Counted from the stretch's first letter, positions 1-64,000 are shown. The stretch: 64,000 nucleotides of DNA from Gemmatimonadota bacterium (GCA_039588295.1 JBDHAB010000015.1:31316-95315); one strand, 5' to 3'. Notes: generated by a model not told the origin, from the sequence alone. A program made the numbers and translations.

Positions 1-162
1 AACAACGCCACGCTCACCGCGATGCTTGTTTACCTGGCATCCGAAGATCCGGAACGCATTCCTAGAGATCACATTGTGCTGCCGGTGAGCCAGCGCACAG
101 GCGAACAGATGACGTGGCCGGAATGCCGGCCGGCGCGGAGAAGTTCGGAAGCAGGCCAGTAA
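1..162 (+). CDS. C-terminal fragment of a gene running in from the left edge, probably an M28/M20-type peptidase
   Basis: Frame 1 is open from base 1: NNATLTAMLVYLASEDPERIPRDHIVLPVSQRTGEQMTWPECRPARRSSEAGQ*, stop TAA at 160-162. Resembles the C-terminus of carboxypeptidase Q-like peptidases (from memory). Confidence 0.55.
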   Translation, partial: NNATLTAMLVYLASEDPERIPRDHIVLPVSQRTGEQMTWPECRPARRSSEAGQ

Positions 163-170
163 TAGGAAGG

Positions 171-234
171 GGGAAGGGAGAAACGAGAGGGAGCAGGGGG
201 AGTAACCCCTTCTCCCTCTCGCTCTTCCCTTCCC
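171..234. repeat. Imperfect ~29-bp purine/pyrimidine inverted repeat between convergent genes; probable bidirectional terminator
   Basis: Left arm gggaagggagaaacgagagggagcagggg matches the reverse complement of the right arm, gggaagggaagagcgagagggagaagggg. Confidence 0.7.
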
Positions 235-235
235 A

Positions 236-970
236 TCAGTCGACTCTGCCCAGCAGCGTGTCGTGATGCAGCAGGATCAACGTCCGGAGGTAGGTCCCGA
301 TGCGGTCCCTGCCTTCGAATCCCGCTGCTAGAGCGGCCGCCTGCCTGCGATCGGCCGGTATTTCCTCACTCTCGGCGTAGTGACTGAGCCCGCGATACAC
401 GCCAAGCGTGAACTGATCCCACGCAGCGCCAACCACTTTTGTGAATATCAGGTTCTCGGGACGATCCAGAGCCGCAGCGTAGGCGTTTTCCATCTCACGC
501 TCGCGATACAGCGCGTCGCGCTTACCCGGCAAGGCGATGAACATCTCGACGTGAAAGAATGCGCCCGCTTCGATTGCCGGGCGTACGGCGTCGAGCCGAG
601 GGCCTTTGACAAAGAGCTCCTCGCGCCACGCCACGTGTTCCGCGACTCGGCGCTCGAACTCGTGCTCCGGAACGCCCGAGCGTTCCGCGGCGCGCCGCCG
701 CGCCACCAGACGTTCGGGCGAATAGTGCGTCGCAAAGCTCTCGATCGGGTAGAGGAGCATGAGGTCCCATTGATCGCCCTGTCGATGTCGCATGATGAAC
801 GGCCGTTCCTCAACCGCGGCGTCCAGTACATCCATGCGACCCTGATATAGCGCGATCACCTGGAGCAACGCGCCTGGCGCGGCGCGGATGAACACGGCCT
901 TGTACACGTAGGAGGAATCGGCTTGCGGGGGCACGGAGACGAGGGCCAGCGCCAAAAGCAAGAGCGGCAT
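236..970 (-). CDS. Exported hypothetical protein, 244 aa, possibly two NIPSNAP-like (dimeric alpha+beta barrel) repeats
   Basis: ATG at 970 gives a signal peptide MPLLLLALALVSVPPQA. The two halves begin YVYKAVFIRAAPG and FFHVEMFIALPG. The longer ORF-track N-terminus overlaps the divergent ATP-grasp gene. Confidence 0.7.
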   Translation of the reverse strand: MPLLLLALALVSVPPQADSSYVYKAVFIRAAPGALLQVIALYQGRMDVLDAAVEERPFIMRHRQGDQWDLMLLYPIESFATHYSPERLVARRRAAERSGVPEHEFERRVAEHVAWREELFVKGPRLDAVRPAIEAGAFFHVEMFIALPGKRDALYREREMENAYAAALDRPENLIFTKVVGAAWDQFTLGVYRGLSHYAESEEIPADRRQAAALAAGFEGRDRIGTYLRTLILLHHDTLLGRVD

Positions 971-1063
971 CGCAGTTCTCCCCGAGATAAGAGTCCGGAG
1001 ACAAGGTCGTGCGGCGCCGGGTACGCCGCAACTTCCGAAAGTCGGCGGTATCTTTGACCTGCC

Positions 1064-1927
1064 ATGGACGTGCTGCTCGTTACCTGTGCCGCCATGCCGG
1101 GGCTTCACGACGACGACCGCTACCTGCTGAACGCGTTGCGCGAGCGGGGGGTTCGGGCAGAACCCGCTGTGTGGGAAGATCCCTACCGTGAATGGTCCAC
1201 CGCACGCATGTGCGTCGTTCGGTCGGCGTGGGACTACTCGTACCGTCGCGACCAGTTTGTGGCGTGGGCTGAGTCGGTCCAGCGTGTCACCCAGCTGTGG
1301 AACTCGGCCTCGGTCGTCCGGTGGAACACGCACAAGCACTACTTGTGCGATCTCGCGGATGCGGGTGTCCCGGTTGTTCCGACGGTGGTCTTGCGCGCGC
1401 GCTCCGAGGTGGTGCTCGAGACGGAGCTCTCGGAGCGGGGCTGGACCGACGCCGTGCTCAAAGCAGCCGTCGCGCAGACGGGACGCTATGCGATGCGCAT
1501 CTCGGCCGGTCATGTTGCGGCCGGACAGGAGCACCTCGATCGCATACTCCCTCACGAGGACATGCTGCTGCAACCGCTCCTACCGTCGGTTGGGAGGCGT
1601 GGTGAGATCTCGATCGTGTTCGTCGCTGGCGAGTTCACGCATGCCGTACGCAAGCTCGGCACGGCTGACCAATTCATGGTCCACCACGACTACGGTGGGA
1701 CCGTCACGCCGGGCCGTCCGTCCCGGACCGAGCTTGAGCTTGCCCACCGCGCGATCGAGCACGTGCGCGAGCCGCTGCTGTATGCCCGCGTCGACGTGGT
1801 CGCGGATGAGCGTGGACGTCCGGTCATCATGGAGTTCGAGCTGGTGGAGCCGGAGCTGTTCTTCCGCTATTCCGAGGCGGCAGTGACCCGTCTGGTAGCC
1901 GCGATCGAGCGCAAGCTGAAATCATAA
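1064..1927 (+). CDS. ATP-grasp ligase (RimK / glutathione synthetase / DcsG-like)
   Basis: Motifs VVRSAWDY, WNTHKHYL, GVPVVPT, LLYARVD, IMEFELVEPELF. Confidence 0.8.
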   Translation: MDVLLVTCAAMPGLHDDDRYLLNALRERGVRAEPAVWEDPYREWSTARMCVVRSAWDYSYRRDQFVAWAESVQRVTQLWNSASVVRWNTHKHYLCDLADAGVPVVPTVVLRARSEVVLETELSERGWTDAVLKAAVAQTGRYAMRISAGHVAAGQEHLDRILPHEDMLLQPLLPSVGRRGEISIVFVAGEFTHAVRKLGTADQFMVHHDYGGTVTPGRPSRTELELAHRAIEHVREPLLYARVDVVADERGRPVIMEFELVEPELFFRYSEAAVTRLVAAIERKLKS

Positions 1928-2009
1928 AGGCAGACTGCAGCCGCGCACCTGCTGGTCACCCCCTGCCGCATTCTCAACGCGGCGTTCACAATTACTTAAC
2001 CTGCGCAAC

Positions 2010-2039
2010 TTGTGCGCCCCGTGTCCGAGTGCGTATCAT
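2010..2039 (+). promoter_or_regulatory. Possible sigma70-type promoter for sdhCAB
   Basis: TTGTGC-N18-TATCAT upstream of sdhC. A similar TTGTGC-N17-TATCCT lies at 21474-21502 before the TPR gene. Confidence 0.3.
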
Positions 2040-2092
2040 CTATCGAGCTTCGGCCTCTTAGGCCCGCCACTTGGGATTGATGGGGAGTGACG

Positions 2093-2773
2093 ATGCGACG
2101 GGTACTGAGCCTCTACCGCTCGTCTGTTGGCAAGAAGATCCTCATGGCCGTCACGGGCGTCTTCTTCGTCTTCTTTGTCCTCGCGCACATGTACGGGAAC
2201 CTGCACGCGTTCCAGGGGCCCGAGAAGTTCAACCACTACGCTGAGTTTCTGCGGGAAGTCGGTGATCCCATCTTCGCGCACGGACAACTGCTCTGGATCT
2301 TCCGGATCCTGCTGTTGCTCGCGGTGGGCATCCATGTGCTGGCTGCGTTCCAGCTCTGGTGGATGAGCAACGACGCGCGGCCGGTGAAGTACGCGCGAGG
2401 CCTCACGCCCGAGGAGTCCACCTACGCATCGCGCACGATGCGTTGGGGTGGCGTGCTCATCTTTCTCTTCGTGGTCTATCACCTGCTCCATTTCACCATC
2501 GGCTCAGTGCACCCGAATTTCGTACCCGGTGCCGCGTACGAAAACCTGATCATTGGGTTCCAGTCGTGGGTGGTGGTCGCGTTTTACATCATCGTGATCG
2601 GCGCATTGTCCTTGCATCTGTATCATGGGGTCTGGAGCGGCCTCCAGACATTGGGTGTCAATCATCCGCGGTACAACAAGGTTCGACGCCCGATCGCACT
2701 ACTCGTGGCTGGTGGGATCTTTCTCGGATTCATTTCGGTCCCGGTTGCCGTCGTGACCGGGATCGTCTCATAG
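2093..2773 (+). CDS. sdhC: Succinate dehydrogenase / fumarate reductase cytochrome b subunit (b558 family)
   Basis: [51 protein letters not shown]; five TM helices with heme-ligating His. SD GGGAG precedes ATG 2093. Confidence 0.93.
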
Positions 2774-2790
2774 GTGTGGAGGGGCTGCCC

Positions 2791-4704
2791 ATGGAGCTCG
2801 ACTCGAAAGTTCCTTCCGGGCCGATCCAGGAGAAGTGGAGCAAACACAAGTTCGACTCGAAGCTGGTCAACCCGGCCAACAAGCGGAAATATGAGGTCAT
2901 CGTCGTCGGCTCGGGCTTGGCCGGCGCGTCCGCGGCTGCTTCGCTCGCCGAGTTGGGTTACAACGTCAAGTGCTTCTGCTATCAGGATAGCGCGCGCCGC
3001 GCCCACAGCATCGCCGCGCAGGGTGGCATCAACGCCGCGAAGAACTATCAGAACGACGGTGACTCGGTTTGGCGCCTGTTCTACGACACGGTGAAGGGCG
3101 GCGACTACCGTTCGCGCGAGGCCAACGTATATCGGCTCGCGGAGCTGTCCGGTAACATCATCGACCAGTGTGTAGCGCAGGGCGTGCCGTTTGCGCGTGA
3201 GTACGGCGGGTTGTTGGACAACCGCTCGTTCGGTGGTGCGCAGGTTTCGCGGACCTTCTATGCGCGAGGCCAGACCGGTCAGCAATTGCTCCTCGGCGCC
3301 TATCAAGTGCTCATCAAGCAGGTCGGCATCGGCACGGTCAAGATGTTCCCGCGCAGCGAGATGCTGGATGTAGTCCTCGTCGATGGGCAAGCACGTGGGA
3401 TCGTGGTCCGCGACATGGTCACGGGGAAGATCTCGTCGCACGCCGCACATGCGGTCGTGGTAGCGACCGGCGGTTACTCCAACGTGTATTTCTTCTCGAC
3501 GAACGCAAAGGGCTGCAACACCACCGCGATCTGGCGGGCACACCGGCGCGGCGCACTGTTTGCCAATCCGTGCTTTACGCAAATTCACCCCACGTGCATC
3601 CCGCGCGCGGGCGAGTTCCAATCGAAACTCACCCTGATGAGTGAGTCGCTCCGTAACGACGGGCGGATCTGGGTGCCGCAGAAGCAGGGTGAGACCCGTC
3701 GCGCCAAGGACATTCCCGAGACCGAGCGCGACTACTACCTCGAGCGGCTGTACCCCAGCTTCGGCAATCTCACCCCGCGCGACATCGCCTCGCGGCGGGC
3801 CAAGGAGGCGGTCGACGATGGCCGCGGGGTCGGCGAGCTGCGAAACGGGGTCTATTTGGACTTCCGGGACTCGATTCAGCGTGTGGGCCAGCCGGTCATC
3901 GAGGAGCGGTACGGCAACCTGTTCGAAATGTACGAGCGCATCACGGGTGAGAACCCGTATGAGGTCCCAATGCGAATCTACCCGGCACCGCACTACACGA
4001 TGGGCGGGCTATGGGTCGATTACAATCTCGAAAGCACGATCCCAGGACTGTTTGTCATCGGTGAGGCGAACTTCTCCGATCACGGTGCGAACCGCCTCGG
4101 AGCGAGCGCGCTGATGCAGGGGTTGGCGGACGGATACTTCGTGCTGCCATACACCCTCAGCGACTATCTGGCGCGGGTCGGGCCGGCAAAGACCGATCCC
4201 GGCCACGCGGCATTTGGTGAAGTCGAGCGTGAGGTCTCCCATCGCATGAGCAGGCTGATCGGGATCAACGGCAACCGCACAGTCGACAGCTTCCACCGCG
4301 AGCTCGGGCAGATCATGTGGGATCGCTGTGGGATGGCTCGCAATCGCGAGGGATTGCAGCAGGCGCTCACTCACATCCCCGAGCTGCGCGAGCAGTTCTG
4401 GAAGGACGTTCGGGTCACCGGACGTGGCGAGGACTTCAATCAGTCACTGGAGAAAGCGGGTCGCCTTGCGGACTTCCTGGAACTGGGTGAGCTGATGTGC
4501 CACGACGCGCTCCAGCGGGAGGAGTCGTGCGGTGGACATTTCCGCGAGGAGTCGCGGACCCCCGAAGGTGAGGCCAAGCGCAACGACGACGACTTCGCCT
4601 ACGTCTCCGCCTGGGAGTTCACCGGCGTGGGTTCGGCCCCGAGACTTCACAAGGAACCATTGGAATTCGAAAACGTCCCCTTGTCGCAGCGGAGTTACAA
4701 GTAA
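2791..4704 (+). CDS. sdhA: Succinate dehydrogenase / fumarate reductase flavoprotein subunit
   Basis: VVGSGLAG Rossmann motif, covalent-FAD motif [41 protein letters not shown]. Start set at MELDSK (2791) after SD GGAGG. Confidence 0.96.
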
Positions 4705-5450
4705 TGGATCTCGTTTTGCACATCTGGTGTCAGGCCAGTGCGACGGCAAAGGGCAGCTTCGTCCGCTATGAAGCAAAGGATATCAACGAGCACGCGTCGT
4801 TCCTCGAGATGCTCGACATCGTGAACGAGCGCCTGATGGAAGGTGGTGAGGAGCCGATTGCGTTCGAGCATGACTGCCGCGAAGGCATCTGTGGGAGCTG
4901 CGGTGTCGTGATCGGTGGCACTCCGCATGGGCCTCAGCACGGTGCGGCAACGTGTCAGCTGCACATGCGCCACTACAAACAGGGTGACGAGATCTGGATC
5001 GAGCCCTGGCGGGCCAAGGCCTTCCCCGTCATCAAGGATCTCGTGGTCGACCGTGGTGCGCTCGATCGTATCATGCAAGTCGGCGGTTACATCTCGGCCC
5101 GCACCGGGAGCCCGCCGGACGCCAACGCCATACCGATCAAGAAGGTTCACGCTGACCTCGCGATGGACGCAGCGGCCTGCATTGGATGTGGCGCGTGCGT
5201 CGCCGCCTGCCCCAACGCCTCGGCCATGCTGTTCGTGTCCGCCAAGGTCTCCCACCTCGGTCTGCTGCCGCAGGGCCAACCGGAGCGGCGCGAGCGGGTG
5301 CTCAACATGGTGGCCCAGATGGACGCTGAGGGGTTCGGCGGCTGTACCAACCACGCCGAATGCCAGGCCGCCTGCCCCAAAGAAATCAGCATCGACTTCA
5401 TTGCTCGGCTGAACCGGGACCTCTTCGGGGCAACGCTGGCAGCGGGATAG
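4704..5450 (+). CDS. sdhB: Succinate dehydrogenase / fumarate reductase iron-sulfur subunit
   Basis: CREGICGSC...[13 protein letters not shown] and [12 protein letters not shown] cluster motifs; TAATG overlap with sdhA. Confidence 0.96.
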
Positions 5451-5513
5451 CGAGAAAGGACGAGGGAGAGGAGATAAGGCTGCGGCCGCTGTCCTCCCCC
5501 TTCCCCTTCCCCG

Positions 5514-5569
5514 TTATCCCTTATCCCTTGTCCCTTATCCCTTATCCCTTGTCCCTTGTCCCTTATCCC
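5514..5569 (+). repeat. Tandem heptamer repeat TT(A/G)TCCC x8
   Basis: ttatccc ttatccc ttgtccc ttatccc ttatccc ttgtccc ttgtccc ttatccc, preceded by a purine-rich tract at 5451-5479. Confidence 0.95.
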
Positions 5570-5688
5570 CAACTCCATTTGAACATTCTCCCCATTCCCC
5601 GTATCTAATTTTCCGAACCACTGATCGGCCTCGGAGTGGAGCGCGGGTTCTGCAGAACGACCTGGAGCTGACGACCGCAGAGCGGGAT

Positions 5689-6195
5689 GTGATCGACGTG
5701 GAGCTCGCTGTGAGCGGTGACTCCCAGGCCTTCGAGCGCCTGTACCGGCGCCACGTGGGACGGATGCTCAGCCTGTCGTGCTGGCTGATCGGCCACGACG
5801 ACGTGGATGACGTGCTTCAGGAGATCTTCATCCGCGTGTGGGAGAAGCTGCACACGTTTCGCGGGCAGTCGGCGTTCAAGACCTGGCTGCATCGGTTGGG
5901 GACCAACGTCATTCTGCGGCGCCGGCAGGAGCGGCGCACGCACGCGGAGCGGCACGTGGGGGGATCCGTCGAGACGACGGGCGTGAGGGCGGAGCGAATG
6001 ACGCCAGGACTCCGAGTCGATTTGGAAACGGCGGTTGACGGACTGCCAACGAAGGCGCGTGAGGTGTTCGTGCTGCACGACATGGCCGGGTATAAGCACG
6101 AAGAGATCGCGAAGATGCTCGAGATTTCTGCGGGTACCTCCAGGTCGCAGCTCCATCACGCGCGCATGGCCTTGCGGCGCTACTTCGAGGCCTGA
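5689..6195 (+). CDS. ECF RNA polymerase sigma factor
   Basis: Region 2 motifs GDSQAFERLY, DDVLQEIFIRVW, FKTWLHRL; region 4 LPTKAREVFVLHD...HEEIAKML.IS.GTSRSQLHHAR. Confidence 0.92.
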   Translation: MIDVELAVSGDSQAFERLYRRHVGRMLSLSCWLIGHDDVDDVLQEIFIRVWEKLHTFRGQSAFKTWLHRLGTNVILRRRQERRTHAERHVGGSVETTGVRAERMTPGLRVDLETAVDGLPTKAREVFVLHDMAGYKHEEIAKMLEISAGTSRSQLHHARMALRRYFEA

Positions 6196-6205
6196 GGAGC
6201 GAACG

Positions 6206-6898
6206 ATGCGGGACGTCTGGATGGGTCAATTGTCAGCGTATCTCGATGGCGAGCTGGGCGGCGCAGCACGGCGACAGCTTGAGGGTCATTTGGAGACCTG
6301 CCAGGACTGTCGGACCGCGTTGGCAGGGCTCGAGAAAGTGCGGGCATGGGCCGAAGACTACGAGGGGCGGCCGCCCGAACACGACGGCTGGCCACAGGTC
6401 GAGGCGGCGATCCGTGACCGGGCGCGTGGCAAGGTGCTGCAATTCGAGCGGCCCTCGTCACCAGGGCGGCGTGTGCGCTTCGGTGTGCCGCTTGCCATTG
6501 CCGCCTCCATCGCGCTACTCGCGGTGGCGGGGGGCAGTTGGTGGCTCGCTCGGGCCACCGCACCGACACGCAGCGTGACGATTCGACCCATGGTATCGGG
6601 CGTGGCGGTTGCGGCCGGCGCGACCTCGCAGACCGCACTGCTTGCCGCGGAGCGATATGGTGCGGCCATTGCGCAGCTCGAACACGCACTGCTCGAGGGC
6701 GAGGACCGTCTCGATGCGGAGACGGTGCGGATCGTGCGCGAGAAGATGGTGATTGTCGATCGCGCCATCGCCGATGCGCGGAACGCCCTCGTGAGAGATC
6801 CCGGTAGCAGCTATGTCGCCGAGCACTTCGCCGGGATGTTGCGCCGCAAACTCATGTTGTTGCGGAATGCCGCGACAGCGGCGCCTTTCAGAAGCTGA
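6206..6898 (+). CDS. Membrane anti-sigma factor with zf-HC2 domain
   Basis: LSAYLDGEL...HLETCQDC (HxxxCxxC), then a TM helix LAIAASIALLAVAGGSWW. ATG 6206 follows SD GAGGAG. Confidence 0.88.
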   Translation: MRDVWMGQLSAYLDGELGGAARRQLEGHLETCQDCRTALAGLEKVRAWAEDYEGRPPEHDGWPQVEAAIRDRARGKVLQFERPSSPGRRVRFGVPLAIAASIALLAVAGGSWWLARATAPTRSVTIRPMVSGVAVAAGATSQTALLAAERYGAAIAQLEHALLEGEDRLDAETVRIVREKMVIVDRAIADARNALVRDPGSSYVAEHFAGMLRRKLMLLRNAATAAPFRS

Positions 6899-6913
6899 GA
6901 AAGAGAGAGAACC

Positions 6914-7831
6914 ATGCTGTTGCATATTGCAGCCGGTGCGCTCGTAGCGCTCGCATCGTTTCAGGACACGGATACGACGTTCAGCGTGAATCCGAGGATG
7001 CGGCTTGACGTGAGCAACTACGCCGGCGAGATCGTGGTTCACACATGGGCGCGAAACGAGGTGCGGATTCAGGCGGACCATTCCAGCCGTGACGAGATCC
7101 GGATCGACCGGACCTCGTCTGAGATCCTCGTGCGTACGGCATCCTGGGCCCGTCTGGCCGAGGACTTCGAGATCGAGGTCGGCGAGGATCGGGTCGGGAT
7201 CTCGTTCGGTGGCCTGCGCTCTCCGTCGGTGGTCGATTACGAGATCACGGTGCCCGAGACGATGGCGCTGGAGCTTGGGGGACCGTATACCGACGTCATT
7301 GTGGACGGAGTCCGTGGGGAGGTCACGATCAAGGTGGCCGAGGGCGACGTTCAGTTGGTCGGCGGACGTGGCCGTGTTGCGGTGAGTGTGGTCGAGGGTG
7401 ACATCGTCGTGGAAGAAGCCCAGGGCGACCTCAAGCTGTTTGCGCTCGACGGCGAGATCACCGTGGATCGCGCGTCGGGGCGCATCGTGGCCGAAACGAC
7501 CGACGGGGAGATCCGGTTGGATGCAGTCGACGCCGAGAACGTCGAGGCGATTTCGGTAGAGGGCGACATCTGGTTCGCAGGGCCGGTGCGTTCCGGCGGC
7601 CTGTACACCCTCACCACCCATGACGGCGACGTCACAGTGCTGATCCCGCCGAGCGCGAGTGCACGTGTCACGGTGGCGACGTGGGATGGTGAGTTCTCGA
7701 CCGAGTTTCCGGCCACGATTCCCGATCGGATTTCCGGCCGTCGGATCACGTTCACGCTGGGTTCGGGGGATGCGCGGATCGAGATCGAGTCGTTTGACGG
7801 CGACATCGAGCTGGAGGTCTGGGAGCCGTAG
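6914..7831 (+). CDS. DUF4097 / putative adhesin beta-strand repeat exported protein
   Basis: Signal peptide followed by repeated EGDV/EGDI/DGEI/DGDV/DGDI beta-hairpin units; third gene of the ECF operon. Confidence 0.8.
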   Translation: MLLHIAAGALVALASFQDTDTTFSVNPRMRLDVSNYAGEIVVHTWARNEVRIQADHSSRDEIRIDRTSSEILVRTASWARLAEDFEIEVGEDRVGISFGGLRSPSVVDYEITVPETMALELGGPYTDVIVDGVRGEVTIKVAEGDVQLVGGRGRVAVSVVEGDIVVEEAQGDLKLFALDGEITVDRASGRIVAETTDGEIRLDAVDAENVEAISVEGDIWFAGPVRSGGLYTLTTHDGDVTVLIPPSASARVTVATWDGEFSTEFPATIPDRISGRRITFTLGSGDARIEIESFDGDIELEVWEP

Positions 7832-7870
7832 AGTTGCTCGCAGCCAACGGTATCTCGCGTTCGAATTGCA

Positions 7871-7902
7871 CGGGCCCCACCTTGGGTGGGGCCCGTTGCT
7901 TT
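7871..7902 (+). terminator. Probable intrinsic terminator after the ECF operon
   Basis: cgggccccacc-ttg-ggtggggcccg (11-bp perfect stem) followed by ttgcttt. Confidence 0.65.
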
Positions 7903-7932
7903 GCCAGAAAAAGATGAAACTTAAGCCTCGCC

Positions 7933-9213
7933 ATGGGTGAGGCATCCCACCACCGTGTTGTGAATTTCTGGTCCGCTTTCGGACCGGGACTGCTCTGGGC
8001 CGCCGCCGCGATCGGGGTGTCGCATCTCGTGCAGTCCACCCGGGCGGGAGCCGAAGCCGGTCTCGGCCTGGCTGGGGTGATCCTCCTAGCGCTGATCCTC
8101 AAATACCCCTTCTTCGAGTACGGACCGCGCTACGCCGCCGCCACCGGCATGAGCCTCGTGGAAGGCTATCGCCACATCGGCCGCTGGGCACTGTGGCTTT
8201 ACTTCTTTATCACGGTCACGACGTCGGTCGTGATTCAGTCCGCCATCATCCTGTTCACGAGTTTCCTGCTCAACTACGCCTTCGACCTCAACTGGCCGCT
8301 GCCGGTGATGGGAGGCGTGGTGCTCATGGGATGCGCGTTGGTTCTGTGGATCGGGCAGTTTCCCCTGCTGGACAGAACCGTCAAGGTGGTCATGGTGATT
8401 CTGGCGGTCTCGACGGTCGTGGCGGCGGTGGTGATCCTAGGACGGGTGGATGGATCGACGTTGGCGCTCGTGCCTGAGATCGGGCTGGGGGAAGGCGCGG
8501 TCTCGTTCGCCTTTCTTCTGGCACTGGTCGGCTGGATGCCGTCCGCGATCGACATCGCCGTGTGGAGCTCGCTGTGGACGCTGGCGAAGAACCGGGCGAT
8601 GGGGGATAGGGTGGACGTGGCCACAGCGCGGCTCGACTTCGGGATTGGCTACGCCGGCACGGGGTTTCTGGCATTCTGCTTCCTGATCCTTGGGGCGGGC
8701 GTGATGTTCGGGTCGGGGACGTCGTTCAGCGGGGCGGGCACGGTGTTCTCCACTCAGCTCGTGCACCTCTATAGTGCGGCGCTCGGGGCATGGGCGCGCC
8801 CCATCGTGCTGGTCGCCGTGCTCACGACGATGCTCTCGACGTCGATCACGGTGGTGGATGGTTTCCCCAGGGCCATCGAGCGCACGATCGTCAACCTCCG
8901 TCCCGGCCACACCGACGAGCGTGGCGTTCCAGCGGCCGGTACGATCTACTGGGTGGCGTTGCTCGCCCTGGGGTTCCTCACCGTCGCTGTCCTGCAGCTG
9001 TTTGTCGGCAACCTCACCACAATGGTCGACTTCGCGACCATCGTGTCGTTCCTTACGGCACCAGTGCTTGGGTACCTCAACCTTCGGGCGGTCACGTCAG
9101 AGGACGTGGCGCCGGCAGATCGGCCGAGCGCCCGGATGCTCGTGTTGTCCTGGATCGGGCTGGTGTTGTTGGGTGGCACCGCGATGGTCTATCTGGTATC
9201 CCGGGTGTGGTGA
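7933..9213 (+). CDS. Nramp-related (APC superfamily) divalent metal cation transporter
   Basis: GPGLLWAAAAIGVSHLVQSTRAGA, LKYPFFEYGPRYAAATG.SL.EGY, ALVGWMPSAID; about 11 TM helices. Lacks the canonical MntH DPGN motif, so the substrate is uncertain. Confidence 0.78.
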   Translation: MGEASHHRVVNFWSAFGPGLLWAAAAIGVSHLVQSTRAGAEAGLGLAGVILLALILKYPFFEYGPRYAAATGMSLVEGYRHIGRWALWLYFFITVTTSVVIQSAIILFTSFLLNYAFDLNWPLPVMGGVVLMGCALVLWIGQFPLLDRTVKVVMVILAVSTVVAAVVILGRVDGSTLALVPEIGLGEGAVSFAFLLALVGWMPSAIDIAVWSSLWTLAKNRAMGDRVDVATARLDFGIGYAGTGFLAFCFLILGAGVMFGSGTSFSGAGTVFSTQLVHLYSAALGAWARPIVLVAVLTTMLSTSITVVDGFPRAIERTIVNLRPGHTDERGVPAAGTIYWVALLALGFLTVAVLQLFVGNLTTMVDFATIVSFLTAPVLGYLNLRAVTSEDVAPADRPSARMLVLSWIGLVLLGGTAMVYLVSRVW

Positions 9214-9291
9214 TGGGGCGGCTGACCCGTTGAGTGATGCCTTCGGGTGTCTATTCTTACCGACCAAATCACCGGCCATAGGGAGTCTTCG

Positions 9292-9741
9292 ATGAAACTT
9301 GCACGCCCGTTTGCCGTGGCGGCCTTGGGAATGACGCTCGCCGTCGCGTGCGGTGACGATGGCCCAGGCGTGGTAACGCTCGACGATCTCGTCGGAACCT
9401 GGAACGCCACCCAGTTCGAGCTGACGAACCCTGCCGATCAGGCGCAGAGTTTCGACTTCATCCAGAACGGCGGGACTGTAACGCTCACGATCGCCGCGAA
9501 TGGGGCGTTCAACGGTGAGCAAACCCTGTTCGGGTTCACCGACACCTTTGGAGGGATGGTTGTTATCTCGGGTAACAGAATGACGGTCACCGATACGCAG
9601 GACCCGACGGAAGTCACGGTGTTCACGTTCTCGCTATCGGGCAACACGCTGTCGCTCACGTCCACTGATATCGAGTGGGACTGGGACAACGACGGTAACG
9701 ATGATTCGGCGACGTTGGACGGCACCATGGTGCGGCAGTAG
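9292..9741 (+). CDS. Lipocalin-like lipoprotein
   Basis: Lipobox LAVAC, then LVGTW (lipocalin-like GxW) and an all-beta pattern; acidic loop WDWDNDGNDD. Confidence 0.72.
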   Translation: MKLARPFAVAALGMTLAVACGDDGPGVVTLDDLVGTWNATQFELTNPADQAQSFDFIQNGGTVTLTIAANGAFNGEQTLFGFTDTFGGMVVISGNRMTVTDTQDPTEVTVFTFSLSGNTLSLTSTDIEWDWDNDGNDDSATLDGTMVRQ

Positions 9742-9831
9742 GGCTCCATTGAGAGGACGAACGTAGGACGAGCGCCTCATCCGGGTGTGCCGGGTGAGGC
9801 GCCGCTCTTTGCGGGTCCCAGGGGCTCGCGA

Positions 9832-11343
9832 CTAGGAGGGGCGGCGAGGCGGCACCATGTCGGCCATGAGCCGGTCCGTGTCCTCGGGCGGCCGAGTGAG
9901 CCAACTCACCAATACCGTCATGAAGAGCGACGCAGCGAACGCGGGGATCAGCTCGTACACCAGTCGTTCCAGCACGGGCACGTTCTCCCACACGAACGTC
10001 ACGATGGTTCCCGTCACGAGGCCGGTGATGACTCCGGCTCGGGTGGTCCGGCGCCAGTAGAGCGCCAGGATCGAGGTCGGGCCGATGGCGGCGCCCACGC
10101 CGGCCCAGGCGAACAGCACGAGCCAGAACACCAGTTGTTCGGCCAGCACGCCGAAGACGAGCGCGGCCGCCACAAGCACCGCCACCATGATGCGGCTCAG
10201 CAGCACGAGACGTTGCTGCGGCACCATCTCGCCGCGGTGCAGGATCTTCTCGTAGAGATCGCGCACCACGCTGGACGCGGCCACCAGCAGCTGGGAGTCG
10301 GCGGTGGACATGATCGCGGCAAAGATGGACGCCACCACCACGCCGAAGAACACCGGGTGCAGATGCTGCGCCGCGAGGATCGGATAGAGCTGCTCGGTGT
10401 CGCCGTCCGGCAGCAGGGCGGCGTCGGGGAAGTACACGCGGCCTGCGAGCCCGATGAACAGGGCGCCCCATGCCATCACCACGTTCCAGATCGTTCCCAC
10501 CACCGCCGAGTAACGGAGCTGATCGGGATCGGCGATCGACATGTAACGCACGATGATGTGCGGGTTGCCGGGCGAGCCCAGCCCAATCCCCAGGAATCCG
10601 ATCGCGGCGCCGAACGACAGCGCGGCCGGATCGATCGAAGTCGGGTCCAGTGTCTGCAGCTCGACCAACACCTGAGCGAGCCCGCCGCGATCGATAATCG
10701 CGATGAGCGGGACCACGACCAAGGCCACGATCATGATGCAGGCCTGGATCATGTCGGTGCGGCTCACGGCGAGGAACCCGCCCAGTACCGTATAGAGCAG
10801 CACGATTGCCGCGGTGATGAGGACGCCGGTGGTGGGGTCGACCCCGAAGCTTCCGGCGAACGCCTTGCCGCCGCCCACGAACTGGGCGGACACGTAGCCC
10901 ACCATGAAGATCAGGATGATCACGATGAGCACGGAGCGGAGGAGGCCGCTCTTGTCGCCGAATCGTGCGGCAAAGAAATCGGGCAGGGTCACGCAGTCGT
11001 GGGCTTCGGCGAAGTGGCGAATGCGCCGTGCATAGAACAGGAAGAGGAACATCTCGGCCGTGATGTAGCCCGTCACGGCCCACACTGCGGCGGCGCCCAT
11101 CGTGTACGCCATGCCCGTGACGCCCAGGAGGAGCCACGCGCTCCGGCCGGACACCACGGCGGAGAGTGCCACCACGAAGCGGTGCATCTTGCGCCCACCT
11201 ATGAAGAACTCGCTCACCCCGCCGGATGAGAAGCGTGCTGAGGCGATGCCGATCCCGATCACCACTACCAGGTAGGCGACGAAGCTCGCAACCGCGTACG
11301 GGTTTGCCGTTACCTGGACCGCGGTGGTGGCGCCCTCCTGCAT
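9832..11343 (-). CDS. putP: Sodium:solute symporter, PutP (Na+/proline)-like
   Basis: FFIGGR, ALSAVVSGRSAWLLLG, GGFLAVSRTDMIQ, GLGSPGNPHIIVRYM, AAIMSTADSQLLVAAS. Confidence 0.85.
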   Translation of the reverse strand: MQEGATTAVQVTANPYAVASFVAYLVVVIGIGIASARFSSGGVSEFFIGGRKMHRFVVALSAVVSGRSAWLLLGVTGMAYTMGAAAVWAVTGYITAEMFLFLFYARRIRHFAEAHDCVTLPDFFAARFGDKSGLLRSVLIVIILIFMVGYVSAQFVGGGKAFAGSFGVDPTTGVLITAAIVLLYTVLGGFLAVSRTDMIQACIMIVALVVVPLIAIIDRGGLAQVLVELQTLDPTSIDPAALSFGAAIGFLGIGLGSPGNPHIIVRYMSIADPDQLRYSAVVGTIWNVVMAWGALFIGLAGRVYFPDAALLPDGDTEQLYPILAAQHLHPVFFGVVVASIFAAIMSTADSQLLVAASSVVRDLYEKILHRGEMVPQQRLVLLSRIMVAVLVAAALVFGVLAEQLVFWLVLFAWAGVGAAIGPTSILALYWRRTTRAGVITGLVTGTIVTFVWENVPVLERLVYELIPAFAASLFMTVLVSWLTRPPEDTDRLMADMVPPRRPS

Positions 11344-11438
11344 CAGCGCCGTCTGTCTCTCGTAATTCGCGCCAGCACCATCGCAACTGCGATGATCGCG
11401 GCGGGCAGGGCGAGCATGGTGAGGTAGAAAGAGGTCAT
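11343..11438 (-). CDS. 31-aa single-TM small protein translationally coupled to putP (not in the ORF track)
   Basis: MTSFYLTMLALPAAIIAVAMVLARITRDRRR*. Its TGA overlaps the putP ATG (TGATG); hydrophobic core with a basic tail. Confidence 0.6.
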   Translation of the reverse strand: MTSFYLTMLALPAAIIAVAMVLARITRDRRR

Positions 11439-11686
11439 GGGGTCAGGTGCTCTCGGTTTTCAATCCCGACACTCGGCGCCGGAATGTGATGTGTTGCGAT
11501 ACTCGGCGCCAGGCTTCTACCAGGTGTCAGAGTTCTCACCAGTGATCGTTGAGCGTACTCGGCCGCGAATGCAAAGATGCAATTGATGATCGATTGTGTC
11601 GTTGTTCCCCCCACTTTGGCCTAGCGGTGATGCGCGTCGCGCCGTAACGTAGACCGCCACCTTTTCCCTCGAGGGGGGGTGGCGCG

Positions 11687-14431
11687 ATGGATCTTCTGGA
11701 GCGGCTCAGCACGCTCCTCAAAGAACGCTATGAGGTCGAGCGTGAGCTCGGGCATGGAGGGATGGCTGTTGTCTTCCTCGCTCGGGACATCCGCTATAAC
11801 CGCCAGGTTGCGATCAAGATTCTTCGTCCCGAGCTGGCTGCGTCGGTCGGCTCCGAGCGATTCCTGCGGGAAATCCAGATCGCAGCTCAGCTCCAACATC
11901 CCCACATTCTCCCGCTGTTCGACTCCGGTGAAGCGAACGGACTGTTGTACTACGTCATGCCATATGTGGAGGGTGAGTCGCTGCGGAACCGGCTCGGTCG
12001 CGAGAAGCAGCTTTCCGTCGATGAGGCCCTCGGGATCGCGAAGAACGTGGCTGACGCGCTGTCGTATGCCAACAGCCGCGGGGTCATCCACCGGGACATC
12101 AAGCCGGAGAACATCCTGCTATCTGGCGACAACGCGGTGGTCGCTGACTTCGGGATCGCGCACGCGTTCAGCGAGGCGGGCGGTGAGTCGCTGACCGAGT
12201 CCGGTGTGGCCGTCGGCACCCCGGCCTATATGAGTCCGGAGCAGGCCGGAGGCGAAGCGGACCTCGATGCCCGCAGCGATGTGTACGCACTCGGTTGCGT
12301 GCTCTATGAGATGCTCTCGGGAGAGCCGCCATTCACTGGCCGCACTGCCCAGGCAATTCTCGCTCGCCATCTGCAGGAGCGCGTGCCTTCGCTGGAGGTT
12401 ATACGGCCTACTCTACCCTTCTCGGTCGTCGATCTAGTCGAGCGAGCGCTGGCGAAGGTACCGGCCGATCGGTTCCGGACTGCGCAGCAGGTCGTGGAGG
12501 CGATTCGGGTGTGCGAGACTGGGACGGTTCCTCGGCGCAGGTTCCGGCGGACCCGACGAGGCATGGTTTGGGCGGCCGTAGCGGCTGGGTTCGCCGTTGT
12601 CGCCGCGGCGTGGTACCTCGGCGGTCTAGGCGAAGCGACCGGCAACCCAGATTACATCGTCGCGTTCCCGCTCACGGTGACTGGTGAGCAGTCTGTGGTG
12701 AGCGCGGACATGGGCGGAGATGTGGCCATTTATATCGTCGGGCTGCTCGATGGGTGGGGAGCGCTTACGTGGATCAACGGGTCAGACTTGGTGGAAGGAC
12801 CGCCCCAGGGCGGCGAGGGTGACTTATCTGTGCGAGGCATGCGGTCCATCGCCCGCGAAGCTGGTGCAGGCTACTTCGTCACGGGCCGGCTGATGCTTGT
12901 GGGCGAACGCACGACGCTACTACTCGCTCTCTACGATGTCGAGCAGCAACAGCCCGTTCAACGATCCGACACCGCAGGTCCACGTGTAGCGTACCTCGAC
13001 CTCGGCCTTGGTGCCGTGGCCCCACTGCTGCTTTCTCTGCTTCCTGCCGAGCAGTCGGTGGATGTTGAGGCCATTGCAGGAAGGAGCGCAGAGGCAGTGC
13101 AGGCCTTCGTGCAGGGGGAGCGGACCTACGGCCAGGGGCGATTCCGCGAGGCCTGGGAGCACTATGACACGGCCCTCGCTGAGAACCCGCAGTTTGCGCT
13201 CGCGGCCTACAAGGCTGCCAAGGCGGCGGTCTGGCTCGACAGTCTCGGCCAAGGGCGGCGCTTCGTTGAGATCGCCGTAGCACACCTTGGCAACCTCCCG
13301 CCCCGCGACCAGGACTTGGCCCGGGGGCTCCACTGGTTCATCGAAGGCGATGCCGATTCAGCGCTCGCGTACTTGAAACGTGCCCGGGATTTGGACGCGT
13401 TCAGGCCCGACGTCTGGATGGCGATAGGGCAAGTCTACCGGCATCTGATCCCGATGGAGCCGAGCCAGGACTCCTTGGCACTGGATGCGCTCGAGACGGC
13501 TCACGGAGTGAGTGCGGCGTTCACGCCCCCCATCGTGGACCTCGCCAAGCATTACGCCAGGGTGGGACGTGTGGCGCAGGCGCGGGATCTCGTAGAGGAG
13601 CTGCGCACGAAGGGGGCTGACACGAGCGATCTCCGCTCGATCGATCTGATGCTACGGTGTGCCACCGATTTGCCGGCGGCGATCGACTGGGACGCCGAGG
13701 TCCGAGCCGGGATGGACCTCGTGTTTCACGGGTCTCGCTGGTTCGCTATCGGCGCCTCAAACCCGGCGTGTGCCATTGCCGGCTGGGAGGCCGTGGTACG
13801 CGACACGACCGCGCCGGCCGAGTGGCGATTCTCGGGGGCGATAGGGCTGTCGAGCCTGCTTGCCGGCCTCGGGCGCACCACGGAACTGGTGGAGTTCCTG
13901 GACACCCGCGCACCGTATCCACAAAACCGGTGGCTGTACATAACGGTAGCACTAGCGGGCCTCGACGTCGGGGACCGGGCCGAGCTGGTTGCAGCCTCGC
14001 TGCGGGGTGACCCGTGGGAGGATCAGATTGCACTTCGCCTGTGGTTCCTGGGGCTGTGGGATGCCTCGTCGGGACGGGTCGAGGAGCTTCGTGCCATCGT
14101 CGACGCGCTCGCCGCACGGCTTCACGGGGAGGAAGCCACCCGGCGGGACTCGGTAGTCCACCGATCCCTCATCGCACACCTCGCGCTTGCAGAGGGCGAT
14201 ACGGCGAAGGCAACTCAGTTGCTCGAGCGCCTGCGCCCCTCGGCTCCCCGTCCCTCACTCACGTGGTCTCCGTGGGAATCCCTGGGCTATGAGTGGCTCA
14301 CACTTGCCCGGCTGCTTGAAGCGCAGGGTGACTCGGCAGGCGCCGCGCGCGTGGCCGCCATCGCAGAAGCACCCGGGTCGGCGGCCAACGTGATGTTCCG
14401 CAGGCCACTCAGAGCGCTTCAGGGGCGGTAA
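11687..14431 (+). CDS. Hanks-type Ser/Thr kinase with TM helix and extracytoplasmic TPR-like region (paralog 1)
   Basis: LGHGGMAVV, VAIK, HRDIKPEN, ADFG, GTPAYMSPEQ; TM helix MVWAAVAAGFAVVAAAWYL; helical TPR-like C-terminal region. Confidence 0.93.
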   Translation: MDLLERLSTLLKERYEVERELGHGGMAVVFLARDIRYNRQVAIKILRPELAASVGSERFLREIQIAAQLQHPHILPLFDSGEANGLLYYVMPYVEGESLRNRLGREKQLSVDEALGIAKNVADALSYANSRGVIHRDIKPENILLSGDNAVVADFGIAHAFSEAGGESLTESGVAVGTPAYMSPEQAGGEADLDARSDVYALGCVLYEMLSGEPPFTGRTAQAILARHLQERVPSLEVIRPTLPFSVVDLVERALAKVPADRFRTAQQVVEAIRVCETGTVPRRRFRRTRRGMVWAAVAAGFAVVAAAWYLGGLGEATGNPDYIVAFPLTVTGEQSVVSADMGGDVAIYIVGLLDGWGALTWINGSDLVEGPPQGGEGDLSVRGMRSIAREAGAGYFVTGRLMLVGERTTLLLALYDVEQQQPVQRSDTAGPRVAYLDLGLGAVAPLLLSLLPAEQSVDVEAIAGRSAEAVQAFVQGERTYGQGRFREAWEHYDTALAENPQFALAAYKAAKAAVWLDSLGQGRRFVEIAVAHLGNLPPRDQDLARGLHWFIEGDADSALAYLKRARDLDAFRPDVWMAIGQVYRHLIPMEPSQDSLALDALETAHGVSAAFTPPIVDLAKHYARVGRVAQARDLVEELRTKGADTSDLRSIDLMLRCATDLPAAIDWDAEVRAGMDLVFHGSRWFAIGASNPACAIAGWEAVVRDTTAPAEWRFSGAIGLSSLLAGLGRTTELVEFLDTRAPYPQNRWLYITVALAGLDVGDRAELVAASLRGDPWEDQIALRLWFLGLWDASSGRVEELRAIVDALAARLHGEEATRRDSVVHRSLIAHLALAEGDTAKATQLLERLRPSAPRPSLTWSPWESLGYEWLTLARLLEAQGDSAGAARVAAIAEAPGSAANVMFRRPLRALQGR

Positions 14432-14560
14432 GGGGACAAACCGCAGTGAGCATCACGAGCAAAGCACGAATGGAGTGACAGCGAAGCTCAAGACGGGCTC
14501 GGGAGGTGGGGTAGGCGAGTGGCTCGTTGAGACAGTGGTCGTCAATACAGGGAGGCGGAG

Positions 14561-14773
14561 ATGCCGAAGAAGCTGAAATCAAAGAAGGAGTATGAGTACG
14601 AGCCGCATGTTCCAGGAAAGCCGTTCGGGCCGACGGAGGATCTCGAGCACTGGTCCGTGCTGATGCACGAGTGGGCGAACCAGGTGAACGATGCAGTGCA
14701 CAAACTCGAGAAGCACTGCAAGATAGAAAAGAACCCCGACGACCCGCCGGAGCCGCCGTGGGGTTTTGGATAG
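14561..14773 (+). CDS. 70-aa hypothetical protein between the two receptor kinases
   Basis: Strong SD (GGGAGG) before ATG; lies in an intergenic gap; ends PDDPPEPPWGFG. Confidence 0.7.
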   Translation: MPKKLKSKKEYEYEPHVPGKPFGPTEDLEHWSVLMHEWANQVNDAVHKLEKHCKIEKNPDDPPEPPWGFG

Positions 14774-14905
14774 GGGCAAATAGGCCGGCGCCGCTGGATG
14801 CGGTAGACCCGATTACCGGCGCGACGCGATTCGCGAGGTCAGGCCTCTAGCCAAGCCCTTCCCCGGGTGGCAAGTTAGACCGCCGCTTACCTCCCGGGGC
14901 TCCGG

Positions 14906-17728
14906 ATGGATCTTCTGGATCGCCTTTCCGCCGTCCTCTCGGGGCGCTATCAGGTCGAGCGTGAGCTCGGGCATGGGGGGATGGCCCTTGTCTTCTTGGC
15001 TCGGGACCTCAAGATCGATCGACAGGTCGCCATCAAGGTTCTGCGTCCCGAATTGACGCAATCCATCGGCGCCGAGCGCTTCGTCCGCGAAATCCAGATC
15101 GCCGCCAACTTGCAGCACCCCCACATCCTCCCGGTATTCGACTCAGGGCAGACGGACGGGCTGTTGTACTACGTGATGCCGTACGTGGAGGGCGCTACGC
15201 TACGCACCCACCTGGAACGCGAGGGACAGCTCTCGATCGAGGAATGTCTCCGCATCACTCGCGAGGTCGCGGAAGGCATCGACGAGGTACACAAGCACGA
15301 CATCGTGCATCGCGACGTGAAGCCGGAGAACATCTTCTTATCCGGTGATCACGCCGTGCTGGCGGACTTCGGAATTGCCCACGCGTATACCGAGGCCGGT
15401 GGCGCGACCTTCACCGATTCGGGAATTGCGGTCGGCACACCGCAGTACATGTCTCCCGAGCAGGTCGCCGGTGACCAGCGCATAGACGGTCGCTGTGACG
15501 TCTATCAGTTGGGGTGCGTGGTCTACGAGATGCTCACCGGCGGACCGCCGTTCGAAGGTCCGACGACTCAGGCGGTCATTCTGAAGCAACTCCAAGAGCG
15601 CGTGCCCTCGCTCGACATTGTCAGGCCCGGAATTCCCGGGGGGATGGTCAAGGCCGTTGAGAAGGCGCTGGCCAAGGTACCGGCCGACCGGTTTCGAACA
15701 GCGCTCGACTTTGCACGGGCACTGGAATCGGGAGCTGAGGTCTCTGCTGCGCCGGGCGGTAAGCGCGCGGTCCGCACCACGGCGATAGCCGGAATTGCGC
15801 TTGCGGTTGGGTTGCTTCTCGGCTGGCGTCTCCTGTATCCACCGGGGCTGCCGCTGGATCCCAACCGGGTCGTGGTCTTCCCACTTGCTGAGACTGGACT
15901 GCAACGGCTGGAGCCGGGCATTGGCGGTCTGGTCGCGGAGATGATTGGGACGGCGTTGGAGGGAGCGGAAGCGCTGCGATGGACCTACGGCGGCTCGTGG
16001 CTCCAAGGAGAGGAGCGTGGCGATCCCAGCAGAGTGTCAGTCCAATTGGCAGACTCGATCGCAGAGAGGGTTAGGGCGCGGTATCACGTGTTGGGGTCGG
16101 TCGTGGAACGCGGCGACTCGGCGCACGTGATTCTCCGGCTGCATGACGTCCGGCTGCATGACGAGGTTGACCAGCGGACGGCGCCGGGACTGGTGCACAT
16201 CGACTCCGTGGTGCGTTCCGGTTATCGGGCCACCATTGGCATCGTAGCGGACCTGCTCGAAGGAGATCGAGCAGTCGACCTCTCGGCGGTAATCGAGCGG
16301 AACCCGGCCGCAGTGACCCTTTGGATGCGGGGAGATCAAGAGTATCGGCGGTCACGATTCGCTCAAGCGCTTGAGTTCTATCGGCGCGCGTTGGAGTCCG
16401 ACTCGCTGCTCGCCATGGCGGCGCTGAAAGGCGCGTTGGCGGCGAACTGGGAGCACCGAAATGACGAAGCCGAGGACCTGCTCGCGGTGGCACTCAGGCC
16501 CACCTCCGGCCTGGCAGAAAACCACGTGCACTTTGCGCTTGGCCTGCAACACTACTTCACGGGGAACGCGGACTCGGCGATCGCTCGGTTCACGGCGGCG
16601 TTAGACCGCGATCCAGACTGGCCTGAAGCCTGGACGGCGCTTGCCGAGACCCACCGGCATCTGCTGGCCGACGGCTCGAATCCGGACTCGATCGCGGTGG
16701 CGGGCTTCCAGCGAGCTATTGAGGTCGATCCAGAGTTCACCCCGCCGTTGAAGCATCTCGTCGAGTATGCGATTTGGCGTGGAGAGATCGAACAGGCTGA
16801 ACGATTTGCGGACCGGTTTCGTGAGGTCGTGCCGGACAGCGCATTGTCGCTCGGGATCGATCTGATGGTTCGGTGTGTGCGCGACGGGCCGAGCATGATC
16901 GCTTGGGATGGGCTGGCCGCTGTGGAGCCGCTCAGGGTCTTGGAGGCGGCATTCGTCTTCGGTGTCCGCGGCACACATCCGGAGTGCGCTGAGGTGGCCT
17001 ATCGCGCGGTACTGGAGTCGGCGAGATCGAGCCGAGAGGTGCGGTTGAGTTGGGGGGCGTTGCTGGGACTGCAGAGTCTTCTTCTGGCCGTCGGCCGGGT
17101 CGACGAGGCGCGACAACTGCTCGATGCCAACGCTGCTGGGTCGTGGCTCTATCTGCTCGATGCTGCCGCGGGGTTTCCGTGTGAGGACCGTGCGTATGAC
17201 GTGGCGCGTACCCAAGTCCCGGACTACCGGATCTATGCTGTCCCCACGCTGTGGCTCTTCGGCCAGTGGGTTGCGCGTCGGGACAGCGCGGCGCTCGTGA
17301 CCGATATCGCGGCGCTGGTATCCGCGAAGGCCGAGTCCACCCAGACACGGAGAGATCGCCTGGTCGCGAAGATCATGCGTGCCTACGCGGCGCTCGCGTC
17401 GGCGGATACCACTGCTGCCGTTGGCCGGTTTCAGGACTTGAAACCGACGGGTCGCAAAGCGGACATCCTCTGGGACCCGTGGGAGTCGCTGGGAGCCGAG
17501 CGGATGGTGCTGGCGGAGTTGCTGTTCGGACAAGGCCGGTATGAAGAGGCGTATAACACGGCGGCGCTGTTGGAGCACCCGGAGCCTGTTCCCTACCTGC
17601 TGTACTTCCCGGGGAGTCTCGACCTCAGAGCGCGCGCTGCGGAGGCCATGGGGAGACGAGACGTAGCGGACCGCCATCGCCGGCAACTGGAGCAGCTGCG
17701 CTCGCCAGCGGGCAGAGGCGGTCGCTAG
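14906..17728 (+). CDS. Hanks-type Ser/Thr kinase with TM helix and extracytoplasmic TPR-like region (paralog 2)
   Basis: LGHGGMALV, VAIK, HRDVKPEN, ADFG, GTPQYMSPEQ; TM helix AIAGIALAVGLLLGW; colinear with paralog 1 over its whole length. Confidence 0.93.
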   Translation: MDLLDRLSAVLSGRYQVERELGHGGMALVFLARDLKIDRQVAIKVLRPELTQSIGAERFVREIQIAANLQHPHILPVFDSGQTDGLLYYVMPYVEGATLRTHLEREGQLSIEECLRITREVAEGIDEVHKHDIVHRDVKPENIFLSGDHAVLADFGIAHAYTEAGGATFTDSGIAVGTPQYMSPEQVAGDQRIDGRCDVYQLGCVVYEMLTGGPPFEGPTTQAVILKQLQERVPSLDIVRPGIPGGMVKAVEKALAKVPADRFRTALDFARALESGAEVSAAPGGKRAVRTTAIAGIALAVGLLLGWRLLYPPGLPLDPNRVVVFPLAETGLQRLEPGIGGLVAEMIGTALEGAEALRWTYGGSWLQGEERGDPSRVSVQLADSIAERVRARYHVLGSVVERGDSAHVILRLHDVRLHDEVDQRTAPGLVHIDSVVRSGYRATIGIVADLLEGDRAVDLSAVIERNPAAVTLWMRGDQEYRRSRFAQALEFYRRALESDSLLAMAALKGALAANWEHRNDEAEDLLAVALRPTSGLAENHVHFALGLQHYFTGNADSAIARFTAALDRDPDWPEAWTALAETHRHLLADGSNPDSIAVAGFQRAIEVDPEFTPPLKHLVEYAIWRGEIEQAERFADRFREVVPDSALSLGIDLMVRCVRDGPSMIAWDGLAAVEPLRVLEAAFVFGVRGTHPECAEVAYRAVLESARSSREVRLSWGALLGLQSLLLAVGRVDEARQLLDANAAGSWLYLLDAAAGFPCEDRAYDVARTQVPDYRIYAVPTLWLFGQWVARRDSAALVTDIAALVSAKAESTQTRRDRLVAKIMRAYAALASADTTAAVGRFQDLKPTGRKADILWDPWESLGAERMVLAELLFGQGRYEEAYNTAALLEHPEPVPYLLYFPGSLDLRARAAEAMGRRDVADRHRRQLEQLRSPAGRGGR

Positions 17729-17774
17729 GGAACTAACGGCCGGTACAGTCGATAGGGTGTTCGACGCCCCGGCA

Positions 17775-18605
17775 CTACTCAGTCAGCGCGCCCGCCAACT
17801 CCCCGCTGCTCCCCCAGCGCCTCCCCGGGTCCTTCTCCAACGCGCGTAGGATCGCGTCCTCCACATGCTGGGGAATGTCCGGGCGCACCACCCGCACGGA
17901 CGGCGGTTGTTCGGCGACGTGCCGGGCGATGACGGCCTGCGGTGTGCGGCCGGTGAAGGGCGGTTCGCCGGCCAGCATCTCGTACAACACACACGCAAGG
18001 GAGTAGACGTCGCTTCGGTGGTCGAGTTCCCTCTCGCCGGACGCCTGCTCGGGGCTCATGTAGGTCGGGGTGCCGACGATGAGTCCGCTGGTGGAGATGC
18101 GCTCACCCCCGGCTGCAACGACCGCCCGCGCGACACCGAAGTCGCAGATCATCGCCCGACCGTCGTCGAACATGACGTTCTCCGGCTTGATGTCGCGGTG
18201 GATGACCTCCTGCGCGTGCGCGTAGTCGAGTCCCGCCGCCACGTTGGTCAGGATTGCGACCGAGTCGTGCACCGAGAGCCGCTTCTCCCGCTCGAGCCGC
18301 GTCCGCAGCGAGCCGCCATGCGCGAACGGCATCACGTAGTAGACGAACGACCGCGACTCGCTCGACTCGAGGAGGGGTAACACGTTGGGGTGGTCCAGCC
18401 TGGAGAGAATCGCGATCTCTTGGTGAAACCGTTCGTGCAGAATGGTCACCGCGAACTCCGGACGCAGCACCTTGACCGCGACGTCCCGGCCGCTCGCGAG
18501 ATCCTTCCCCGCATACACCAGCGACATCCCGCCCTTTCCGAGCGAGTGGGTGATCTCGAAGCGGTCGGCCAGGGCCTGCTTGACGGTCTCGAGCTGTACG
18601 GGCAC
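17775..18605 (-). CDS. Stand-alone soluble Ser/Thr kinase domain (276 aa)
   Basis: GTG 18605 after SD GGAGG; LGKGGMS, VAVK, HRDIKPEN, CDFG, GTPTYMSPEQ; stops right after the catalytic domain. Confidence 0.88.
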   Translation of the reverse strand: MPVQLETVKQALADRFEITHSLGKGGMSLVYAGKDLASGRDVAVKVLRPEFAVTILHERFHQEIAILSRLDHPNVLPLLESSESRSFVYYVMPFAHGGSLRTRLEREKRLSVHDSVAILTNVAAGLDYAHAQEVIHRDIKPENVMFDDGRAMICDFGVARAVVAAGGERISTSGLIVGTPTYMSPEQASGERELDHRSDVYSLACVLYEMLAGEPPFTGRTPQAVIARHVAEQPPSVRVVRPDIPQHVEDAILRALEKDPGRRWGSSGELAGALTE

Positions 18606-18754
18606 GGGAGGCTGCCTCCACCGCGACGTCGCACAGCATACGGCCCGCGGGGCGCGGCCGCCAGAGTGCGGCGGCGTCCCACGATTCCCGACCACCCGAT
18701 TCGGGCATCCATCTGGAGATAGGAATGGGCGCCCAGACGGTCGGGGCTGACGGC

Positions 18755-19297
18755 CTAGCTCCCCCCTCCTCCGAACCAGCCGGTGGCATCGAAGACGTAG
18801 ACGATACTCACGTACTTGAGAGCGAGGCCTAAGAAGCTGAACGTAAAGGCACGGACCACGCCGAACCGGGTCATGCCCGCCACCAGCATCATGTTGGGGG
18901 ATGACAAGGGGAAGAGATTGAACACGAAGATGGCCCAACTGCCCCACTTCTTGACGATCTCGCGGAACCGCTCGAACCGCTTCTCACCGATAAAGTTGCG
19001 GACGACGGCGCCGGCCACGAGCCGGCCGATACTGTAGTCGATTGCCTGAGCCGCGAGAGCGGTGATCACCGCCAATACGATCAGCACCGCCCCGCCGTGA
19101 CCCTCGGCCATGTAGTACGGCAGCAGCGCCTCCACCGGCATCAAAAGGAAGAACAGGTAGCCGGCGAAGTGGACGATCCCGAAGGACGTGAGGCCGGGCT
19201 GGCGACCGGAAAACACCTCGCGGCCCAAGGTGGAAGACACGATGAAGATTGCCACCACGACCGTGAGGACTCCGAGCAAGAGCCTGCGTCTACTCAT
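18755..19297 (-). CDS. VTT / DedA (SNARE-associated) family membrane protein
   Basis: LLMPVE, AIDYSIGR, KWGSWAIFVFNLFPL...VAGMTR pattern; hydrophobic. Confidence 0.72.
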   Translation of the reverse strand: MSRRRLLLGVLTVVVAIFIVSSTLGREVFSGRQPGLTSFGIVHFAGYLFFLLMPVEALLPYYMAEGHGGAVLIVLAVITALAAQAIDYSIGRLVAGAVVRNFIGEKRFERFREIVKKWGSWAIFVFNLFPLSSPNMMLVAGMTRFGVVRAFTFSFLGLALKYVSIVYVFDATGWFGGGGS

Positions 19298-19346
19298 CGC
19301 GCCCGGGAAGCTCCGGGACGTCGCCGCTCATCCAGTGGGGTCCCGC

Positions 19347-20711
19347 TCAACAAGGCTCTCCGCGTCGGGCCCTGCGGGGGAAGACGATGACGCTCTCATT
19401 TCCGTCGGCCCCGACCGCAGCCACACCAAAAAAGTAGTTGTCGATGATCAGCCCCTCGAACGCGTGAGCCGGCACATCACCAACCCAGCGAGTGTGGTCC
19501 CAGGTCGGTGAATCGGTGAGCCGCCAATACACCCGGTAGCCAGCGACCCTCTCGGGGTCTGTCGGCGGCTCCCACGCCAGGCGGGCGTGTGGCTGCACCG
19601 CACCGCACACCCGTACCTCACGAGGCGGGCCAGGCGCCCCCGCCAACGCTGCCAGCGTTGCCGCGTTGAGGGCGGTGAGCTTGGCGGCGTAATCGAAATC
19701 CACGCCTTCGATCACGTCACCGTACGCGATCCCCTCCTCCACTCTGATGTCCTGATGCTGGCGGTGGTAGTTCTCGTTCGTCTCCATGATCCGGACCGCC
19801 GGGAACCCGAGATCGGCGAACGGCCGGTGATGCCCGCCGCGGCCGAACCGGTCGAGCCGGTAAACCATGATGATGTCCAGATTCGTGACGTACCGATCCG
19901 CGATACGGTCGACGTACCGCGCGAGCTGCCTGGAGATGCCGTCGACCTCACCACCGGTGAACCGCCGTGTCCGACGCGCCTGTTCAGTCTCGGTCGGCGG
20001 CGTACCGTCGGAGAACACTCTGGCCGTCGTATTCTCGATGACACCGCTGATCCCCTCGACGTTTCCGATCATGTCGTTGTTGAGCACGGCTTGGAGGTTC
20101 CAGCCACGGTCTACTGCCATCTGGGCGACGGTACGTCCGCCGAACAGCCCCTGCTCCTCTCCGGAGAGGGCGAGATAGGCGATGGAACCTGCAAACCGGT
20201 GCTTGGTGAGCAGGCGGGCAGCTTCGAGTGTGCCCGCGACACCACTCGCGTTGTCGTTCGCGCCGGGAGCCGAGTCGGTCGAGTTCATCCCGCTCGTAAT
20301 GCGGCTGTCGATGTCGCCGCTCATCAGGACGACGCGGTTGGGGTCACTCGTCCCGCGCTGGAACGCCACCACGTTCACCACGTTGGTGGGTTCGGGCAGC
20401 CGACCACCAGCGGGGAAGAGCTCCGTGACGAAGAACACGTCGAGGCAGCCGCCGCAGGCCTGGGAGATGCGGTCGAACTCCGTCTTGATCCACCGGCGCG
20501 CAGCGCCGATGCCTCGGCTGTCGGACAGCGTATCGGACAGGGTATGACGGGTGCCGAACGACACCAGGGTGCGAATGTCCGATTCGATCCGATCCGCGGA
20601 AAGGGAACGTACGATGTCGTGGATCCGCGGATCGTCGCGCGGCGGTACCTGCTGTGCGACGAGCGGCCGGACAGCCATGAGAACGACACATGGGAGCAGC
20701 GGGACGCGCAT
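19347..20711 (-). CDS. Exported M28 family metallopeptidase with an FN3-like C-terminus
   Basis: LVSFGTRHTLSD, SGDIDSR, APGANDNASGVAG, LSGEEQGL, LNNDMIGN, RGGHHRPF. Start set at MRVPLL (20711), which gives a signal peptide. Confidence 0.88.
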   Translation of the reverse strand: MRVPLLPCVVLMAVRPLVAQQVPPRDDPRIHDIVRSLSADRIESDIRTLVSFGTRHTLSDTLSDSRGIGAARRWIKTEFDRISQACGGCLDVFFVTELFPAGGRLPEPTNVVNVVAFQRGTSDPNRVVLMSGDIDSRITSGMNSTDSAPGANDNASGVAGTLEAARLLTKHRFAGSIAYLALSGEEQGLFGGRTVAQMAVDRGWNLQAVLNNDMIGNVEGISGVIENTTARVFSDGTPPTETEQARRTRRFTGGEVDGISRQLARYVDRIADRYVTNLDIIMVYRLDRFGRGGHHRPFADLGFPAVRIMETNENYHRQHQDIRVEEGIAYGDVIEGVDFDYAAKLTALNAATLAALAGAPGPPREVRVCGAVQPHARLAWEPPTDPERVAGYRVYWRLTDSPTWDHTRWVGDVPAHAFEGLIIDNYFFGVAAVGADGNESVIVFPRRARRGEPC

Positions 20712-20870
20712 GCTGCAGCTCCTGCGGCAGTGGTGCAGATGGTGGCCGGCCGAACCGGGTCCGCGACGTTGGCGAGGTACGCTACGCCGGGGCATGGATT
20801 GACGCAAGTTACGTGCGTCGTAGCTTAGAACGTGCATCGGTGACACGGTTTCCAGCACAGGGAGCGGCTC

Positions 20871-21362
20871 ATGCAGCGTTCGAGAATCATGCTTGTTCTG
20901 ACGTGCGCAGTCCTCCTCGCTTGTACCCAGGAGGTGACGCGCCGCGAGATCCTCGTCGAGCAGCAAGTGGTAGAGGATCGCTTGAACAGCTGGGTGCGAT
21001 TGATGAACAACGCAAAGCTGGACAGCCTCATGCTGTTCTACGATCAAGTACCGGAGCTGCAGGTCCTCTGGTCTGACGGCCAGCGAACGGGGGGTTGGGA
21101 GGAGACGGAGCAAGGCATCCGAGATTTCTTTGGCGGCCTGCAGTGGATGAACTTCGTCGTGAGCGAGATCGAGGTGGAAGTGTTGAGCCAGCGGGCCGCG
21201 ACCACGACGTTTCGTCACTCGACCGATATCATCCGCCGTGATGGTCAGCGGCTACCCGTTTCGTCGGGCCAAGGCACCCAAGTGTGGCTCAAGGATCAGG
21301 ACGACGATCTTTGGAAAATCCACACGTCGCACGTTTCGGTGAGCCAGCCGTCAATGAACTAG
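20871..21362 (+). CDS. SnoaL / NTF2-like lipoprotein
   Basis: Lipobox LLAC; NTF2-like ending TQVW...WKIHTSHVS. Confidence 0.75.
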   Translation: MQRSRIMLVLTCAVLLACTQEVTRREILVEQQVVEDRLNSWVRLMNNAKLDSLMLFYDQVPELQVLWSDGQRTGGWEETEQGIRDFFGGLQWMNFVVSEIEVEVLSQRAATTTFRHSTDIIRRDGQRLPVSSGQGTQVWLKDQDDDLWKIHTSHVSVSQPSMN

Positions 21363-21531
21363 CGGGACGGGACAGCGAGTACGAAGACATGGGGGTGGAG
21401 CGGGGTTCGGTCCCGCGCCGCCCCCCGACCCCCCCGGCCGTCACCTGCCGTCAAGTTTTTGTGCCCCAACCGCTTGTGCGAATTGGACTTGTCTTGTATC
21501 CTATCGCAACCTTTCGCCGGAGGCCCGGCCG

Positions 21532-22647
21532 GTGTCGGACCCCTTTCTAAGCTCCGACGAATACGCCGAACGCGCTCACAAGCTCTACAACGAAGGTCTC
21601 TACGAGGCGGCAATCGCCGAGTTGCGGGAGGCAATAGACTGCTATCCGCACGCGGTAGAGCTGCACGTAGGCCTGGCCTACGTCCAGCTCGCATGCGAAG
21701 AGTTCGTGTGGGCGCGTGGCAGTTTCCAGAAGGCGCTGGCCCTCGATCCGAATGATGAGGAGGGGTTGGCCGGATTGGGCGAGGCGCTCCTCAAGCTCGG
21801 TGACCGTACGGGAGCGGTCCAGTGCTTCGACCGCGTGCTGGCGCTCGGGTTCCGCGAGGACCACGATCTGATGTTGCAGATCGGGCGCGCCCTGTTTCGA
21901 GAAGGCATGCTGCGCCACGCACGCGGCTTCTTCGAGATCGCCGTGGAGAAGCACCCGGACTCGTCGGACGCGACCGCGTCGCTCGGATACGCGGCGCACC
22001 GACTGGGCGACGAGGATGTGGCCCTCTACTGGCTGCGTCGGGCGCTGGATTTGGAGGAGGGGCACAGCGAGGCGCGCGTGTACCTCGGCAACCTCCTGTA
22101 CGACCGCGGCGAGTACGAGGCGAGTCTGTTCCACTTCGAGCAGACCGAGCCTGTCGAGCACTACGACGAACTCGCCCTGTGGCGCACGATCGAGTTGAAG
22201 AAGTCGATCTATCGCCTCCCGGGCAACGACCCGGAGCTTGTTCCCTGGCAACGACGGCTGGCGGATTTGGCCGGTGAGCGGGACCCGGTAGATCAACTCC
22301 TCACCGACATCGCCAACACGCAGCCCGATGGGACGGTCCGCGACCCCCGCCAGATCGAGCTGTTCGGCACGCTCCTCACAGAGCTCCAAGGCATGCAGCG
22401 GCGCCCACCCAGCGAGATTCACCGGGTCAAGACCGCTACCGGTGTGACCTATGCGGGGACCTGGGAAGAGATCGTGTTTCAGATGAAGATGGACGACCGC
22501 GATGGGCTGAGCACGTCGGTCGCCGAGTTCATGCAGCGGGTTGCAAAACGAAGCCGCCGGGATAGCGGGGTGATCATCCCCGTGTCCGACGCAAGGAGCT
22601 TCGTGGAGGGCGTGGCCGCGGCGGGCCTGGTGCAGATTCTGCGGTAG
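21532..22647 (+). CDS. Tetratricopeptide repeat protein
   Basis: Several TPR units (ALALDPNDEEGLAGLGEAL, ALDLEEGHSEARVYLGNLL) plus a non-TPR C-terminal domain. Confidence 0.8.
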   Translation: MSDPFLSSDEYAERAHKLYNEGLYEAAIAELREAIDCYPHAVELHVGLAYVQLACEEFVWARGSFQKALALDPNDEEGLAGLGEALLKLGDRTGAVQCFDRVLALGFREDHDLMLQIGRALFREGMLRHARGFFEIAVEKHPDSSDATASLGYAAHRLGDEDVALYWLRRALDLEEGHSEARVYLGNLLYDRGEYEASLFHFEQTEPVEHYDELALWRTIELKKSIYRLPGNDPELVPWQRRLADLAGERDPVDQLLTDIANTQPDGTVRDPRQIELFGTLLTELQGMQRRPPSEIHRVKTATGVTYAGTWEEIVFQMKMDDRDGLSTSVAEFMQRVAKRSRRDSGVIIPVSDARSFVEGVAAAGLVQILR

Positions 22648-22774
22648 CCCGCGATCACCCTCCTAATAGTAAGGAAGACGGCCGACGCGACCGCACGGTC
22701 TGCGTCGGCCGTTGGCCACTCCGGGAGGGCAACCACCGGCCTGCCCTGTCATCGGAGCGGTTACCTTTCCGGCC

Positions 22775-25375
22775 ATGCCATTCGCCACCGACGTCGAACG
22801 ACGGGTGCTTCCCAATGGACTGACGCTCCTGGTTCAACGCGATACCTCCGCCCCCGTGGTGGCGGTTGTGACCTACGTCAGAGCCGGGTACTTCGACGAA
22901 CCGGACGCGTGGGTGGGGATCGCGCACGTGCTGGAGCACATGTACTTCAAGGGGACCGCCCGCCGAGGACCCGGCGACATCGCGCGTGAGACACAACAGG
23001 TGGGTGGCTACATCAACGCCGGCACGATCTACGACAAGACCGTCTACTACACGGTGCTGCCCTCGGCGGACGGCGGTCTCGAGAAGGCGCTGGACGTGCA
23101 GGCCGATGCGCTCATGCACGCGGCGCTCGATCAGGACGAGCTGCGCCGCGAACTCGAGGTCATCATCCAGGAAGCAAGGCGCAAGCGGGATACCCCGAGC
23201 GCCGTGATCACCGAGACACTGTACGAGCAGCTGTTCCGGGTCCACCGCATGCGTCGCTGGCGTATTGGCACAGAGCGGGGGCTCCGGCAACTCACGGCGG
23301 CTGACGTGCGTGCCTACTACGAGACTCGCTACACGCCGGACAGGGTGGTTGTCGCCTTGGTCGGCGCGCTTGATGTGGCCCACGCGGCGGCGATCGCAGA
23401 GGAGACGCTTGCCGGGTGGTCGCGACCGAGTGCGACCGTCGAAGGCTCCCCGCCCGAGCCATCCGGTACCGAGGCCTCTGGCCGCGTACTGCGCGGCGAT
23501 GTGGAGCGCCCGCTGGCGAGCGTCGGATGGCGAACGGTCCCCACGCTCCATCCCGACGCCGCAGCCCTGGATGTTGCGGCCACGATCCTGGGTGCGGGCC
23601 GTGGGTCGTCACTCTACCGGACGCTCAGGATTCCCGGAATTGCGGCCAGTGCCTACGCGAGTCACTACACGCCCACGGAGGTCGGTGTGTTCGAGCTCGG
23701 TCTCGAAGCCGATGCTGTGCACATCGATGAAGCAGTGGAACGATCGTGGGGTCTTGCGGCGCAGCTCGCCACCGCTCAGCCGGTGCAACCGGAGCTGGAG
23801 CGAGCGCGTGCGCTGTTGGCGACGTCGTGGGCGCGCCGCAACGAGTCGATGGAAGGCCGGGCGGCGGCGCTCTGCGAGGGGGAGGCCTTGGGCGACTACC
23901 ACCTCGTCGACGATATGCTGCAGTGGCTGCTCGGCGTGTCGGCCGACGACGTCCAGCGCGTCGCAAGGGAGTACCTCGAGCCTTCGGCGGCATCGGTGGC
24001 GCTCTACCTCGGTGAGGACGGCGAGACCCGGTTCGAGAATGCCTGGCCGCCACGGACCGCGGGTGTCCAAGTGCTCCCACCCATAGCCGTGCATGAAGCC
24101 GGCTTGCCGCGTGCCGTGCGGCGCGCTGCGGAGCGCAATCGGCTCACGGGTGGCATCACGCATTGGGTCCTGCCGGGGATCGACATCCTCGCCAGGCCAA
24201 AGCGCGGGTCGGGTGTGGTCACGCTCCAGTTCCAATTCCCGTGGGTCCCATCGTGCGAGGATGCGGACAGCGCCGGCATCTCCTCACTCCTGGCCCGGAC
24301 GGCGCTCCGCGGCGCCGGTGGCTTGCAGGCCGAAGCCTTGGCACAGGCGGCCGAGCTCCTGGGCGGGACGATCACACCGAGTGTCGGCTCGGAAACGATG
24401 GGGTGGAGGACCTCCGTGCGGCCGGAGGGAATGGAGCGCGCAGCACGGCTCCTCGCGATGTTGGCGCGCGAACCGCATCTGCAGCTCGATGACGTGACGC
24501 GGGAACGAGTGCTCCAAGCGAGCGACGCACGACGGGCGCGCGACGACATGTTCCGCTATCCCGCGCAGCAGGTGTTGGCGCAGGCATTCCCTGACCACGC
24601 GTATGGCCTTCCGAGACTGGGAGAACCGGAACGGGTGCTCGGGTACGGCGTGGATATGCTGCAGGCGTGGTCGGGTCGGCTGCTGAACACGCGCCCCGTG
24701 CTGATCGCCGTGGGCGATTTCGTTCCGGACGACGTGCCCCGGCTACTCGAGCCGCTGGCGCAATGGGAGGCACTGACCACCCCGCCATCGTCCGCACTGC
24801 CGGCGCCCAGTTGGGCCGCGAGGCGAAGTTCCGAGCCGCGAGACAAAGAACAGTCCGCGATCGCGATTGCGTTTGCGGCGCCGCCGTTCGCCTCCCGCGA
24901 GCGCTATCCGCTCAGGGTCGTGGCGGCATTGTTGAGCGGCCTCGCGGGACGGCTGTTCGACGCGCTTCGTGAGCGGCGGTCGCTGGCGTACACGGTGACC
25001 GCAATTCCCTGGCTCGCGCGGCAGGCCGGGGCGATGCTCTGCTACATTGCGACTTCGCCCGACCGTGAGACCGAGGCGCGTGAGGGAATGCTGGCGGAGC
25101 TGCGTCGACTCGTGACTGAGCCGCCGACGACCGCCGAGCTCGATCGAGCCAGGAGTTACGCCGCAGGATCAGTGGAGATTCGGCAGCAGAGTGGTGGGGC
25201 GCTGGCGGGTGAGATTCTCGAAGCGTGGGTGCACGGCACGGTAGATGATCTGGACGCCGTCCCGGAGCGTTTGCGGCAGGTGAGCCACGAGGATGTCGTC
25301 ACGGTGGCCGAGAGCGTGTTTCTCACCGACGAGTGGGCCGAATACGTGGTGCGGGGAACGGGCGGGTCGAGCTGA
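22775..25375 (+). CDS. M16 (pitrilysin / insulinase) zinc peptidase, two-domain fusion
   Basis: LPNGLT, inverzincin motif AHVLEHMYFKGT, GGYINAGT; the second half is degenerate and carries RLFDALRERRSLAY. Confidence 0.9.
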   Translation: MPFATDVERRVLPNGLTLLVQRDTSAPVVAVVTYVRAGYFDEPDAWVGIAHVLEHMYFKGTARRGPGDIARETQQVGGYINAGTIYDKTVYYTVLPSADGGLEKALDVQADALMHAALDQDELRRELEVIIQEARRKRDTPSAVITETLYEQLFRVHRMRRWRIGTERGLRQLTAADVRAYYETRYTPDRVVVALVGALDVAHAAAIAEETLAGWSRPSATVEGSPPEPSGTEASGRVLRGDVERPLASVGWRTVPTLHPDAAALDVAATILGAGRGSSLYRTLRIPGIAASAYASHYTPTEVGVFELGLEADAVHIDEAVERSWGLAAQLATAQPVQPELERARALLATSWARRNESMEGRAAALCEGEALGDYHLVDDMLQWLLGVSADDVQRVAREYLEPSAASVALYLGEDGETRFENAWPPRTAGVQVLPPIAVHEAGLPRAVRRAAERNRLTGGITHWVLPGIDILARPKRGSGVVTLQFQFPWVPSCEDADSAGISSLLARTALRGAGGLQAEALAQAAELLGGTITPSVGSETMGWRTSVRPEGMERAARLLAMLAREPHLQLDDVTRERVLQASDARRARDDMFRYPAQQVLAQAFPDHAYGLPRLGEPERVLGYGVDMLQAWSGRLLNTRPVLIAVGDFVPDDVPRLLEPLAQWEALTTPPSSALPAPSWAARRSSEPRDKEQSAIAIAFAAPPFASRERYPLRVVAALLSGLAGRLFDALRERRSLAYTVTAIPWLARQAGAMLCYIATSPDRETEAREGMLAELRRLVTEPPTTAELDRARSYAAGSVEIRQQSGGALAGEILEAWVHGTVDDLDAVPERLRQVSHEDVVTVAESVFLTDEWAEYVVRGTGGSS

Positions 25376-25396
25376 TGAGTTGGGCCGCGGGAAGTG

Positions 25397-25855
25397 CTAG
25401 AACATCGACATCGCGAGGAAAGAGCGGAGGTTCTCGTTCGTGATGCGCAACCGTTCCGAAAGCAGACGCACGACGCCCCAGAGCACCTTGAACGCCAGGT
25501 CACGATCGAAATCCAGGAGCATCTCGAAATCGGACCGCGTGATGGTGAGCAATCGGCAATCGGTATTCGCGATAGCATCGGTGGATCGCTCGGACCGGTC
25601 GAACACCGACATCTCGCCGAAGCAGGCGCCTTGCTTGAGTACCGCGAGCGCCTCTTCACCCGAGCCAGGTACCTGGCGAGAAACCCGAACGTCACCTTCG
25701 GCGATGATGAAGAGTCGGTTGCCCGGGTCCCCTTCCTTGAAGATCGTCTGGCCGAACTTGAAGTGTTGTTCTTTGCAGATCTCGGCCACGCGATCGATCT
25801 CATTGTCTTCGAGATCCTTGAAGATCGCCGCTTGCTTGATGAGTGCCGTGTCCAT
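25397..25855 (-). CDS. Stand-alone cyclic nucleotide-binding domain protein
   Basis: IFKEGDPGNRLFII.EG.V and the phosphate-binding cassette FGEMSVFDRSERSTDA; no HTH. Confidence 0.88.
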   Translation of the reverse strand: MDTALIKQAAIFKDLEDNEIDRVAEICKEQHFKFGQTIFKEGDPGNRLFIIAEGDVRVSRQVPGSGEEALAVLKQGACFGEMSVFDRSERSTDAIANTDCRLLTITRSDFEMLLDFDRDLAFKVLWGVVRLLSERLRITNENLRSFLAMSMF

Positions 25856-25888
25856 GCAGCCTCTCGCGCCGTGGCGCGCCCCAGGGAT

Positions 25889-26437
25889 ATGCAAGTTATA
25901 GGTCGCCCGGGAGAGCGGCAAGCAAGACCACTGGTGCGCGCGCCGGATATTCTTACCGCGCTGCGGCTGCCGCTTGCCGCGGCGTTCGTCGTGTTCGATC
26001 ACGGCCTCGCACGCCTGGCGATCGTGGTCATCGTGGCGGCCTCGGATTTCGTGGATGGAATTTGGGCACGTCGGATCGGTGGGTCTCGGCTCGGGGCCGC
26101 GCTCGATCCGATTGCCGACAAGGCCTTCATCATATCCGCGTTCGCGGTCGTGGCACGGAGCGGGGTGCTCGCTCCGGTCGAGCTGCTGGGCGTGTTGCTG
26201 CGCGATATCGTGGCGGTCGGGGCGTTCCTCGTGACGTGGGCGTTGCGGCGGCCGACCACGCTGCCGGCGCGAGCCGGCGGCAAGGCCGTCACGGTCTGCC
26301 AGCTGCTTACGCTCATTGCATTCCTGGCAGGGTCGGATCTCGTGCGGCCACTCGCCTGGGCCACAGCGGCGATCGCGGTGTATGCGATTGCCGACTACAC
26401 ACGCGCCGCGCCCAGCATCACGCGGCGCCCGCGCTGA
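25889..26437 (+). CDS. CDP-alcohol phosphatidyltransferase (PgsA-like)
   Basis: PDILTALR and the signature DFVDGIWARR...GAALDPIADK. Start uncertain (ATG 25889 or GTG 25934). Confidence 0.85.
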   Translation: MQVIGRPGERQARPLVRAPDILTALRLPLAAAFVVFDHGLARLAIVVIVAASDFVDGIWARRIGGSRLGAALDPIADKAFIISAFAVVARSGVLAPVELLGVLLRDIVAVGAFLVTWALRRPTTLPARAGGKAVTVCQLLTLIAFLAGSDLVRPLAWATAAIAVYAIADYTRAAPSITRRPR

Positions 26438-26527
26438 AGGGGGCGAGCTGGTTGCTCGAATCTCACCCGATCGATGCGTTCAGCCGGCATCGTGTGCTCA
26501 TCGGGCTGTCGACGGGGAGAGTGATTC

Positions 26528-26944
26528 ATGCCGGAACTGAGAGCCATCCGGCTCGACTGGTCGGGTGATGGCCTGCGGTTCTCGGGTGGGGGGACCGAAC
26601 CCGAGACGCCGCCAGTGGTCATCGATGGCGATGGTCGAGCGGGCCCGAGCCCGATGCTCACGCTGTTGCTGGCGGCGGCGGCGTGTTCGGGAGCGGACGT
26701 CGTTGTGATACTCGAGAAGATGCGGGTCGGCCTCCGCTCCCTGAGCGTCGATGTGCGCGGGATCCGGCGGGACGAAGAGCCGAGGCGCTACATCGATGTC
26801 CGGTTCCATTTCCGGATGGCGGGTGAGGGCTTGGATCGCGCAAAGGCTGAGCGCGCCGTCGGCCTCTCGCTGGACAAGTACTGCTCCGTGGTCCACTCGC
26901 TCGCATCGGATGTCGCGGTCGGTTATGAGATCGAGCTGGCGTAG
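26528..26944 (+). CDS. OsmC family protein (YhfA-like)
   Basis: GPSPM.LLL.AAACSGADVV.IL.KMR and LSLDKYCSV (two conserved Cys). Confidence 0.88.
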   Translation: MPELRAIRLDWSGDGLRFSGGGTEPETPPVVIDGDGRAGPSPMLTLLLAAAACSGADVVVILEKMRVGLRSLSVDVRGIRRDEEPRRYIDVRFHFRMAGEGLDRAKAERAVGLSLDKYCSVVHSLASDVAVGYEIELA

Positions 26945-27395
26945 GCTGCTGAGCGGTGTGATCGCCGGTGTCGGGCTGACCGGCTCGCTCGAGGCGCAGG
27001 CCACGCGCGAGCTGCAGGTGCAGGCGCTCGGTGCGTTCGCGTCCGCCGAGTTCATCGGGGGCGGCCTGGGCGTCGCGCTGCGGACCCGCGGCCGTGCACG
27101 GGTCGGAGTGACGCTGAACGCCGGTGATCTCGATGGATCTTTGGCCGGTCGTGCCGAAGCCGTCGCGTCGTATCATCTCAACCCATACGCCGTCCGCGGA
27201 ATCACGCCTTACGCCGGTGGTGGTGTCGCGGTAGCGGCGACCGAGGTGGAAACCTTCGAGTATGTCGTGATTCTCGTGGGGGTGGAGACCACACCCGGCC
27301 GACGCAACGGATGGTTTGCCGAGGTTGGGATCGGTGGTGGGGTTCGGGTCTCGGCCGGATTCCGAGTTCGCTGGCGCTCACGCAGTCGGCGCTAG
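26925..27395 (+). CDS. Small exported beta-rich (possible outer-membrane barrel) hypothetical protein
   Basis: Signal-like N-terminus ending LEAQ; amphipathic strands (TPYAGGGVA, WFAEVGIGGG, VSAGFRVRW). Start uncertain. Confidence 0.55.
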   Translation: MRSSWRRLLSGVIAGVGLTGSLEAQATRELQVQALGAFASAEFIGGGLGVALRTRGRARVGVTLNAGDLDGSLAGRAEAVASYHLNPYAVRGITPYAGGGVAVAATEVETFEYVVILVGVETTPGRRNGWFAEVGIGGGVRVSAGFRVRWRSRSRR

Positions 27396-27405
27396 CGTTC
27401 CCGTC

Positions 27406-27435
27406 AAAAAAAGAACCCCGCTTTCATGGCGGGGT
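27406..27435 (-). terminator. Intrinsic terminator of the minus-strand 86-aa gene
   Basis: Minus strand reads accccgc-catgaaa-gcggggt followed by tcttttttt. Confidence 0.75.
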
Positions 27436-27464
27436 GTTGATCATACGAAGCGGCGAACCGTCGT

Positions 27465-27725
27465 CTAGCTCGGTGCGCCGACGATGGGGCGCGAGATGAC
27501 CGGCTGACAATAGCGCTCGCCCAGCCCTCGTAGATCTGCCAGCTCGGCCTCGGTGAGCGTGGGATACCGCTCCGCCATGTACTCGATGGTGTCGTCGAAC
27601 CACTCCTTCTGATGCTCGGGCGTCGCCTGGATCACCCCACACCGAAGAATGTGGTTGTACAGCTCGTCCCTCGCCTTGTCGAGCGCTGACGGATTACCTT
27701 GCTTCGTCGGACGTTTCTTTCCCAT
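27465..27725 (-). CDS. Small helical hypothetical protein (86 aa)
   Basis: SD GGGGAG before ATG, followed by a terminator; plausible protein sequence (LDKARDELYNHILRCGV). Confidence 0.7.
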   Translation of the reverse strand: MGKKRPTKQGNPSALDKARDELYNHILRCGVIQATPEHQKEWFDDTIEYMAERYPTLTEAELADLRGLGERYCQPVISRPIVGAPS

Positions 27726-27892
27726 GCGGTGGTCTCCCCTGTGACGCGCTGGCCCACGCGTTCCGCGAGGAAAGTAAACAGCTAAGTCGCGGCATGCAAA
27801 CCGCCTGCGCTCGATCGAGTGAGTAGATTTCCGTGGCTGGCCAAGCAGCGGCCGGGCGGATGTGGCACATGTAGGTTCGTGATGGAGTGGCC

Positions 27893-28216
27893 ATGCAGGA
27901 ACCGACCTATAATGAAGAAGCGCGCACCCGGCGGTTGATCGAGCTGCTGCGGGCGCTGGCGGCCCGGATCCGAGCGCTCGAGGGCGACGAGGACCTCCTG
28001 GCGGCCGGCCCGGAGTTGCTCAAGCTCATGGGTGACGCCCGCAGCGAGCTGTTCCACTATGAGGTGCGGTGCACCTACGACTCGCCAGAAGTGGCCGAGA
28101 GTCGCCGGATCGTGGATCAGGCGCGCAAACGCATGCGGTCGTTGGAATTCACCGAGCCAAGCCAGGAACTCGAAAGTGAGGAGGGTGACGAGCCATGGCG
28201 CGGTCGACAAACCTGA
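27893..28216 (+). CDS. Hypothetical helical protein, first gene of the dsb/ccm operon
   Basis: SD GGAG before ATG 27893; overlaps the next gene by 22 nt. Confidence 0.65.
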   Translation: MQEPTYNEEARTRRLIELLRALAARIRALEGDEDLLAAGPELLKLMGDARSELFHYEVRCTYDSPEVAESRRIVDQARKRMRSLEFTEPSQELESEEGDEPWRGRQT

Positions 28217-28863
28217 AACCGTTCTACATCGCGTTTGGAGCGCTGGTGGTGGTGGGTGCCGGGGCCATCTGGCTGGCACGGCGGAACAGTGCGCCGGTCC
28301 CGGTCGGCCCCATGCCGGTCAACACCTCGTCCTTCTCCGGCTGGGTCTTGGGAAGCGACTCCGCACCGGTCGAGATCATCGAGTACGCGGACTTCGGCTG
28401 CGGCGCCTGCGGCATCTTCACGGTATTGAACGCCCCGGACATCAAGCAACGGCTGGTGAACACCGGCCGCGTTCGGTGGCGGTTCCGCGACTACCCCATC
28501 CCCAGCCACGCCGCCTCACCGGCGGCCCACATGGCCGCCGCCTGTGCCGGGGAGCAGGAGCAGTTCTGGCCGATGCACGACGTGATCTTCGGCAATCAGT
28601 CGAACTGGGGGCGCGAGCGACGTCCCGAGCGGCGGTTCCGCGACTACGCGCGGCAGATGGGATTGGACATGGATCGCTTCGACGAGTGCACGGAGTCCCA
28701 GCGGTATGCGGCGCAGATCGATGCGGCGAAGCAGGAAGGAGTCGCGGTCGGTGTGCACTCGACCCCGAGCTTCGTGATCGGAGGGCTGCTGGTGGCGGGA
28801 GCGCTCGCCTACGATAGCCTGGTCGTGCTGGTGGAGCGCGCGGAGGCTGCCGTCCGGCAATGA
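28195..28863 (+). CDS. Membrane-anchored DsbA-like thiol-disulfide oxidoreductase (Thioredoxin_4)
   Basis: N-terminal TM helix, LGSDSAPVEIIEYADFGCGAC (CxxC), cis-Pro loop GVHSTPSF. Confidence 0.88.
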   Translation: MARSTNLKPFYIAFGALVVVGAGAIWLARRNSAPVPVGPMPVNTSSFSGWVLGSDSAPVEIIEYADFGCGACGIFTVLNAPDIKQRLVNTGRVRWRFRDYPIPSHAASPAAHMAAACAGEQEQFWPMHDVIFGNQSNWGRERRPERRFRDYARQMGLDMDRFDECTESQRYAAQIDAAKQEGVAVGVHSTPSFVIGGLLVAGALAYDSLVVLVERAEAAVRQ

Positions 28864-29318
28864 GGCACCGCATGATCACTGCGGTGCTGGCCCTCGCGGG
28901 CTTCTTCATCTCGCTCTACCTGTGGCTTTGGAAGGTTGGCTTTCTGGGTTCCATGGCTTGCGGCGACGGCGGGTGTGAGACCGTCCAGTTGAGCGAGTAC
29001 GCCCAGTTCTTCGGCGTGCCGGTCGCGTTCTACGGCATGGTGGGCTACCTCGTGCTCGTCGTCGTGAGTCTGGTGGGGCTGCAGCCGCGCTGGATCGATC
29101 GCCGGTGGCCGACGGCGTGGCTGGCAGCCGTGGCAGGACTCGGTGTGGCGTTCAGCGCGTACCTGACATACCTGGAGGCAGCGGTCATCCACGCGTGGTG
29201 CCGCTGGTGCGTCGTCTCCGCTCTGCTCATTGTTGCCATTCTCCTGGCCGCGCTCGCTGGGCTCCGAGGACCTGGCCGGCCGGCCCCCGCTTCCACTGCC
29301 GCCGCATCGCATCGGTGA
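28860..29318 (+). CDS. Vitamin K epoxide reductase (VKOR) family protein, a DsbB analogue
   Basis: Loop Cys pair C.DGGCETVQ.SEYA..FGVPVA and the C-terminal WCRWC active site; ATGA overlap. Confidence 0.9.
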   Translation: MRHRMITAVLALAGFFISLYLWLWKVGFLGSMACGDGGCETVQLSEYAQFFGVPVAFYGMVGYLVLVVVSLVGLQPRWIDRRWPTAWLAAVAGLGVAFSAYLTYLEAAVIHAWCRWCVVSALLIVAILLAALAGLRGPGRPAPASTAAASHR

Positions 29319-29995
29319 CCACCCCACCTGCTGTCCGGGCGCGGGAGGTATCGCGCCGGTTCGGATACCGTTGGGTCCTGCGCGAGGTTTCCATGGAAAT
29401 CGCGCCCGGCGAGGCGGTGTTGCTCGTGGGTGGAAACGGCGCGGGAAAGACCACGCTGCTCCGGGTCATGGCGCGACTGCTCAAGCCCTCCAAGGGAACC
29501 GTCGAATGCCGTGGGCTGGTTGGCATGGTGGCGCATCACTCGATGCTCTACGATGCGCTGACGGCCCGCGAGAACCTGGCCTTTGTTGCGCGGCTCCACG
29601 GGCTGCCGCGGGGGGACAACCTCGACGCGTTGTTGGAGCGGTTGGGGCTGGCGCACGTCTCGGGCGAGCGGATCGCGACCTTCAGCCGCGGAATGCTGCA
29701 GCGCCTCGCCATCGCCCGTTCGCTGCTGCACGATCCGGACGTGCTGCTGTTCGACGAACCGCTCAGTGGCCTGGACGAGGCAGGGGCGCGCGTCGTCCTC
29801 GAGGTTCTCACCGAGCTGCAGAAGCGAGGCACGGCGGCCGTGATCGCTACACACCAGCTCGTTGAGCTGGTGGCGGTCGCGGGGCGGGTGGGGTTCATGG
29901 TGAACGGCAAGCTCGTGGCCCTCGAGCCACTCGATGGACGGGATGCCGCGTCCGTGGTTGACCGCTATCGGGAGCTGGTGTCCGATGGGGGCTAG
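29315..29995 (+). CDS. ccmA: Heme ABC exporter ATP-binding protein
   Basis: Walker A GGNGAGKTT, signature FSRGMLQR, Walker B LLFDEP; LTARENL; precedes ccmB and ccmC. Confidence 0.85.
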   Translation: MTTPPAVRAREVSRRFGYRWVLREVSMEIAPGEAVLLVGGNGAGKTTLLRVMARLLKPSKGTVECRGLVGMVAHHSMLYDALTARENLAFVARLHGLPRGDNLDALLERLGLAHVSGERIATFSRGMLQRLAIARSLLHDPDVLLFDEPLSGLDEAGARVVLEVLTELQKRGTAAVIATHQLVELVAVAGRVGFMVNGKLVALEPLDGRDAASVVDRYRELVSDGG

Positions 29996-30671
29996 CGACC
30001 TTCTCAGGGTGACCTTCGCGGTCGCGAGGAAGGACCTTCAGGTCGAGTGGCGCACCAAGACCGCGTTCGTATCGGCGCTGGTGTTTGCGGTGCTCGTGCT
30101 CGCGGTGCTCTACTTCGCGCGTGACAAGACGAGCGTGGGCGATTTCGACATGGCGCCCGGGGCGCTGTGGGTCACCTTCACGTTCGCCGGCATGCTGGGG
30201 CTGAATCGCGCGTTCCTGCTCGAGCGGGAGAACCGGGCGCTCGATGGATTGCGGCTGACTGCCGCCTCCCCGTCCGCCATTTTCCTGGGCAAGATCCTGG
30301 GCAACCTGGTCTTCCTGGGGGTGGTGGAGCTGGTCTCGCTGCCGCTCTTCATTCTCTTCTATGACGTGCCGATCTGGCGGCAGCTGCCGCTCTTGATCGG
30401 AGTGGTCGCCCTGGCCACGATCGGTTTCGTGTCGGTGGGTACGTTGCTGAGCGCGATGGTCGTCCGGACCCGGTTCTCCGAGGTCATGCTCCCGGTGCTC
30501 CTCCTGCCATTCCTGGTGCCGCCCATCGTGAGTGCCGTGCAGCTCACTTGGCGCATTCTGGCCCTCCGGCCCTTGAGTGAATTGACGGGCTGGCTTAGCT
30601 TGCTCGCCGCATTCGATATCATCTTCTTCACGATCTCCCTGCTGCTTTTCGAGGCGATTCTCGTCGAATGA
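29985..30671 (+). CDS. ccmB: Heme exporter permease CcmB
   Basis: RKDLQVEWR, APGALWVTFTFAG.LGL.RAF..ERE...LDGL, LPVLLLPFLVP. Confidence 0.9.
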   Translation: MGASDLLRVTFAVARKDLQVEWRTKTAFVSALVFAVLVLAVLYFARDKTSVGDFDMAPGALWVTFTFAGMLGLNRAFLLERENRALDGLRLTAASPSAIFLGKILGNLVFLGVVELVSLPLFILFYDVPIWRQLPLLIGVVALATIGFVSVGTLLSAMVVRTRFSEVMLPVLLLPFLVPPIVSAVQLTWRILALRPLSELTGWLSLLAAFDIIFFTISLLLFEAILVE

Positions 30672-31372
30672 CACGTCGTGACCGCGCGCTCGTTACTGCC
30701 CGTCGGGGGAGTGTCCTTACGGTGATCGCACTGCTGGGCCTCGTCGGGGTCTATGTACGCGCGCTCGCGTTCACTCCCGTCGAACGCACCCAGGGACTGG
30801 CGCAAAAGATCTTCTATGTCCACGCCCCCGTCGCGTGGGCAGCACTCCTCGCCTTCGGCATCTGCGGTCTGTTGAGCCTGCTGTACCTGGTGCTGCGGGA
30901 TCGCAAGCTCGATCTCCTGGCGGCGGCGTCCGCCGAGGTGGGCGTGGCCTTTGGACTCGTGATGCTCATCACGGGGCCCCTGTGGGGGAAACCGGTATGG
31001 GGCACCTGGTGGACGTGGGATGCGAGATTGACGTCCACCCTGTTCACGTTCCTGCTGTTCGTCGGGTACCTGGTGTTACGCGGCGCGTTGACCGACTTCG
31101 AGGTGCGTGCGCGGTTCTCGGCCGTGCTGGGGGTGATGGCGCTGGTGCTGGTGCCGTTCATTCACGTCACGGTGTACTGGTTCAGGACGCTGCACCCCGA
31201 TCCCGTGGTGCTGAAGCCGGAGGCGCCGTCGCTGCCGAACGTCATGCTGGTGACGCTCCTGACGTCCATGGCGGTGTGCACGCTGCTCTATGTGGGATTC
31301 CTGATGCAACGCTACGGTCTCGAGGTGCTGCGCGACGTTCACGAAGAGGAGGCGGCCGGTGGAATATCCTGA
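30668..31372 (+). CDS. ccmC: Heme exporter / cytochrome c biogenesis protein CcmC
   Basis: IFYVHAP, WWD motif TGPLWGKPVWGTWWTWDARLT, WFRTLHP. Confidence 0.93.
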   Translation: MTRRDRALVTARRGSVLTVIALLGLVGVYVRALAFTPVERTQGLAQKIFYVHAPVAWAALLAFGICGLLSLLYLVLRDRKLDLLAAASAEVGVAFGLVMLITGPLWGKPVWGTWWTWDARLTSTLFTFLLFVGYLVLRGALTDFEVRARFSAVLGVMALVLVPFIHVTVYWFRTLHPDPVVLKPEAPSLPNVMLVTLLTSMAVCTLLYVGFLMQRYGLEVLRDVHEEEAAGGIS

Positions 31373-31475
31373 GAACGGCGTCTATATGGTCGCGGCCTAC
31401 ATCGCGACGGCGGTGATCATTCTGGGATACGCCGGGCTGCTCTTCAGGGCGTTACGCAGGTACTGGAAACGTTAG
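31359..31475 (+). CDS. ccmD: CcmD-like small membrane protein, 38 aa (not in the ORF track)
   Basis: GTG 31359 after GAGGAGG; MEYPENGVYMVAAYIATAVIILGYAGLLFRALRRYWKR*; YxxxAY-TM-basic tail directly after ccmC. Confidence 0.7.
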   Translation: MEYPENGVYMVAAYIATAVIILGYAGLLFRALRRYWKR

Positions 31476-31494
31476 CCCTGGCGATCGACGCACG

Positions 31495-31526
31495 CTGGGG
31501 CGGGGGCCAGGTGGCTCCCGCCCCAG
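31495..31526. terminator. Hairpin between convergent ccmD and aquaporin genes
   Basis: ctggggcgggggcca...tggctcccgccccag inverted repeat. Confidence 0.55.
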
Positions 31527-31539
31527 TGGCGTCGAGGCG

Positions 31540-32229
31540 CTACGTGGTCTGCTCTTCCTTCTTCGGCAACAGGAGCCCTCCCCAGATCGCGGCTGCGACG
31601 CCCGCGCCGAGCAGTGGTCCCACCCAGTAGATCAAGTGCGCCTGCCAGTTGCCGGAGATGAGGGCCGGACCGAACGCCCGGGCCGGGTTCATCTGCGCGC
31701 CGGTCATCGGTCCGCCAACGAGGATGTCAAAGATCAGGACGAGACCGATGCCGAAGCCGCCGACCTTCGGGGCGTCAGGGGACACCGCGGTGCCGAACAC
31801 GGCGCTCACCCAGAAGAGGGTGAGCAGCGCCTCGATCACGATGGCCTGGGTGTCGGTCAACAGGCCGGAGATGCGCGGCGCGCCGTAGCCCGTCGCTTCG
31901 CCGGCGAGGCTTGGAAGGAGCAACCGGACGAGGAGCACGGCGAGGGCGGCCGCCAACAGTTGGCTCACGACGTAGAGGGCGCCGGTCTTGGAGTCGATCT
32001 TCTTCGTCAACCACAGCGCGAACGTGACCGCGGGGTTGATGTGACCGCCGGAGATGTTCATGGTGGCGGTAATCACGATGGCGAGCGCGAAGGCGTGCGC
32101 GAGTGCCACCCCCACGAGTCCCAGTTCGCCGCCTCTTGCCGCGTCGACGACGACCGCTCCCGTCCCGATGAAGACGAACGCGAACGTTCCCCAAAACTCG
32201 GCCGCAACCGGTCGGATGATGCTGCGCAT
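31540..32229 (-). CDS. MIP family channel (aquaporin)
   Basis: AEFWGTF and two NPA boxes (ISGGHINPAVT, MNPARAFGPA), YWVGPL. Confidence 0.93.
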   Translation of the reverse strand: MRSIIRPVAAEFWGTFAFVFIGTGAVVVDAARGGELGLVGVALAHAFALAIVITATMNISGGHINPAVTFALWLTKKIDSKTGALYVVSQLLAAALAVLLVRLLLPSLAGEATGYGAPRISGLLTDTQAIVIEALLTLFWVSAVFGTAVSPDAPKVGGFGIGLVLIFDILVGGPMTGAQMNPARAFGPALISGNWQAHLIYWVGPLLGAGVAAAIWGGLLLPKKEEQTT

Positions 32230-32285
32230 GATGGAGTCCCCTCTGTGAGTGGGTGCAGGACGGCACTAAAAGTACCCGTGCTGGC

Positions 32286-33053
32286 CTATCCGAAAACCCC
32301 CTGAACGAGGAGCGCAACCAGCGCCCCGATAGCGGTAGCCGACAGGTTGACGCCATCGTTGTCCAGCCATTGCGCCCCGCCGATCAGGCGGCTGGGGCTA
32401 CCACACGCGTGAACTCGCTGCTCGGTCTCCTGGTTGCAGCCGTCGCAGTGGTAGTGCCCCTGAAGCGTGGCGCCGAGGATCGAATCGGCGAGGCTTCCGA
32501 TGGCGCCCCCTAGGGCGGCCCCGACCGCCGTCCAGGCGCCGACGCCGAGCAGGGAGGTGACTCCGCCCAGGGTGGCTGCGCCGGCGAGGCTTGCTATGGT
32601 CCCGCGCGGAGTGACGGCCCCGGACGTTCCGGCGGCAACGACACGGCCACCGGTGATGAGCCGCGGAGGATGAGGTGATCGTGTGCCGATCTCGGTCGCC
32701 CACGTATCGGCCTGGGCGGCGGCGAGTGCGCCGGTGAGCACGGCCCATCCGACGGCGGGATGGGACGGGACGAGCGCGGCCCCGGCCGCCGCCACTCCGC
32801 CGTTCGCGATCACCTGCCTCCAGGTCCGCCCGTGGCGCCGGGCTCCGTGCCGCCTCGGGATGCCGGAGTACGTGAGCACGCTCGCGGTCACGAAGAAGAC
32901 GCCGAGGAGCAGGGCACCCTGGAGGCCGGCGCCGGCGAAGATCGTGGTGCCCACGAGCGCCGCGGCCAGGACGCCGCCGGCGGTGAGCCAGCCAATCGTG
33001 CCTCCGCCGATTGCAAGGAAGCCCGCGAGCAGAATCGCGAGCGGCAGGGTCAC
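32286..33053 (-). CDS. DUF92 (TMEM19-like) membrane protein
   Basis: GRTWRQVIANGG, ADTWATEIG, GTSGAVT..GT, DSILGATLQ, LDNDGVNL. Confidence 0.88.
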   Translation of the reverse strand: MTLPLAILLAGFLAIGGGTIGWLTAGGVLAAALVGTTIFAGAGLQGALLLGVFFVTASVLTYSGIPRRHGARRHGRTWRQVIANGGVAAAGAALVPSHPAVGWAVLTGALAAAQADTWATEIGTRSPHPPRLITGGRVVAAGTSGAVTPRGTIASLAGAATLGGVTSLLGVGAWTAVGAALGGAIGSLADSILGATLQGHYHCDGCNQETEQRVHACGSPSRLIGGAQWLDNDGVNLSATAIGALVALLVQGVFG

Positions 33054-33316
33054 GAGGTTGGCGAGGTGTCGCCCTCAAAGAGGATCTGCTCGAGGATCCG
33101 TCGCTTGAGCGATTCTGGAGCGCCGTGGGCCCGGGTCCGCGCTTCGAGGAAGTGGATGTACGCGCGCTCGAAGTTGGATACGGACATGCACGGGGCGCAG
33201 GTGGCAAGGTGGGTCCGAACTTCTGCTTCCCGTACCGGTGTCAACTCACCGTCCAGATACTCGTACAGGCGGTTCAACACTTCCTGGCAGTCGATCTCCT
33301 GCGGCTCTTGTGTCAT
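33050..33316 (-). CDS. Soluble zinc anti-sigma factor (RsrA / RshA-like)
   Basis: DCQEVL..LYEYLDGEL...HLATCAPC; no TM helix; ATGA overlap with the sigma gene. Confidence 0.88.
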   Translation of the reverse strand: MTQEPQEIDCQEVLNRLYEYLDGELTPVREAEVRTHLATCAPCMSVSNFERAYIHFLEARTRAHGAPESLKRRILEQILFEGDTSPTS

Positions 33317-33879
33317 GCCTCGCGCCTCGTGATGTAGCCCATCTCCAGCGCATAGTCGTACAGGGTGCGCTGGAGCGCCTGTCTCGCCCGGAACAGCCGG
33401 GATTTCACCGTCCCGACGGGGACTTCGGTCACCTCGGCGATCTCCGCGTAGGTGAGTCCCTCGACGTCGCTCAGCACTAGCGTCTCGCGGAACTCGTCCG
33501 GGAGGGCGTCGATGGCCTGGAGGATCTCGTCGTCGACGATCTGGTTGAAGAAGCTGCCTTCGGGATCGACATCGTGGATGTCGCCGAAGATGGTGAAGGC
33601 CTCGATTGCCGTGACGTCGATCTCCGCCACCGCGCGGCGAGACTTGCGGTATTCATTGATGAACGTATGGCGCAGGATCGTGAGCAGCCACGCGCGCGCG
33701 TTCGTTCCCGGCCGGTACTGATGCCACGAACGGTACGCTTTGAGCATTGTCTCCTGGGTGAGGTCTTCCGCCTGGGCCTCGTTGCCGGCGAGACGCAACG
33801 CCACGCGGTACACCGAATCGAGGTGGGGAAGCGCCTCCGCTTCGAATGCGTGCCGTTTGTCGTCGGACGGCTGCGCCAC
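33313..33879 (-). CDS. ECF sigma factor (SigR / SigH-like)
   Basis: EALPHLDSVYRVALRL, AEDLTQET.LKAY, GTNARAWLLTIL, LTYAEIAE...PVGTVKSRLFRAR. Confidence 0.92.
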   Translation of the reverse strand: MAQPSDDKRHAFEAEALPHLDSVYRVALRLAGNEAQAEDLTQETMLKAYRSWHQYRPGTNARAWLLTILRHTFINEYRKSRRAVAEIDVTAIEAFTIFGDIHDVDPEGSFFNQIVDDEILQAIDALPDEFRETLVLSDVEGLTYAEIAEVTEVPVGTVKSRLFRARQALQRTLYDYALEMGYITRREA

Positions 33880-34037
33880 GGTGTCTGATTCCTCGTCGGG
33901 AGCCGATGGCCGATACTCGGAGATAGGATCGCTCGGGAGACGCCGCCCCGCAACGTCTGGACCGGCGCGCTCTGGTACCCGTGCTGCCGTTGGGCTAAGT
34001 TGCGGCCCGTCTCCAGCGAATCGTTGTTCCTGACACC

Positions 34038-34670
34038 GTGACCACCAGAGCGAGTTCGGCGGTGCACGCGGCCATTCCGCTCGCCGTGCTGGAAGCCATG
34101 CGGGTTCTGGACGTTCCCGCGCCCGACGGAATGGACGAGTATCACGTCGAGCTGACGACCAAGCGGCTCGGGATGAGCCAGACGGTTGAAGTGCAGATTC
34201 GCCGGTTCAAGGAACTCGCCGAGCGCGACGAGTTCGTGAGCCGGGAGGAGTTCGTGCCTCTGCTGCAGCTCGCGGCGCGCCGCAGCGATGCGGCGCTCCT
34301 GTTTGCCGACGCGGGCCGGCGGGCCGGCGCGCACGTTGCACAGCGGATCTCGCCGACGGCCCTGGCGTTGTGGCGCAGTGCCCCGTCGTTTGCGCGAACC
34401 CGGCTGGGTCTCAGACTCGCTCGCCGGGTGCTGTGGGACATTTTCCGGGTGCGGATCCAGAAGGACGGTGATCACCTTCAGGCGCACGCCACCGAGGGCT
34501 TCTCCGTAGAGGCGACCCCTGACGGGGAGTCCTGCGCGCTCGTGGGATCGGCCGTGGCGGCGGTGCTTCGTGCGTTCACAGATTTCGAAGGCGCGATCGT
34601 GCATGAGGCCTGCCGGGCCCGGGGCGCCGAACGGTGCCGGTGGGAAACGGCCACCGGTGGAAGGGACTGA
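34038..34670 (+). CDS. Hypothetical protein with a C-terminal V4R-like domain
   Basis: C...HEACRARGAERCRW Cys/His pattern typical of V4R. Confidence 0.6.
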   Translation: MTTRASSAVHAAIPLAVLEAMRVLDVPAPDGMDEYHVELTTKRLGMSQTVEVQIRRFKELAERDEFVSREEFVPLLQLAARRSDAALLFADAGRRAGAHVAQRISPTALALWRSAPSFARTRLGLRLARRVLWDIFRVRIQKDGDHLQAHATEGFSVEATPDGESCALVGSAVAAVLRAFTDFEGAIVHEACRARGAERCRWETATGGRD

Positions 34671-34673
34671 CCG

Positions 34674-35846
34674 ATGACGACCCTGCACCAGCTGGATCTC
34701 AACGAGCTGAGCACCGTGCTGAAGCAGCGCGGGCTGGACGGCTGGTTGGTGTACGACTTCCACGACGTGAACCCGATCGCCCGGCGGATGTTTGGCGCGA
34801 CGGGTATGCTCACACGGCGCCTGTTCCTGTGGCTCCCGGCTGTGGGCCCCCCCACCATCGTGGTTCATAACCTGGATCGTCCGGGGCTCGGACCGCTTCC
34901 GGGCGAGGTCCAGGTCTACACGACGTGGCACGAGCTGCACCACATGCTGACCCGCCTGGTCCGTGGTCGCCGCATCGCCATGGAGACCTCGCCCGAGAAC
35001 GCGGTGCCGTATCTGGATCTGGTCCCCTCGGGCGTCGTCGAGCTGTTGGGGCGGCTGGGAGCCACCATCGTCACATCGGCGCCGCTGGTCACGCGGTTCA
35101 CGGCGCGCTGGACGGCCGCCGAGCGTGAGGACCATCGAGCCGTAGCGGAGATCATCGCCGGGATCGCCCGTGACACCGTGAGCCGCGTGGTCGATCAGGT
35201 AGGCACGGCCAACGAGTACGCCGTGCGACGCGAGGTGCTCGGTGAGCTCCAGGCGCGGGAGTTGGCCGTGGAGGATCCGCCGATCGTCGCGTTCGGGCCG
35301 AATGCGTCCAGCGGGCATTACGAACCCAAAGACGGGCAGAGTCGGACGCTGGCGGCCGGGGACGTCGTGCTGCTCGACCTCTGGGCCCGACGCTCACCCC
35401 ACACCGTGTGGGCGGACCAGACCTGGATGGGGATCGCCGGCGGCAAGCCGGCCGGCGAGATCCAGCGAGCTTGGGAAGCGGTGGTTGACGCCCGGGAGGC
35501 TGTGATCCGGCGTCTCGAGCGGGCCGTGGCATCCAAGGAACGGGTGAGCGGCGCGGTCCTCGACTCGGCGGCGCGGGAAGTGGTGACGGCGGCCGGATTC
35601 GGCGAGTACTTCGCCCACCGAACCGGCCACTCGATCGAGCTCAGCCTCCACGGTTCGGGCCCTCATTTGGACGATTTCGAGACGCACGACGTGCGAGAAC
35701 TGGTCCCGGGGGTGGGATTCTCGGTAGAGCCCGGGGTTTACGTGCCGGGGAGGTTCGGTGTCCGCACCGAGATCAACGTGTTCCTGGGTCCCGACGGGCC
35801 CGAAGTGACGCCACGGGAGCGTCAGAAGGTATTGATAGGCGTCTAG
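34674..35846 (+). CDS. M24 family Xaa-Pro aminopeptidase
   Basis: VAFGPN...HYEP, LLDLW, ADQTW, HRTGHSI...HG, FSVEPGVY..G.FGVRTE. Confidence 0.9.
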   Translation: MTTLHQLDLNELSTVLKQRGLDGWLVYDFHDVNPIARRMFGATGMLTRRLFLWLPAVGPPTIVVHNLDRPGLGPLPGEVQVYTTWHELHHMLTRLVRGRRIAMETSPENAVPYLDLVPSGVVELLGRLGATIVTSAPLVTRFTARWTAAEREDHRAVAEIIAGIARDTVSRVVDQVGTANEYAVRREVLGELQARELAVEDPPIVAFGPNASSGHYEPKDGQSRTLAAGDVVLLDLWARRSPHTVWADQTWMGIAGGKPAGEIQRAWEAVVDAREAVIRRLERAVASKERVSGAVLDSAAREVVTAAGFGEYFAHRTGHSIELSLHGSGPHLDDFETHDVRELVPGVGFSVEPGVYVPGRFGVRTEINVFLGPDGPEVTPRERQKVLIGV

Positions 35847-35927
35847 CGGGCCCTCTGGCAGCGCCAGCGGTGCCGCCAAGGCCGACCAGGACTGTCCCCT
35901 TTGGTGGACAGTTGCATTCTGTGATGC

Positions 35928-35955
35928 TTGACACGCTTAACCATCGGCGTACATT
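35928..35955 (+). promoter_or_regulatory. Near-consensus sigma70 promoter for the TBDR-CTD-PorV operon
   Basis: TTGACA (35928-33), 16-nt spacer, TACATT (35950-55); about 180 nt upstream of ATG 36134. Confidence 0.55.
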
Positions 35956-36133
35956 GCCTTCGACTACCGCAAAGAGGGGGTGCCGCCCGTAAACGTTTCT
36001 GTCAGCCGCAGTTCCCGACACATCACCGAATCTCTCTCCCTTCCACGGCTAGCGTCGCTCAGCACGTGAACGTCGGTGACGTGTTACCAAAGTGTTGTTT
36101 GTGTATCGCATTTCGTCATTGGAGGACGAGTCC

Positions 36134-39100
36134 ATGACAGACACAGGTCGTAGCGCATTTGGTCGCGCGGCACGCGTGCTCTTGGCACTCGGCGTGCTCT
36201 CGCTCGGAGCAACGGGGCTCTGGGCGCAGGGGACGACGGGGAAGATCCAGGGGACCGTGTTGGACCCGACGGGGCAGCCGATTGGGAACGCGCAAGTGTT
36301 CGTGCTCGGCACCTCGTTTGCCGCACTGACCAACGAGGATGGGTTCTACTTCTTGAACAACGTGCCCGCAGGTGTCTACTCGATGCGGGCACAATTCATT
36401 GGCTACCAGCCGGCGCAGATGGAGGGTGTGCGGATCTTGGCCGACCAGACCTTGACGGCCGATTTCCGCCTGTCGGGGGCGGTAGCCTTGGAGGCGATCA
36501 CGATCACCGCGGCGGAAGCGCCGATTGTGCCGCGTGACCAGGTCACCTCGAAGGCCATCGTGACCGGTGAGCAGATCGACGATCTGCCGGTGAACAGCAC
36601 CACCGCCGTGGTGCTGCTCCAGCCCGGTGTGATCGCCGGGCGGGGTGGCAGCCTCCGAATCCGCGGTGGCCGGTCCAATGAGGCCGTGTGGTTCATCGAC
36701 GGTGCTCCGGTGCGCCGGATGGACAACGCCTCCGTGGGCTTTGGGTTTGCCACCAACACCTTGCAGGAAGTGTCGGTCACCACCGGCGCGATGGACGCGG
36801 CGTTCGGTGACGCGCAGTCGGGCGTGATCTCCCTGGTGACGCGGTCCGGTGGGTCGCGGTTCGTCGGCACGCTCGCCTATGAGACCGACGAGCCCATGGG
36901 CAACAGTCTCTCGACCGGCTATAACCGGTTCGAGGCGGCAGTCAGCGGTCCGGTCTTCGGGAACCTCACGTTCTCGATCGGCGGCACGTTGACCGGAAAC
37001 CGCAGTGCCGCGACCGCCAAGGGCATCGAGGACATCCCGACCTATACGTTCGCCGGACTCGATACCACCGTGGTGTCCCTGTCCGGCTCGGACAGCCTGT
37101 TCACCGCGATTCCGCAGATTATTCAGTTCGGTGGCCAGTGTGAAGCGGCCGACAACGCTGGCTTCGAGTGCCAGGGCCGGCGGCGCCCCTATGGGTGGGC
37201 GACCGACACACGGGCGAACGCGAAGCTGCAGTACACGTACGGCAGCGGGTCGCGGGTCTCCTTCTCGGCGCTGACGAACATCAACCAGAACATGGGTGCG
37301 CAGTCGACGCTGAACGTGGAGTCGGAAAGCGGCGCGCGGTTGGTATCCAACCTGTTTGTGTTGAACTGGGTGCAGCAGGTATTCCGCGGCGCCGCCAGCG
37401 AGCTGGCATTCGACCTCAACCTGTCGCACCAGAGGTACAAACGGGTATCCGGCGTGATCGATCGCGCAACCGGCCTGGGTAACCGCGATCCGTTCCTGGG
37501 CATGGTGCTGAGCCCGCTGGATTTCGTCACGGATTGGGATCGGTTCGCGCCCGTGGATCCGGCGAATCACCTGTCGATCGACCCCCTGACGGGTGGCTTT
37601 TTCATCTCGCGGCTCGAGACCCAGGAGGACTGGGACGCGCTCATCGAGAACGTCCGCTACGACCGTGGCACACTGCGGTCGTACCTGGATCGTTTCGAGA
37701 TCGGAGCCCGGGACATCCCGCGGGTCAACGCGTACGGGACCCTCGCCGGACCGTCGACGTTCGGCATGACCACAGGGCAGAGCTATCAGTTTGAGAATCG
37801 TTGGGTCGGCCGGGCGAACATCGACTGGCAGGCCGATCGGTACAACCGGTTCAAGTTCGGGGTGGAGGGCACGCGTGCCGACCTCGGCCGCTACGAGATG
37901 ACCACCACTCGGAAGAGCTTCGGCAACGGCTACACCGGCGAGCCCTACAAGGTCGCTGCGTATGCGCAGGACCGGTTGGACCTGGGCGACGTGGTCATCG
38001 AGCTGGGCGTGCGGTGGGATCGGTTCGACACGCGGACGATCTTCCCGCTGGTCCCGGGCCGACTCTTCACCAATCCGGCGTTCGACGATGCGTTGACCGT
38101 CGACGCGATGACCTGCCCGACGCCGCGCTTCGGAGCGGACGGTGTGCAGGGCAATGCGGATGATTGTGACATCACGCAGTACGTGTGGGCGCCTGCCGAG
38201 TCGCACTCGGGGATCTCCCCGCGGGTCCGCGTGTCGTTCCCGGTCACCGACCGGACGGGCTTCCGGCTCTCCTACGCGCACCAGACGCAGGTGCCGGACC
38301 TGTTCAACATGTACAATGGCACCAACAACGACCTCGCCAACACGAACACGAACGACCAGTTCGGTGGCGACGCCGACCTCGGCAAGACCATCATCTTCGA
38401 GTTCGGGATCCGGCACGCGTTCAGCGAGGACATGGTGCTGGACATCGCGGCGTACAACAAGGACAAAGTGTCCGACATTACGTACCGCGTGTTGCCGTTC
38501 TTTGACACGTTCACCGACCGCGTGAGCAACGTGAACATTCTCACCAACGCGGACTTCGGCAATGTCCGCGGGGTGGACGTCCAGCTGCTCCGCCGGTTCG
38601 GCAACGTGTTCTCGGGCCAGGTGTCGTACACGTTCCAGAACGCGAAGAGCACCGGCTCTGACCCGACGGACTTCTTGAATGGTCTCTCCCGCGCGCCGTT
38701 CGGCGTGCTGGGTGAGAGGCCTGAGGCGCCGCAGACCACGCTGCGCACGCGGGACGACCGCAGCCACAACATCCAGGGCTCGTTCAGCCTGGCCTTCCCG
38801 TCGGACTATCTCTCGGGATCGGCGGTTGGCGCGGTGCTGCGGGATCTCGGCGTGTTTGGCACCTTCCAGCTTCGCAGCGGCCTTCCCTACACGCGGCTCG
38901 AAAACAACGGCCGTGGGAACCGCTCGACTGGTGGCTTCGGGCTCATCGCCGAGCTGATCGAACCTCTGCAGTCCTCGGAGACGCCGTGGGAGAAGTTCTT
39001 CGATCTGCGCGTGACGAAGGGCTTCCGTCTTGGTCCCACGGACTGGACGCTGTATGCGGACGTGCGCAACGTGCTCAACTTCACGAACAAGACCGCGGTG

Positions 39101-39487
39101 TTCTCCGAGACCGGGGACGTGGTGAACGAAGAGTACCTGCAGCGCGGGTTCCTCGATCCGCAGCTGCTCTCCATGGAGCAGGACGCGCTTGCGTCCGGCG
39201 CCTTGACGACGATCACGAAGGACATCGGGACGCCGGAGGAGCGGAACGTGAGCGCCATTGACCTGCGCAATCTCGGCGTGACCTGCCCGACCTGGGTGGG
39301 CTCCGGCGGTCCGGTTGGGTGTGTGATGTTGCAACGGACCGAGCAGCGGTTCGGCGATGGCGACGGCTACTACGATGTCGAGGAGCAAGTGGACGCGCTG
39401 ACGGCCTGGTACGACTCGGGCAACTCGCCGTCCAGCTTCTTCTCGAGCGGCCGGCAGGTCCGCCTCGGTCTGCAGCTGACGTTCTAA
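36134..39487 (+). CDS. TonB-dependent receptor with N-terminal carboxypeptidase-regulatory-like domain
   Basis: Signal peptide, TGKIQGTV, plug motifs IRGGRSNE..WFIDG and FGDAQSGVI.LVTRSG, YAQD, GVRWD, SPR..VSFP; C-terminal beta signal LGLQLTF. SD GGAGG. Confidence 0.92.
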   Translation: MTDTGRSAFGRAARVLLALGVLSLGATGLWAQGTTGKIQGTVLDPTGQPIGNAQVFVLGTSFAALTNEDGFYFLNNVPAGVYSMRAQFIGYQPAQMEGVRILADQTLTADFRLSGAVALEAITITAAEAPIVPRDQVTSKAIVTGEQIDDLPVNSTTAVVLLQPGVIAGRGGSLRIRGGRSNEAVWFIDGAPVRRMDNASVGFGFATNTLQEVSVTTGAMDAAFGDAQSGVISLVTRSGGSRFVGTLAYETDEPMGNSLSTGYNRFEAAVSGPVFGNLTFSIGGTLTGNRSAATAKGIEDIPTYTFAGLDTTVVSLSGSDSLFTAIPQIIQFGGQCEAADNAGFECQGRRRPYGWATDTRANAKLQYTYGSGSRVSFSALTNINQNMGAQSTLNVESESGARLVSNLFVLNWVQQVFRGAASELAFDLNLSHQRYKRVSGVIDRATGLGNRDPFLGMVLSPLDFVTDWDRFAPVDPANHLSIDPLTGGFFISRLETQEDWDALIENVRYDRGTLRSYLDRFEIGARDIPRVNAYGTLAGPSTFGMTTGQSYQFENRWVGRANIDWQADRYNRFKFGVEGTRADLGRYEMTTTRKSFGNGYTGEPYKVAAYAQDRLDLGDVVIELGVRWDRFDTRTIFPLVPGRLFTNPAFDDALTVDAMTCPTPRFGADGVQGNADDCDITQYVWAPAESHSGISPRVRVSFPVTDRTGFRLSYAHQTQVPDLFNMYNGTNNDLANTNTNDQFGGDADLGKTIIFEFGIRHAFSEDMVLDIAAYNKDKVSDITYRVLPFFDTFTDRVSNVNILTNADFGNVRGVDVQLLRRFGNVFSGQVSYTFQNAKSTGSDPTDFLNGLSRAPFGVLGERPEAPQTTLRTRDDRSHNIQGSFSLAFPSDYLSGSAVGAVLRDLGVFGTFQLRSGLPYTRLENNGRGNRSTGGFGLIAELIEPLQSSETPWEKFFDLRVTKGFRLGPTDWTLYADVRNVLNFTNKTAVFSETGDVVNEEYLQRGFLDPQLLSMEQDALASGALTTITKDIGTPEERNVSAIDLRNLGVTCPTWVGSGGPVGCVMLQRTEQRFGDGDGYYDVEEQVDALTAWYDSGNSPSSFFSSGRQVRLGLQLTF

Positions 39488-39560
39488 CCATATGGATCCT
39501 AGGGGTCGGGAGCGCCGCGCTGCGGCGCTCCCGACGGGGATTCATCGGAGTGAGGATCTG

Positions 39561-42500
39561 ATGACACGAAACGCATTGTTCAAACGAGTGGCTGGTGCCA
39601 GCATACTTGCCGCGTTCCTCGCGCTGGCGGTCGCATCGGTGGCGTCGGCGGAGCCCGATGAGCGGGCGAAGCGGGACCGCCGCGCCGGATTCGATCTGCT
39701 TCGCGCGTCGTCCACGTGGACCGCGCAGACGAACAAAGTCCAGTGCGGTCTGGACAACCAGGGGAACGTGTGCACCGACGTGTTCGGCTCCCCGACCGGC
39801 GGCGGCGGCTTTTGGCCGACGGGCTCGCCCAACCAGTACATCTTCAACTCGGGCCTGCAGATTGCGGGCGTCGTGGCCCAAGATGCCGGGTTTGCGTGGG
39901 CGGGCGACACGGTCGGTGCGTTCTTCTTCGACGCACGTGGCACCCAGCCCCAGGGTCAGCAAGTCACGCTGATCTACAGCTCGGTCAATCCCGACGATAT
40001 CGCCAGCTGGCCGAACGGCGCGGTCGTGCGGGATGCCGACCTCTACAACCCGGCACTGCTCGGCCGAGATGCCATCTCCCAGGAAGACACCTGGGTACGA
40101 TACTGGGACGGCCCGAGCCTGCTCTCGGGTCGCTCACACCCGATGGGCATTCTGGTAGAGCAGCGCGGGCTGGCCTGGAACTTCCCCTCCGGGAACGAAG
40201 ACATCATCTACTTCATCTACACCTTCACCAACATCAGCGCTTCCGACGCCTCGGCGTATGCCGCCCTGGATCCAGCCATTCAGTCTGAGATTGCGGCGAT
40301 TGGGGCGGACTGGGTATCCCAGACGGAAGACCGTACGGGCATCGACATCCCGGCGGGCGGCTACACCATCGACAGCCTGTTTGCGGCGTTCGCCATGGAC
40401 CCCGACGTTGGGACCAACGCCCGCGTGAACGCCTCGACGGCGATCCTGCCGTTCCAGATGGGTGTGGCGTATAAGACGGACTTCAGCGAGCCGACCTGGC
40501 TCTTTCCGTCGGATATCCACGGCCCGCCGTTCGGCCCCTTCCCGGGGTTCATCGGCGTGAAGTACCTGAAGAGCCCCGAGGATGTCGGGCTGACGCTGTT
40601 CTCAAACACGACGAACAGCGCGCGGTTTCCGGATCCGGTTGGTGTGTCCCAGCTGTGGCGCTATCTCTCCGGCCGTATCACGGCGGCTGAGGGCGACCCG
40701 GACTGCGACATCAACCCGCCGATCCAGCGGCGCCTCTGCTCGCTCGTGCAGAGCCCGGATGACACGCGATTCTACCAGGCGTCCGGGCCGCTCTCACTGT
40801 CTGCGGGTCAGTCTGCGACCATCGTCGTGGCCTATATCCACGCCGCGCCAGTGGCCTCGGTGGTGCAGCCGTTCGTCGGCGGCACGCTCGCGCCGGGTAT
40901 TCCGCCAAGTGGCACCCAGATCGCTGTCGACCCGTCGCTGTTGCGCGAAATCGAGCTAGGCAGCGGCTGGCTGGGACAGAATGACGCTGACGGCGACGGC
41001 GTGATCCGGCAGGACGAGGTCGTGACGCTCGATCGGTCGTTGCTGCAGAAGTCGCTCGTGGCGCAGAACCTGTTCGATGGGCAGTTCCTGTTGCCGTTCG
41101 CGCCTGAGTCACCGGACTTCTTCCTGGTGGCCGGCGACAACCAGGTCACCATCGTGTGGCAGCAGTCGGTGACGGAGACCATAGGCGACCCCTATTTCGC
41201 CATCGCGTCCGATCCGACCTCGGCGTTGAACGACGTGAACTACCGGTTCAACGACGTCGAGGGCTACCGTATCTACCGCGGCCGCAGCCGAGCACAGCTC
41301 GAGTTGCTCGCGCAGTTTGACTACTCTGGTACCACGTTCGTGGACTTCACCGGGCAGTGGGCGTACGACGGCAAATGCGCGCCCGAGCTCGGGATCTTGG
41401 ATGATTGCCCGTCCTTCCCGAACGAGATCGACCTGGTGGGTGACGTCTCGCAGGTGCCGCCAGGCGGCCGCGCGGAACTGGCGGGTGGAGATCTGCAGGA
41501 GTTTACGGATTTTCCAATCGGCGATGGTGACGCGACCAACTCGCCGCCGCTCGATGACCTGAACCCCACGGTGGTGCCGGGTTCGGTCACCATCACCGTC
41601 GGTGCCAGCGTGGCGACCGACAACGGTGCCGGTGGCTTCACCGGCGACGTGAGCGCGGGCAGCATCGACTACCTGACCGGCGCAATCTCCATCACGTGGG
41701 TACGCGTGATCCCCGACACCGAGGGAATCACCGTGGACTATAAGTTCACGCCGCCGCTGGGTTCTGGTGGGGTGCTGATCACCAACAGCGTTAACCCGCT
41801 GGAGGATGGCGGCTTCCCGGAGCTGGCCAACACGGGCGTGCCGTTTGCCTTCGTTGACCAGGCGGTCGTGAACTCGACGACCTACTTCTATGCGGTGACC
41901 GCGTTCGATTTCAACTCGGTCAAGTCAGGTCCGGCCTCGCTCGAGTCGCCGCTCGCCGCGCAGTCGGTCACGCCGCGGACGCCGGCACCCAACCAGGTGT
42001 TGGCGACCTTCACGTCGTTCCTCAGTGGGGATGACGGCGTGCGGCTGGACCCGAACGCATCATTGCCGCTCATCGACTCGGACGACGGCACCTTCAGCGG
42101 GCCGTTCCCACCGACCAACGCCTACACGACTGGGTTTGCGCCGGTGATTCAGCGCTTGCTTCCGGCGTTCAGCTTGGCCGCGACCATCGACAGTGTCGTG
42201 GTGTATGCGAGCTCCAACAGCGCGGGTGGCACGCAGGAGAATCCCAGCCCCGAGTGCCCTGAAATTCCGTTTACCAACGGGCGGGGGGCGAGTCCATTCG
42301 GTGCGTGCTGGGCCGTCCACCTGACAATTGATCTGGACGGGCAGACGACCCAGACGGTGTTCCGCGGCTACAACCCCTGGTGGGGGGCGTTCGGTGAGCC
42401 ACCGCAGTACGGCCTCGAGTCGGTCCGTAAAGGAGTACCGCTCGATGCGGCGTCGCTGCAGCAGTTCGGCATCCCGACGACGGGTTTCTCGTCGAACGCG

Positions 42501-43742
42501 GCCGTCGACGTGCAGGTGCAGGAAGCGATCAACAACAGCGCGGCCCAGGGGCCGCAGTCGCGCCGGTTCGGCAACTGGCACGGCGGCTCCCGCTGGTTCG
42601 ATGGTGACTCGGAGGCCGGCGACCGGGAAACGGTGGCCGACCCCACGCGGTTCATCCGCGTCGGCAGCCTGAGCGCGGTGGACACGGTGTGGAAGCCGGT
42701 GAGTCACACGCCGCCGGACGCTGGGCAGGCAGCGCCGTCCAACACACTGTCGTTTGAGAAGCAGTGCTTCAACCGCGCGCTCGCCTACTTGGGCCGGGCG
42801 GCCGATGTGCGGTTCACGTGGGGTGGCGGCACGTTCAGCGAGGTGCGGGATGTGACGCACCACGTCAATGTGCCATTTGACACGGAGGTTGGCACTACGT
42901 GGGGCTTCCTCACCACGGATGCCAACGGCAACGGCTTCCTGGACTGGCAGGACTTCAACTACATCGACGGGGCGTTGCAGATGGTCCGCAACGTCGATGG
43001 TGGAAACTGTGATGCTGTAGGCGGCGGCCGGTTCGATCCGGGCTTTGCGTTCACGCCGGTGCCGCTGGTGAATACGCCGACCATCGTGCCCACCAGCACG
43101 GACGGGCTCACGTTCGCCGGGATCGCAGGCATGGTCCAGACGGGCACCGGGTTCGGCCTCTTTGTCAATGGCGAGCGGTTCATCTTCGAGACGGCGACCC
43201 TGCCGGGGGACGGCACGGTGTGGACGCTGCGCAGCTACAGCGGCACCGTCCCCATCACCGGGGACCCGAACGCTGCGGATCCCACCGGCTATTCCTACGT
43301 CGTGAGTTCGACGGGCCGGTCGATTGGGCTCAGGCCGCTGCTGATTCCGGGTCTGACCTTCAACTTCACCAGCGCTCAGGCCACCACGACCGTCGCGCTG
43401 ACGGACAGCTTGCTGGATCAGGTCCATACGGTGCCCGATCCGTACTACGTCACGAGTGGTTTGGAGCTCACTCCGGGCCAGAAGATCATCAGATTCGTGA
43501 ACCTGCCACCCCAGGCGATCATCCGGATCTACTCGCTGAGCGGGGTGCTCGTGGATGTTGTTGAGCACCAGGATGTGTCGCTCGGTGGTGAGGCCACGTG
43601 GAGTGTCCGGAATCGCAACAATCAGTTCGTCGCGAGCGGCGTGTACTTCTACCACGTCGAGACGCCGAGTGGGTTGGAGAAGATCGGACGCTTCACCGTG
43701 GTGAACGCCAGCGGGTTGGCGATTGGACAAGGGAACCAGTGA
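39561..43742 (+). CDS. Large secreted protein (1393 aa) with a T9SS type A-like / FlgD-Ig C-terminal domain
   Basis: Sec signal ending ASA; FN3-like segments (GDNQVTIVW...EGYRIYR; VVNSTTYFYAVTAFD); C-terminus VPDPYY...IRFVNLP..AIIRIYSLSG.LV...W..RN.....VASGVYFYHV......KIGRFTVV. Confidence 0.82.
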   Translation: MTRNALFKRVAGASILAAFLALAVASVASAEPDERAKRDRRAGFDLLRASSTWTAQTNKVQCGLDNQGNVCTDVFGSPTGGGGFWPTGSPNQYIFNSGLQIAGVVAQDAGFAWAGDTVGAFFFDARGTQPQGQQVTLIYSSVNPDDIASWPNGAVVRDADLYNPALLGRDAISQEDTWVRYWDGPSLLSGRSHPMGILVEQRGLAWNFPSGNEDIIYFIYTFTNISASDASAYAALDPAIQSEIAAIGADWVSQTEDRTGIDIPAGGYTIDSLFAAFAMDPDVGTNARVNASTAILPFQMGVAYKTDFSEPTWLFPSDIHGPPFGPFPGFIGVKYLKSPEDVGLTLFSNTTNSARFPDPVGVSQLWRYLSGRITAAEGDPDCDINPPIQRRLCSLVQSPDDTRFYQASGPLSLSAGQSATIVVAYIHAAPVASVVQPFVGGTLAPGIPPSGTQIAVDPSLLREIELGSGWLGQNDADGDGVIRQDEVVTLDRSLLQKSLVAQNLFDGQFLLPFAPESPDFFLVAGDNQVTIVWQQSVTETIGDPYFAIASDPTSALNDVNYRFNDVEGYRIYRGRSRAQLELLAQFDYSGTTFVDFTGQWAYDGKCAPELGILDDCPSFPNEIDLVGDVSQVPPGGRAELAGGDLQEFTDFPIGDGDATNSPPLDDLNPTVVPGSVTITVGASVATDNGAGGFTGDVSAGSIDYLTGAISITWVRVIPDTEGITVDYKFTPPLGSGGVLITNSVNPLEDGGFPELANTGVPFAFVDQAVVNSTTYFYAVTAFDFNSVKSGPASLESPLAAQSVTPRTPAPNQVLATFTSFLSGDDGVRLDPNASLPLIDSDDGTFSGPFPPTNAYTTGFAPVIQRLLPAFSLAATIDSVVVYASSNSAGGTQENPSPECPEIPFTNGRGASPFGACWAVHLTIDLDGQTTQTVFRGYNPWWGAFGEPPQYGLESVRKGVPLDAASLQQFGIPTTGFSSNAAVDVQVQEAINNSAAQGPQSRRFGNWHGGSRWFDGDSEAGDRETVADPTRFIRVGSLSAVDTVWKPVSHTPPDAGQAAPSNTLSFEKQCFNRALAYLGRAADVRFTWGGGTFSEVRDVTHHVNVPFDTEVGTTWGFLTTDANGNGFLDWQDFNYIDGALQMVRNVDGGNCDAVGGGRFDPGFAFTPVPLVNTPTIVPTSTDGLTFAGIAGMVQTGTGFGLFVNGERFIFETATLPGDGTVWTLRSYSGTVPITGDPNAADPTGYSYVVSSTGRSIGLRPLLIPGLTFNFTSAQATTTVALTDSLLDQVHTVPDPYYVTSGLELTPGQKIIRFVNLPPQAIIRIYSLSGVLVDVVEHQDVSLGGEATWSVRNRNNQFVASGVYFYHVETPSGLEKIGRFTVVNASGLAIGQGNQ

Positions 43743-43795
43743 TCGGAGACACGCGGGTGGGGCTTTACGCCCCACCCGCCCACCGGAGGCATACT

Positions 43796-44938
43796 ATGAG
43801 AAGTTTACTTCGTCGCGCATTGGTCGGTGTCGCCGCCGTGGGGTTCGTCTCCGCTGGGGCGGTGCGCGCGCAGGAGGTCCCACTGCCGGGCATCGATAAC
43901 ACGGCGTTCGGGACGACCGCCGCCGAGTTTCTGCTCCTCGGTGCTGGTGCGCGTGGTGCGGCGCTGGGCAACTCGTTCGCCGCGATCGCCACCGACGCAA
44001 CTGCGATGTACTGGAATCCGGCCGGTCTTGCGGAGCTACCCCGGCCCAACTTCAGCATGTCGACGTACGATTACGTCGCCGAAACGCGGTACTCGTGGGG
44101 CGGACTTGCGTTTCCGTTCAACGACGGCCAGAGCGCCATCGGCATTCAGCTCGGGACCTTCGGGTTCTCGGATCAGCCGATCTACTCGCTGAGTGCACCG
44201 CAAGGGGATGGGTCGACGTACAGCGTGTCCGAGACATTCTTCGGCGTCACGTACTCACAGAACTTCTCGGACCGGTTCTCAGCCGGCATCACCGGCAAGG
44301 TCATCAGCGACCGGCTAGCGAAGGTGTCCGCCACAGGCGTGGCGTTCGACTTCGGGACCAGCTTCCATACGCTGATTGGGGACAGGCCGATTCGTGCGTC
44401 GTTCGTGATTGCAAACCTCGGTACGTCGCTGACACACTCGGGCGTCGGGCTGGACATCAACATCAACCGTCCGCCGCCGCCCTTGCAGCAGGAGGTCCCG
44501 CAGGATCCAGCCGCGGGACGCTACCAGACCGAGTCGTTCAACCTGCCCGTCGTGTTCCGGATCGGTCTCGCGTACGATTTCGTGAATTCGACGGCCACGC
44601 GTGTCACGTTGTTGGGGTCGTTCCAACAGCCCAACAACGCGGATCCGACCGGTGGTGGTGGCCTCGAGTGGGCGATCCCCAACATCGGAAACAGCGGGTT
44701 CACGGTGCACGCGCGTGGAAGCTATACGTACCAGCCTGACAACGTGCTGGATGCGACGCAGGGATCCGGGGCCGGGTTCCTCTCGGCCATCGAGTCTGAC
44801 AACGGGCTCGACGGCATAGCGGCGGGCGGCGGCATCTCGTTCGCCCGGGGCAACTTCCAACTTGGTGTCGATTATGCGTACCGCCACCTGGGCATACTGG
44901 GTGGCACCAACGTGTTCAGCGCTTCCGTCAACTGGTAG
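43796..44938 (+). CDS. porV: PorV/PorQ family (FadL-like) outer-membrane barrel
   Basis: N-terminal FLLLGAGARGAALG..F.AIA.DATAMYWNPAGLA, AFDFG, NLG, LPVVFRIGLAY, VDYAY; ends in an aromatic residue (VNW). Confidence 0.78.
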   Translation: MRSLLRRALVGVAAVGFVSAGAVRAQEVPLPGIDNTAFGTTAAEFLLLGAGARGAALGNSFAAIATDATAMYWNPAGLAELPRPNFSMSTYDYVAETRYSWGGLAFPFNDGQSAIGIQLGTFGFSDQPIYSLSAPQGDGSTYSVSETFFGVTYSQNFSDRFSAGITGKVISDRLAKVSATGVAFDFGTSFHTLIGDRPIRASFVIANLGTSLTHSGVGLDININRPPPPLQQEVPQDPAAGRYQTESFNLPVVFRIGLAYDFVNSTATRVTLLGSFQQPNNADPTGGGGLEWAIPNIGNSGFTVHARGSYTYQPDNVLDATQGSGAGFLSAIESDNGLDGIAAGGGISFARGNFQLGVDYAYRHLGILGGTNVFSASVNW

Positions 44939-45025
44939 CGCGGCGCACGATAACGAGAAAGGCAACGCTGCACGCCCGGCCGCTTCGGCGGTCGGGTGCG
45001 TGGCCCAACGAGAGCAACGCTTGAC

Positions 45026-46396
45026 GTGACGCTTCTGCAAGGGCTGGTCGCTGCCGCCGTGTTGGCGGGATTGGGAGGGCCGCAGGCCGGGACACCCGTT
45101 GAGGTGACGGTCAAGCGGTTCGCCCGCGGTGACCAGACCCTGGTGGACGGGTTCTGCCGCGTGGCGTTTGACTTTCTGACGCCGACGACGGGTGGGAATG
45201 CCGCGTATCGTCTCCAGGTGTCCGTGCAGGATTCGGCCGGTCTGCTGCTGCACGAATCCGGGTGGTCTCAGACCGTCCCGAGCAGTGTCCTCGAGATCCC
45301 GGGAGGGTCCACCGTCGAGCACTTTGCGTTCGCGGTTCCGAGCGGGCAAAGCGGGCAGTACACCGTGGCAGTGAGCGTTGCGGACTCGGCCTCCGGGCGC
45401 GTGGAAGGCGCCTCCGTTGAGTTGGAGGCACTGGAACGGGAGAGCCGCGTCTCCGATCTGCTGTTGACCGGAGACATGCGGCGCGCCACTGAAGTAGAGG
45501 CCGCGGTCGGGCCGGGCGAGGTCCAGAAAGGAAGGATCTTTCTATCCGCCAGCACGAGGCCCGTGCTCACGCCACGGCAGTCGGAACTCTATTACTATCT
45601 CGAGTTGTACCCCGGTGTGGATGCGTCCGTATCGCTGGCCGCACGGGTGTTTTCCGCGGACGGATCGGTCGTGACCAGTGCCGCGCCGCAGGAACTCGCG
45701 GTGCGTGGTACTGGGGGCGTAACGGCGCGCAGCTTGAGCCTCGCCGGTCTTCCCGAGGGAGAGTATCGGCTCGAGGTCGTCGCGCAGTTCCCTGACGGGG
45801 ACGTGGTTCGCGGCGCGCCGTTCACGATGACGGGCTTCGATACGGAGGCGCGGATCGCGCAGGTCACCACGGCGCGGTCGAGCGACCCGTTCGCGACCCT
45901 GACGGAACAACAGGCGGATTCGCTGTACGGTCCGCTCGCGTACATCATGGAAGCGGACGAGCGCGGGATCTATGACGACCTGTCGCTCACGGCCAAGCGC
46001 AACTACCTGCGTCAGTTTTGGGAGAAGCGAGACCCGACGCCGGGTACCCCGGCAAACGAGGCTCGGAGCACGTACTACGGGCTGTTTGCGGAAGCGACCC
46101 ACCGGTTCCGCGAGAGTGGTGCCGGTGACATTCCGGGTTGGCGGACGGATCGCGGTCGCATCTTCCTCAAGTATGGGCAACCGGAGGACGTGCTGCGGCG
46201 CCCGGAAGCGGCACTTACACCACCGTATGAAGTGTGGAAGTTCACCCGACCTCGCATGCTCAAGTTCGTATTCCTGGACGAGACCGGGCTTGGCAACTAC
46301 GCGTTGATCTATACCGACGATCGCTTTGAGCAGGGGCGCGCGGATTGGGAGCGCCTGCTTGGTGCCGAAGCGGTCCAAGACGTCTTACTGTTTTAG
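45026..46396 (+). CDS. GWxTD domain-containing exported protein
   Basis: FWEKRDPTPGTPANE, GWRTDRGRIFLKYGQP, PYEVW. Signal-like N-terminus from GTG 45026 (alternative start 44996). Confidence 0.88.
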   Translation: MTLLQGLVAAAVLAGLGGPQAGTPVEVTVKRFARGDQTLVDGFCRVAFDFLTPTTGGNAAYRLQVSVQDSAGLLLHESGWSQTVPSSVLEIPGGSTVEHFAFAVPSGQSGQYTVAVSVADSASGRVEGASVELEALERESRVSDLLLTGDMRRATEVEAAVGPGEVQKGRIFLSASTRPVLTPRQSELYYYLELYPGVDASVSLAARVFSADGSVVTSAAPQELAVRGTGGVTARSLSLAGLPEGEYRLEVVAQFPDGDVVRGAPFTMTGFDTEARIAQVTTARSSDPFATLTEQQADSLYGPLAYIMEADERGIYDDLSLTAKRNYLRQFWEKRDPTPGTPANEARSTYYGLFAEATHRFRESGAGDIPGWRTDRGRIFLKYGQPEDVLRRPEAALTPPYEVWKFTRPRMLKFVFLDETGLGNYALIYTDDRFEQGRADWERLLGAEAVQDVLLF

Positions 46397-46431
46397 GCCT
46401 CTGCAAGCCGCTCATCGGGAGTGAGGATCGC

Positions 46432-47430
46432 ATGAAACGACATTTCTTTGGAGCTGCCGGCGCGCTCATGGCCGTGCTCGTGTTGGCCAGTTGCGTGGAA
46501 GACCCCACTGCGGCTCTGCGCACGGGCACCGTCGACCGCGTCGCAATTTCACGCACGTACGTCGAGCTTGACGTCGGTGATGAGCTCAGACTGACCGCGC
46601 AGGCGTACGACGCCCAGGGGAACGCCCTGCCGGATCTGCCTGCCATTGCAACGAGTGACGCTGCCATTGTCGCGGTCGCCGTTGACGACTCGCTGTCGGG
46701 TGACCCGCAGCCCCAGACGGTGTTCACGGTGACCGCGATGGCTCCAGGCTCGGCCTCGATCACCGCGACCGCCGGTGGGGTGAGTTCCAGTTCGACGGTG
46801 ATTTCCTTCCCGCTCGTGTTTGATGGGACAGTCGCCGTCGACCAGACCGGTCCACAGGACATCGTCACGGTGTCCTCGTCGGCATCGGTCACGTTCGACA
46901 CTGCTACGGCCGTAGTTTCGATTGAGGGGGTCGAGACTGCGCTCATTTCGCGGTCGGGTGCCGAACTGCAGGTGGCTGTCCTGAACGAATCCGACGTCAC
47001 CGGCGCCACCGTGACCGTGAGTGGCCTCATCTTCTTGGGGAGCTCGCCCCTAGGTACGCTTGACGCTGCGACCACGCCTGACATTCGGCGCTCACCGTGG
47101 GCGACGTCTCAGGGATCGGCAATGGATGTCACGGGGCTGGCGCGTCCTGTGACGATGTATGTGCGGGTCACGTCCGCCAATCACGATATGTTCGTGAAGT
47201 ACGAGTCCGCGACGGACCTCCCACTGACGATCGACGTGGATTGGGATACCGATGCCGACGTGGATATCTACTGGGTCGATCCTGCGGGGTCGATCTTCGC
47301 CTGCGGTGGCGGCTGCACCGGTGCGAAGCCCGAACAATCGGTGCATACCGTGGCCGGTGGCGCCGTCGAGTATCTGAATATCGATCTGTATGATGGTGAT
47401 GACAGCAACGTGACGGTCGTGATCCAGTAG
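46432..47430 (+). CDS. Lipoprotein with Ig-like (Big_2-like) and beta-sandwich domains
   Basis: Lipobox VLASC; L.VG....LTAQAYD..GN...TSD..IV.V and PGSASITATAGG; C-terminal DVDIYW..P.G with a CGGGC pair. Confidence 0.75.
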   Translation: MKRHFFGAAGALMAVLVLASCVEDPTAALRTGTVDRVAISRTYVELDVGDELRLTAQAYDAQGNALPDLPAIATSDAAIVAVAVDDSLSGDPQPQTVFTVTAMAPGSASITATAGGVSSSSTVISFPLVFDGTVAVDQTGPQDIVTVSSSASVTFDTATAVVSIEGVETALISRSGAELQVAVLNESDVTGATVTVSGLIFLGSSPLGTLDAATTPDIRRSPWATSQGSAMDVTGLARPVTMYVRVTSANHDMFVKYESATDLPLTIDVDWDTDADVDIYWVDPAGSIFACGGGCTGAKPEQSVHTVAGGAVEYLNIDLYDGDDSNVTVVIQ

Positions 47431-47455
47431 CGGGATTCCCCGTCTACCGGAAATG

Positions 47456-47492
47456 GCAGAGGCCGGGCACTCGCCCGGCCTCTGCGCGTTTG
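47456..47492. terminator. Terminator hairpin closing the operon (convergent genes)
   Basis: gcagaggccgggc-actc-gcccggcctctgc (13-bp perfect stem) followed by gcgttt. Confidence 0.75.
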
Positions 47493-47512
47493 GTTCCGTG
47501 TGTGCCGGCTCG

Positions 47513-48832
47513 CTACGGCTCGAGCTGCGCTGCTCGCTCGGTAGCGTACAGGCTGGAAATGCGCTGCGCCCGGAACACGTAGACGCCCTCAATCCCGGTC
47601 AACTCCCAGCCACCGACCGCAGTGAACGTGGTTGGCGTGTCGATGAACTGCACGATCAAGAGCGCCGTTCGGGCGGCGGGGTTGATGAGATAGCGAACGA
47701 ACCTGCTCGGGGCGCCGGTGCCATTGTCGAGCATCTGGATTTGACCGGGTGCGCTGAGCCGTACGCCGTGTTGTCGCTCGAATGAGCCCTTGGGATCGTT
47801 CAACAAGGTGAACTCGTTGCGGAGACCCCCAAAGCGCCACATGACGTTCCCAGTTGCCGTATTGACCTTGGTGACCTCGTTCAGGCTCCGAAACGACAGC
47901 AACAGATTCCCGTCGATATCGAGCGCGATCCCATTACCATGGGTGAAGTTGACATTCGGCCCCATCCGTTCGCCAGCCGCGAGGTCGGTGATGGCGAAGT
48001 GGTCGAAGCTGTTCCACTCGAACAGGACCTGACCGTCCACTCCGAGGTGCTGGACAACGGTTCCCATCACGCGGGCGGTGTCCACGCCCCCCAGACTCGA
48101 GAGATCCATGGTGCGGGTCTCGTCGCACAGCATCCACGCGCTGCCGTCGGCCAGCACGAGCAGGTCGTGAAACCGGGTCTCGTATGCGACGCAACTCAGC
48201 GTTCCGGTTTCTTCGCCGAGCTCGTCCAGCACGTGGAACTGGTTGACCGTGTCGCCGAGACCCAGCACGGTAAAGCGCCCGTCCGCGTGCGCCTGGAAGG
48301 AGTTGAGGACGCCGTTTGGGAAGAACCGGTACCACACGACCTTCCCCGTATTGTCAATGATCACTGGCCCATCGGGGTACGACAGGGTGAGGAACCCGGG
48401 GGTCGTGTCGCTGCCTTGAGGCACGGTGGCCGGAATCCAGTTCGGGAGGCTCCCGGAGACGAACTCCGAGGTGTCGACGGCGGCGATGACCGAGTCGCCC
48501 AGGATCAGGTTGGTCTCGATGAAGTAGGTCGCGACCGTGTCGAGCGCCAGGACGGGAACCACAACCTCGGTGCCGCCGTCGAAGGCGTATCTCGGTGAGC
48601 TGCGGGGAGCCTCACCGGCCCGCCAGTAGCGTACGAACGCACTGTCGTAGAGTAGCGCGTCGATTGCTGCTCGCGCGCTGATCGTGTTGTGTGGGTTGGG
48701 TTGGATCTCGACCCCGCGGAACTCGGGCCCCGGCGGGGTGAGACCATTGTCGCCGGCGCACGCGGCAGCCCAGCCGGCCGTTCCCGCCACGAGCGCAAGG
48801 CTCTGTATCAAGTATCTCACGGATATGGTCAC
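47513..48832 (-). CDS. Arylsulfotransferase (ASST)-like beta-propeller lipoprotein, copy 1, with a 30-aa internal deletion relative to copy 2
   Basis: Lipobox AAAC; NPHN.ISA, FHD, FEWNSFDH, NFTHGN, LLLSFRSL, WRFGG, F.RQHG. Confidence 0.75.
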   Translation of the reverse strand: MTISVRYLIQSLALVAGTAGWAAACAGDNGLTPPGPEFRGVEIQPNPHNTISARAAIDALLYDSAFVRYWRAGEAPRSSPRYAFDGGTEVVVPVLALDTVATYFIETNLILGDSVIAAVDTSEFVSGSLPNWIPATVPQGSDTTPGFLTLSYPDGPVIIDNTGKVVWYRFFPNGVLNSFQAHADGRFTVLGLGDTVNQFHVLDELGEETGTLSCVAYETRFHDLLVLADGSAWMLCDETRTMDLSSLGGVDTARVMGTVVQHLGVDGQVLFEWNSFDHFAITDLAAGERMGPNVNFTHGNGIALDIDGNLLLSFRSLNEVTKVNTATGNVMWRFGGLRNEFTLLNDPKGSFERQHGVRLSAPGQIQMLDNGTGAPSRFVRYLINPAARTALLIVQFIDTPTTFTAVGGWELTGIEGVYVFRAQRISSLYATERAAQLEP

Positions 48833-48860
48833 AGCCGAATCGTTCCCAGTTCTAGTTGCC

Positions 48861-50246
48861 TCATCGGTGTCCCTCCAGATTCCAGTGGTGAGGGTACAGT
48901 GAGCTGATACGCTGCACGCGGAAGACCCTTCGTGCCTCGAGTCCCGTCACCTCCCAAGCCCGGTTGCCCGATTCGTCGATCTCGACAACCCGACCCGCAC
49001 GGCCAAAGGCCATCCCAACGTGACCGTTGTGGTAGTACTGCGCGCTGCCACCGGTCGGTGACCACGTGTCCGGGGCGTCCACGAACTCCATGATGAGAGC
49101 AGCGGTTCGGGTGACCGGGTTCATCAGGTACCGCACGAACCGGCTCGGGGCCCCGTTCCGATTGTCAAAGACGAGCAGTTGGGCCGGCCCGGCCGTCCGG
49201 ATGCCGTGCTGGCGCTGGAAGCCTCCCCTAGGGTCATTCAGAATCGTGAACTCGTTGGCGCGCCCTCCGAACCGCCACATCACCTCGCCGGTGGTGACGT
49301 CGACCTTGGTGACCTCGTTGAGACTGCGGAAAGACAGCAGGAGGTTCCCGTCCGTGTCGAAGGCGACCGAGTTCCCATGCGTGAAATTCACATTGAGTCC
49401 AATGCGCTCCTCGCGCGGGAGAGCCGCGATGGCGAAGTGGTCGAACGCGTTCCACTCGAACAGGACCTCGCCGTCCGAGCTGAGGTGCTGGACCACGGTG
49501 GCCCCGACCCTGGCCGTATCGATCCCTCCGAGGCCGGAGAGGTCCATGGTGCGCCGCTCGTGGCACAGGAGCCACGCACTCCCGTCAGCCTCGACCAGGA
49601 CGTCGTGCTGCCGCGTTCTGTACCCCGCACACCTCAGCGAGTCGACCATCTCCCCTAGCTCGTTGAGCACGTAGAACTGGCGCGCGTTGTCGACGGTCGA
49701 GTGGATCGTGTACTGCCCACTCGGGTGCGCCTGGAAATTGAGGACGGTGCCCTCGGTGAAGGACCGGTACCAGACGACCTTTGCCGCGTTGTCGATGATC
49801 AGCGCGCCCCGACGCTGGGAGAAGGCGAGAAAGCCCGGCGTGGTGTCCGATCCGTGGGCCCCCAGTGCCGGAACCCAGTCGGGCAGGGTGCCGGTGCGGA
49901 ACTCGGTGGTATCCACTGCCACAGTGAGCGTGTCGCCGAGCACGAGGTTGGCCTCGACGATGTAGGTCGAAGCCGTGTCCAGGCCGAGGACGGGGACCAC
50001 AATCATGGTGTCGCCGCCGAACGCGTATGCCGGGGTCTGCCGCGGTTCTTCCCCGGCCATCCAGTATCGTGCGAAGGCGCCGTCATAGTGCCGGGCTCGT
50101 ACCACCACCCGTGCGCTGATGGAGTTGTGAGGATTCTCCAGCACGTCCACACCAAGGACGTGTGGATTCGGTGAACCAGGGCCGCAGGCTCCGGCGAGAG
50201 CCGCCAGCACGGCGGCAAGCTGTGATCTCGAGGTCGGGTATCTCAA
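48861..50246 (-). CDS. Arylsulfotransferase (ASST)-like beta-propeller lipoprotein, copy 2
   Basis: Probable TTG start at 50246; lipobox LAGAC; QHD, NFTHGNS, LLLSFRSL, FQRQHG, VFDN, GGSAQ...NG. Confidence 0.78.
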   Translation of the reverse strand: MRYPTSRSQLAAVLAALAGACGPGSPNPHVLGVDVLENPHNSISARVVVRARHYDGAFARYWMAGEEPRQTPAYAFGGDTMIVVPVLGLDTASTYIVEANLVLGDTLTVAVDTTEFRTGTLPDWVPALGAHGSDTTPGFLAFSQRRGALIIDNAAKVVWYRSFTEGTVLNFQAHPSGQYTIHSTVDNARQFYVLNELGEMVDSLRCAGYRTRQHDVLVEADGSAWLLCHERRTMDLSGLGGIDTARVGATVVQHLSSDGEVLFEWNAFDHFAIAALPREERIGLNVNFTHGNSVAFDTDGNLLLSFRSLNEVTKVDVTTGEVMWRFGGRANEFTILNDPRGGFQRQHGIRTAGPAQLLVFDNRNGAPSRFVRYLMNPVTRTAALIMEFVDAPDTWSPTGGSAQYYHNGHVGMAFGRAGRVVEIDESGNRAWEVTGLEARRVFRVQRISSLYPHHWNLEGHR

Positions 50247-50317
50247 GGCTCGATCCAGGTTGGTGTCGGGGTGTTTCTCCGTGCGACCGCGGGAGAGGCT
50301 GCTGCCCGGGACGCCCA

Positions 50318-51259
50318 TCACACGGCACGGCCCGGTTCCGCCGCTCGGCTTCCCAGCGGGGCTCGACCGGCGACGAGCCAGGTCAGGTACACCAATCCCA
50401 CCCAGACGGCGGCACCGAAGGCGGCATGGAGGGTCCGCCAGGCGGGGGCCAGGTACGTCAGCACCATGACGGCGCCGAGCGTCACCTGGGCCACGGCCAG
50501 GCCGAACACGATCCACCCGGCCCCCCGCAACCGCCTAGAGGCCGTCCGTCGCTGCAGACCCAGCGCCACCCCCAGGAGGTGGAAGAACAAGGCGTAGGCG
50601 AGCAGTCTGTGCGTCCAATGGATATGTGCCAGCCCACCTCCTCCGGAGGACGGCCAGATTTGGCCGTTACAGAGCGGAAATCCCTGACAGCCCGTCGCCG
50701 CGCCGGTGGTGGCTGTCATGCCCCCTAGCAGCACCACGAGGGCGGTCAGCGCAGCGGCGGCCAGGATCCCGCCCTTGCCGGTTCCCGGGGCTGCCGGTGG
50801 CGCATGCCGGCCCGAGAGTACGCCCGCTCGGAGTCCGAGTACGATGAGCGTGGCGAGGAGGGCGAGTCCCGTACCGAGATGCAATACTACCGTGTGCGGC
50901 GGGAGCTCGAGCTTGACGGTCACCGCGCCGAGCACCGACTGGAGGACGAGAAGCCCTAAGGCGAGGGCCGCCGGTCGGACCGTCCCCCCCGGTCCCGACG
51001 CGCCCGGTTCGGACCGAGTGCGCTGCGCCGAGACCAGAACGGCTATCGCGAGGGCGCTCAGGCCGAGCGCGGCGATCCGGTGGGCGTACTCGATGACGAC
51101 CTCGACGCTGTCGAAGCGCGGTATCAACTGCCCGTTGCATAGAGGCCAGTCGTCGCCGCATCCCATGCCGGAACCCGTGATCCGCACCACGAAGCCCAGT
51201 ACGATGATGGCGTACGCGAAACCGGCCGTAACGAAGGCGAGAAGTCGGAGGTTTTTCAT
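50318..51259 (-). CDS. ctaA: Heme A synthase (COX15 / CtaA family)
   Basis: VRITGSGMGCGDDWPLCNG, EYAHR, VLHLG, CQGFPLCNG, HWTHR, LHA; eight TM helices. Confidence 0.88.
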   Translation of the reverse strand: MKNLRLLAFVTAGFAYAIIVLGFVVRITGSGMGCGDDWPLCNGQLIPRFDSVEVVIEYAHRIAALGLSALAIAVLVSAQRTRSEPGASGPGGTVRPAALALGLLVLQSVLGAVTVKLELPPHTVVLHLGTGLALLATLIVLGLRAGVLSGRHAPPAAPGTGKGGILAAAALTALVVLLGGMTATTGAATGCQGFPLCNGQIWPSSGGGGLAHIHWTHRLLAYALFFHLLGVALGLQRRTASRRLRGAGWIVFGLAVAQVTLGAVMVLTYLAPAWRTLHAAFGAAVWVGLVYLTWLVAGRAPLGSRAAEPGRAV

Positions 51260-51312
51260 AGTGAGGAAAGCTACCCAGGTGCAAGCGAGAAGGAACAAGG
51301 GGGAAGAGACTC

Positions 51313-51347
51313 CTCTCCCTTCCCCCTTCTCCCTTCTCCCTTCTCCC
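51313..51347 (+). repeat. Tandem heptamer TTCTCCC-like x5 with a partly complementary purine tract at 51288-51309
   Basis: ctctccc ttccccc ttctccc ttctccc ttctccc, directly beyond the NhaC-family stop codon. Confidence 0.85.
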
Positions 51348-51349
51348 TT

Positions 51350-52777
51350 CTACAGCACCATGCCGAACACCAGAAACAGCGCCGTCGCCCCGGTCGCCGC
51401 GACTATGGCATACGGCATCTGGGTCCGCACGTGATCGATGTGGTCCGTGGCCGAGGCCATCGAGGCGACGATGGTGGTGTCGGAGATCGGCGAACAGTGG
51501 TCGCCGAAGATCCCGCCGCCCAGCGCGGCGCCCAGGGCGAGGCCGCCGTGGAGACCGAGCACCTCCACCATGGGGATTACGATGGGAATCATGATCGCGA
51601 AGGTCCCCCACGACGTCCCGGTCGAGAACGCGATGAAGCAGGCGAGGAGAAAGATGATCGCCGGCACCACCGCCGTCGGCAGCGTCGCCTGGGCCGCCTG
51701 CGCCACGAACACACCGGTTCCGAGGGCACGCGTCGTGGCGCCGATCGTGAAGGCGAGCGAGAGAACGATCACCAGCGGGATCAGGCCTTGGATCCCTTTG
51801 ATGATTTCCTGGGTGGATTCCTCGATGCTCAGGATACCTTGCAGCCGGTAGGAGACGACCGCGACGAGCACGCCCACGATGACGCCCCACAGCACCGCCT
51901 CCGAGCCGCTGCCGGCCGAGAGATCGCCATTGCCGGTGAGCCACAAGACGACGGGGACGGTACCCACCATGGTCCCGATGGGCAGCACCATGTTGATCGC
52001 ACGCCGAGGCGCACCGTCCTTGGCGCGCTCGCCAGATACCTCTTCCGCGATCATCGGCTTGGCGCCGTCCCGCAGCAGCTTGCCTTCCTCGGATACGCGG
52101 CGCTCGGCCTCGCGCATCGGGCCCACGTTCCAGCCGGTGATGATGACGCCGAGTGCCAACAGCAATGCGAGGACGCTGTAGAAGTTGAGGGGGACCGCCG
52201 CGATGAGGAGCGTTGCGGGGCGCTCAACGCCCTGTGCCACGAGGAGTGCGGCCACGTACGCGCCCCAGGCGTTGAGCGGTAACAGGCTGCCGATGAGAAT
52301 GCACTTGGGCGAGCAGGTGGCGTCGATGACATAGCTCAGCTTCTCGCGGGAGATGCGGAACTTGTCGTAGAGCGGGCGCGCGACCGAGCCCGAGACCAGA
52401 AGTCCGAAGTTGGACTCGAGGAAGACCGCCATGCTCACTCCGGCCGTCACGAGTCCCACGGAGCGCTTGGACCGGGCGAGCCCAAGGCGCTCGACACTGC
52501 CCACGAACCCCTCCATCCCACCCGATGCCTGCGTGAGCGTGATCATGGACCCGATCAGCATGGAGAAGATCAGCACCCGGGCGTTGTCTGAGTCCGTGAT
52601 GGCGGCGACGTAGGCATCGACCGACGCGACGAGCCCCGCCACCGGATCCCACCCGCTCATGATCATCCAGCCCAGAAACACGAACAGGGCGAGCGACAGG
52701 TAGACCTGCTTGGTCTTGATCGCCAGACCGATGGCCACGATGGGCGGAACGATGGACAGCCAGCCGTAGGATTCCAT
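51350..52777 (-). CDS. Na+/H+ antiporter NhaC family transporter (possibly an amino acid or other solute transporter)
   Basis: WLSIVPPIVAI, SREKLSYVID, FSTGTSWGTFAIM.PI, GGIFGDHCSPISDTT, HIDHVRTQMPY. Confidence 0.88.
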   Translation of the reverse strand: MESYGWLSIVPPIVAIGLAIKTKQVYLSLALFVFLGWMIMSGWDPVAGLVASVDAYVAAITDSDNARVLIFSMLIGSMITLTQASGGMEGFVGSVERLGLARSKRSVGLVTAGVSMAVFLESNFGLLVSGSVARPLYDKFRISREKLSYVIDATCSPKCILIGSLLPLNAWGAYVAALLVAQGVERPATLLIAAVPLNFYSVLALLLALGVIITGWNVGPMREAERRVSEEGKLLRDGAKPMIAEEVSGERAKDGAPRRAINMVLPIGTMVGTVPVVLWLTGNGDLSAGSGSEAVLWGVIVGVLVAVVSYRLQGILSIEESTQEIIKGIQGLIPLVIVLSLAFTIGATTRALGTGVFVAQAAQATLPTAVVPAIIFLLACFIAFSTGTSWGTFAIMIPIVIPMVEVLGLHGGLALGAALGGGIFGDHCSPISDTTIVASMASATDHIDHVRTQMPYAIVAATGATALFLVFGMVL

Positions 52778-52785
52778 GGATGCTC

Positions 52786-52813
52786 GGGATAAGGGATAGG
52801 GGATAAGGGATAT
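52786..52813 (+). repeat. Tandem heptamer GGGATA(A/G/T) x4 (TTATCCC on the minus strand)
   Basis: gggataa gggatag gggataa gggatat; ends 8 nt upstream of the NhaC-family ATG. Confidence 0.9.
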
Positions 52814-53157
52814 GGAGTGAGAGGTGCGGAAACAAGGCCATTTTTCGACGCTCGCATCCGTATCCCTCTCACACCTCCGTCGCTGGAGACCCAATCGGCT
52901 CCAACCCCTCCAAAGTCCAATCCCGACCTCCAAGCTCCCTTTTCGTCCCCGTCTAATGGAACCTTCATGCTCAGTTTTCTTGACGCTCTGGGTGCGGGCT
53001 GGCAAGTTATCGGCAACTCCCGAAACGCTCTCTCTGCGCCGACGTGGAGAGGAGAAGTGCCCGCCATGCTTACGCCTGCGCATAACGTCATCGAAGAGTC
53101 GTCCGGGGGCTCGCTTTCGTCATAATGGGATTCACTTCTTCTAGGGAGGATCACTAG

Positions 53158-55920
53158 ATGCGAATCATGTTTGGACTCAAGAGCTGGGTCGCGGCTGCCG
53201 CAATCGGGGTCGCCGCGGCGGGCCAGCTCTCCGCGCAGGGTGCGACTGCCACCCTCACGGGTCGTGTCACGGCATCCGACGGCATGGCCCTCACCAATGT
53301 CCAGGTGGTGGCCACGAGTCGAATTACCGGTAGCCAATTCGGTGCGCGCAGCGGGGAGGACGGGGTTTACACGATCACCGATCTCCGACCCGGTCCGTAC
53401 GCCGTCATTGCGCGGATGATCGGTTACGACGTTGGCCGCGACGACGACGTTCGGCTCGGTGCTGGAGAGTCGACGGAGTTGGACTTCATTCTGGGTGTGC
53501 AACCCATCGTGCTGGACGCGATGGAGGTCTTCGCCACGCGCGCCGTCGAGCGGAAGACACCGGTGGCGTACTCGAACGTGGACAAGGCGCAAATGGACCA
53601 GCAGCTCGGATCGCAGGACATCCCGCTGGTCCTCAACGTGACCCCCAGCGTGTACTCGACGGAGGGGGGCGGTGCGGCGGGTGATGCCCGGATCAACGTG
53701 CGCGGCTTCGACCAGCGCAACGTTGCGGTCATGATCAACGGCGTGCCCGTGAACGACATGGAGAACGGATGGGTGTACTGGTCGAACTGGGATGGTGTGG
53801 GTGACGCCACGTCGACCATCCAGCTCCAGCGAGGGCTCTCCGCCGTCAACCTGGCGACGCCGTCGATCGGTGGAACCCTGAACATCATCACCGACGCCAC
53901 CACGATGTCGGCGGGTGGGATGTTCAAACAGGAAGTTGGCACCGATGGGTTCCTCAAGAGCACGGCGATGCTGTCGTCGGGCCTGTTGGGTGACAAGTTC
54001 GCGTTCATGGCCCAGGGGGTGCGGAAGACGGGGAATGGGCTCGCACAGGGTATCTGGACCGATGCGTGGGCGTATTACGTTGGCGCGAGCTTCCGAGTCA
54101 ATCCCAGCAACCGTATCGATCTCTTTGCGCTCGGCGCGCCACAGCGCCACGGACAGCGCCTGTACAAGCAGAACATCGGGGCGATCGACTCTTCCTTCGC
54201 GAAGAGCCTCGCTGGCTACGATCCTGCTGCTCTACTCGACTACCCTCAGGCCGATTCCGGCTTCCGGTACAACGAGAACTGGAACACGGTTTCGCCGTCG
54301 TACACGGGACAGCAGGCGGCAGGCAGCAAACGGTTTGATCGTTATGACCCGAACTTCCTGAACGAGCGGGAGAACTTCTTCCACAAGCCCCAGGTCAGCC
54401 TGAACTGGTACTCGTCGCTCTCCGACATGCTGTCGCTCAGCACCGTGGCCTACTACTCCGGCGGGCGGGGTGGCGGCACGGGGGAGATAGACTATTTCTC
54501 CGGCTTCACCTGGGACTACAGCGGGCCCTCTCGCATCGCCGACTGGGACGCCATGGTCGCCGTCAACCGGGGCACCGTAGATCGGAGGGGAGATCCCAAG
54601 GCAGCCGGACGTTCGATGGGCATTCTGCGGAACAGCCGCAACAACCAGTGGACCATAGGTGGCATCTCAAAACTCTCGATCGATGTCTCTCAGCCGCTCA
54701 CCGTGGAGATCGGCGCAGACTGGCGCACCGCTTCGATCGATCACTACCGCGAGGTACGGGACCTGCTCGGCGGCGACTACTTCATCACCGAACCCGGTGA
54801 CGCCAGCGATTTCTGGTCGGCGCCTGACGACCAGCGTCGTCTCGGCGACAAGATCGATTACGACTTCACCAACACCGTCGATTGGCTGGGCGGGTACGTG
54901 CAGGGTGAGTACGCGACCAGCAAGTACACGGTCTACGGCATGGGCGGCTTGTCAACGATCAAGTACACCTATACGAACCACTTCGTCGATGATGGCACCG
55001 GCAGCCCGCTCTTCTCCGAACCTGACCGTATCATGGGCATGCAGCTGAAAGGCGGAGGCTTGGTGAACCTCACCGACGAGTTGGGGGTCTATGTCAACGC
55101 CGGATACGTCTCGAAGGTGCCGATCTTCGACGGTGTCCTCGACGACTTTTCCGGCGCGCTGAACCCCGACCCGCAGAACGAGAAGTTTCTGCATTTCGAG
55201 GGCGGGCTCGACTTCCGGGCACTCGACCGGACCATCTCGGTGAGCCTCAACGGGTACTACACGCAGTGGAAGGACCGGACCATTACGCGTGGGTTCGTGA
55301 CCGTAGCGGGAGACGAAGCGCTCATCAGTCTGCTGGGTCTGGACGCGCTTCACATGGGCCTCGAGGTTGAGGCGGCCTTCCGGGTCACCAATCTGCTCCG
55401 CCTGGATGTGTCTGCGGCCCTGTCCAACTGGAAGTACACGGACGACGTCTCGGGGACGTATCGGCCCGACGCCGGTGCTCCGGCCACCGTGCCGTACGAT
55501 TTCTACATCAAGGATCTCAAGGTTGGTGACGCGCCGCAGCTGCAGGCCTCGGCGGCGGTGTCGGTCTTCCCGATCGAGGGCCTCTTTGTTCAGGTGGTTG
55601 GGAGGGCGTACGGAAATCACTATGCCGGGTTCAATCCGCTCGACCGGGACGATCCGGCCGATCGGGCCCAGAGTTGGAAGGCGCCGGGCTACATGATTGT
55701 GGATGGGCACTTCGCCTTTTCACCTCCGGCGGCAATTCGTTTCCTCCAGCGCGTGACACTGTTCGCGCACGTTTACAACCTGCTGGACGAGACGTACATC
55801 CTGGACGCCACCGACAACTCGGCGTTCAACGGCTTCGACGACGACCATGATGCGGACGACGCCGAGGTCTACTTTGGGCTGCAGCGGCGCTTCAACGCGG
55901 GGCTGCAGGTGCACTTCTAA
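53158..55920 (+). CDS. TonB-dependent receptor
   Basis: Signal peptide, carboxypeptidase-regulatory-like domain, plug motif INVRGFDQRNVAVMINGVPVNDMENGWVYWSNW, QRGL..SIGGTLNI; C-terminus AGLQVHF. Confidence 0.93.
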   Translation: MRIMFGLKSWVAAAAIGVAAAGQLSAQGATATLTGRVTASDGMALTNVQVVATSRITGSQFGARSGEDGVYTITDLRPGPYAVIARMIGYDVGRDDDVRLGAGESTELDFILGVQPIVLDAMEVFATRAVERKTPVAYSNVDKAQMDQQLGSQDIPLVLNVTPSVYSTEGGGAAGDARINVRGFDQRNVAVMINGVPVNDMENGWVYWSNWDGVGDATSTIQLQRGLSAVNLATPSIGGTLNIITDATTMSAGGMFKQEVGTDGFLKSTAMLSSGLLGDKFAFMAQGVRKTGNGLAQGIWTDAWAYYVGASFRVNPSNRIDLFALGAPQRHGQRLYKQNIGAIDSSFAKSLAGYDPAALLDYPQADSGFRYNENWNTVSPSYTGQQAAGSKRFDRYDPNFLNERENFFHKPQVSLNWYSSLSDMLSLSTVAYYSGGRGGGTGEIDYFSGFTWDYSGPSRIADWDAMVAVNRGTVDRRGDPKAAGRSMGILRNSRNNQWTIGGISKLSIDVSQPLTVEIGADWRTASIDHYREVRDLLGGDYFITEPGDASDFWSAPDDQRRLGDKIDYDFTNTVDWLGGYVQGEYATSKYTVYGMGGLSTIKYTYTNHFVDDGTGSPLFSEPDRIMGMQLKGGGLVNLTDELGVYVNAGYVSKVPIFDGVLDDFSGALNPDPQNEKFLHFEGGLDFRALDRTISVSLNGYYTQWKDRTITRGFVTVAGDEALISLLGLDALHMGLEVEAAFRVTNLLRLDVSAALSNWKYTDDVSGTYRPDAGAPATVPYDFYIKDLKVGDAPQLQASAAVSVFPIEGLFVQVVGRAYGNHYAGFNPLDRDDPADRAQSWKAPGYMIVDGHFAFSPPAAIRFLQRVTLFAHVYNLLDETYILDATDNSAFNGFDDDHDADDAEVYFGLQRRFNAGLQVHF

Positions 55921-55952
55921 CGCCAACCGGTTCCGCAGCGGAGCCGAATTGC

Positions 55953-55985
55953 GGGCCCCGTCGCCAGTCGGCGACGGGGCCCTTT
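55953..55985 (+). terminator. Intrinsic terminator
   Basis: gggccccgtcgcc-agtc-ggcgacggggccc (13-bp stem) followed by ttt. Confidence 0.8.
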
Positions 55986-56157
55986 CGCTGCCTGAACCCC
56001 ATTTGGCGTGGCACGTTGAGCCGTGATATGGGGCATCTGGGACCCCCCCTACCGGTCCCGTAACCTCACTTGACCCACGCGCGCACGCGGGCGATTTTTC
56101 CCACCGAATTCGAGAAACCCTACTGTTTGTGTCCGCCTTCTCAAAGGAGAAGATCCC

Positions 56158-59100
56158 ATGCGACTGTTGGTACGAGCATGCGTAGCCATCGGCGCGGCAC
56201 TGGTGCTGACGGCCACGCTGGCTGCTCCGGCGGCAGCGCAGATCACCACCGGATCTATTCGTGGTCGCATCATCTCGTCGGCTGGTCAGCCGGTGGATGC
56301 GGCTGAAATCACGGCGCTGAATGTCGCCACGGGAACCACCCAGCGGACGCTGACCGACGCTGACGGCCGCTACCGGTTCCCCGCGTTGCAGGTCGGCACC
56401 TACCGGATCGAAGCGCGCCGGATCGGGTTCCGCGCCGTGGAACGCCCCGGCATCCTGGTGCGGCTGGGCGGGACCGTGGTGGCCGACTTCCAGCTCACGG
56501 AGGCCGCTGCCGTCCTCGAGGCCATCACTGTGGTTGGAGTTGCCGAGCCGATGATTGATCCCGACCAGTCTGGAGTGGTCGATCTCGTCTCGGCGGAGCA
56601 GGTGGAGGCGATTCCGGTCAACGGCCGCAACTTCGCCGATCTGGTGGCGCTCTCACCCAAGGTGGGTGTTGACGTCGGCGACGGCACCGGTGGAGCCCTG
56701 TCGTTGGGTGGTGGGCGGCGCGGCGCCAACCTGATTCAGATCGACGGCGCCGGCACCACGGGCACGTTCTTCGGCGGCGAGGCGCGCGGATCCGATCGTA
56801 TTCCGTTTGCGTTTTCCATCGAGAGCGTGCGCGAATTCCAGATCGTGACCAACGGGTTCGACGTCGAGTACGGGTTCTTCTCCGGCGGGGTGATCAATGC
56901 CGTGACGAAGAGCGGAACGAACGAGCTCCACGGATCGTTGTTCGGCTTCTTCCGTGACGACAAGATCACGCGAAACGACTTCTTCGATCGCGAGCCCGAT
57001 TTCTCATCGCGCCAGATCGGCGGGACGGTCTCCGGCCCGCTGCTGCGGGACAAGCTCCACTTCTTCGTGGCGGTGGAGCGCCAGGATCGGGACGAGCCGG
57101 TGTTTGGCCTGCCGTCCCCGCTCGACACACCGGACGTCGAGACCCAGCGCGTCCACCCCGACAGCGTGCAACGCTTCCTCGACATTCTGCGGAATGTCTA
57201 CGGCGTGTCCGACTCAACCGGTCAGTTTCAGCAGAACCAAGACGAGTGGGCGATCTTCGGACGGCTCGACTGGCAGATCAACAACTCGAACCGGCTCACA
57301 CTGCGACACAATTACACCAAGCTGGAACAGAGGGGCGATCGCATCAATCCGGACGAGACGTTCTTGAACGGTGGAGTGTTCAACAACACCGGGAATTCCA
57401 CCGTGCTGGAGCTGAATTCCGTCATCACCCCCAACGTGTGGAACCAGGTGCGGGCACAGGTGGCGTTCGAGCCGCGCCCGCGCGAAGCCAACACGTTCTT
57501 GCCGGAATCGGAGGTCAACGTCAACAGCGACTTCGACGGCGACGGCAGCACCGACCAGAGTCTTAACGGGTTGGAGTGCTGCAACGACGCCGTCCTGCCC
57601 AATAACCTCGAGGAGACAACCCTCGAGCTGACGAACACCCTGCACGTTCGGGCGGGCGATCACGACTTCAAGATCGGCGGGCAGCTGAACTACTTCGACT
57701 ACGAGAACTTCTTCTTCTTCAACCAGCAAGGGCAGTTCGACTTCGACAACCTGGACGACTTCGAGAACCGAATTCCGGACGACTACACGCGCAACCTGCC
57801 GAATCCGGGCCCCGACGGATTGTTCTTTACCGACGATGATGTGACACCGTTGGCCGTCTACCAGACGTACGAGATCGGCCTGTACGCCCAGGATTCCTGG
57901 CACGTGACCGATCAGCTGACGGTGACAGGCGGCGTCCGCGTCGACCTCACGCGCTTTGCTGATGCCGCCCCGGCGAACACCCAGCTCGGGGCGGATTTCC
58001 CCGGGCTCAGGACAGAGTTCAAGCCAGCCGACAACAACATCTCGCCGCGCTTGAGCTTCACGTACGATCCGTCCGGTACCGGCCGCACCATCATCCGGGG
58101 CGGCGGCGGGCTCTTCTTTGGCCGGTTCCCCTCGGTGCTCTACTCCAATTCGCTTCTCAACACCGGAGCGAACCAGCTCAATCTGTTCTGCGACGGCGAT
58201 GCCGGTGAGGCGCCGACCCCGGACTATCAGTCGTACACGGAAGATCCGGCGTCCATCCCGTTCGAGTGCGTGGGTGGTGGTGGCGCCAGCGCACCGATAC
58301 CGGACGTCAACCTGTTCCAGAGCGACTTCGAGTACCCCCGGACCTGGAAGGCTAGCGCTGGCTTCGAGCAGGTGATTACCGGCAACCTCAAGGTCGACCT
58401 CGATGTCCTGTATTCGAAGACCGATCAGAACTTCTATGTCGAAGAGGCCAACCTGCTGCCGCAGCAGTTTGCCTCCGGTGTCGAAGGGCGGCCGGTCTTC
58501 TGCCCCACCGATGAGATCTCGTCGTTTTCGGGCCGCTGCGGCTTCGGCGACAACCGTGTGTCGTCCAACTTCGACAACGTGTTGGTCCACACGAGCAACG
58601 CGGAGGCGCGAACCTATCAGGTCTCCGTCGGTCTCGAGCAGCGAGGCACCTTCTTCAGCTGGCAACTGGGCTACACGTACTCGGACAGCAAGGACAACGC
58701 GTCCTACTCGTGCTGCATCTCGAGCACGGCCCAGTTCGAGACGCCCACGGCCGGCAGTCCAAATGGCCTGGGCGATCCGGGAGACGAGGACAGCGGGACC
58801 TGGGGCCCGACCGACTTCTCGCGTCCCCACTCCTTCGTGCTGTCCGGCATGGTGAACCTGCCCTATGACATCGCCATCAGCGGGATCTGGCGCGCCCAGT
58901 CAGGACGCCCGTGGACGCCGATTGTGGATGGCGACGCCAATGGGGATTCGGGCAGTGACAACGACCGGGCGTACGTCGGCGACAACCTGGTATTTGACGA
59001 TCCAGCCGCCGATGTCGCGACGTTGAACAGCCTGATCGGCGAGTTCGATTGCCTGGCCGATCAGGTGGGTGGAATCGCCAAGCGGAACAGCTGCCGGAAC

Positions 59101-59400
59101 AAGATGTACACGCAACTCGACCTGCGGCTACGGTGGCGGCCCCATGTCTACGGCAGTCACCGGATCGAAATCGTTGCCGATTTCTTCAACGTCTTCAACC
59201 TGATCAACACGGAATGGAGCCGGAACGTGGGTGTCGGCCAGTTCAGCGACAACCGGCACCTGCTCGAGATCGAAGGCTTCGACTCCGCCACAAACACGTA
59301 CACCTACTCGGTGAACCCGAGCTTCGGTGAGGAGCAGGATCTCACAGCGTTCCGGACGGATCAGGGGACGCTGCAACTTGGCGTGAAGTACTCGTTCTAA
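56158..59400 (+). CDS. Oar-like TonB-dependent outer-membrane receptor
   Basis: QITTGSIRG, PVNGRNF.DL..L.P, ESVREFQI, GGVINAVTKSGTNELHGS, SPRLSF.YD, IRGGGGLF; C-terminus LGVKYSF. Confidence 0.92.
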   Translation: MRLLVRACVAIGAALVLTATLAAPAAAQITTGSIRGRIISSAGQPVDAAEITALNVATGTTQRTLTDADGRYRFPALQVGTYRIEARRIGFRAVERPGILVRLGGTVVADFQLTEAAAVLEAITVVGVAEPMIDPDQSGVVDLVSAEQVEAIPVNGRNFADLVALSPKVGVDVGDGTGGALSLGGGRRGANLIQIDGAGTTGTFFGGEARGSDRIPFAFSIESVREFQIVTNGFDVEYGFFSGGVINAVTKSGTNELHGSLFGFFRDDKITRNDFFDREPDFSSRQIGGTVSGPLLRDKLHFFVAVERQDRDEPVFGLPSPLDTPDVETQRVHPDSVQRFLDILRNVYGVSDSTGQFQQNQDEWAIFGRLDWQINNSNRLTLRHNYTKLEQRGDRINPDETFLNGGVFNNTGNSTVLELNSVITPNVWNQVRAQVAFEPRPREANTFLPESEVNVNSDFDGDGSTDQSLNGLECCNDAVLPNNLEETTLELTNTLHVRAGDHDFKIGGQLNYFDYENFFFFNQQGQFDFDNLDDFENRIPDDYTRNLPNPGPDGLFFTDDDVTPLAVYQTYEIGLYAQDSWHVTDQLTVTGGVRVDLTRFADAAPANTQLGADFPGLRTEFKPADNNISPRLSFTYDPSGTGRTIIRGGGGLFFGRFPSVLYSNSLLNTGANQLNLFCDGDAGEAPTPDYQSYTEDPASIPFECVGGGGASAPIPDVNLFQSDFEYPRTWKASAGFEQVITGNLKVDLDVLYSKTDQNFYVEEANLLPQQFASGVEGRPVFCPTDEISSFSGRCGFGDNRVSSNFDNVLVHTSNAEARTYQVSVGLEQRGTFFSWQLGYTYSDSKDNASYSCCISSTAQFETPTAGSPNGLGDPGDEDSGTWGPTDFSRPHSFVLSGMVNLPYDIAISGIWRAQSGRPWTPIVDGDANGDSGSDNDRAYVGDNLVFDDPAADVATLNSLIGEFDCLADQVGGIAKRNSCRNKMYTQLDLRLRWRPHVYGSHRIEIVADFFNVFNLINTEWSRNVGVGQFSDNRHLLEIEGFDSATNTYTYSVNPSFGEEQDLTAFRTDQGTLQLGVKYSF

Positions 59401-59402
59401 GA

Positions 59403-59464
59403 GGGATAAGGGATAAGGGGTAAGGGGGAAGTGAGAAGGCTTCTCCCTTATCCCTCCTCCCCTC
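59403..59464. repeat. Heptamer inverted-repeat hairpin between convergent TBDR and lptG genes
   Basis: gggataa gggataa ggggtaa gggggaa gtgagaa - ggc - ttctccc ttatccc tcctccc. Confidence 0.85.
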
Positions 59465-59502
59465 GGACTGGTCGCGCGCCGACGCGGTCAGTCGGCCTTC
59501 GC

Positions 59503-60582
59503 TTACGTCGGCGCTTTCCGCAGCATCCACAGCCCCATGCCGCCGAAGAGCATGTTCGGAAGCCACGCCGCCAGGGTCGGCGGCACGAGACCGCCGGAGC
59601 CGAACGTGCGTGAGAGCTGGACCAGCACCAGAAACACGACTGCGGTGCCGAGACTCAAGGCCACGCCGAACGCGCCGCCACTTCGAGGCCCGGTGGCAAC
59701 GAGCGGTGCTGCAAAGATCGCGATGATGATGCAGGTGAAGGGGACCGCGATTTTGAGCGCCAGGTGGACGCGCAGCAGTCGCCCGTCGCCGCCCGAACGC
59801 TCCAGTGCATCGACGTACCGATCGAGCTCGGCATACCGCATCTCCTCTGGTTTCTTCGGCTCCACGAGCAGCTCGGCCGGACGCTCCACGAGGTTGCGGA
59901 GACGCATCGAATCGAAAGCGAAGGCGAGCTCCGGCCCCACGCCGGCCACGACACGGAACCGACCGTCCTGCAACATCCAGCGCTCGGTTGAATCGCTGAA
60001 CGTCGTACGGCGAGCCTGTACCGAGAGCGTTGGGTAGTCGGCGCCGGTTCCCTCGCGCTCCAGCACGACGTCGGAGAGGTACCGTCGTGCGACGTTGAGC
60101 TCGCGGATCACATAGGTCCATCCCTCTTCAGCACGGTACGGGAAGTTGTATCGTGCCGGCTGGGATCGCCGCTCCAACTCGCCCAGAAGTTCGAGCTGTC
60201 GTCGGGTGGCTGGCGGCGCCAGCTCGCCGATCATCAGCCCCAGGCCTGCCGCGAGCACCGCGGCGACCAGGACCGGCATGACGATCCGGGGCACGCTCCG
60301 GCCCGATGCCTTCGCGGCGGTGAGTTCCGAATGACGCGCCTGGTTGCCGAGGCTGAACACGGTGGCAAACAGCACCGCCGCCGGCAGGATCAGGAACACG
60401 CGCTCGGGTAAACTGAAGAGATGCGCCAGGGCGATGGCGCCGGGTGTGAGGTCACGGATCAGATAGTGGTCCAGCTTCTCCGCCAACTCGATCAAGATCA
60501 CCACGAGCGGCAGGCCGAGGGCCGACACGATGAAGATCTTGACCCACTCCCGCAGGAGGTAGCGATCGAGGATCGGGATCAC
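59503..60582 (-). CDS. lptG: LPS export ABC transporter permease LptF/LptG family (downstream copy)
   Basis: ILDRYLLRE, LPAAVLFA, SELTAAKASG.S, PTLAAWLPN; GTGA overlap with the upstream paralog. F versus G assigned by gene order only. Confidence 0.85.
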   Translation of the reverse strand: MIPILDRYLLREWVKIFIVSALGLPLVVILIELAEKLDHYLIRDLTPGAIALAHLFSLPERVFLILPAAVLFATVFSLGNQARHSELTAAKASGRSVPRIVMPVLVAAVLAAGLGLMIGELAPPATRRQLELLGELERRSQPARYNFPYRAEEGWTYVIRELNVARRYLSDVVLEREGTGADYPTLSVQARRTTFSDSTERWMLQDGRFRVVAGVGPELAFAFDSMRLRNLVERPAELLVEPKKPEEMRYAELDRYVDALERSGGDGRLLRVHLALKIAVPFTCIIIAIFAAPLVATGPRSGGAFGVALSLGTAVVFLVLVQLSRTFGSGGLVPPTLAAWLPNMLFGGMGLWMLRKAPT

Positions 60583-62069
60583 GTCGCCGGGCCCTCGTAC
60601 GGCGAGCGTCGTCTCGCCCGCCTGGCGGCCCGCCTCGGCGCGGCGCCCGCCCGGCGGATCCACATCATCCCGGCGACGCCGACGGCGCTCATGAGAATGT
60701 TGGTCGCCCACATTGCGAGAAACGGCGGCACTACGAGTCGGTTCGCCAAGGATTCGCCGGCAATGAGCCCGATATAGTAGACCGCGAACACGATCATTCC
60801 GGCGCCCAACACCAAGCCCAAGCCACCGCGCGGGAAGCGCAGCGCCAACGGCACGCCGACCAGCACGAACACAATGCACGCTGCGGGGATGGCGTACTTC
60901 TTGTGAAACTCCACCTTGTACACCGCGGCACGGACCTGCGCACTCCGAGCGCGGTCCCGCGCCACACGGACCTCGCCGGCACGCGTTTGCTTGACCCGAC
61001 CGGTGGTAAACGCCTGACGCGCGGGCTCGTTAAACCGAGCCGTCAGTGCTTCGGTGGCGGAGTCCTGGGTCGGCTCCTGTGCCTCCAATGGCTCCACGCC
61101 GAGCCAACGCCCGAGCCGGGCCAGCCCGCGGCAGTAGAGGCTCTGGCGGGGGACCACGCTGCTGGTGTCGAGCTTGAGTGGGGGCAGTCCGACGATCCCC
61201 CGCAATCCGTTGTGCTGGGCGGTTGCCGCCTGACGCTCGGCCTTGCGCGACTCAGCGGTGGCGTTGCGAAACACCTCCTCGAGGTCGCAGACACCCAGCT
61301 CGCGGTCACCTCGATAGTCGTCGCCCCCTCGGCGCACGAACTCGCTGCCGACCCCACGCACGAGGACGACCTGTCGGGTGAACGCCGTCTGCTGGAACAT
61401 CCGCGGATCTGCGCGGTCAAACTCATGGACCGACCCGTCGTACAGCGTGAGGTGTAAATCCTCTTGATTCGCGGCGAAGGCGAGGTAGCCGCTGTCGGCG
61501 TATACGATACGCTTGCGGTTCGCCTCCTCGAGACTGTAGACGGTAACGTCTCGCATCCAGTAGGTTGCCTGATCGATCTGTGCGGCGCGGAGTGAGATCT
61601 GTCCCTTCTTCACTTCGTTGATTACGTGTTCCTTGAGAGAGAACGTCGGCTTCGTACGGGCAATGTCGGTCATCAACGTGCGAAGACGATGGTTGGTTCG
61701 CGGGAGGATCTGGTCGCCGAAGAGGAACGACACGATCGCGACGCCGGTAGCGGCCACGAGCAGAGGCCGGACGACCCTGCCGATGGAAATCCCACCCGCC
61801 CGGATCGCAGTGAGCTCGTGATCGCCGGCCATGCGGCTGATCGTGTACAGCACTGCAACCAGAACCGACATTGACAGGGTAACAGCAATGAGGAAGGGGA
61901 TCGTGAGCGCGAAGAACTCGACGATGATGTGCCACGGGAGACCCTTGCCGAGCAGGTCCTGCAGCTTGCGAGCGATCTGGCGCAGCACCTCGAAGCTCGT
62001 CAGTGCCGACAATGCGAACACAAACGGGAGCAGGTGTTGCACGAGCAGGTACCGCCGCAGGATCTTCAT
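60579..62069 (-). CDS. lptF: LPS export ABC transporter permease LptF/LptG family (upstream copy) with a long periplasmic insertion
   Basis: ILRRYL, HELTAIRAGGIS, VEFHKKYAIPAACIVFVLVG.PL, AMWATN. Start MKIL at 62069. Confidence 0.85.
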   Translation of the reverse strand: MKILRRYLLVQHLLPFVFALSALTSFEVLRQIARKLQDLLGKGLPWHIIVEFFALTIPFLIAVTLSMSVLVAVLYTISRMAGDHELTAIRAGGISIGRVVRPLLVAATGVAIVSFLFGDQILPRTNHRLRTLMTDIARTKPTFSLKEHVINEVKKGQISLRAAQIDQATYWMRDVTVYSLEEANRKRIVYADSGYLAFAANQEDLHLTLYDGSVHEFDRADPRMFQQTAFTRQVVLVRGVGSEFVRRGGDDYRGDRELGVCDLEEVFRNATAESRKAERQAATAQHNGLRGIVGLPPLKLDTSSVVPRQSLYCRGLARLGRWLGVEPLEAQEPTQDSATEALTARFNEPARQAFTTGRVKQTRAGEVRVARDRARSAQVRAAVYKVEFHKKYAIPAACIVFVLVGVPLALRFPRGGLGLVLGAGMIVFAVYYIGLIAGESLANRLVVPPFLAMWATNILMSAVGVAGMMWIRRAGAAPRRAARRARRRSPYEGPAT

Positions 62070-62165
62070 TGCTAACCGTAACTTACTACATTTGAAGGAC
62101 TTGAACCGGCCATTGTAGTGCCGCCCCTCACTGCACACAAGGTGTACCCCGCACGACGCTTGAAG

Positions 62166-64000
62166 GTGTCCCGTTTCTCGGTACCGCTCGCGGCCGCTGC
62201 CGCCCTCGCACTCGTGGGGCGGGCAGCGGCGCAAGACACCGTTCCCGTCGTGGCGGATACGGTGACCGCCGCGGCGCAGGATACTGCGGCCGTGCCCCGC
62301 GTGCGCCTCCGGTTCCCTGGGGCCCGGCGCCTGGCGTTCCGGGCTCCCCGGGCGCTGGATCCGGGTGGGATCCTTGGTGAGCGTCGTGCTCCGGGGCTGG
62401 TGGCAGCCCAGTGGGAAACGGAAACGCGCACACTCCTGGCGCGGAACCAGGCCGCGCGACGCCAGGAACGGCTACTGAGCTCGCTGGGGCTCCGAATCGG
62501 CCCGCAGGTCGCGCGACGGCGCCGCACCGCGCGGATCCCCCGACCGGAGGAGTTCCTGGAACCGCCGGAGGAAGAGACCGAGGCGGCGCGTACGTTCCGC
62601 GCCGTCGCCGCGTATGCGGACCTCGGGCTCGACTTACGGGCGCGGATCGAGGTCAAGCTGGACCGGCTGCGGAACGCGCGCTGTACGGCCGCGGAGATCA
62701 ACGACCCGACCCTCGGGTGTCAGGGCGGGTTCCCGACCCCGTCGTTCGACGAAGAGTTCCGCGTTCGCGCCGGCGGAATCGTCAGCGACCGGGTCCACGT
62801 GAACGTGGACTTCGACTCGGAGCGCGAGTTCAGTGCCAACAACAACATCAACGTCTTCTACCAGGGGCTCGAAGACGAGATCCTCCGTCGGGTCGAAGTC
62901 GGTAATGTGACCTTTCGGGCGCCCAACTCGCGCTTCATCACGGCCGCCGTTCCCGGAAACTCGTTCGGCGTTCAGGCAGAGGCGCAGGTCGGCCCCCTCG
63001 AGTTCCGCACCATCCTGGCGCAACAGAAGGGGTCGGCGATCCGGGCTCGCGATTTCACGGTGGGAGATGCGACGACGCAGCCCGTCGACATCGAGGCACG
63101 CGATCTGGACTTCGAGCAGTCACGCTTCTTCTTCGTGGTCGACCCCAGAACGTTTCCCTCCTATCCGCAAGTCGACGTGCTCAACATTCAACCCGAGACG
63201 CTCCCCAGCGATCTACAAATCGCCAACGTACGGATCTACCGATTGCGGGCGCAGAGCGGGCAGCTGGGCAACAACGTGAATTTGGGTGGGATCGACGCGA
63301 TTGCGGTACGGCGCGACAGTCCACAGCGGGTCGGACCGTTCTCGTGGGAGCTGCTCGTCGAGGGGCAGGACTACTACCTCGATCCGTCGGCTGCGTGGTT
63401 CGCGCTCGCCAGCCGGCTCGGTACCGACGATTTCCTCGCGGTCTCGTATGTGACGCTCGCGGGAGACACGGTGGGCACGTTTCCTTCGATCAATGGCGTG
63501 CAGGACACGCTCGAGCTCATCCACGAGCCGCGCCGGGGGCCCGAAGTTCCCACCTTCTTCTACGAGATGCGGAACGCCTACCGGCTCGCGGGCCAGAACA
63601 TCGATCGAGCCACGCTGACCCTGATCCTGCGCTTGGGGACCTCCGAGACGCCGCTGGATGCGCAGGGGACGTATCTGTCGCGCCTCGGGCTGGCGTTGGC
63701 GACCGACGCGTCGAAGCTGGATGACTTCAACCGGGTGTTTCCCCGTGAGCGCGATCCCGGTGGTGGGCTGCCGATTCGGGAGCTGTTCGTGATGTTCCCG
63801 CACCTCCAGCCGCTCGCGGACAGCGTGCGGCTGTTGCAGGGAGAGCGCAACGATTCGTTGTATCGGACGCCTGCCTATTTGCTGCGCACGCAGGGCCCGG
63901 CGTCACGGTTCACCCTCGAGCTTCACTACGAGGCAACCGGCGCTGGCGATCGATCGAACCTGAGTCTGGGGACGATTCAGGTCCGCGCGGGCAGTGAGCG
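62166..64000 (+). CDS. sprA: SprA / Sov (T9SS outer-membrane translocon)-like protein, truncated by the window edge (not in the ORF track)
   Basis: My translation from GTG 62166 (or TTG 62160) gives a signal peptide ...RAAAQD, then GIVSDRVHVNVDFDSEREFSANNNINVFYQGLEDEILRRVEVGNVTF.APNSRFI......NSFGVQAEAQVGPL....LAQQKG, matching the SprA N-terminal motif as I know it. I translated the N-terminal ~300 codons; absence from the ORF track fits an ORF with no stop before 64000. Confidence 0.82.
   Translation, partial: MSRFSVPLAAAAALALVGRAAAQDTVPVVADTVTAAAQDTAAVPRVRLRFPGARRLAFRAPRALDPGGILGERRAPGLVAAQWETETRTLLARNQAARRQERLLSSLGLRIGPQVARRRRTARIPRPEEFLEPPEEETEAARTFRAVAAYADLGLDLRARIEVKLDRLRNARCTAAEINDPTLGCQGGFPTPSFDEEFRVRAGGIVSDRVHVNVDFDSEREFSANNNINVFYQGLEDEILRRVEVGNVTFRAPNSRFITAAVPGNSFGVQAEAQVGPLEFRTILAQQKGSAIRARDFTVGDATTQPVDIEARDLDFEQSRFFFVVDPRTFPSYPQVDVLNIQPETLPSDLQIANVRIYRLRAQSGQLGNNVNLGGIDAIAVRRDSPQRVGPFSWELLVEGQDYYLDPSAAWFALASRLGTDDFLAVSYVTLAGDTVGTFPSINGVQDTLELIHEPRRGPEVPTFFYEMRNAYRLAGQNIDRATLTLILRLGTSETPLDAQGTYLSRLGLALATDASKLDDFNRVFPRERDPGGGLPIRELFVMFPHLQPLADSVRLLQGERNDSLYRTPAYLLRTQGPASRFTLELHYEATGAGDRSNLSLGTIQVRAGSE

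Follow-up and report, generated by a model that had tools for sequence, protein, structure and literature searches.

A Gemmatimonadales gene cassette combining a TonB-dependent receptor, a CTD-bearing partner and a PorV-family barrel: a candidate surface uptake system

Described systems and the cassette

The closest described systems are the SusC/SusD (RagA/RagB) pairs and PULs of Bacteroidota and the barrel-anchored type IX secretion system (T9SS) proteins. The cassette reported here resembles the former in that a CarboxypepD_reg receptor is immediately followed by a predicted surface partner, and in that Glassbacteria-type genomes hold many paralogous cassettes near regulators and glycan enzymes. 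However, its partner, rather than being a lipoprotein, is a protein without SusD match that has a predicted supersandwich fold and ends in a C-terminal domain (CTD) of T9SS type, and its receptor lies far under the TIGR04056 cut-off (30 vs 368 bits).

In the P. gingivalis T9SS attachment complex, PorZ is described as anchored by PorQ and PorU by PorV (PMC12365241), and the CTDs of PorZ and PorU as uncleaved (PMC11285876). The cassette likewise joins a PorV/PorQ-family barrel to a type A CTD, but PorQ-PorZ and PorV-PorU are secretion machinery, whereas the cassette pair sits in a receptor operon and is multiplied per genome. In PorP/SprF systems the carrier gene also directly follows that of its type B CTD cargo, in a cognate pairing (PMC12618676), while the cassette has a type A CTD and a PorV-family barrel. 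According to PMC12618676, all type A CTDs share one PorV; if each cargo had its own cognate PorV paralogue, this rule would not hold. Of the canonical T9SS (SprA, PorV, GldK/L/M/N, PorU), SprA, PorV-family genes and CTD proteins are all present, but PorU was not found in the source genome or its class, and likewise GldM and GldN, in searches without a positive control. The 14-stranded FadL/BamG barrels are a related family with a weak Toluene_X match to the cassette barrel, and BamG is reported to anchor a surface partner too (PMC12611786), yet the cassette barrel reaches 139 bits on PorV_fam. T9SSs "may" occur in Gemmatimonadetes (PMC11285876), and SprA has been noted across FCB phyla (PMC12611786). 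No publication describing the cassette was found in the T9SS literature, searched by title and start of abstract.

The window is a 64,000-nucleotide stretch of a Gemmatimonadales genome. ORF calling placed the cassette, five co-oriented ORFs on the + strand, at 36134-47430, with intergenic gaps of 70, 53, 87 (57 from an alternative GTG) and 35 nt. The features are:

34674..35846, + strand: M24 metallopeptidase gene, constant upstream neighbour of the site and no part of the cassette; remains where the cassette is lost
35928..35955, + strand: sigma70-type promoter TTGACA-16-TACATT, 10/12 consensus matches
36134..39487, + strand: receptor gene (gene 1), 1117 aa; CarboxypepD_reg N-extension, plug, and barrel ending in F
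39558..43742, + strand: cargo gene (gene 2; "cargo" is the secreted partner), 1394 aa, type A CTD
43796..44938, + strand: barrel gene (gene 3), 380 aa; predicted PorV/PorQ-family outer-membrane barrel, putatively cognate to the cargo
45026..46396, + strand: GWxTD gene (gene 4), 456 aa; alternative GTG start at 44996
46432..47430, + strand: lipoprotein gene (gene 5), 332 aa, Ig-like
47456..47485, + strand: 13-bp hairpin followed by a T-rich tail, between convergent genes
62118..64000, + strand: sprA (T9SS translocon), 5' portion, truncated where the contig ends; remainder on contigs C151 and C42

The five co-oriented genes and small gaps of the preliminary description are thus borne out. The promoter that it named is present, as is a hairpin in the place of its terminator, and four close relatives retain the promoter as TTGACA..TA[CG]ATT, but both scans gave totals close to those expected by chance (promoter 2 vs 1.5+/-1.3; hairpin 13 vs 8.0+/-2.9), and the promoter pattern was matched in 6 of 40 loci in a count without shuffle control. 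Its view that the host does not look like a member of Bacteroidota is correct, because the relatives carry the names Gemmatimonadales or Gemmatimonadota.

Receptor, cargo and barrel

In the domain profile search the receptor matched Plug (34.9 bits; cut-off 23.9) and CarboxypepD_reg, its barrel region matched TBDT models at scores all under their cut-offs, and its C-terminal residue F1117 is invariant in 48 sequences. With a plug and a C-terminal barrel ending in an aromatic residue, it is, as judged from sequence, a TonB-dependent transporter, and we take its segment LEAITITA to be TonB-box-like. The match to the SusC/RagA subfamily TIGR04056 (30.2 bits; cut-off 368) is limited to the N-terminal 160 aa, and the PDB sequence search with the receptor gave nothing useful.

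The cargo has a signal-like N-terminus, as read from its sequence, followed by these domains:

39699..41093, + strand: beta-supersandwich with linker helices (head domain), aa 48-512; model pLDDT 89
41118..41969, + strand: FN3-like domain with inserted subdomains, aa 521-588 and 764-804, from strand pattern and motif
41496..41747, + strand: beta-rich insert of ~85 aa, nearly exclusive to the source genome
41979..43412, + strand: variable domain, aa 808-1285; contains the second of two EF-hand-like loops, at aa 1121
43425..43712, + strand: type A CTD, conserved subtype VP[DN]PY...F[VT]NLP...ASG.Y...G[RK]F

A fold search with the predicted model, which spans aa 31-1230, assigned to the head the fold of the non-catalytic N-domain of GH15/GH94/GH116 enzymes (best match VIA: Z 19.0, rmsd 3.4, 257 aligned, 9% identity). 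This fold is not peculiar to sugar binding, as the YidC periplasmic domain also matches (Z 12.2). We rejected a glycoside hydrolase as the identity of the cargo: the matches cover aa 48-512 alone, and the model shows neither the (alpha/alpha)6 catalytic barrel nor any other long helical barrel. The first EF-hand-like loop is in the head, at aa 476. The head and the variable domain diverge between homologues, while the CTD and the FN3-like domain, the latter across classes, remain conserved; head identity across classes is just 0.14-0.26, and D402 and R404 are among the D/R residues conserved across classes. A minimal homologue of 623 aa (locus L137) is missing the variable domain. The ~85-aa insert has a weak phrog_6128 match (E 4e-5), and occupancy at aa 701-750 is 0.03 among 30 sequences. 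The cargo has no Pfam match, no PDB sequence match to its body profile and no match to the SusD family in Pfam and NCBIfam profiles; the body does not match PorZ or PorU, so that the likeness is limited to the CTD. An ESM Atlas search returned unnamed clusters only, most commonly from Gemmatimonadota, Zixiibacteriota and Fidelibacterota, and a 50%-cluster search returned 1013 unnamed clusters at E<=0.001.

The type A CTD proposed earlier for the gene 2 tail was confirmed: alone it scores 24.9 bits on TIGR04183 (cut-off 23; whole protein just 19.2), and the sole PDB matches of the CTD profile are PorZ (E 0.012) and PorU (E 0.09). Among homologous CTDs, 21 of 25 match TIGR04183 and all 25 match the PorZ model at E<=0.001, and CTD identity among homologues is 0.65-0.79. 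The last-strand Lys position holds Arg in 47 and Lys in 3 of 52 Gemmatimonadales sequences (2 unscored), and Lys in 28 and Arg in 4 of 36 sequences from families f10-f12 (4 unscored). The PorZ-like hairpin is no proof of non-cleavage, because generic CTDs of the source genome have the same hairpin, and Glassbacteria-type genomes, having PorU, could cleave the cargo CTD.

The barrel scores 139 bits on PorV_fam (NF033709; cut-off 90), and its profile hits PorV 6h3i, the nearest solved relative, at E 2.4e-16. Against the equivalog cut-offs it stays under in every case (PorQ 69/220, PorV2 59/325, PorV 44/250), and on these scores it is a predicted paralogue rather than an orthologue of PorV or PorQ. 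FadL/BamG was rejected, with Toluene_X/FadL at 16.3 (cut-off 29.7) and no FadL/BamG NCBIfam match; the FadL-like gene of this genome, on contig C22, has the reverse score pattern. The profile scores therefore uphold the earlier PorV assignment and group the barrel with PorV/PorQ rather than FadL. Two related genes lie elsewhere in the source genome, one of them a further PorV-family member (133 bits) and the other PorQ-like.

Conservation, export and probable function

Synteny was counted over 69 related loci, with only scorable loci in each denominator. The receptor gene is directly upstream of the cargo gene in 60 of 64 loci, the barrel gene is downstream of it in 46 of 50, the GWxTD gene comes next after the barrel in 43 of 43 and the lipoprotein gene next in 31 of 37. 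The four-gene order was also seen in other orders and classes (L148, L150, L151), both partners flank 30 of the 37 cargo genes in loci L109-L147, and the receptor is beside the cargo in all Glassbacteria-type copies examined in genomes G044, G047 and G057. This order bears out the conservation of the triplet. Among 14 paralogues of G044, receptor, cargo body, CTD and barrel diverged in step, with correlations of r 0.85-0.97 between their distance matrices, although congruent trees are expected from cassette duplication alone. All five genes are cleanly lost in G043 and G016. In Gemmatimonadales the cassette is single-copy at a fixed site.

Cargo genes without an adjacent receptor or barrel also occur (L086, L090, L094, L095, L144-L147; L072 is without the barrel), and some orphan homologues carry a generic CTD, therefore the head domain is used outside the triplet too. 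G065 has the arrangement cargo-receptor-cargo-barrel. Matches labelled outside Gemmatimonadota comprise a single WOR-3 and a single Bacteroidota, both partial, and so a range beyond Gemmatimonadota is not established.

SprA was found in 52 of 53 cargo-bearing genomes, which are kin and not independent, and the 9 genomes of family f1 that gave no SprA match have no cargo either. In the source genome sprA pieces lie on contigs C15, C151 and C42 (C151 frame 248 bits vs cut-off 200); among the 34 cargo-bearing f1 genomes, 22 have sprA 17-29 kb downstream of the cassette and on one contig with it. SprA also persists where the triplet is missing, in at least 13 f1 and many f2/f7 genomes, and export there would have to be energised by another route. 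GldM and GldN were each found in 0 of 121 genomes, in searches without a working positive control, while SprA_N matched 88. No energy source is known for an export that lacks GldM/GldN; cargo release from SprA is described as needing the motor (PMC10994853). PorU was present in 15 of 15 genomes of f10-f12, and the profile search found it in 0 of 106 genomes of families f1-f9, the source genome included; a partial C25 protein on the compositionally odd contig C68 scores 17.6/450 on PorU2.

Among 69 neighbours scanned in Glassbacteria-type loci (a set trimmed by hand from 98, without a genome-wide background), regulators account for 26, six of them ROK, and matches to GH/PL/esterase/CBM families for another 10. 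At the source locus no glycan enzymes adjoin the cassette, and the six SusD matches of the source genome are separate from it. In L140, L148, L150 and L152 the triplet has an exbB-exbD-tonB operon as its immediate upstream neighbour.

We consider that the cassette probably builds a SusC/SusD-like surface uptake unit with a T9SS-exported, barrel-tethered partner. The cargo would leave the cell through SprA with its CTD bound to the barrel of the adjacent gene, and would remain tethered to it, by analogy with PorZ on PorQ; its supersandwich head would rest on the receptor, capturing the ligand and passing it on, like SusD for SusC, and the ligand would be imported through the receptor. In Glassbacteria-type copies the ligand is likely a glycan. 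For the anchor, PorQ-PorZ and PorV-PorU are a closer model than the type B SprF pairs. Complex prediction for the supersandwich and the receptor (aa 505-1117, which omits a third of the barrel) gave weak support, scoring 0.55 against 0.00 for the best of 3 controls; in the calibration, 18 of 157 solved complexes passed with a score of <=0.60, as did both of the mismatches that passed (2 of 215). One of the three runs scored 0.00, contact agreement between runs is at least 0% with no interface given, and partner pLDDT is at least 82. The dedicated barrel and the SusD-like role suggested in the preliminary description gain indirect support, short of demonstration, from co-duplication, co-loss, PUL-like neighbours and this weak score.

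It is unlikely that the cargo is barrel-tethered but serves as an adhesin or surface scaffold, with a merely co-regulated receptor that needs no lid. Adhesins typically have such features as FN3, an Ig-like insert, calcium-loop-like motifs and a variable domain, and the orphan cargos, the G065 arrangement and the fixed single copy in Gemmatimonadales fit as well, but the receptor-cargo adjacency (the 60 of 64 loci and all copies in G044, G047 and G057), the metabolic neighbours and the weak complex pass speak against it. Another reading, quite improbable in our judgement, makes the barrel a dedicated recycling shuttle and the cargo a released protein that brings ligand back to the receptor like a haemophore. 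Canonical PorV is reported to release type A cargo (PMC10994853, PMC12618676), and f10-f12 genomes have PorU; however, the second PorV-family gene and the PorQ-like gene elsewhere could shuttle, and the presence of a barrel for every cargo across 30 paralogous cassettes, with the conserved CTD, fits stoichiometric holding. There is only a slim chance that the cargo acts as an enzyme on the surface, akin to a mutarotase, lyase or hydrolase, and supplies products to the receptor: mutarotases and GH174/PL enzymes use the same fold catalytically (Z 12.8-14.2) and D402 and R404 are conserved, but the highest-scoring matches (Z 18-19) come from N-domains without catalytic function, the model contains no (alpha/alpha)6 barrel, the head is divergent across classes, and Pfam and PDB sequence matches are lacking. 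That the receptor is mainly an energy coupler, with TonB pull extracting the barrel-cargo pair from SprA in place of the missing GldLM motor, would suit the GldM/GldN result, the TonB motor operons upstream in four loci and the sprA linkage, but is very improbable given the SprA-bearing genomes without the triplet, the uncontrolled GldM/GldN searches, a dozen copies near sugar genes that better suit import, and a linkage that is perhaps mere family synteny.

If the uptake reading is true, mostly uncultured FCB lineages own a nutrient-capture system overlooked by SusC/SusD-based PUL searches, their polymer use is under-predicted, and PorV-type barrels can serve type A CTDs as cognate, permanent anchors, contrary to the one-PorV rule. 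It also raises the question of how cargo is freed from SprA in genomes that yielded no GldM, GldN or PorU. A broader picture, which we offer tentatively as possible but doubtful, is that FCB bacteria outside Bacteroidota use a motor-less T9SS chiefly for assembling a third kind of TonB-dependent capture complex (receptor, CTD-exported lid, cognate PorV-type anchor), in PUL-like arrays in some lineages, with TonB, via the receptor, perhaps freeing the anchor-lid pair from SprA.

The GWxTD protein and the lipoprotein

The gene 4 product matches TIGR04514 (86.6 bits; cut-off 28) and PF20094 (39.3; cut-off 26.9) and consists of a signal-like N-terminus, two Ig-like domains (aa 25-268) and a helical plus alpha/beta GWxTD domain, whose look may be BamE-like. 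In its fold searches, matches to the Ig part (RbmA, GH2 Ig domains) took up the results, so that the C-terminal domain was barely probed; a sequence search of the PDB gave nothing useful, and the ESM Atlas returned clusters. The gene was found beside none of the 30 Glassbacteria-type triplets, and the protein was not found in 9 Glassbacteria-type genomes at E<=1e-25. With its Ig-like domains and this absence, the assembly-factor role once suggested for it found no direct support, and it is likely a dispensable periplasmic accessory. Our literature search found no paper on the GWxTD family, which would gain a first genomic context here.

The lipoprotein, likely an extra surface binding protein, has a lipobox-like VLASC and a weak Big_1 match. 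Its homologues range from ~330 to 840 aa, and most begin C-x-x-D-P.

Gene content and conservation of the cassette

The five genes, their spacing, the promoter and the hairpin claimed in the preliminary description were all present at the locus as stated, and its placing of the host outside Bacteroidota agrees with homologue names, which point to Gemmatimonadales. Family scans assign the genes to a TonB-dependent receptor, a 1394-aa protein (the cargo), a PorV/PorQ-family barrel, a GWxTD protein and a lipoprotein, and no match to the cargo was found in the Pfam scan. Across the region, promoters and terminators are about as numerous as in shuffled sequence; the promoter is retained in four close relatives, and its pattern matched in 6 of 40 loci.

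Synteny was counted in the best 69 loci from a GTDB scan in which 536 relatives were confirmed. The proposed triplet of receptor, cargo and barrel is conserved there: the receptor precedes the cargo in 60 of the 64 loci having an upstream gene and the barrel follows it in 46 of 50, with the GWxTD gene next (43 of 43) and then the lipoprotein (31 of 37). Within the phylum, the cargo profile matches 53 of 121 genomes. By family (f1-f12), these include 33 of 55 genomes in f1, where one more (G051) has a partial gene, and 15 of 15 in f10-f12, with 3-14 matches each; f2 (0 of 28) and f7 (0 of 11) have none. The f10 homologues carry the name Ca. Glassbacteria. Cassette-type GWxTD (E<=1e-25) follows the cargo distribution in f1 (37 of 55) and is found in 6 of 6 genomes of f11-f12 and, at this threshold, in 0 of 9 of f10. 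In regions chosen mostly around PorV matches, both partners flank 30 of 37 cargo genes, and a GWxTD gene stands beside 0 of the 30 triplets. Orphan cargos without adjacent partners also occur.

The cassette can be lost as a whole. In two genomes (G043, G016) all five genes are gone, while sprA and the flanking peptidase gene are kept. In three others with no SprA match (G058, G088, G129), the cassette site retains nothing but an N-terminal GWxTD half-gene, and these remnants may stem from one ancestral event. Such half-genes, at L155:7700-8470, L156:9628-10551 and L157:9402-10277, lie directly after the peptidase and encode two Ig domains behind a signal-like start; this truncated product may have a function of its own. 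The full GWxTD protein consists of two Ig-like domains followed by a helical and alpha/beta domain, the latter barely covered by fold searches. Three further GWxTD genes exist in the genome of the window (contigs C1 and C8), and several relatives (loci L150, L151, L080) have a second one near the cassette.

For the 14 paralogues of genome G044, the receptor, cargo-body, CTD and barrel trees agree (r 0.85-0.97); p-values are weaker in G057 (7 paralogues) and G047 (6). This congruence indicates duplication of the cassette, but it is no proof of contact. At L158:7100-19899 (genome G065) the order is cargo-receptor-cargo-barrel, one receptor standing between two cargos.

The C-terminal domain and its barrel

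The type A CTD suggested for the cargo was recovered when its last 112 aa were scanned alone (24.9 bits; TIGR04183 cut-off 23). Of 25 homologous tails, 21 match TIGR04183 and all 25 match the PorZ model. Searched against the PDB, the tail profile recovers PorZ (E 0.012) and PorU (E 0.09) and nothing else. Excerpts of two papers describe the CTDs of PorZ and PorU as uncleaved (PMC11285876) and as anchored by PorQ and PorV (PMC12365241). CTD identity is 0.65-0.79 among 30 Gemmatimonadales and about 0.4 across classes, and the position of the usual CTD Lys is mostly Arg. The cargo tail is a conserved CTD subtype, distinct from the generic CTDs of this genome. Most of the generic type A CTD proteins, together with a C25 protein, are carried by contigs C28, C64, C68 and C79, whose tetranucleotide composition is odd (C79 unscored) and which are possibly mis-binned; C68 additionally encodes proteins with a C-terminal SWGQIKxLY.

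Gene 3 proved to be PorV-type as described (PorV_fam 139 bits, cut-off 90; profile match to PorV at E 2.4e-16), and it falls below every orthologue cut-off in the family scan. The genome has one more PorV-family gene, one PorQ-like and one FadL-like gene. The second PorV-family gene (L013:2395-3378, contig C18; 133 bits) is located in a cluster that, judging by sequence, runs from an era-like to a bamA-like gene; it is a candidate housekeeping shuttle. A further cognate pair of cargo and barrel, here with no receptor, lies at L109:8859-13083, where the gene for a T9SS-dependent M6-like protein precedes that for its own PorV/PorQ-family barrel. The gene layout of the cassette resembles that of type B CTD pairs, as outlined in an excerpt of PMC12618676.

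Secretion machinery

The window ends within one secretion gene, which is present in the genome and spread over three contigs:

62118-64000, cassette strand (+), 5' start of sprA

Of the 53 genomes with a cargo, 52 have an SprA match; the exception (G054) is 91% complete. The cassette and sprA share contig and strand in 22 of the 34 f1 genomes that carry a cargo, with sprA 17-29 kb further downstream; this linkage may be plain family synteny. PorU was found in 15 of 15 genomes of f10-f12 and in 0 of 106 of f1-f9; a partial C25 protein is found on C68, a composition outlier. Searches for GldM and GldN gave no match in any of 121 genomes, and their controls were silent too. According to an excerpt of PMC10994853, SprA releases PorV-cargo only with the motor, so cargo export would here proceed without a known energy source.

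Predicted structure and possible role of the cargo

We consider it probable that the cargo would be exported via SprA on its cognate barrel, would remain barrel-bound after export, and would in this position act as a capture partner of the receptor. The cassette would work like SusC/SusD, yet it does not belong to that system, and its cargo anchor resembles the PorQ-PorZ pair. No description of a receptor-cargo-barrel cassette was found in the literature searched. With the same attachment, the cargo might be a tethered adhesin, which we regard as unlikely; that it is a carrier released from the cell is less likely again.

In the cargo model (aa 31-1230; pLDDT 89), the N-terminal part is a beta-supersandwich with linker helices. 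In fold, this head (aa 48-512) matches the N-terminal, non-catalytic domain of enzymes of families GH15, GH94 and GH116 (Z 19.0, rmsd 3.4, 257 aligned, 9% identity), and the catalytic barrel of these enzymes is absent from the model; a surface enzyme is accordingly an improbable reading. An FN3-like domain and a variable domain (aa 808-1285) follow, with two EF-hand-like loops, and a 623-aa homologue consists of head, FN3 and CTD only. A cargo insert at 41496-41747 of the window is nearly unique to this genome and weakly matches phage family phrog_6128 (E 4e-5).

For the proposed receptor-cargo contact, structure prediction gave weak support: the pair of head and receptor aa 505-1117 reached a score of 0.55, against 0.00 for the best control. 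Runs scored 0.60, 0.00 and 0.55, with contact agreement between runs of at least 0% and partner pLDDT of at least 82. In calibration, 18 of 157 solved complexes passed with scores of at most 0.60, as did both of the mismatches that passed (2 of 215).

The surroundings of other triplets were scanned as well, covering 98 genes at most two places from 30 triplets, of which 29 were removed by eye; the counts for the 69 scanned are given without a background rate. There are 26 regulators (20 of two-component/sigma54 type and 6 ROK), and 10 genes match a GH, PL, esterase or CBM family, while the remainder include sugar oxidoreductases, one symporter and TonB. An exbB-exbD-tonB operon directly precedes the triplet in four loci. 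That the receptor is a TonB coupler powering export is the least probable of the readings weighed here. Near the window's copy no such glycan-type enzymes were found; an M24 peptidase is encoded upstream, and the downstream genes are arylsulfotransferase-like, CtaA and Na+/H+ antiporter-family members. The arylsulfotransferase-like lipoprotein genes form a tandem pair (47513-50516, minus strand), which also adjoins the cassette in several close relatives. Genome-wide, there are six SusD and eight TonB_C matches. Two more TonB-dependent-type barrels (920 and 1080 aa) lie at 53158-59400 of the window with no SusD or cargo gene behind them, and receptor-like genes on contigs C65 and C8, close in sequence to the cassette receptor, are likewise without cargo.
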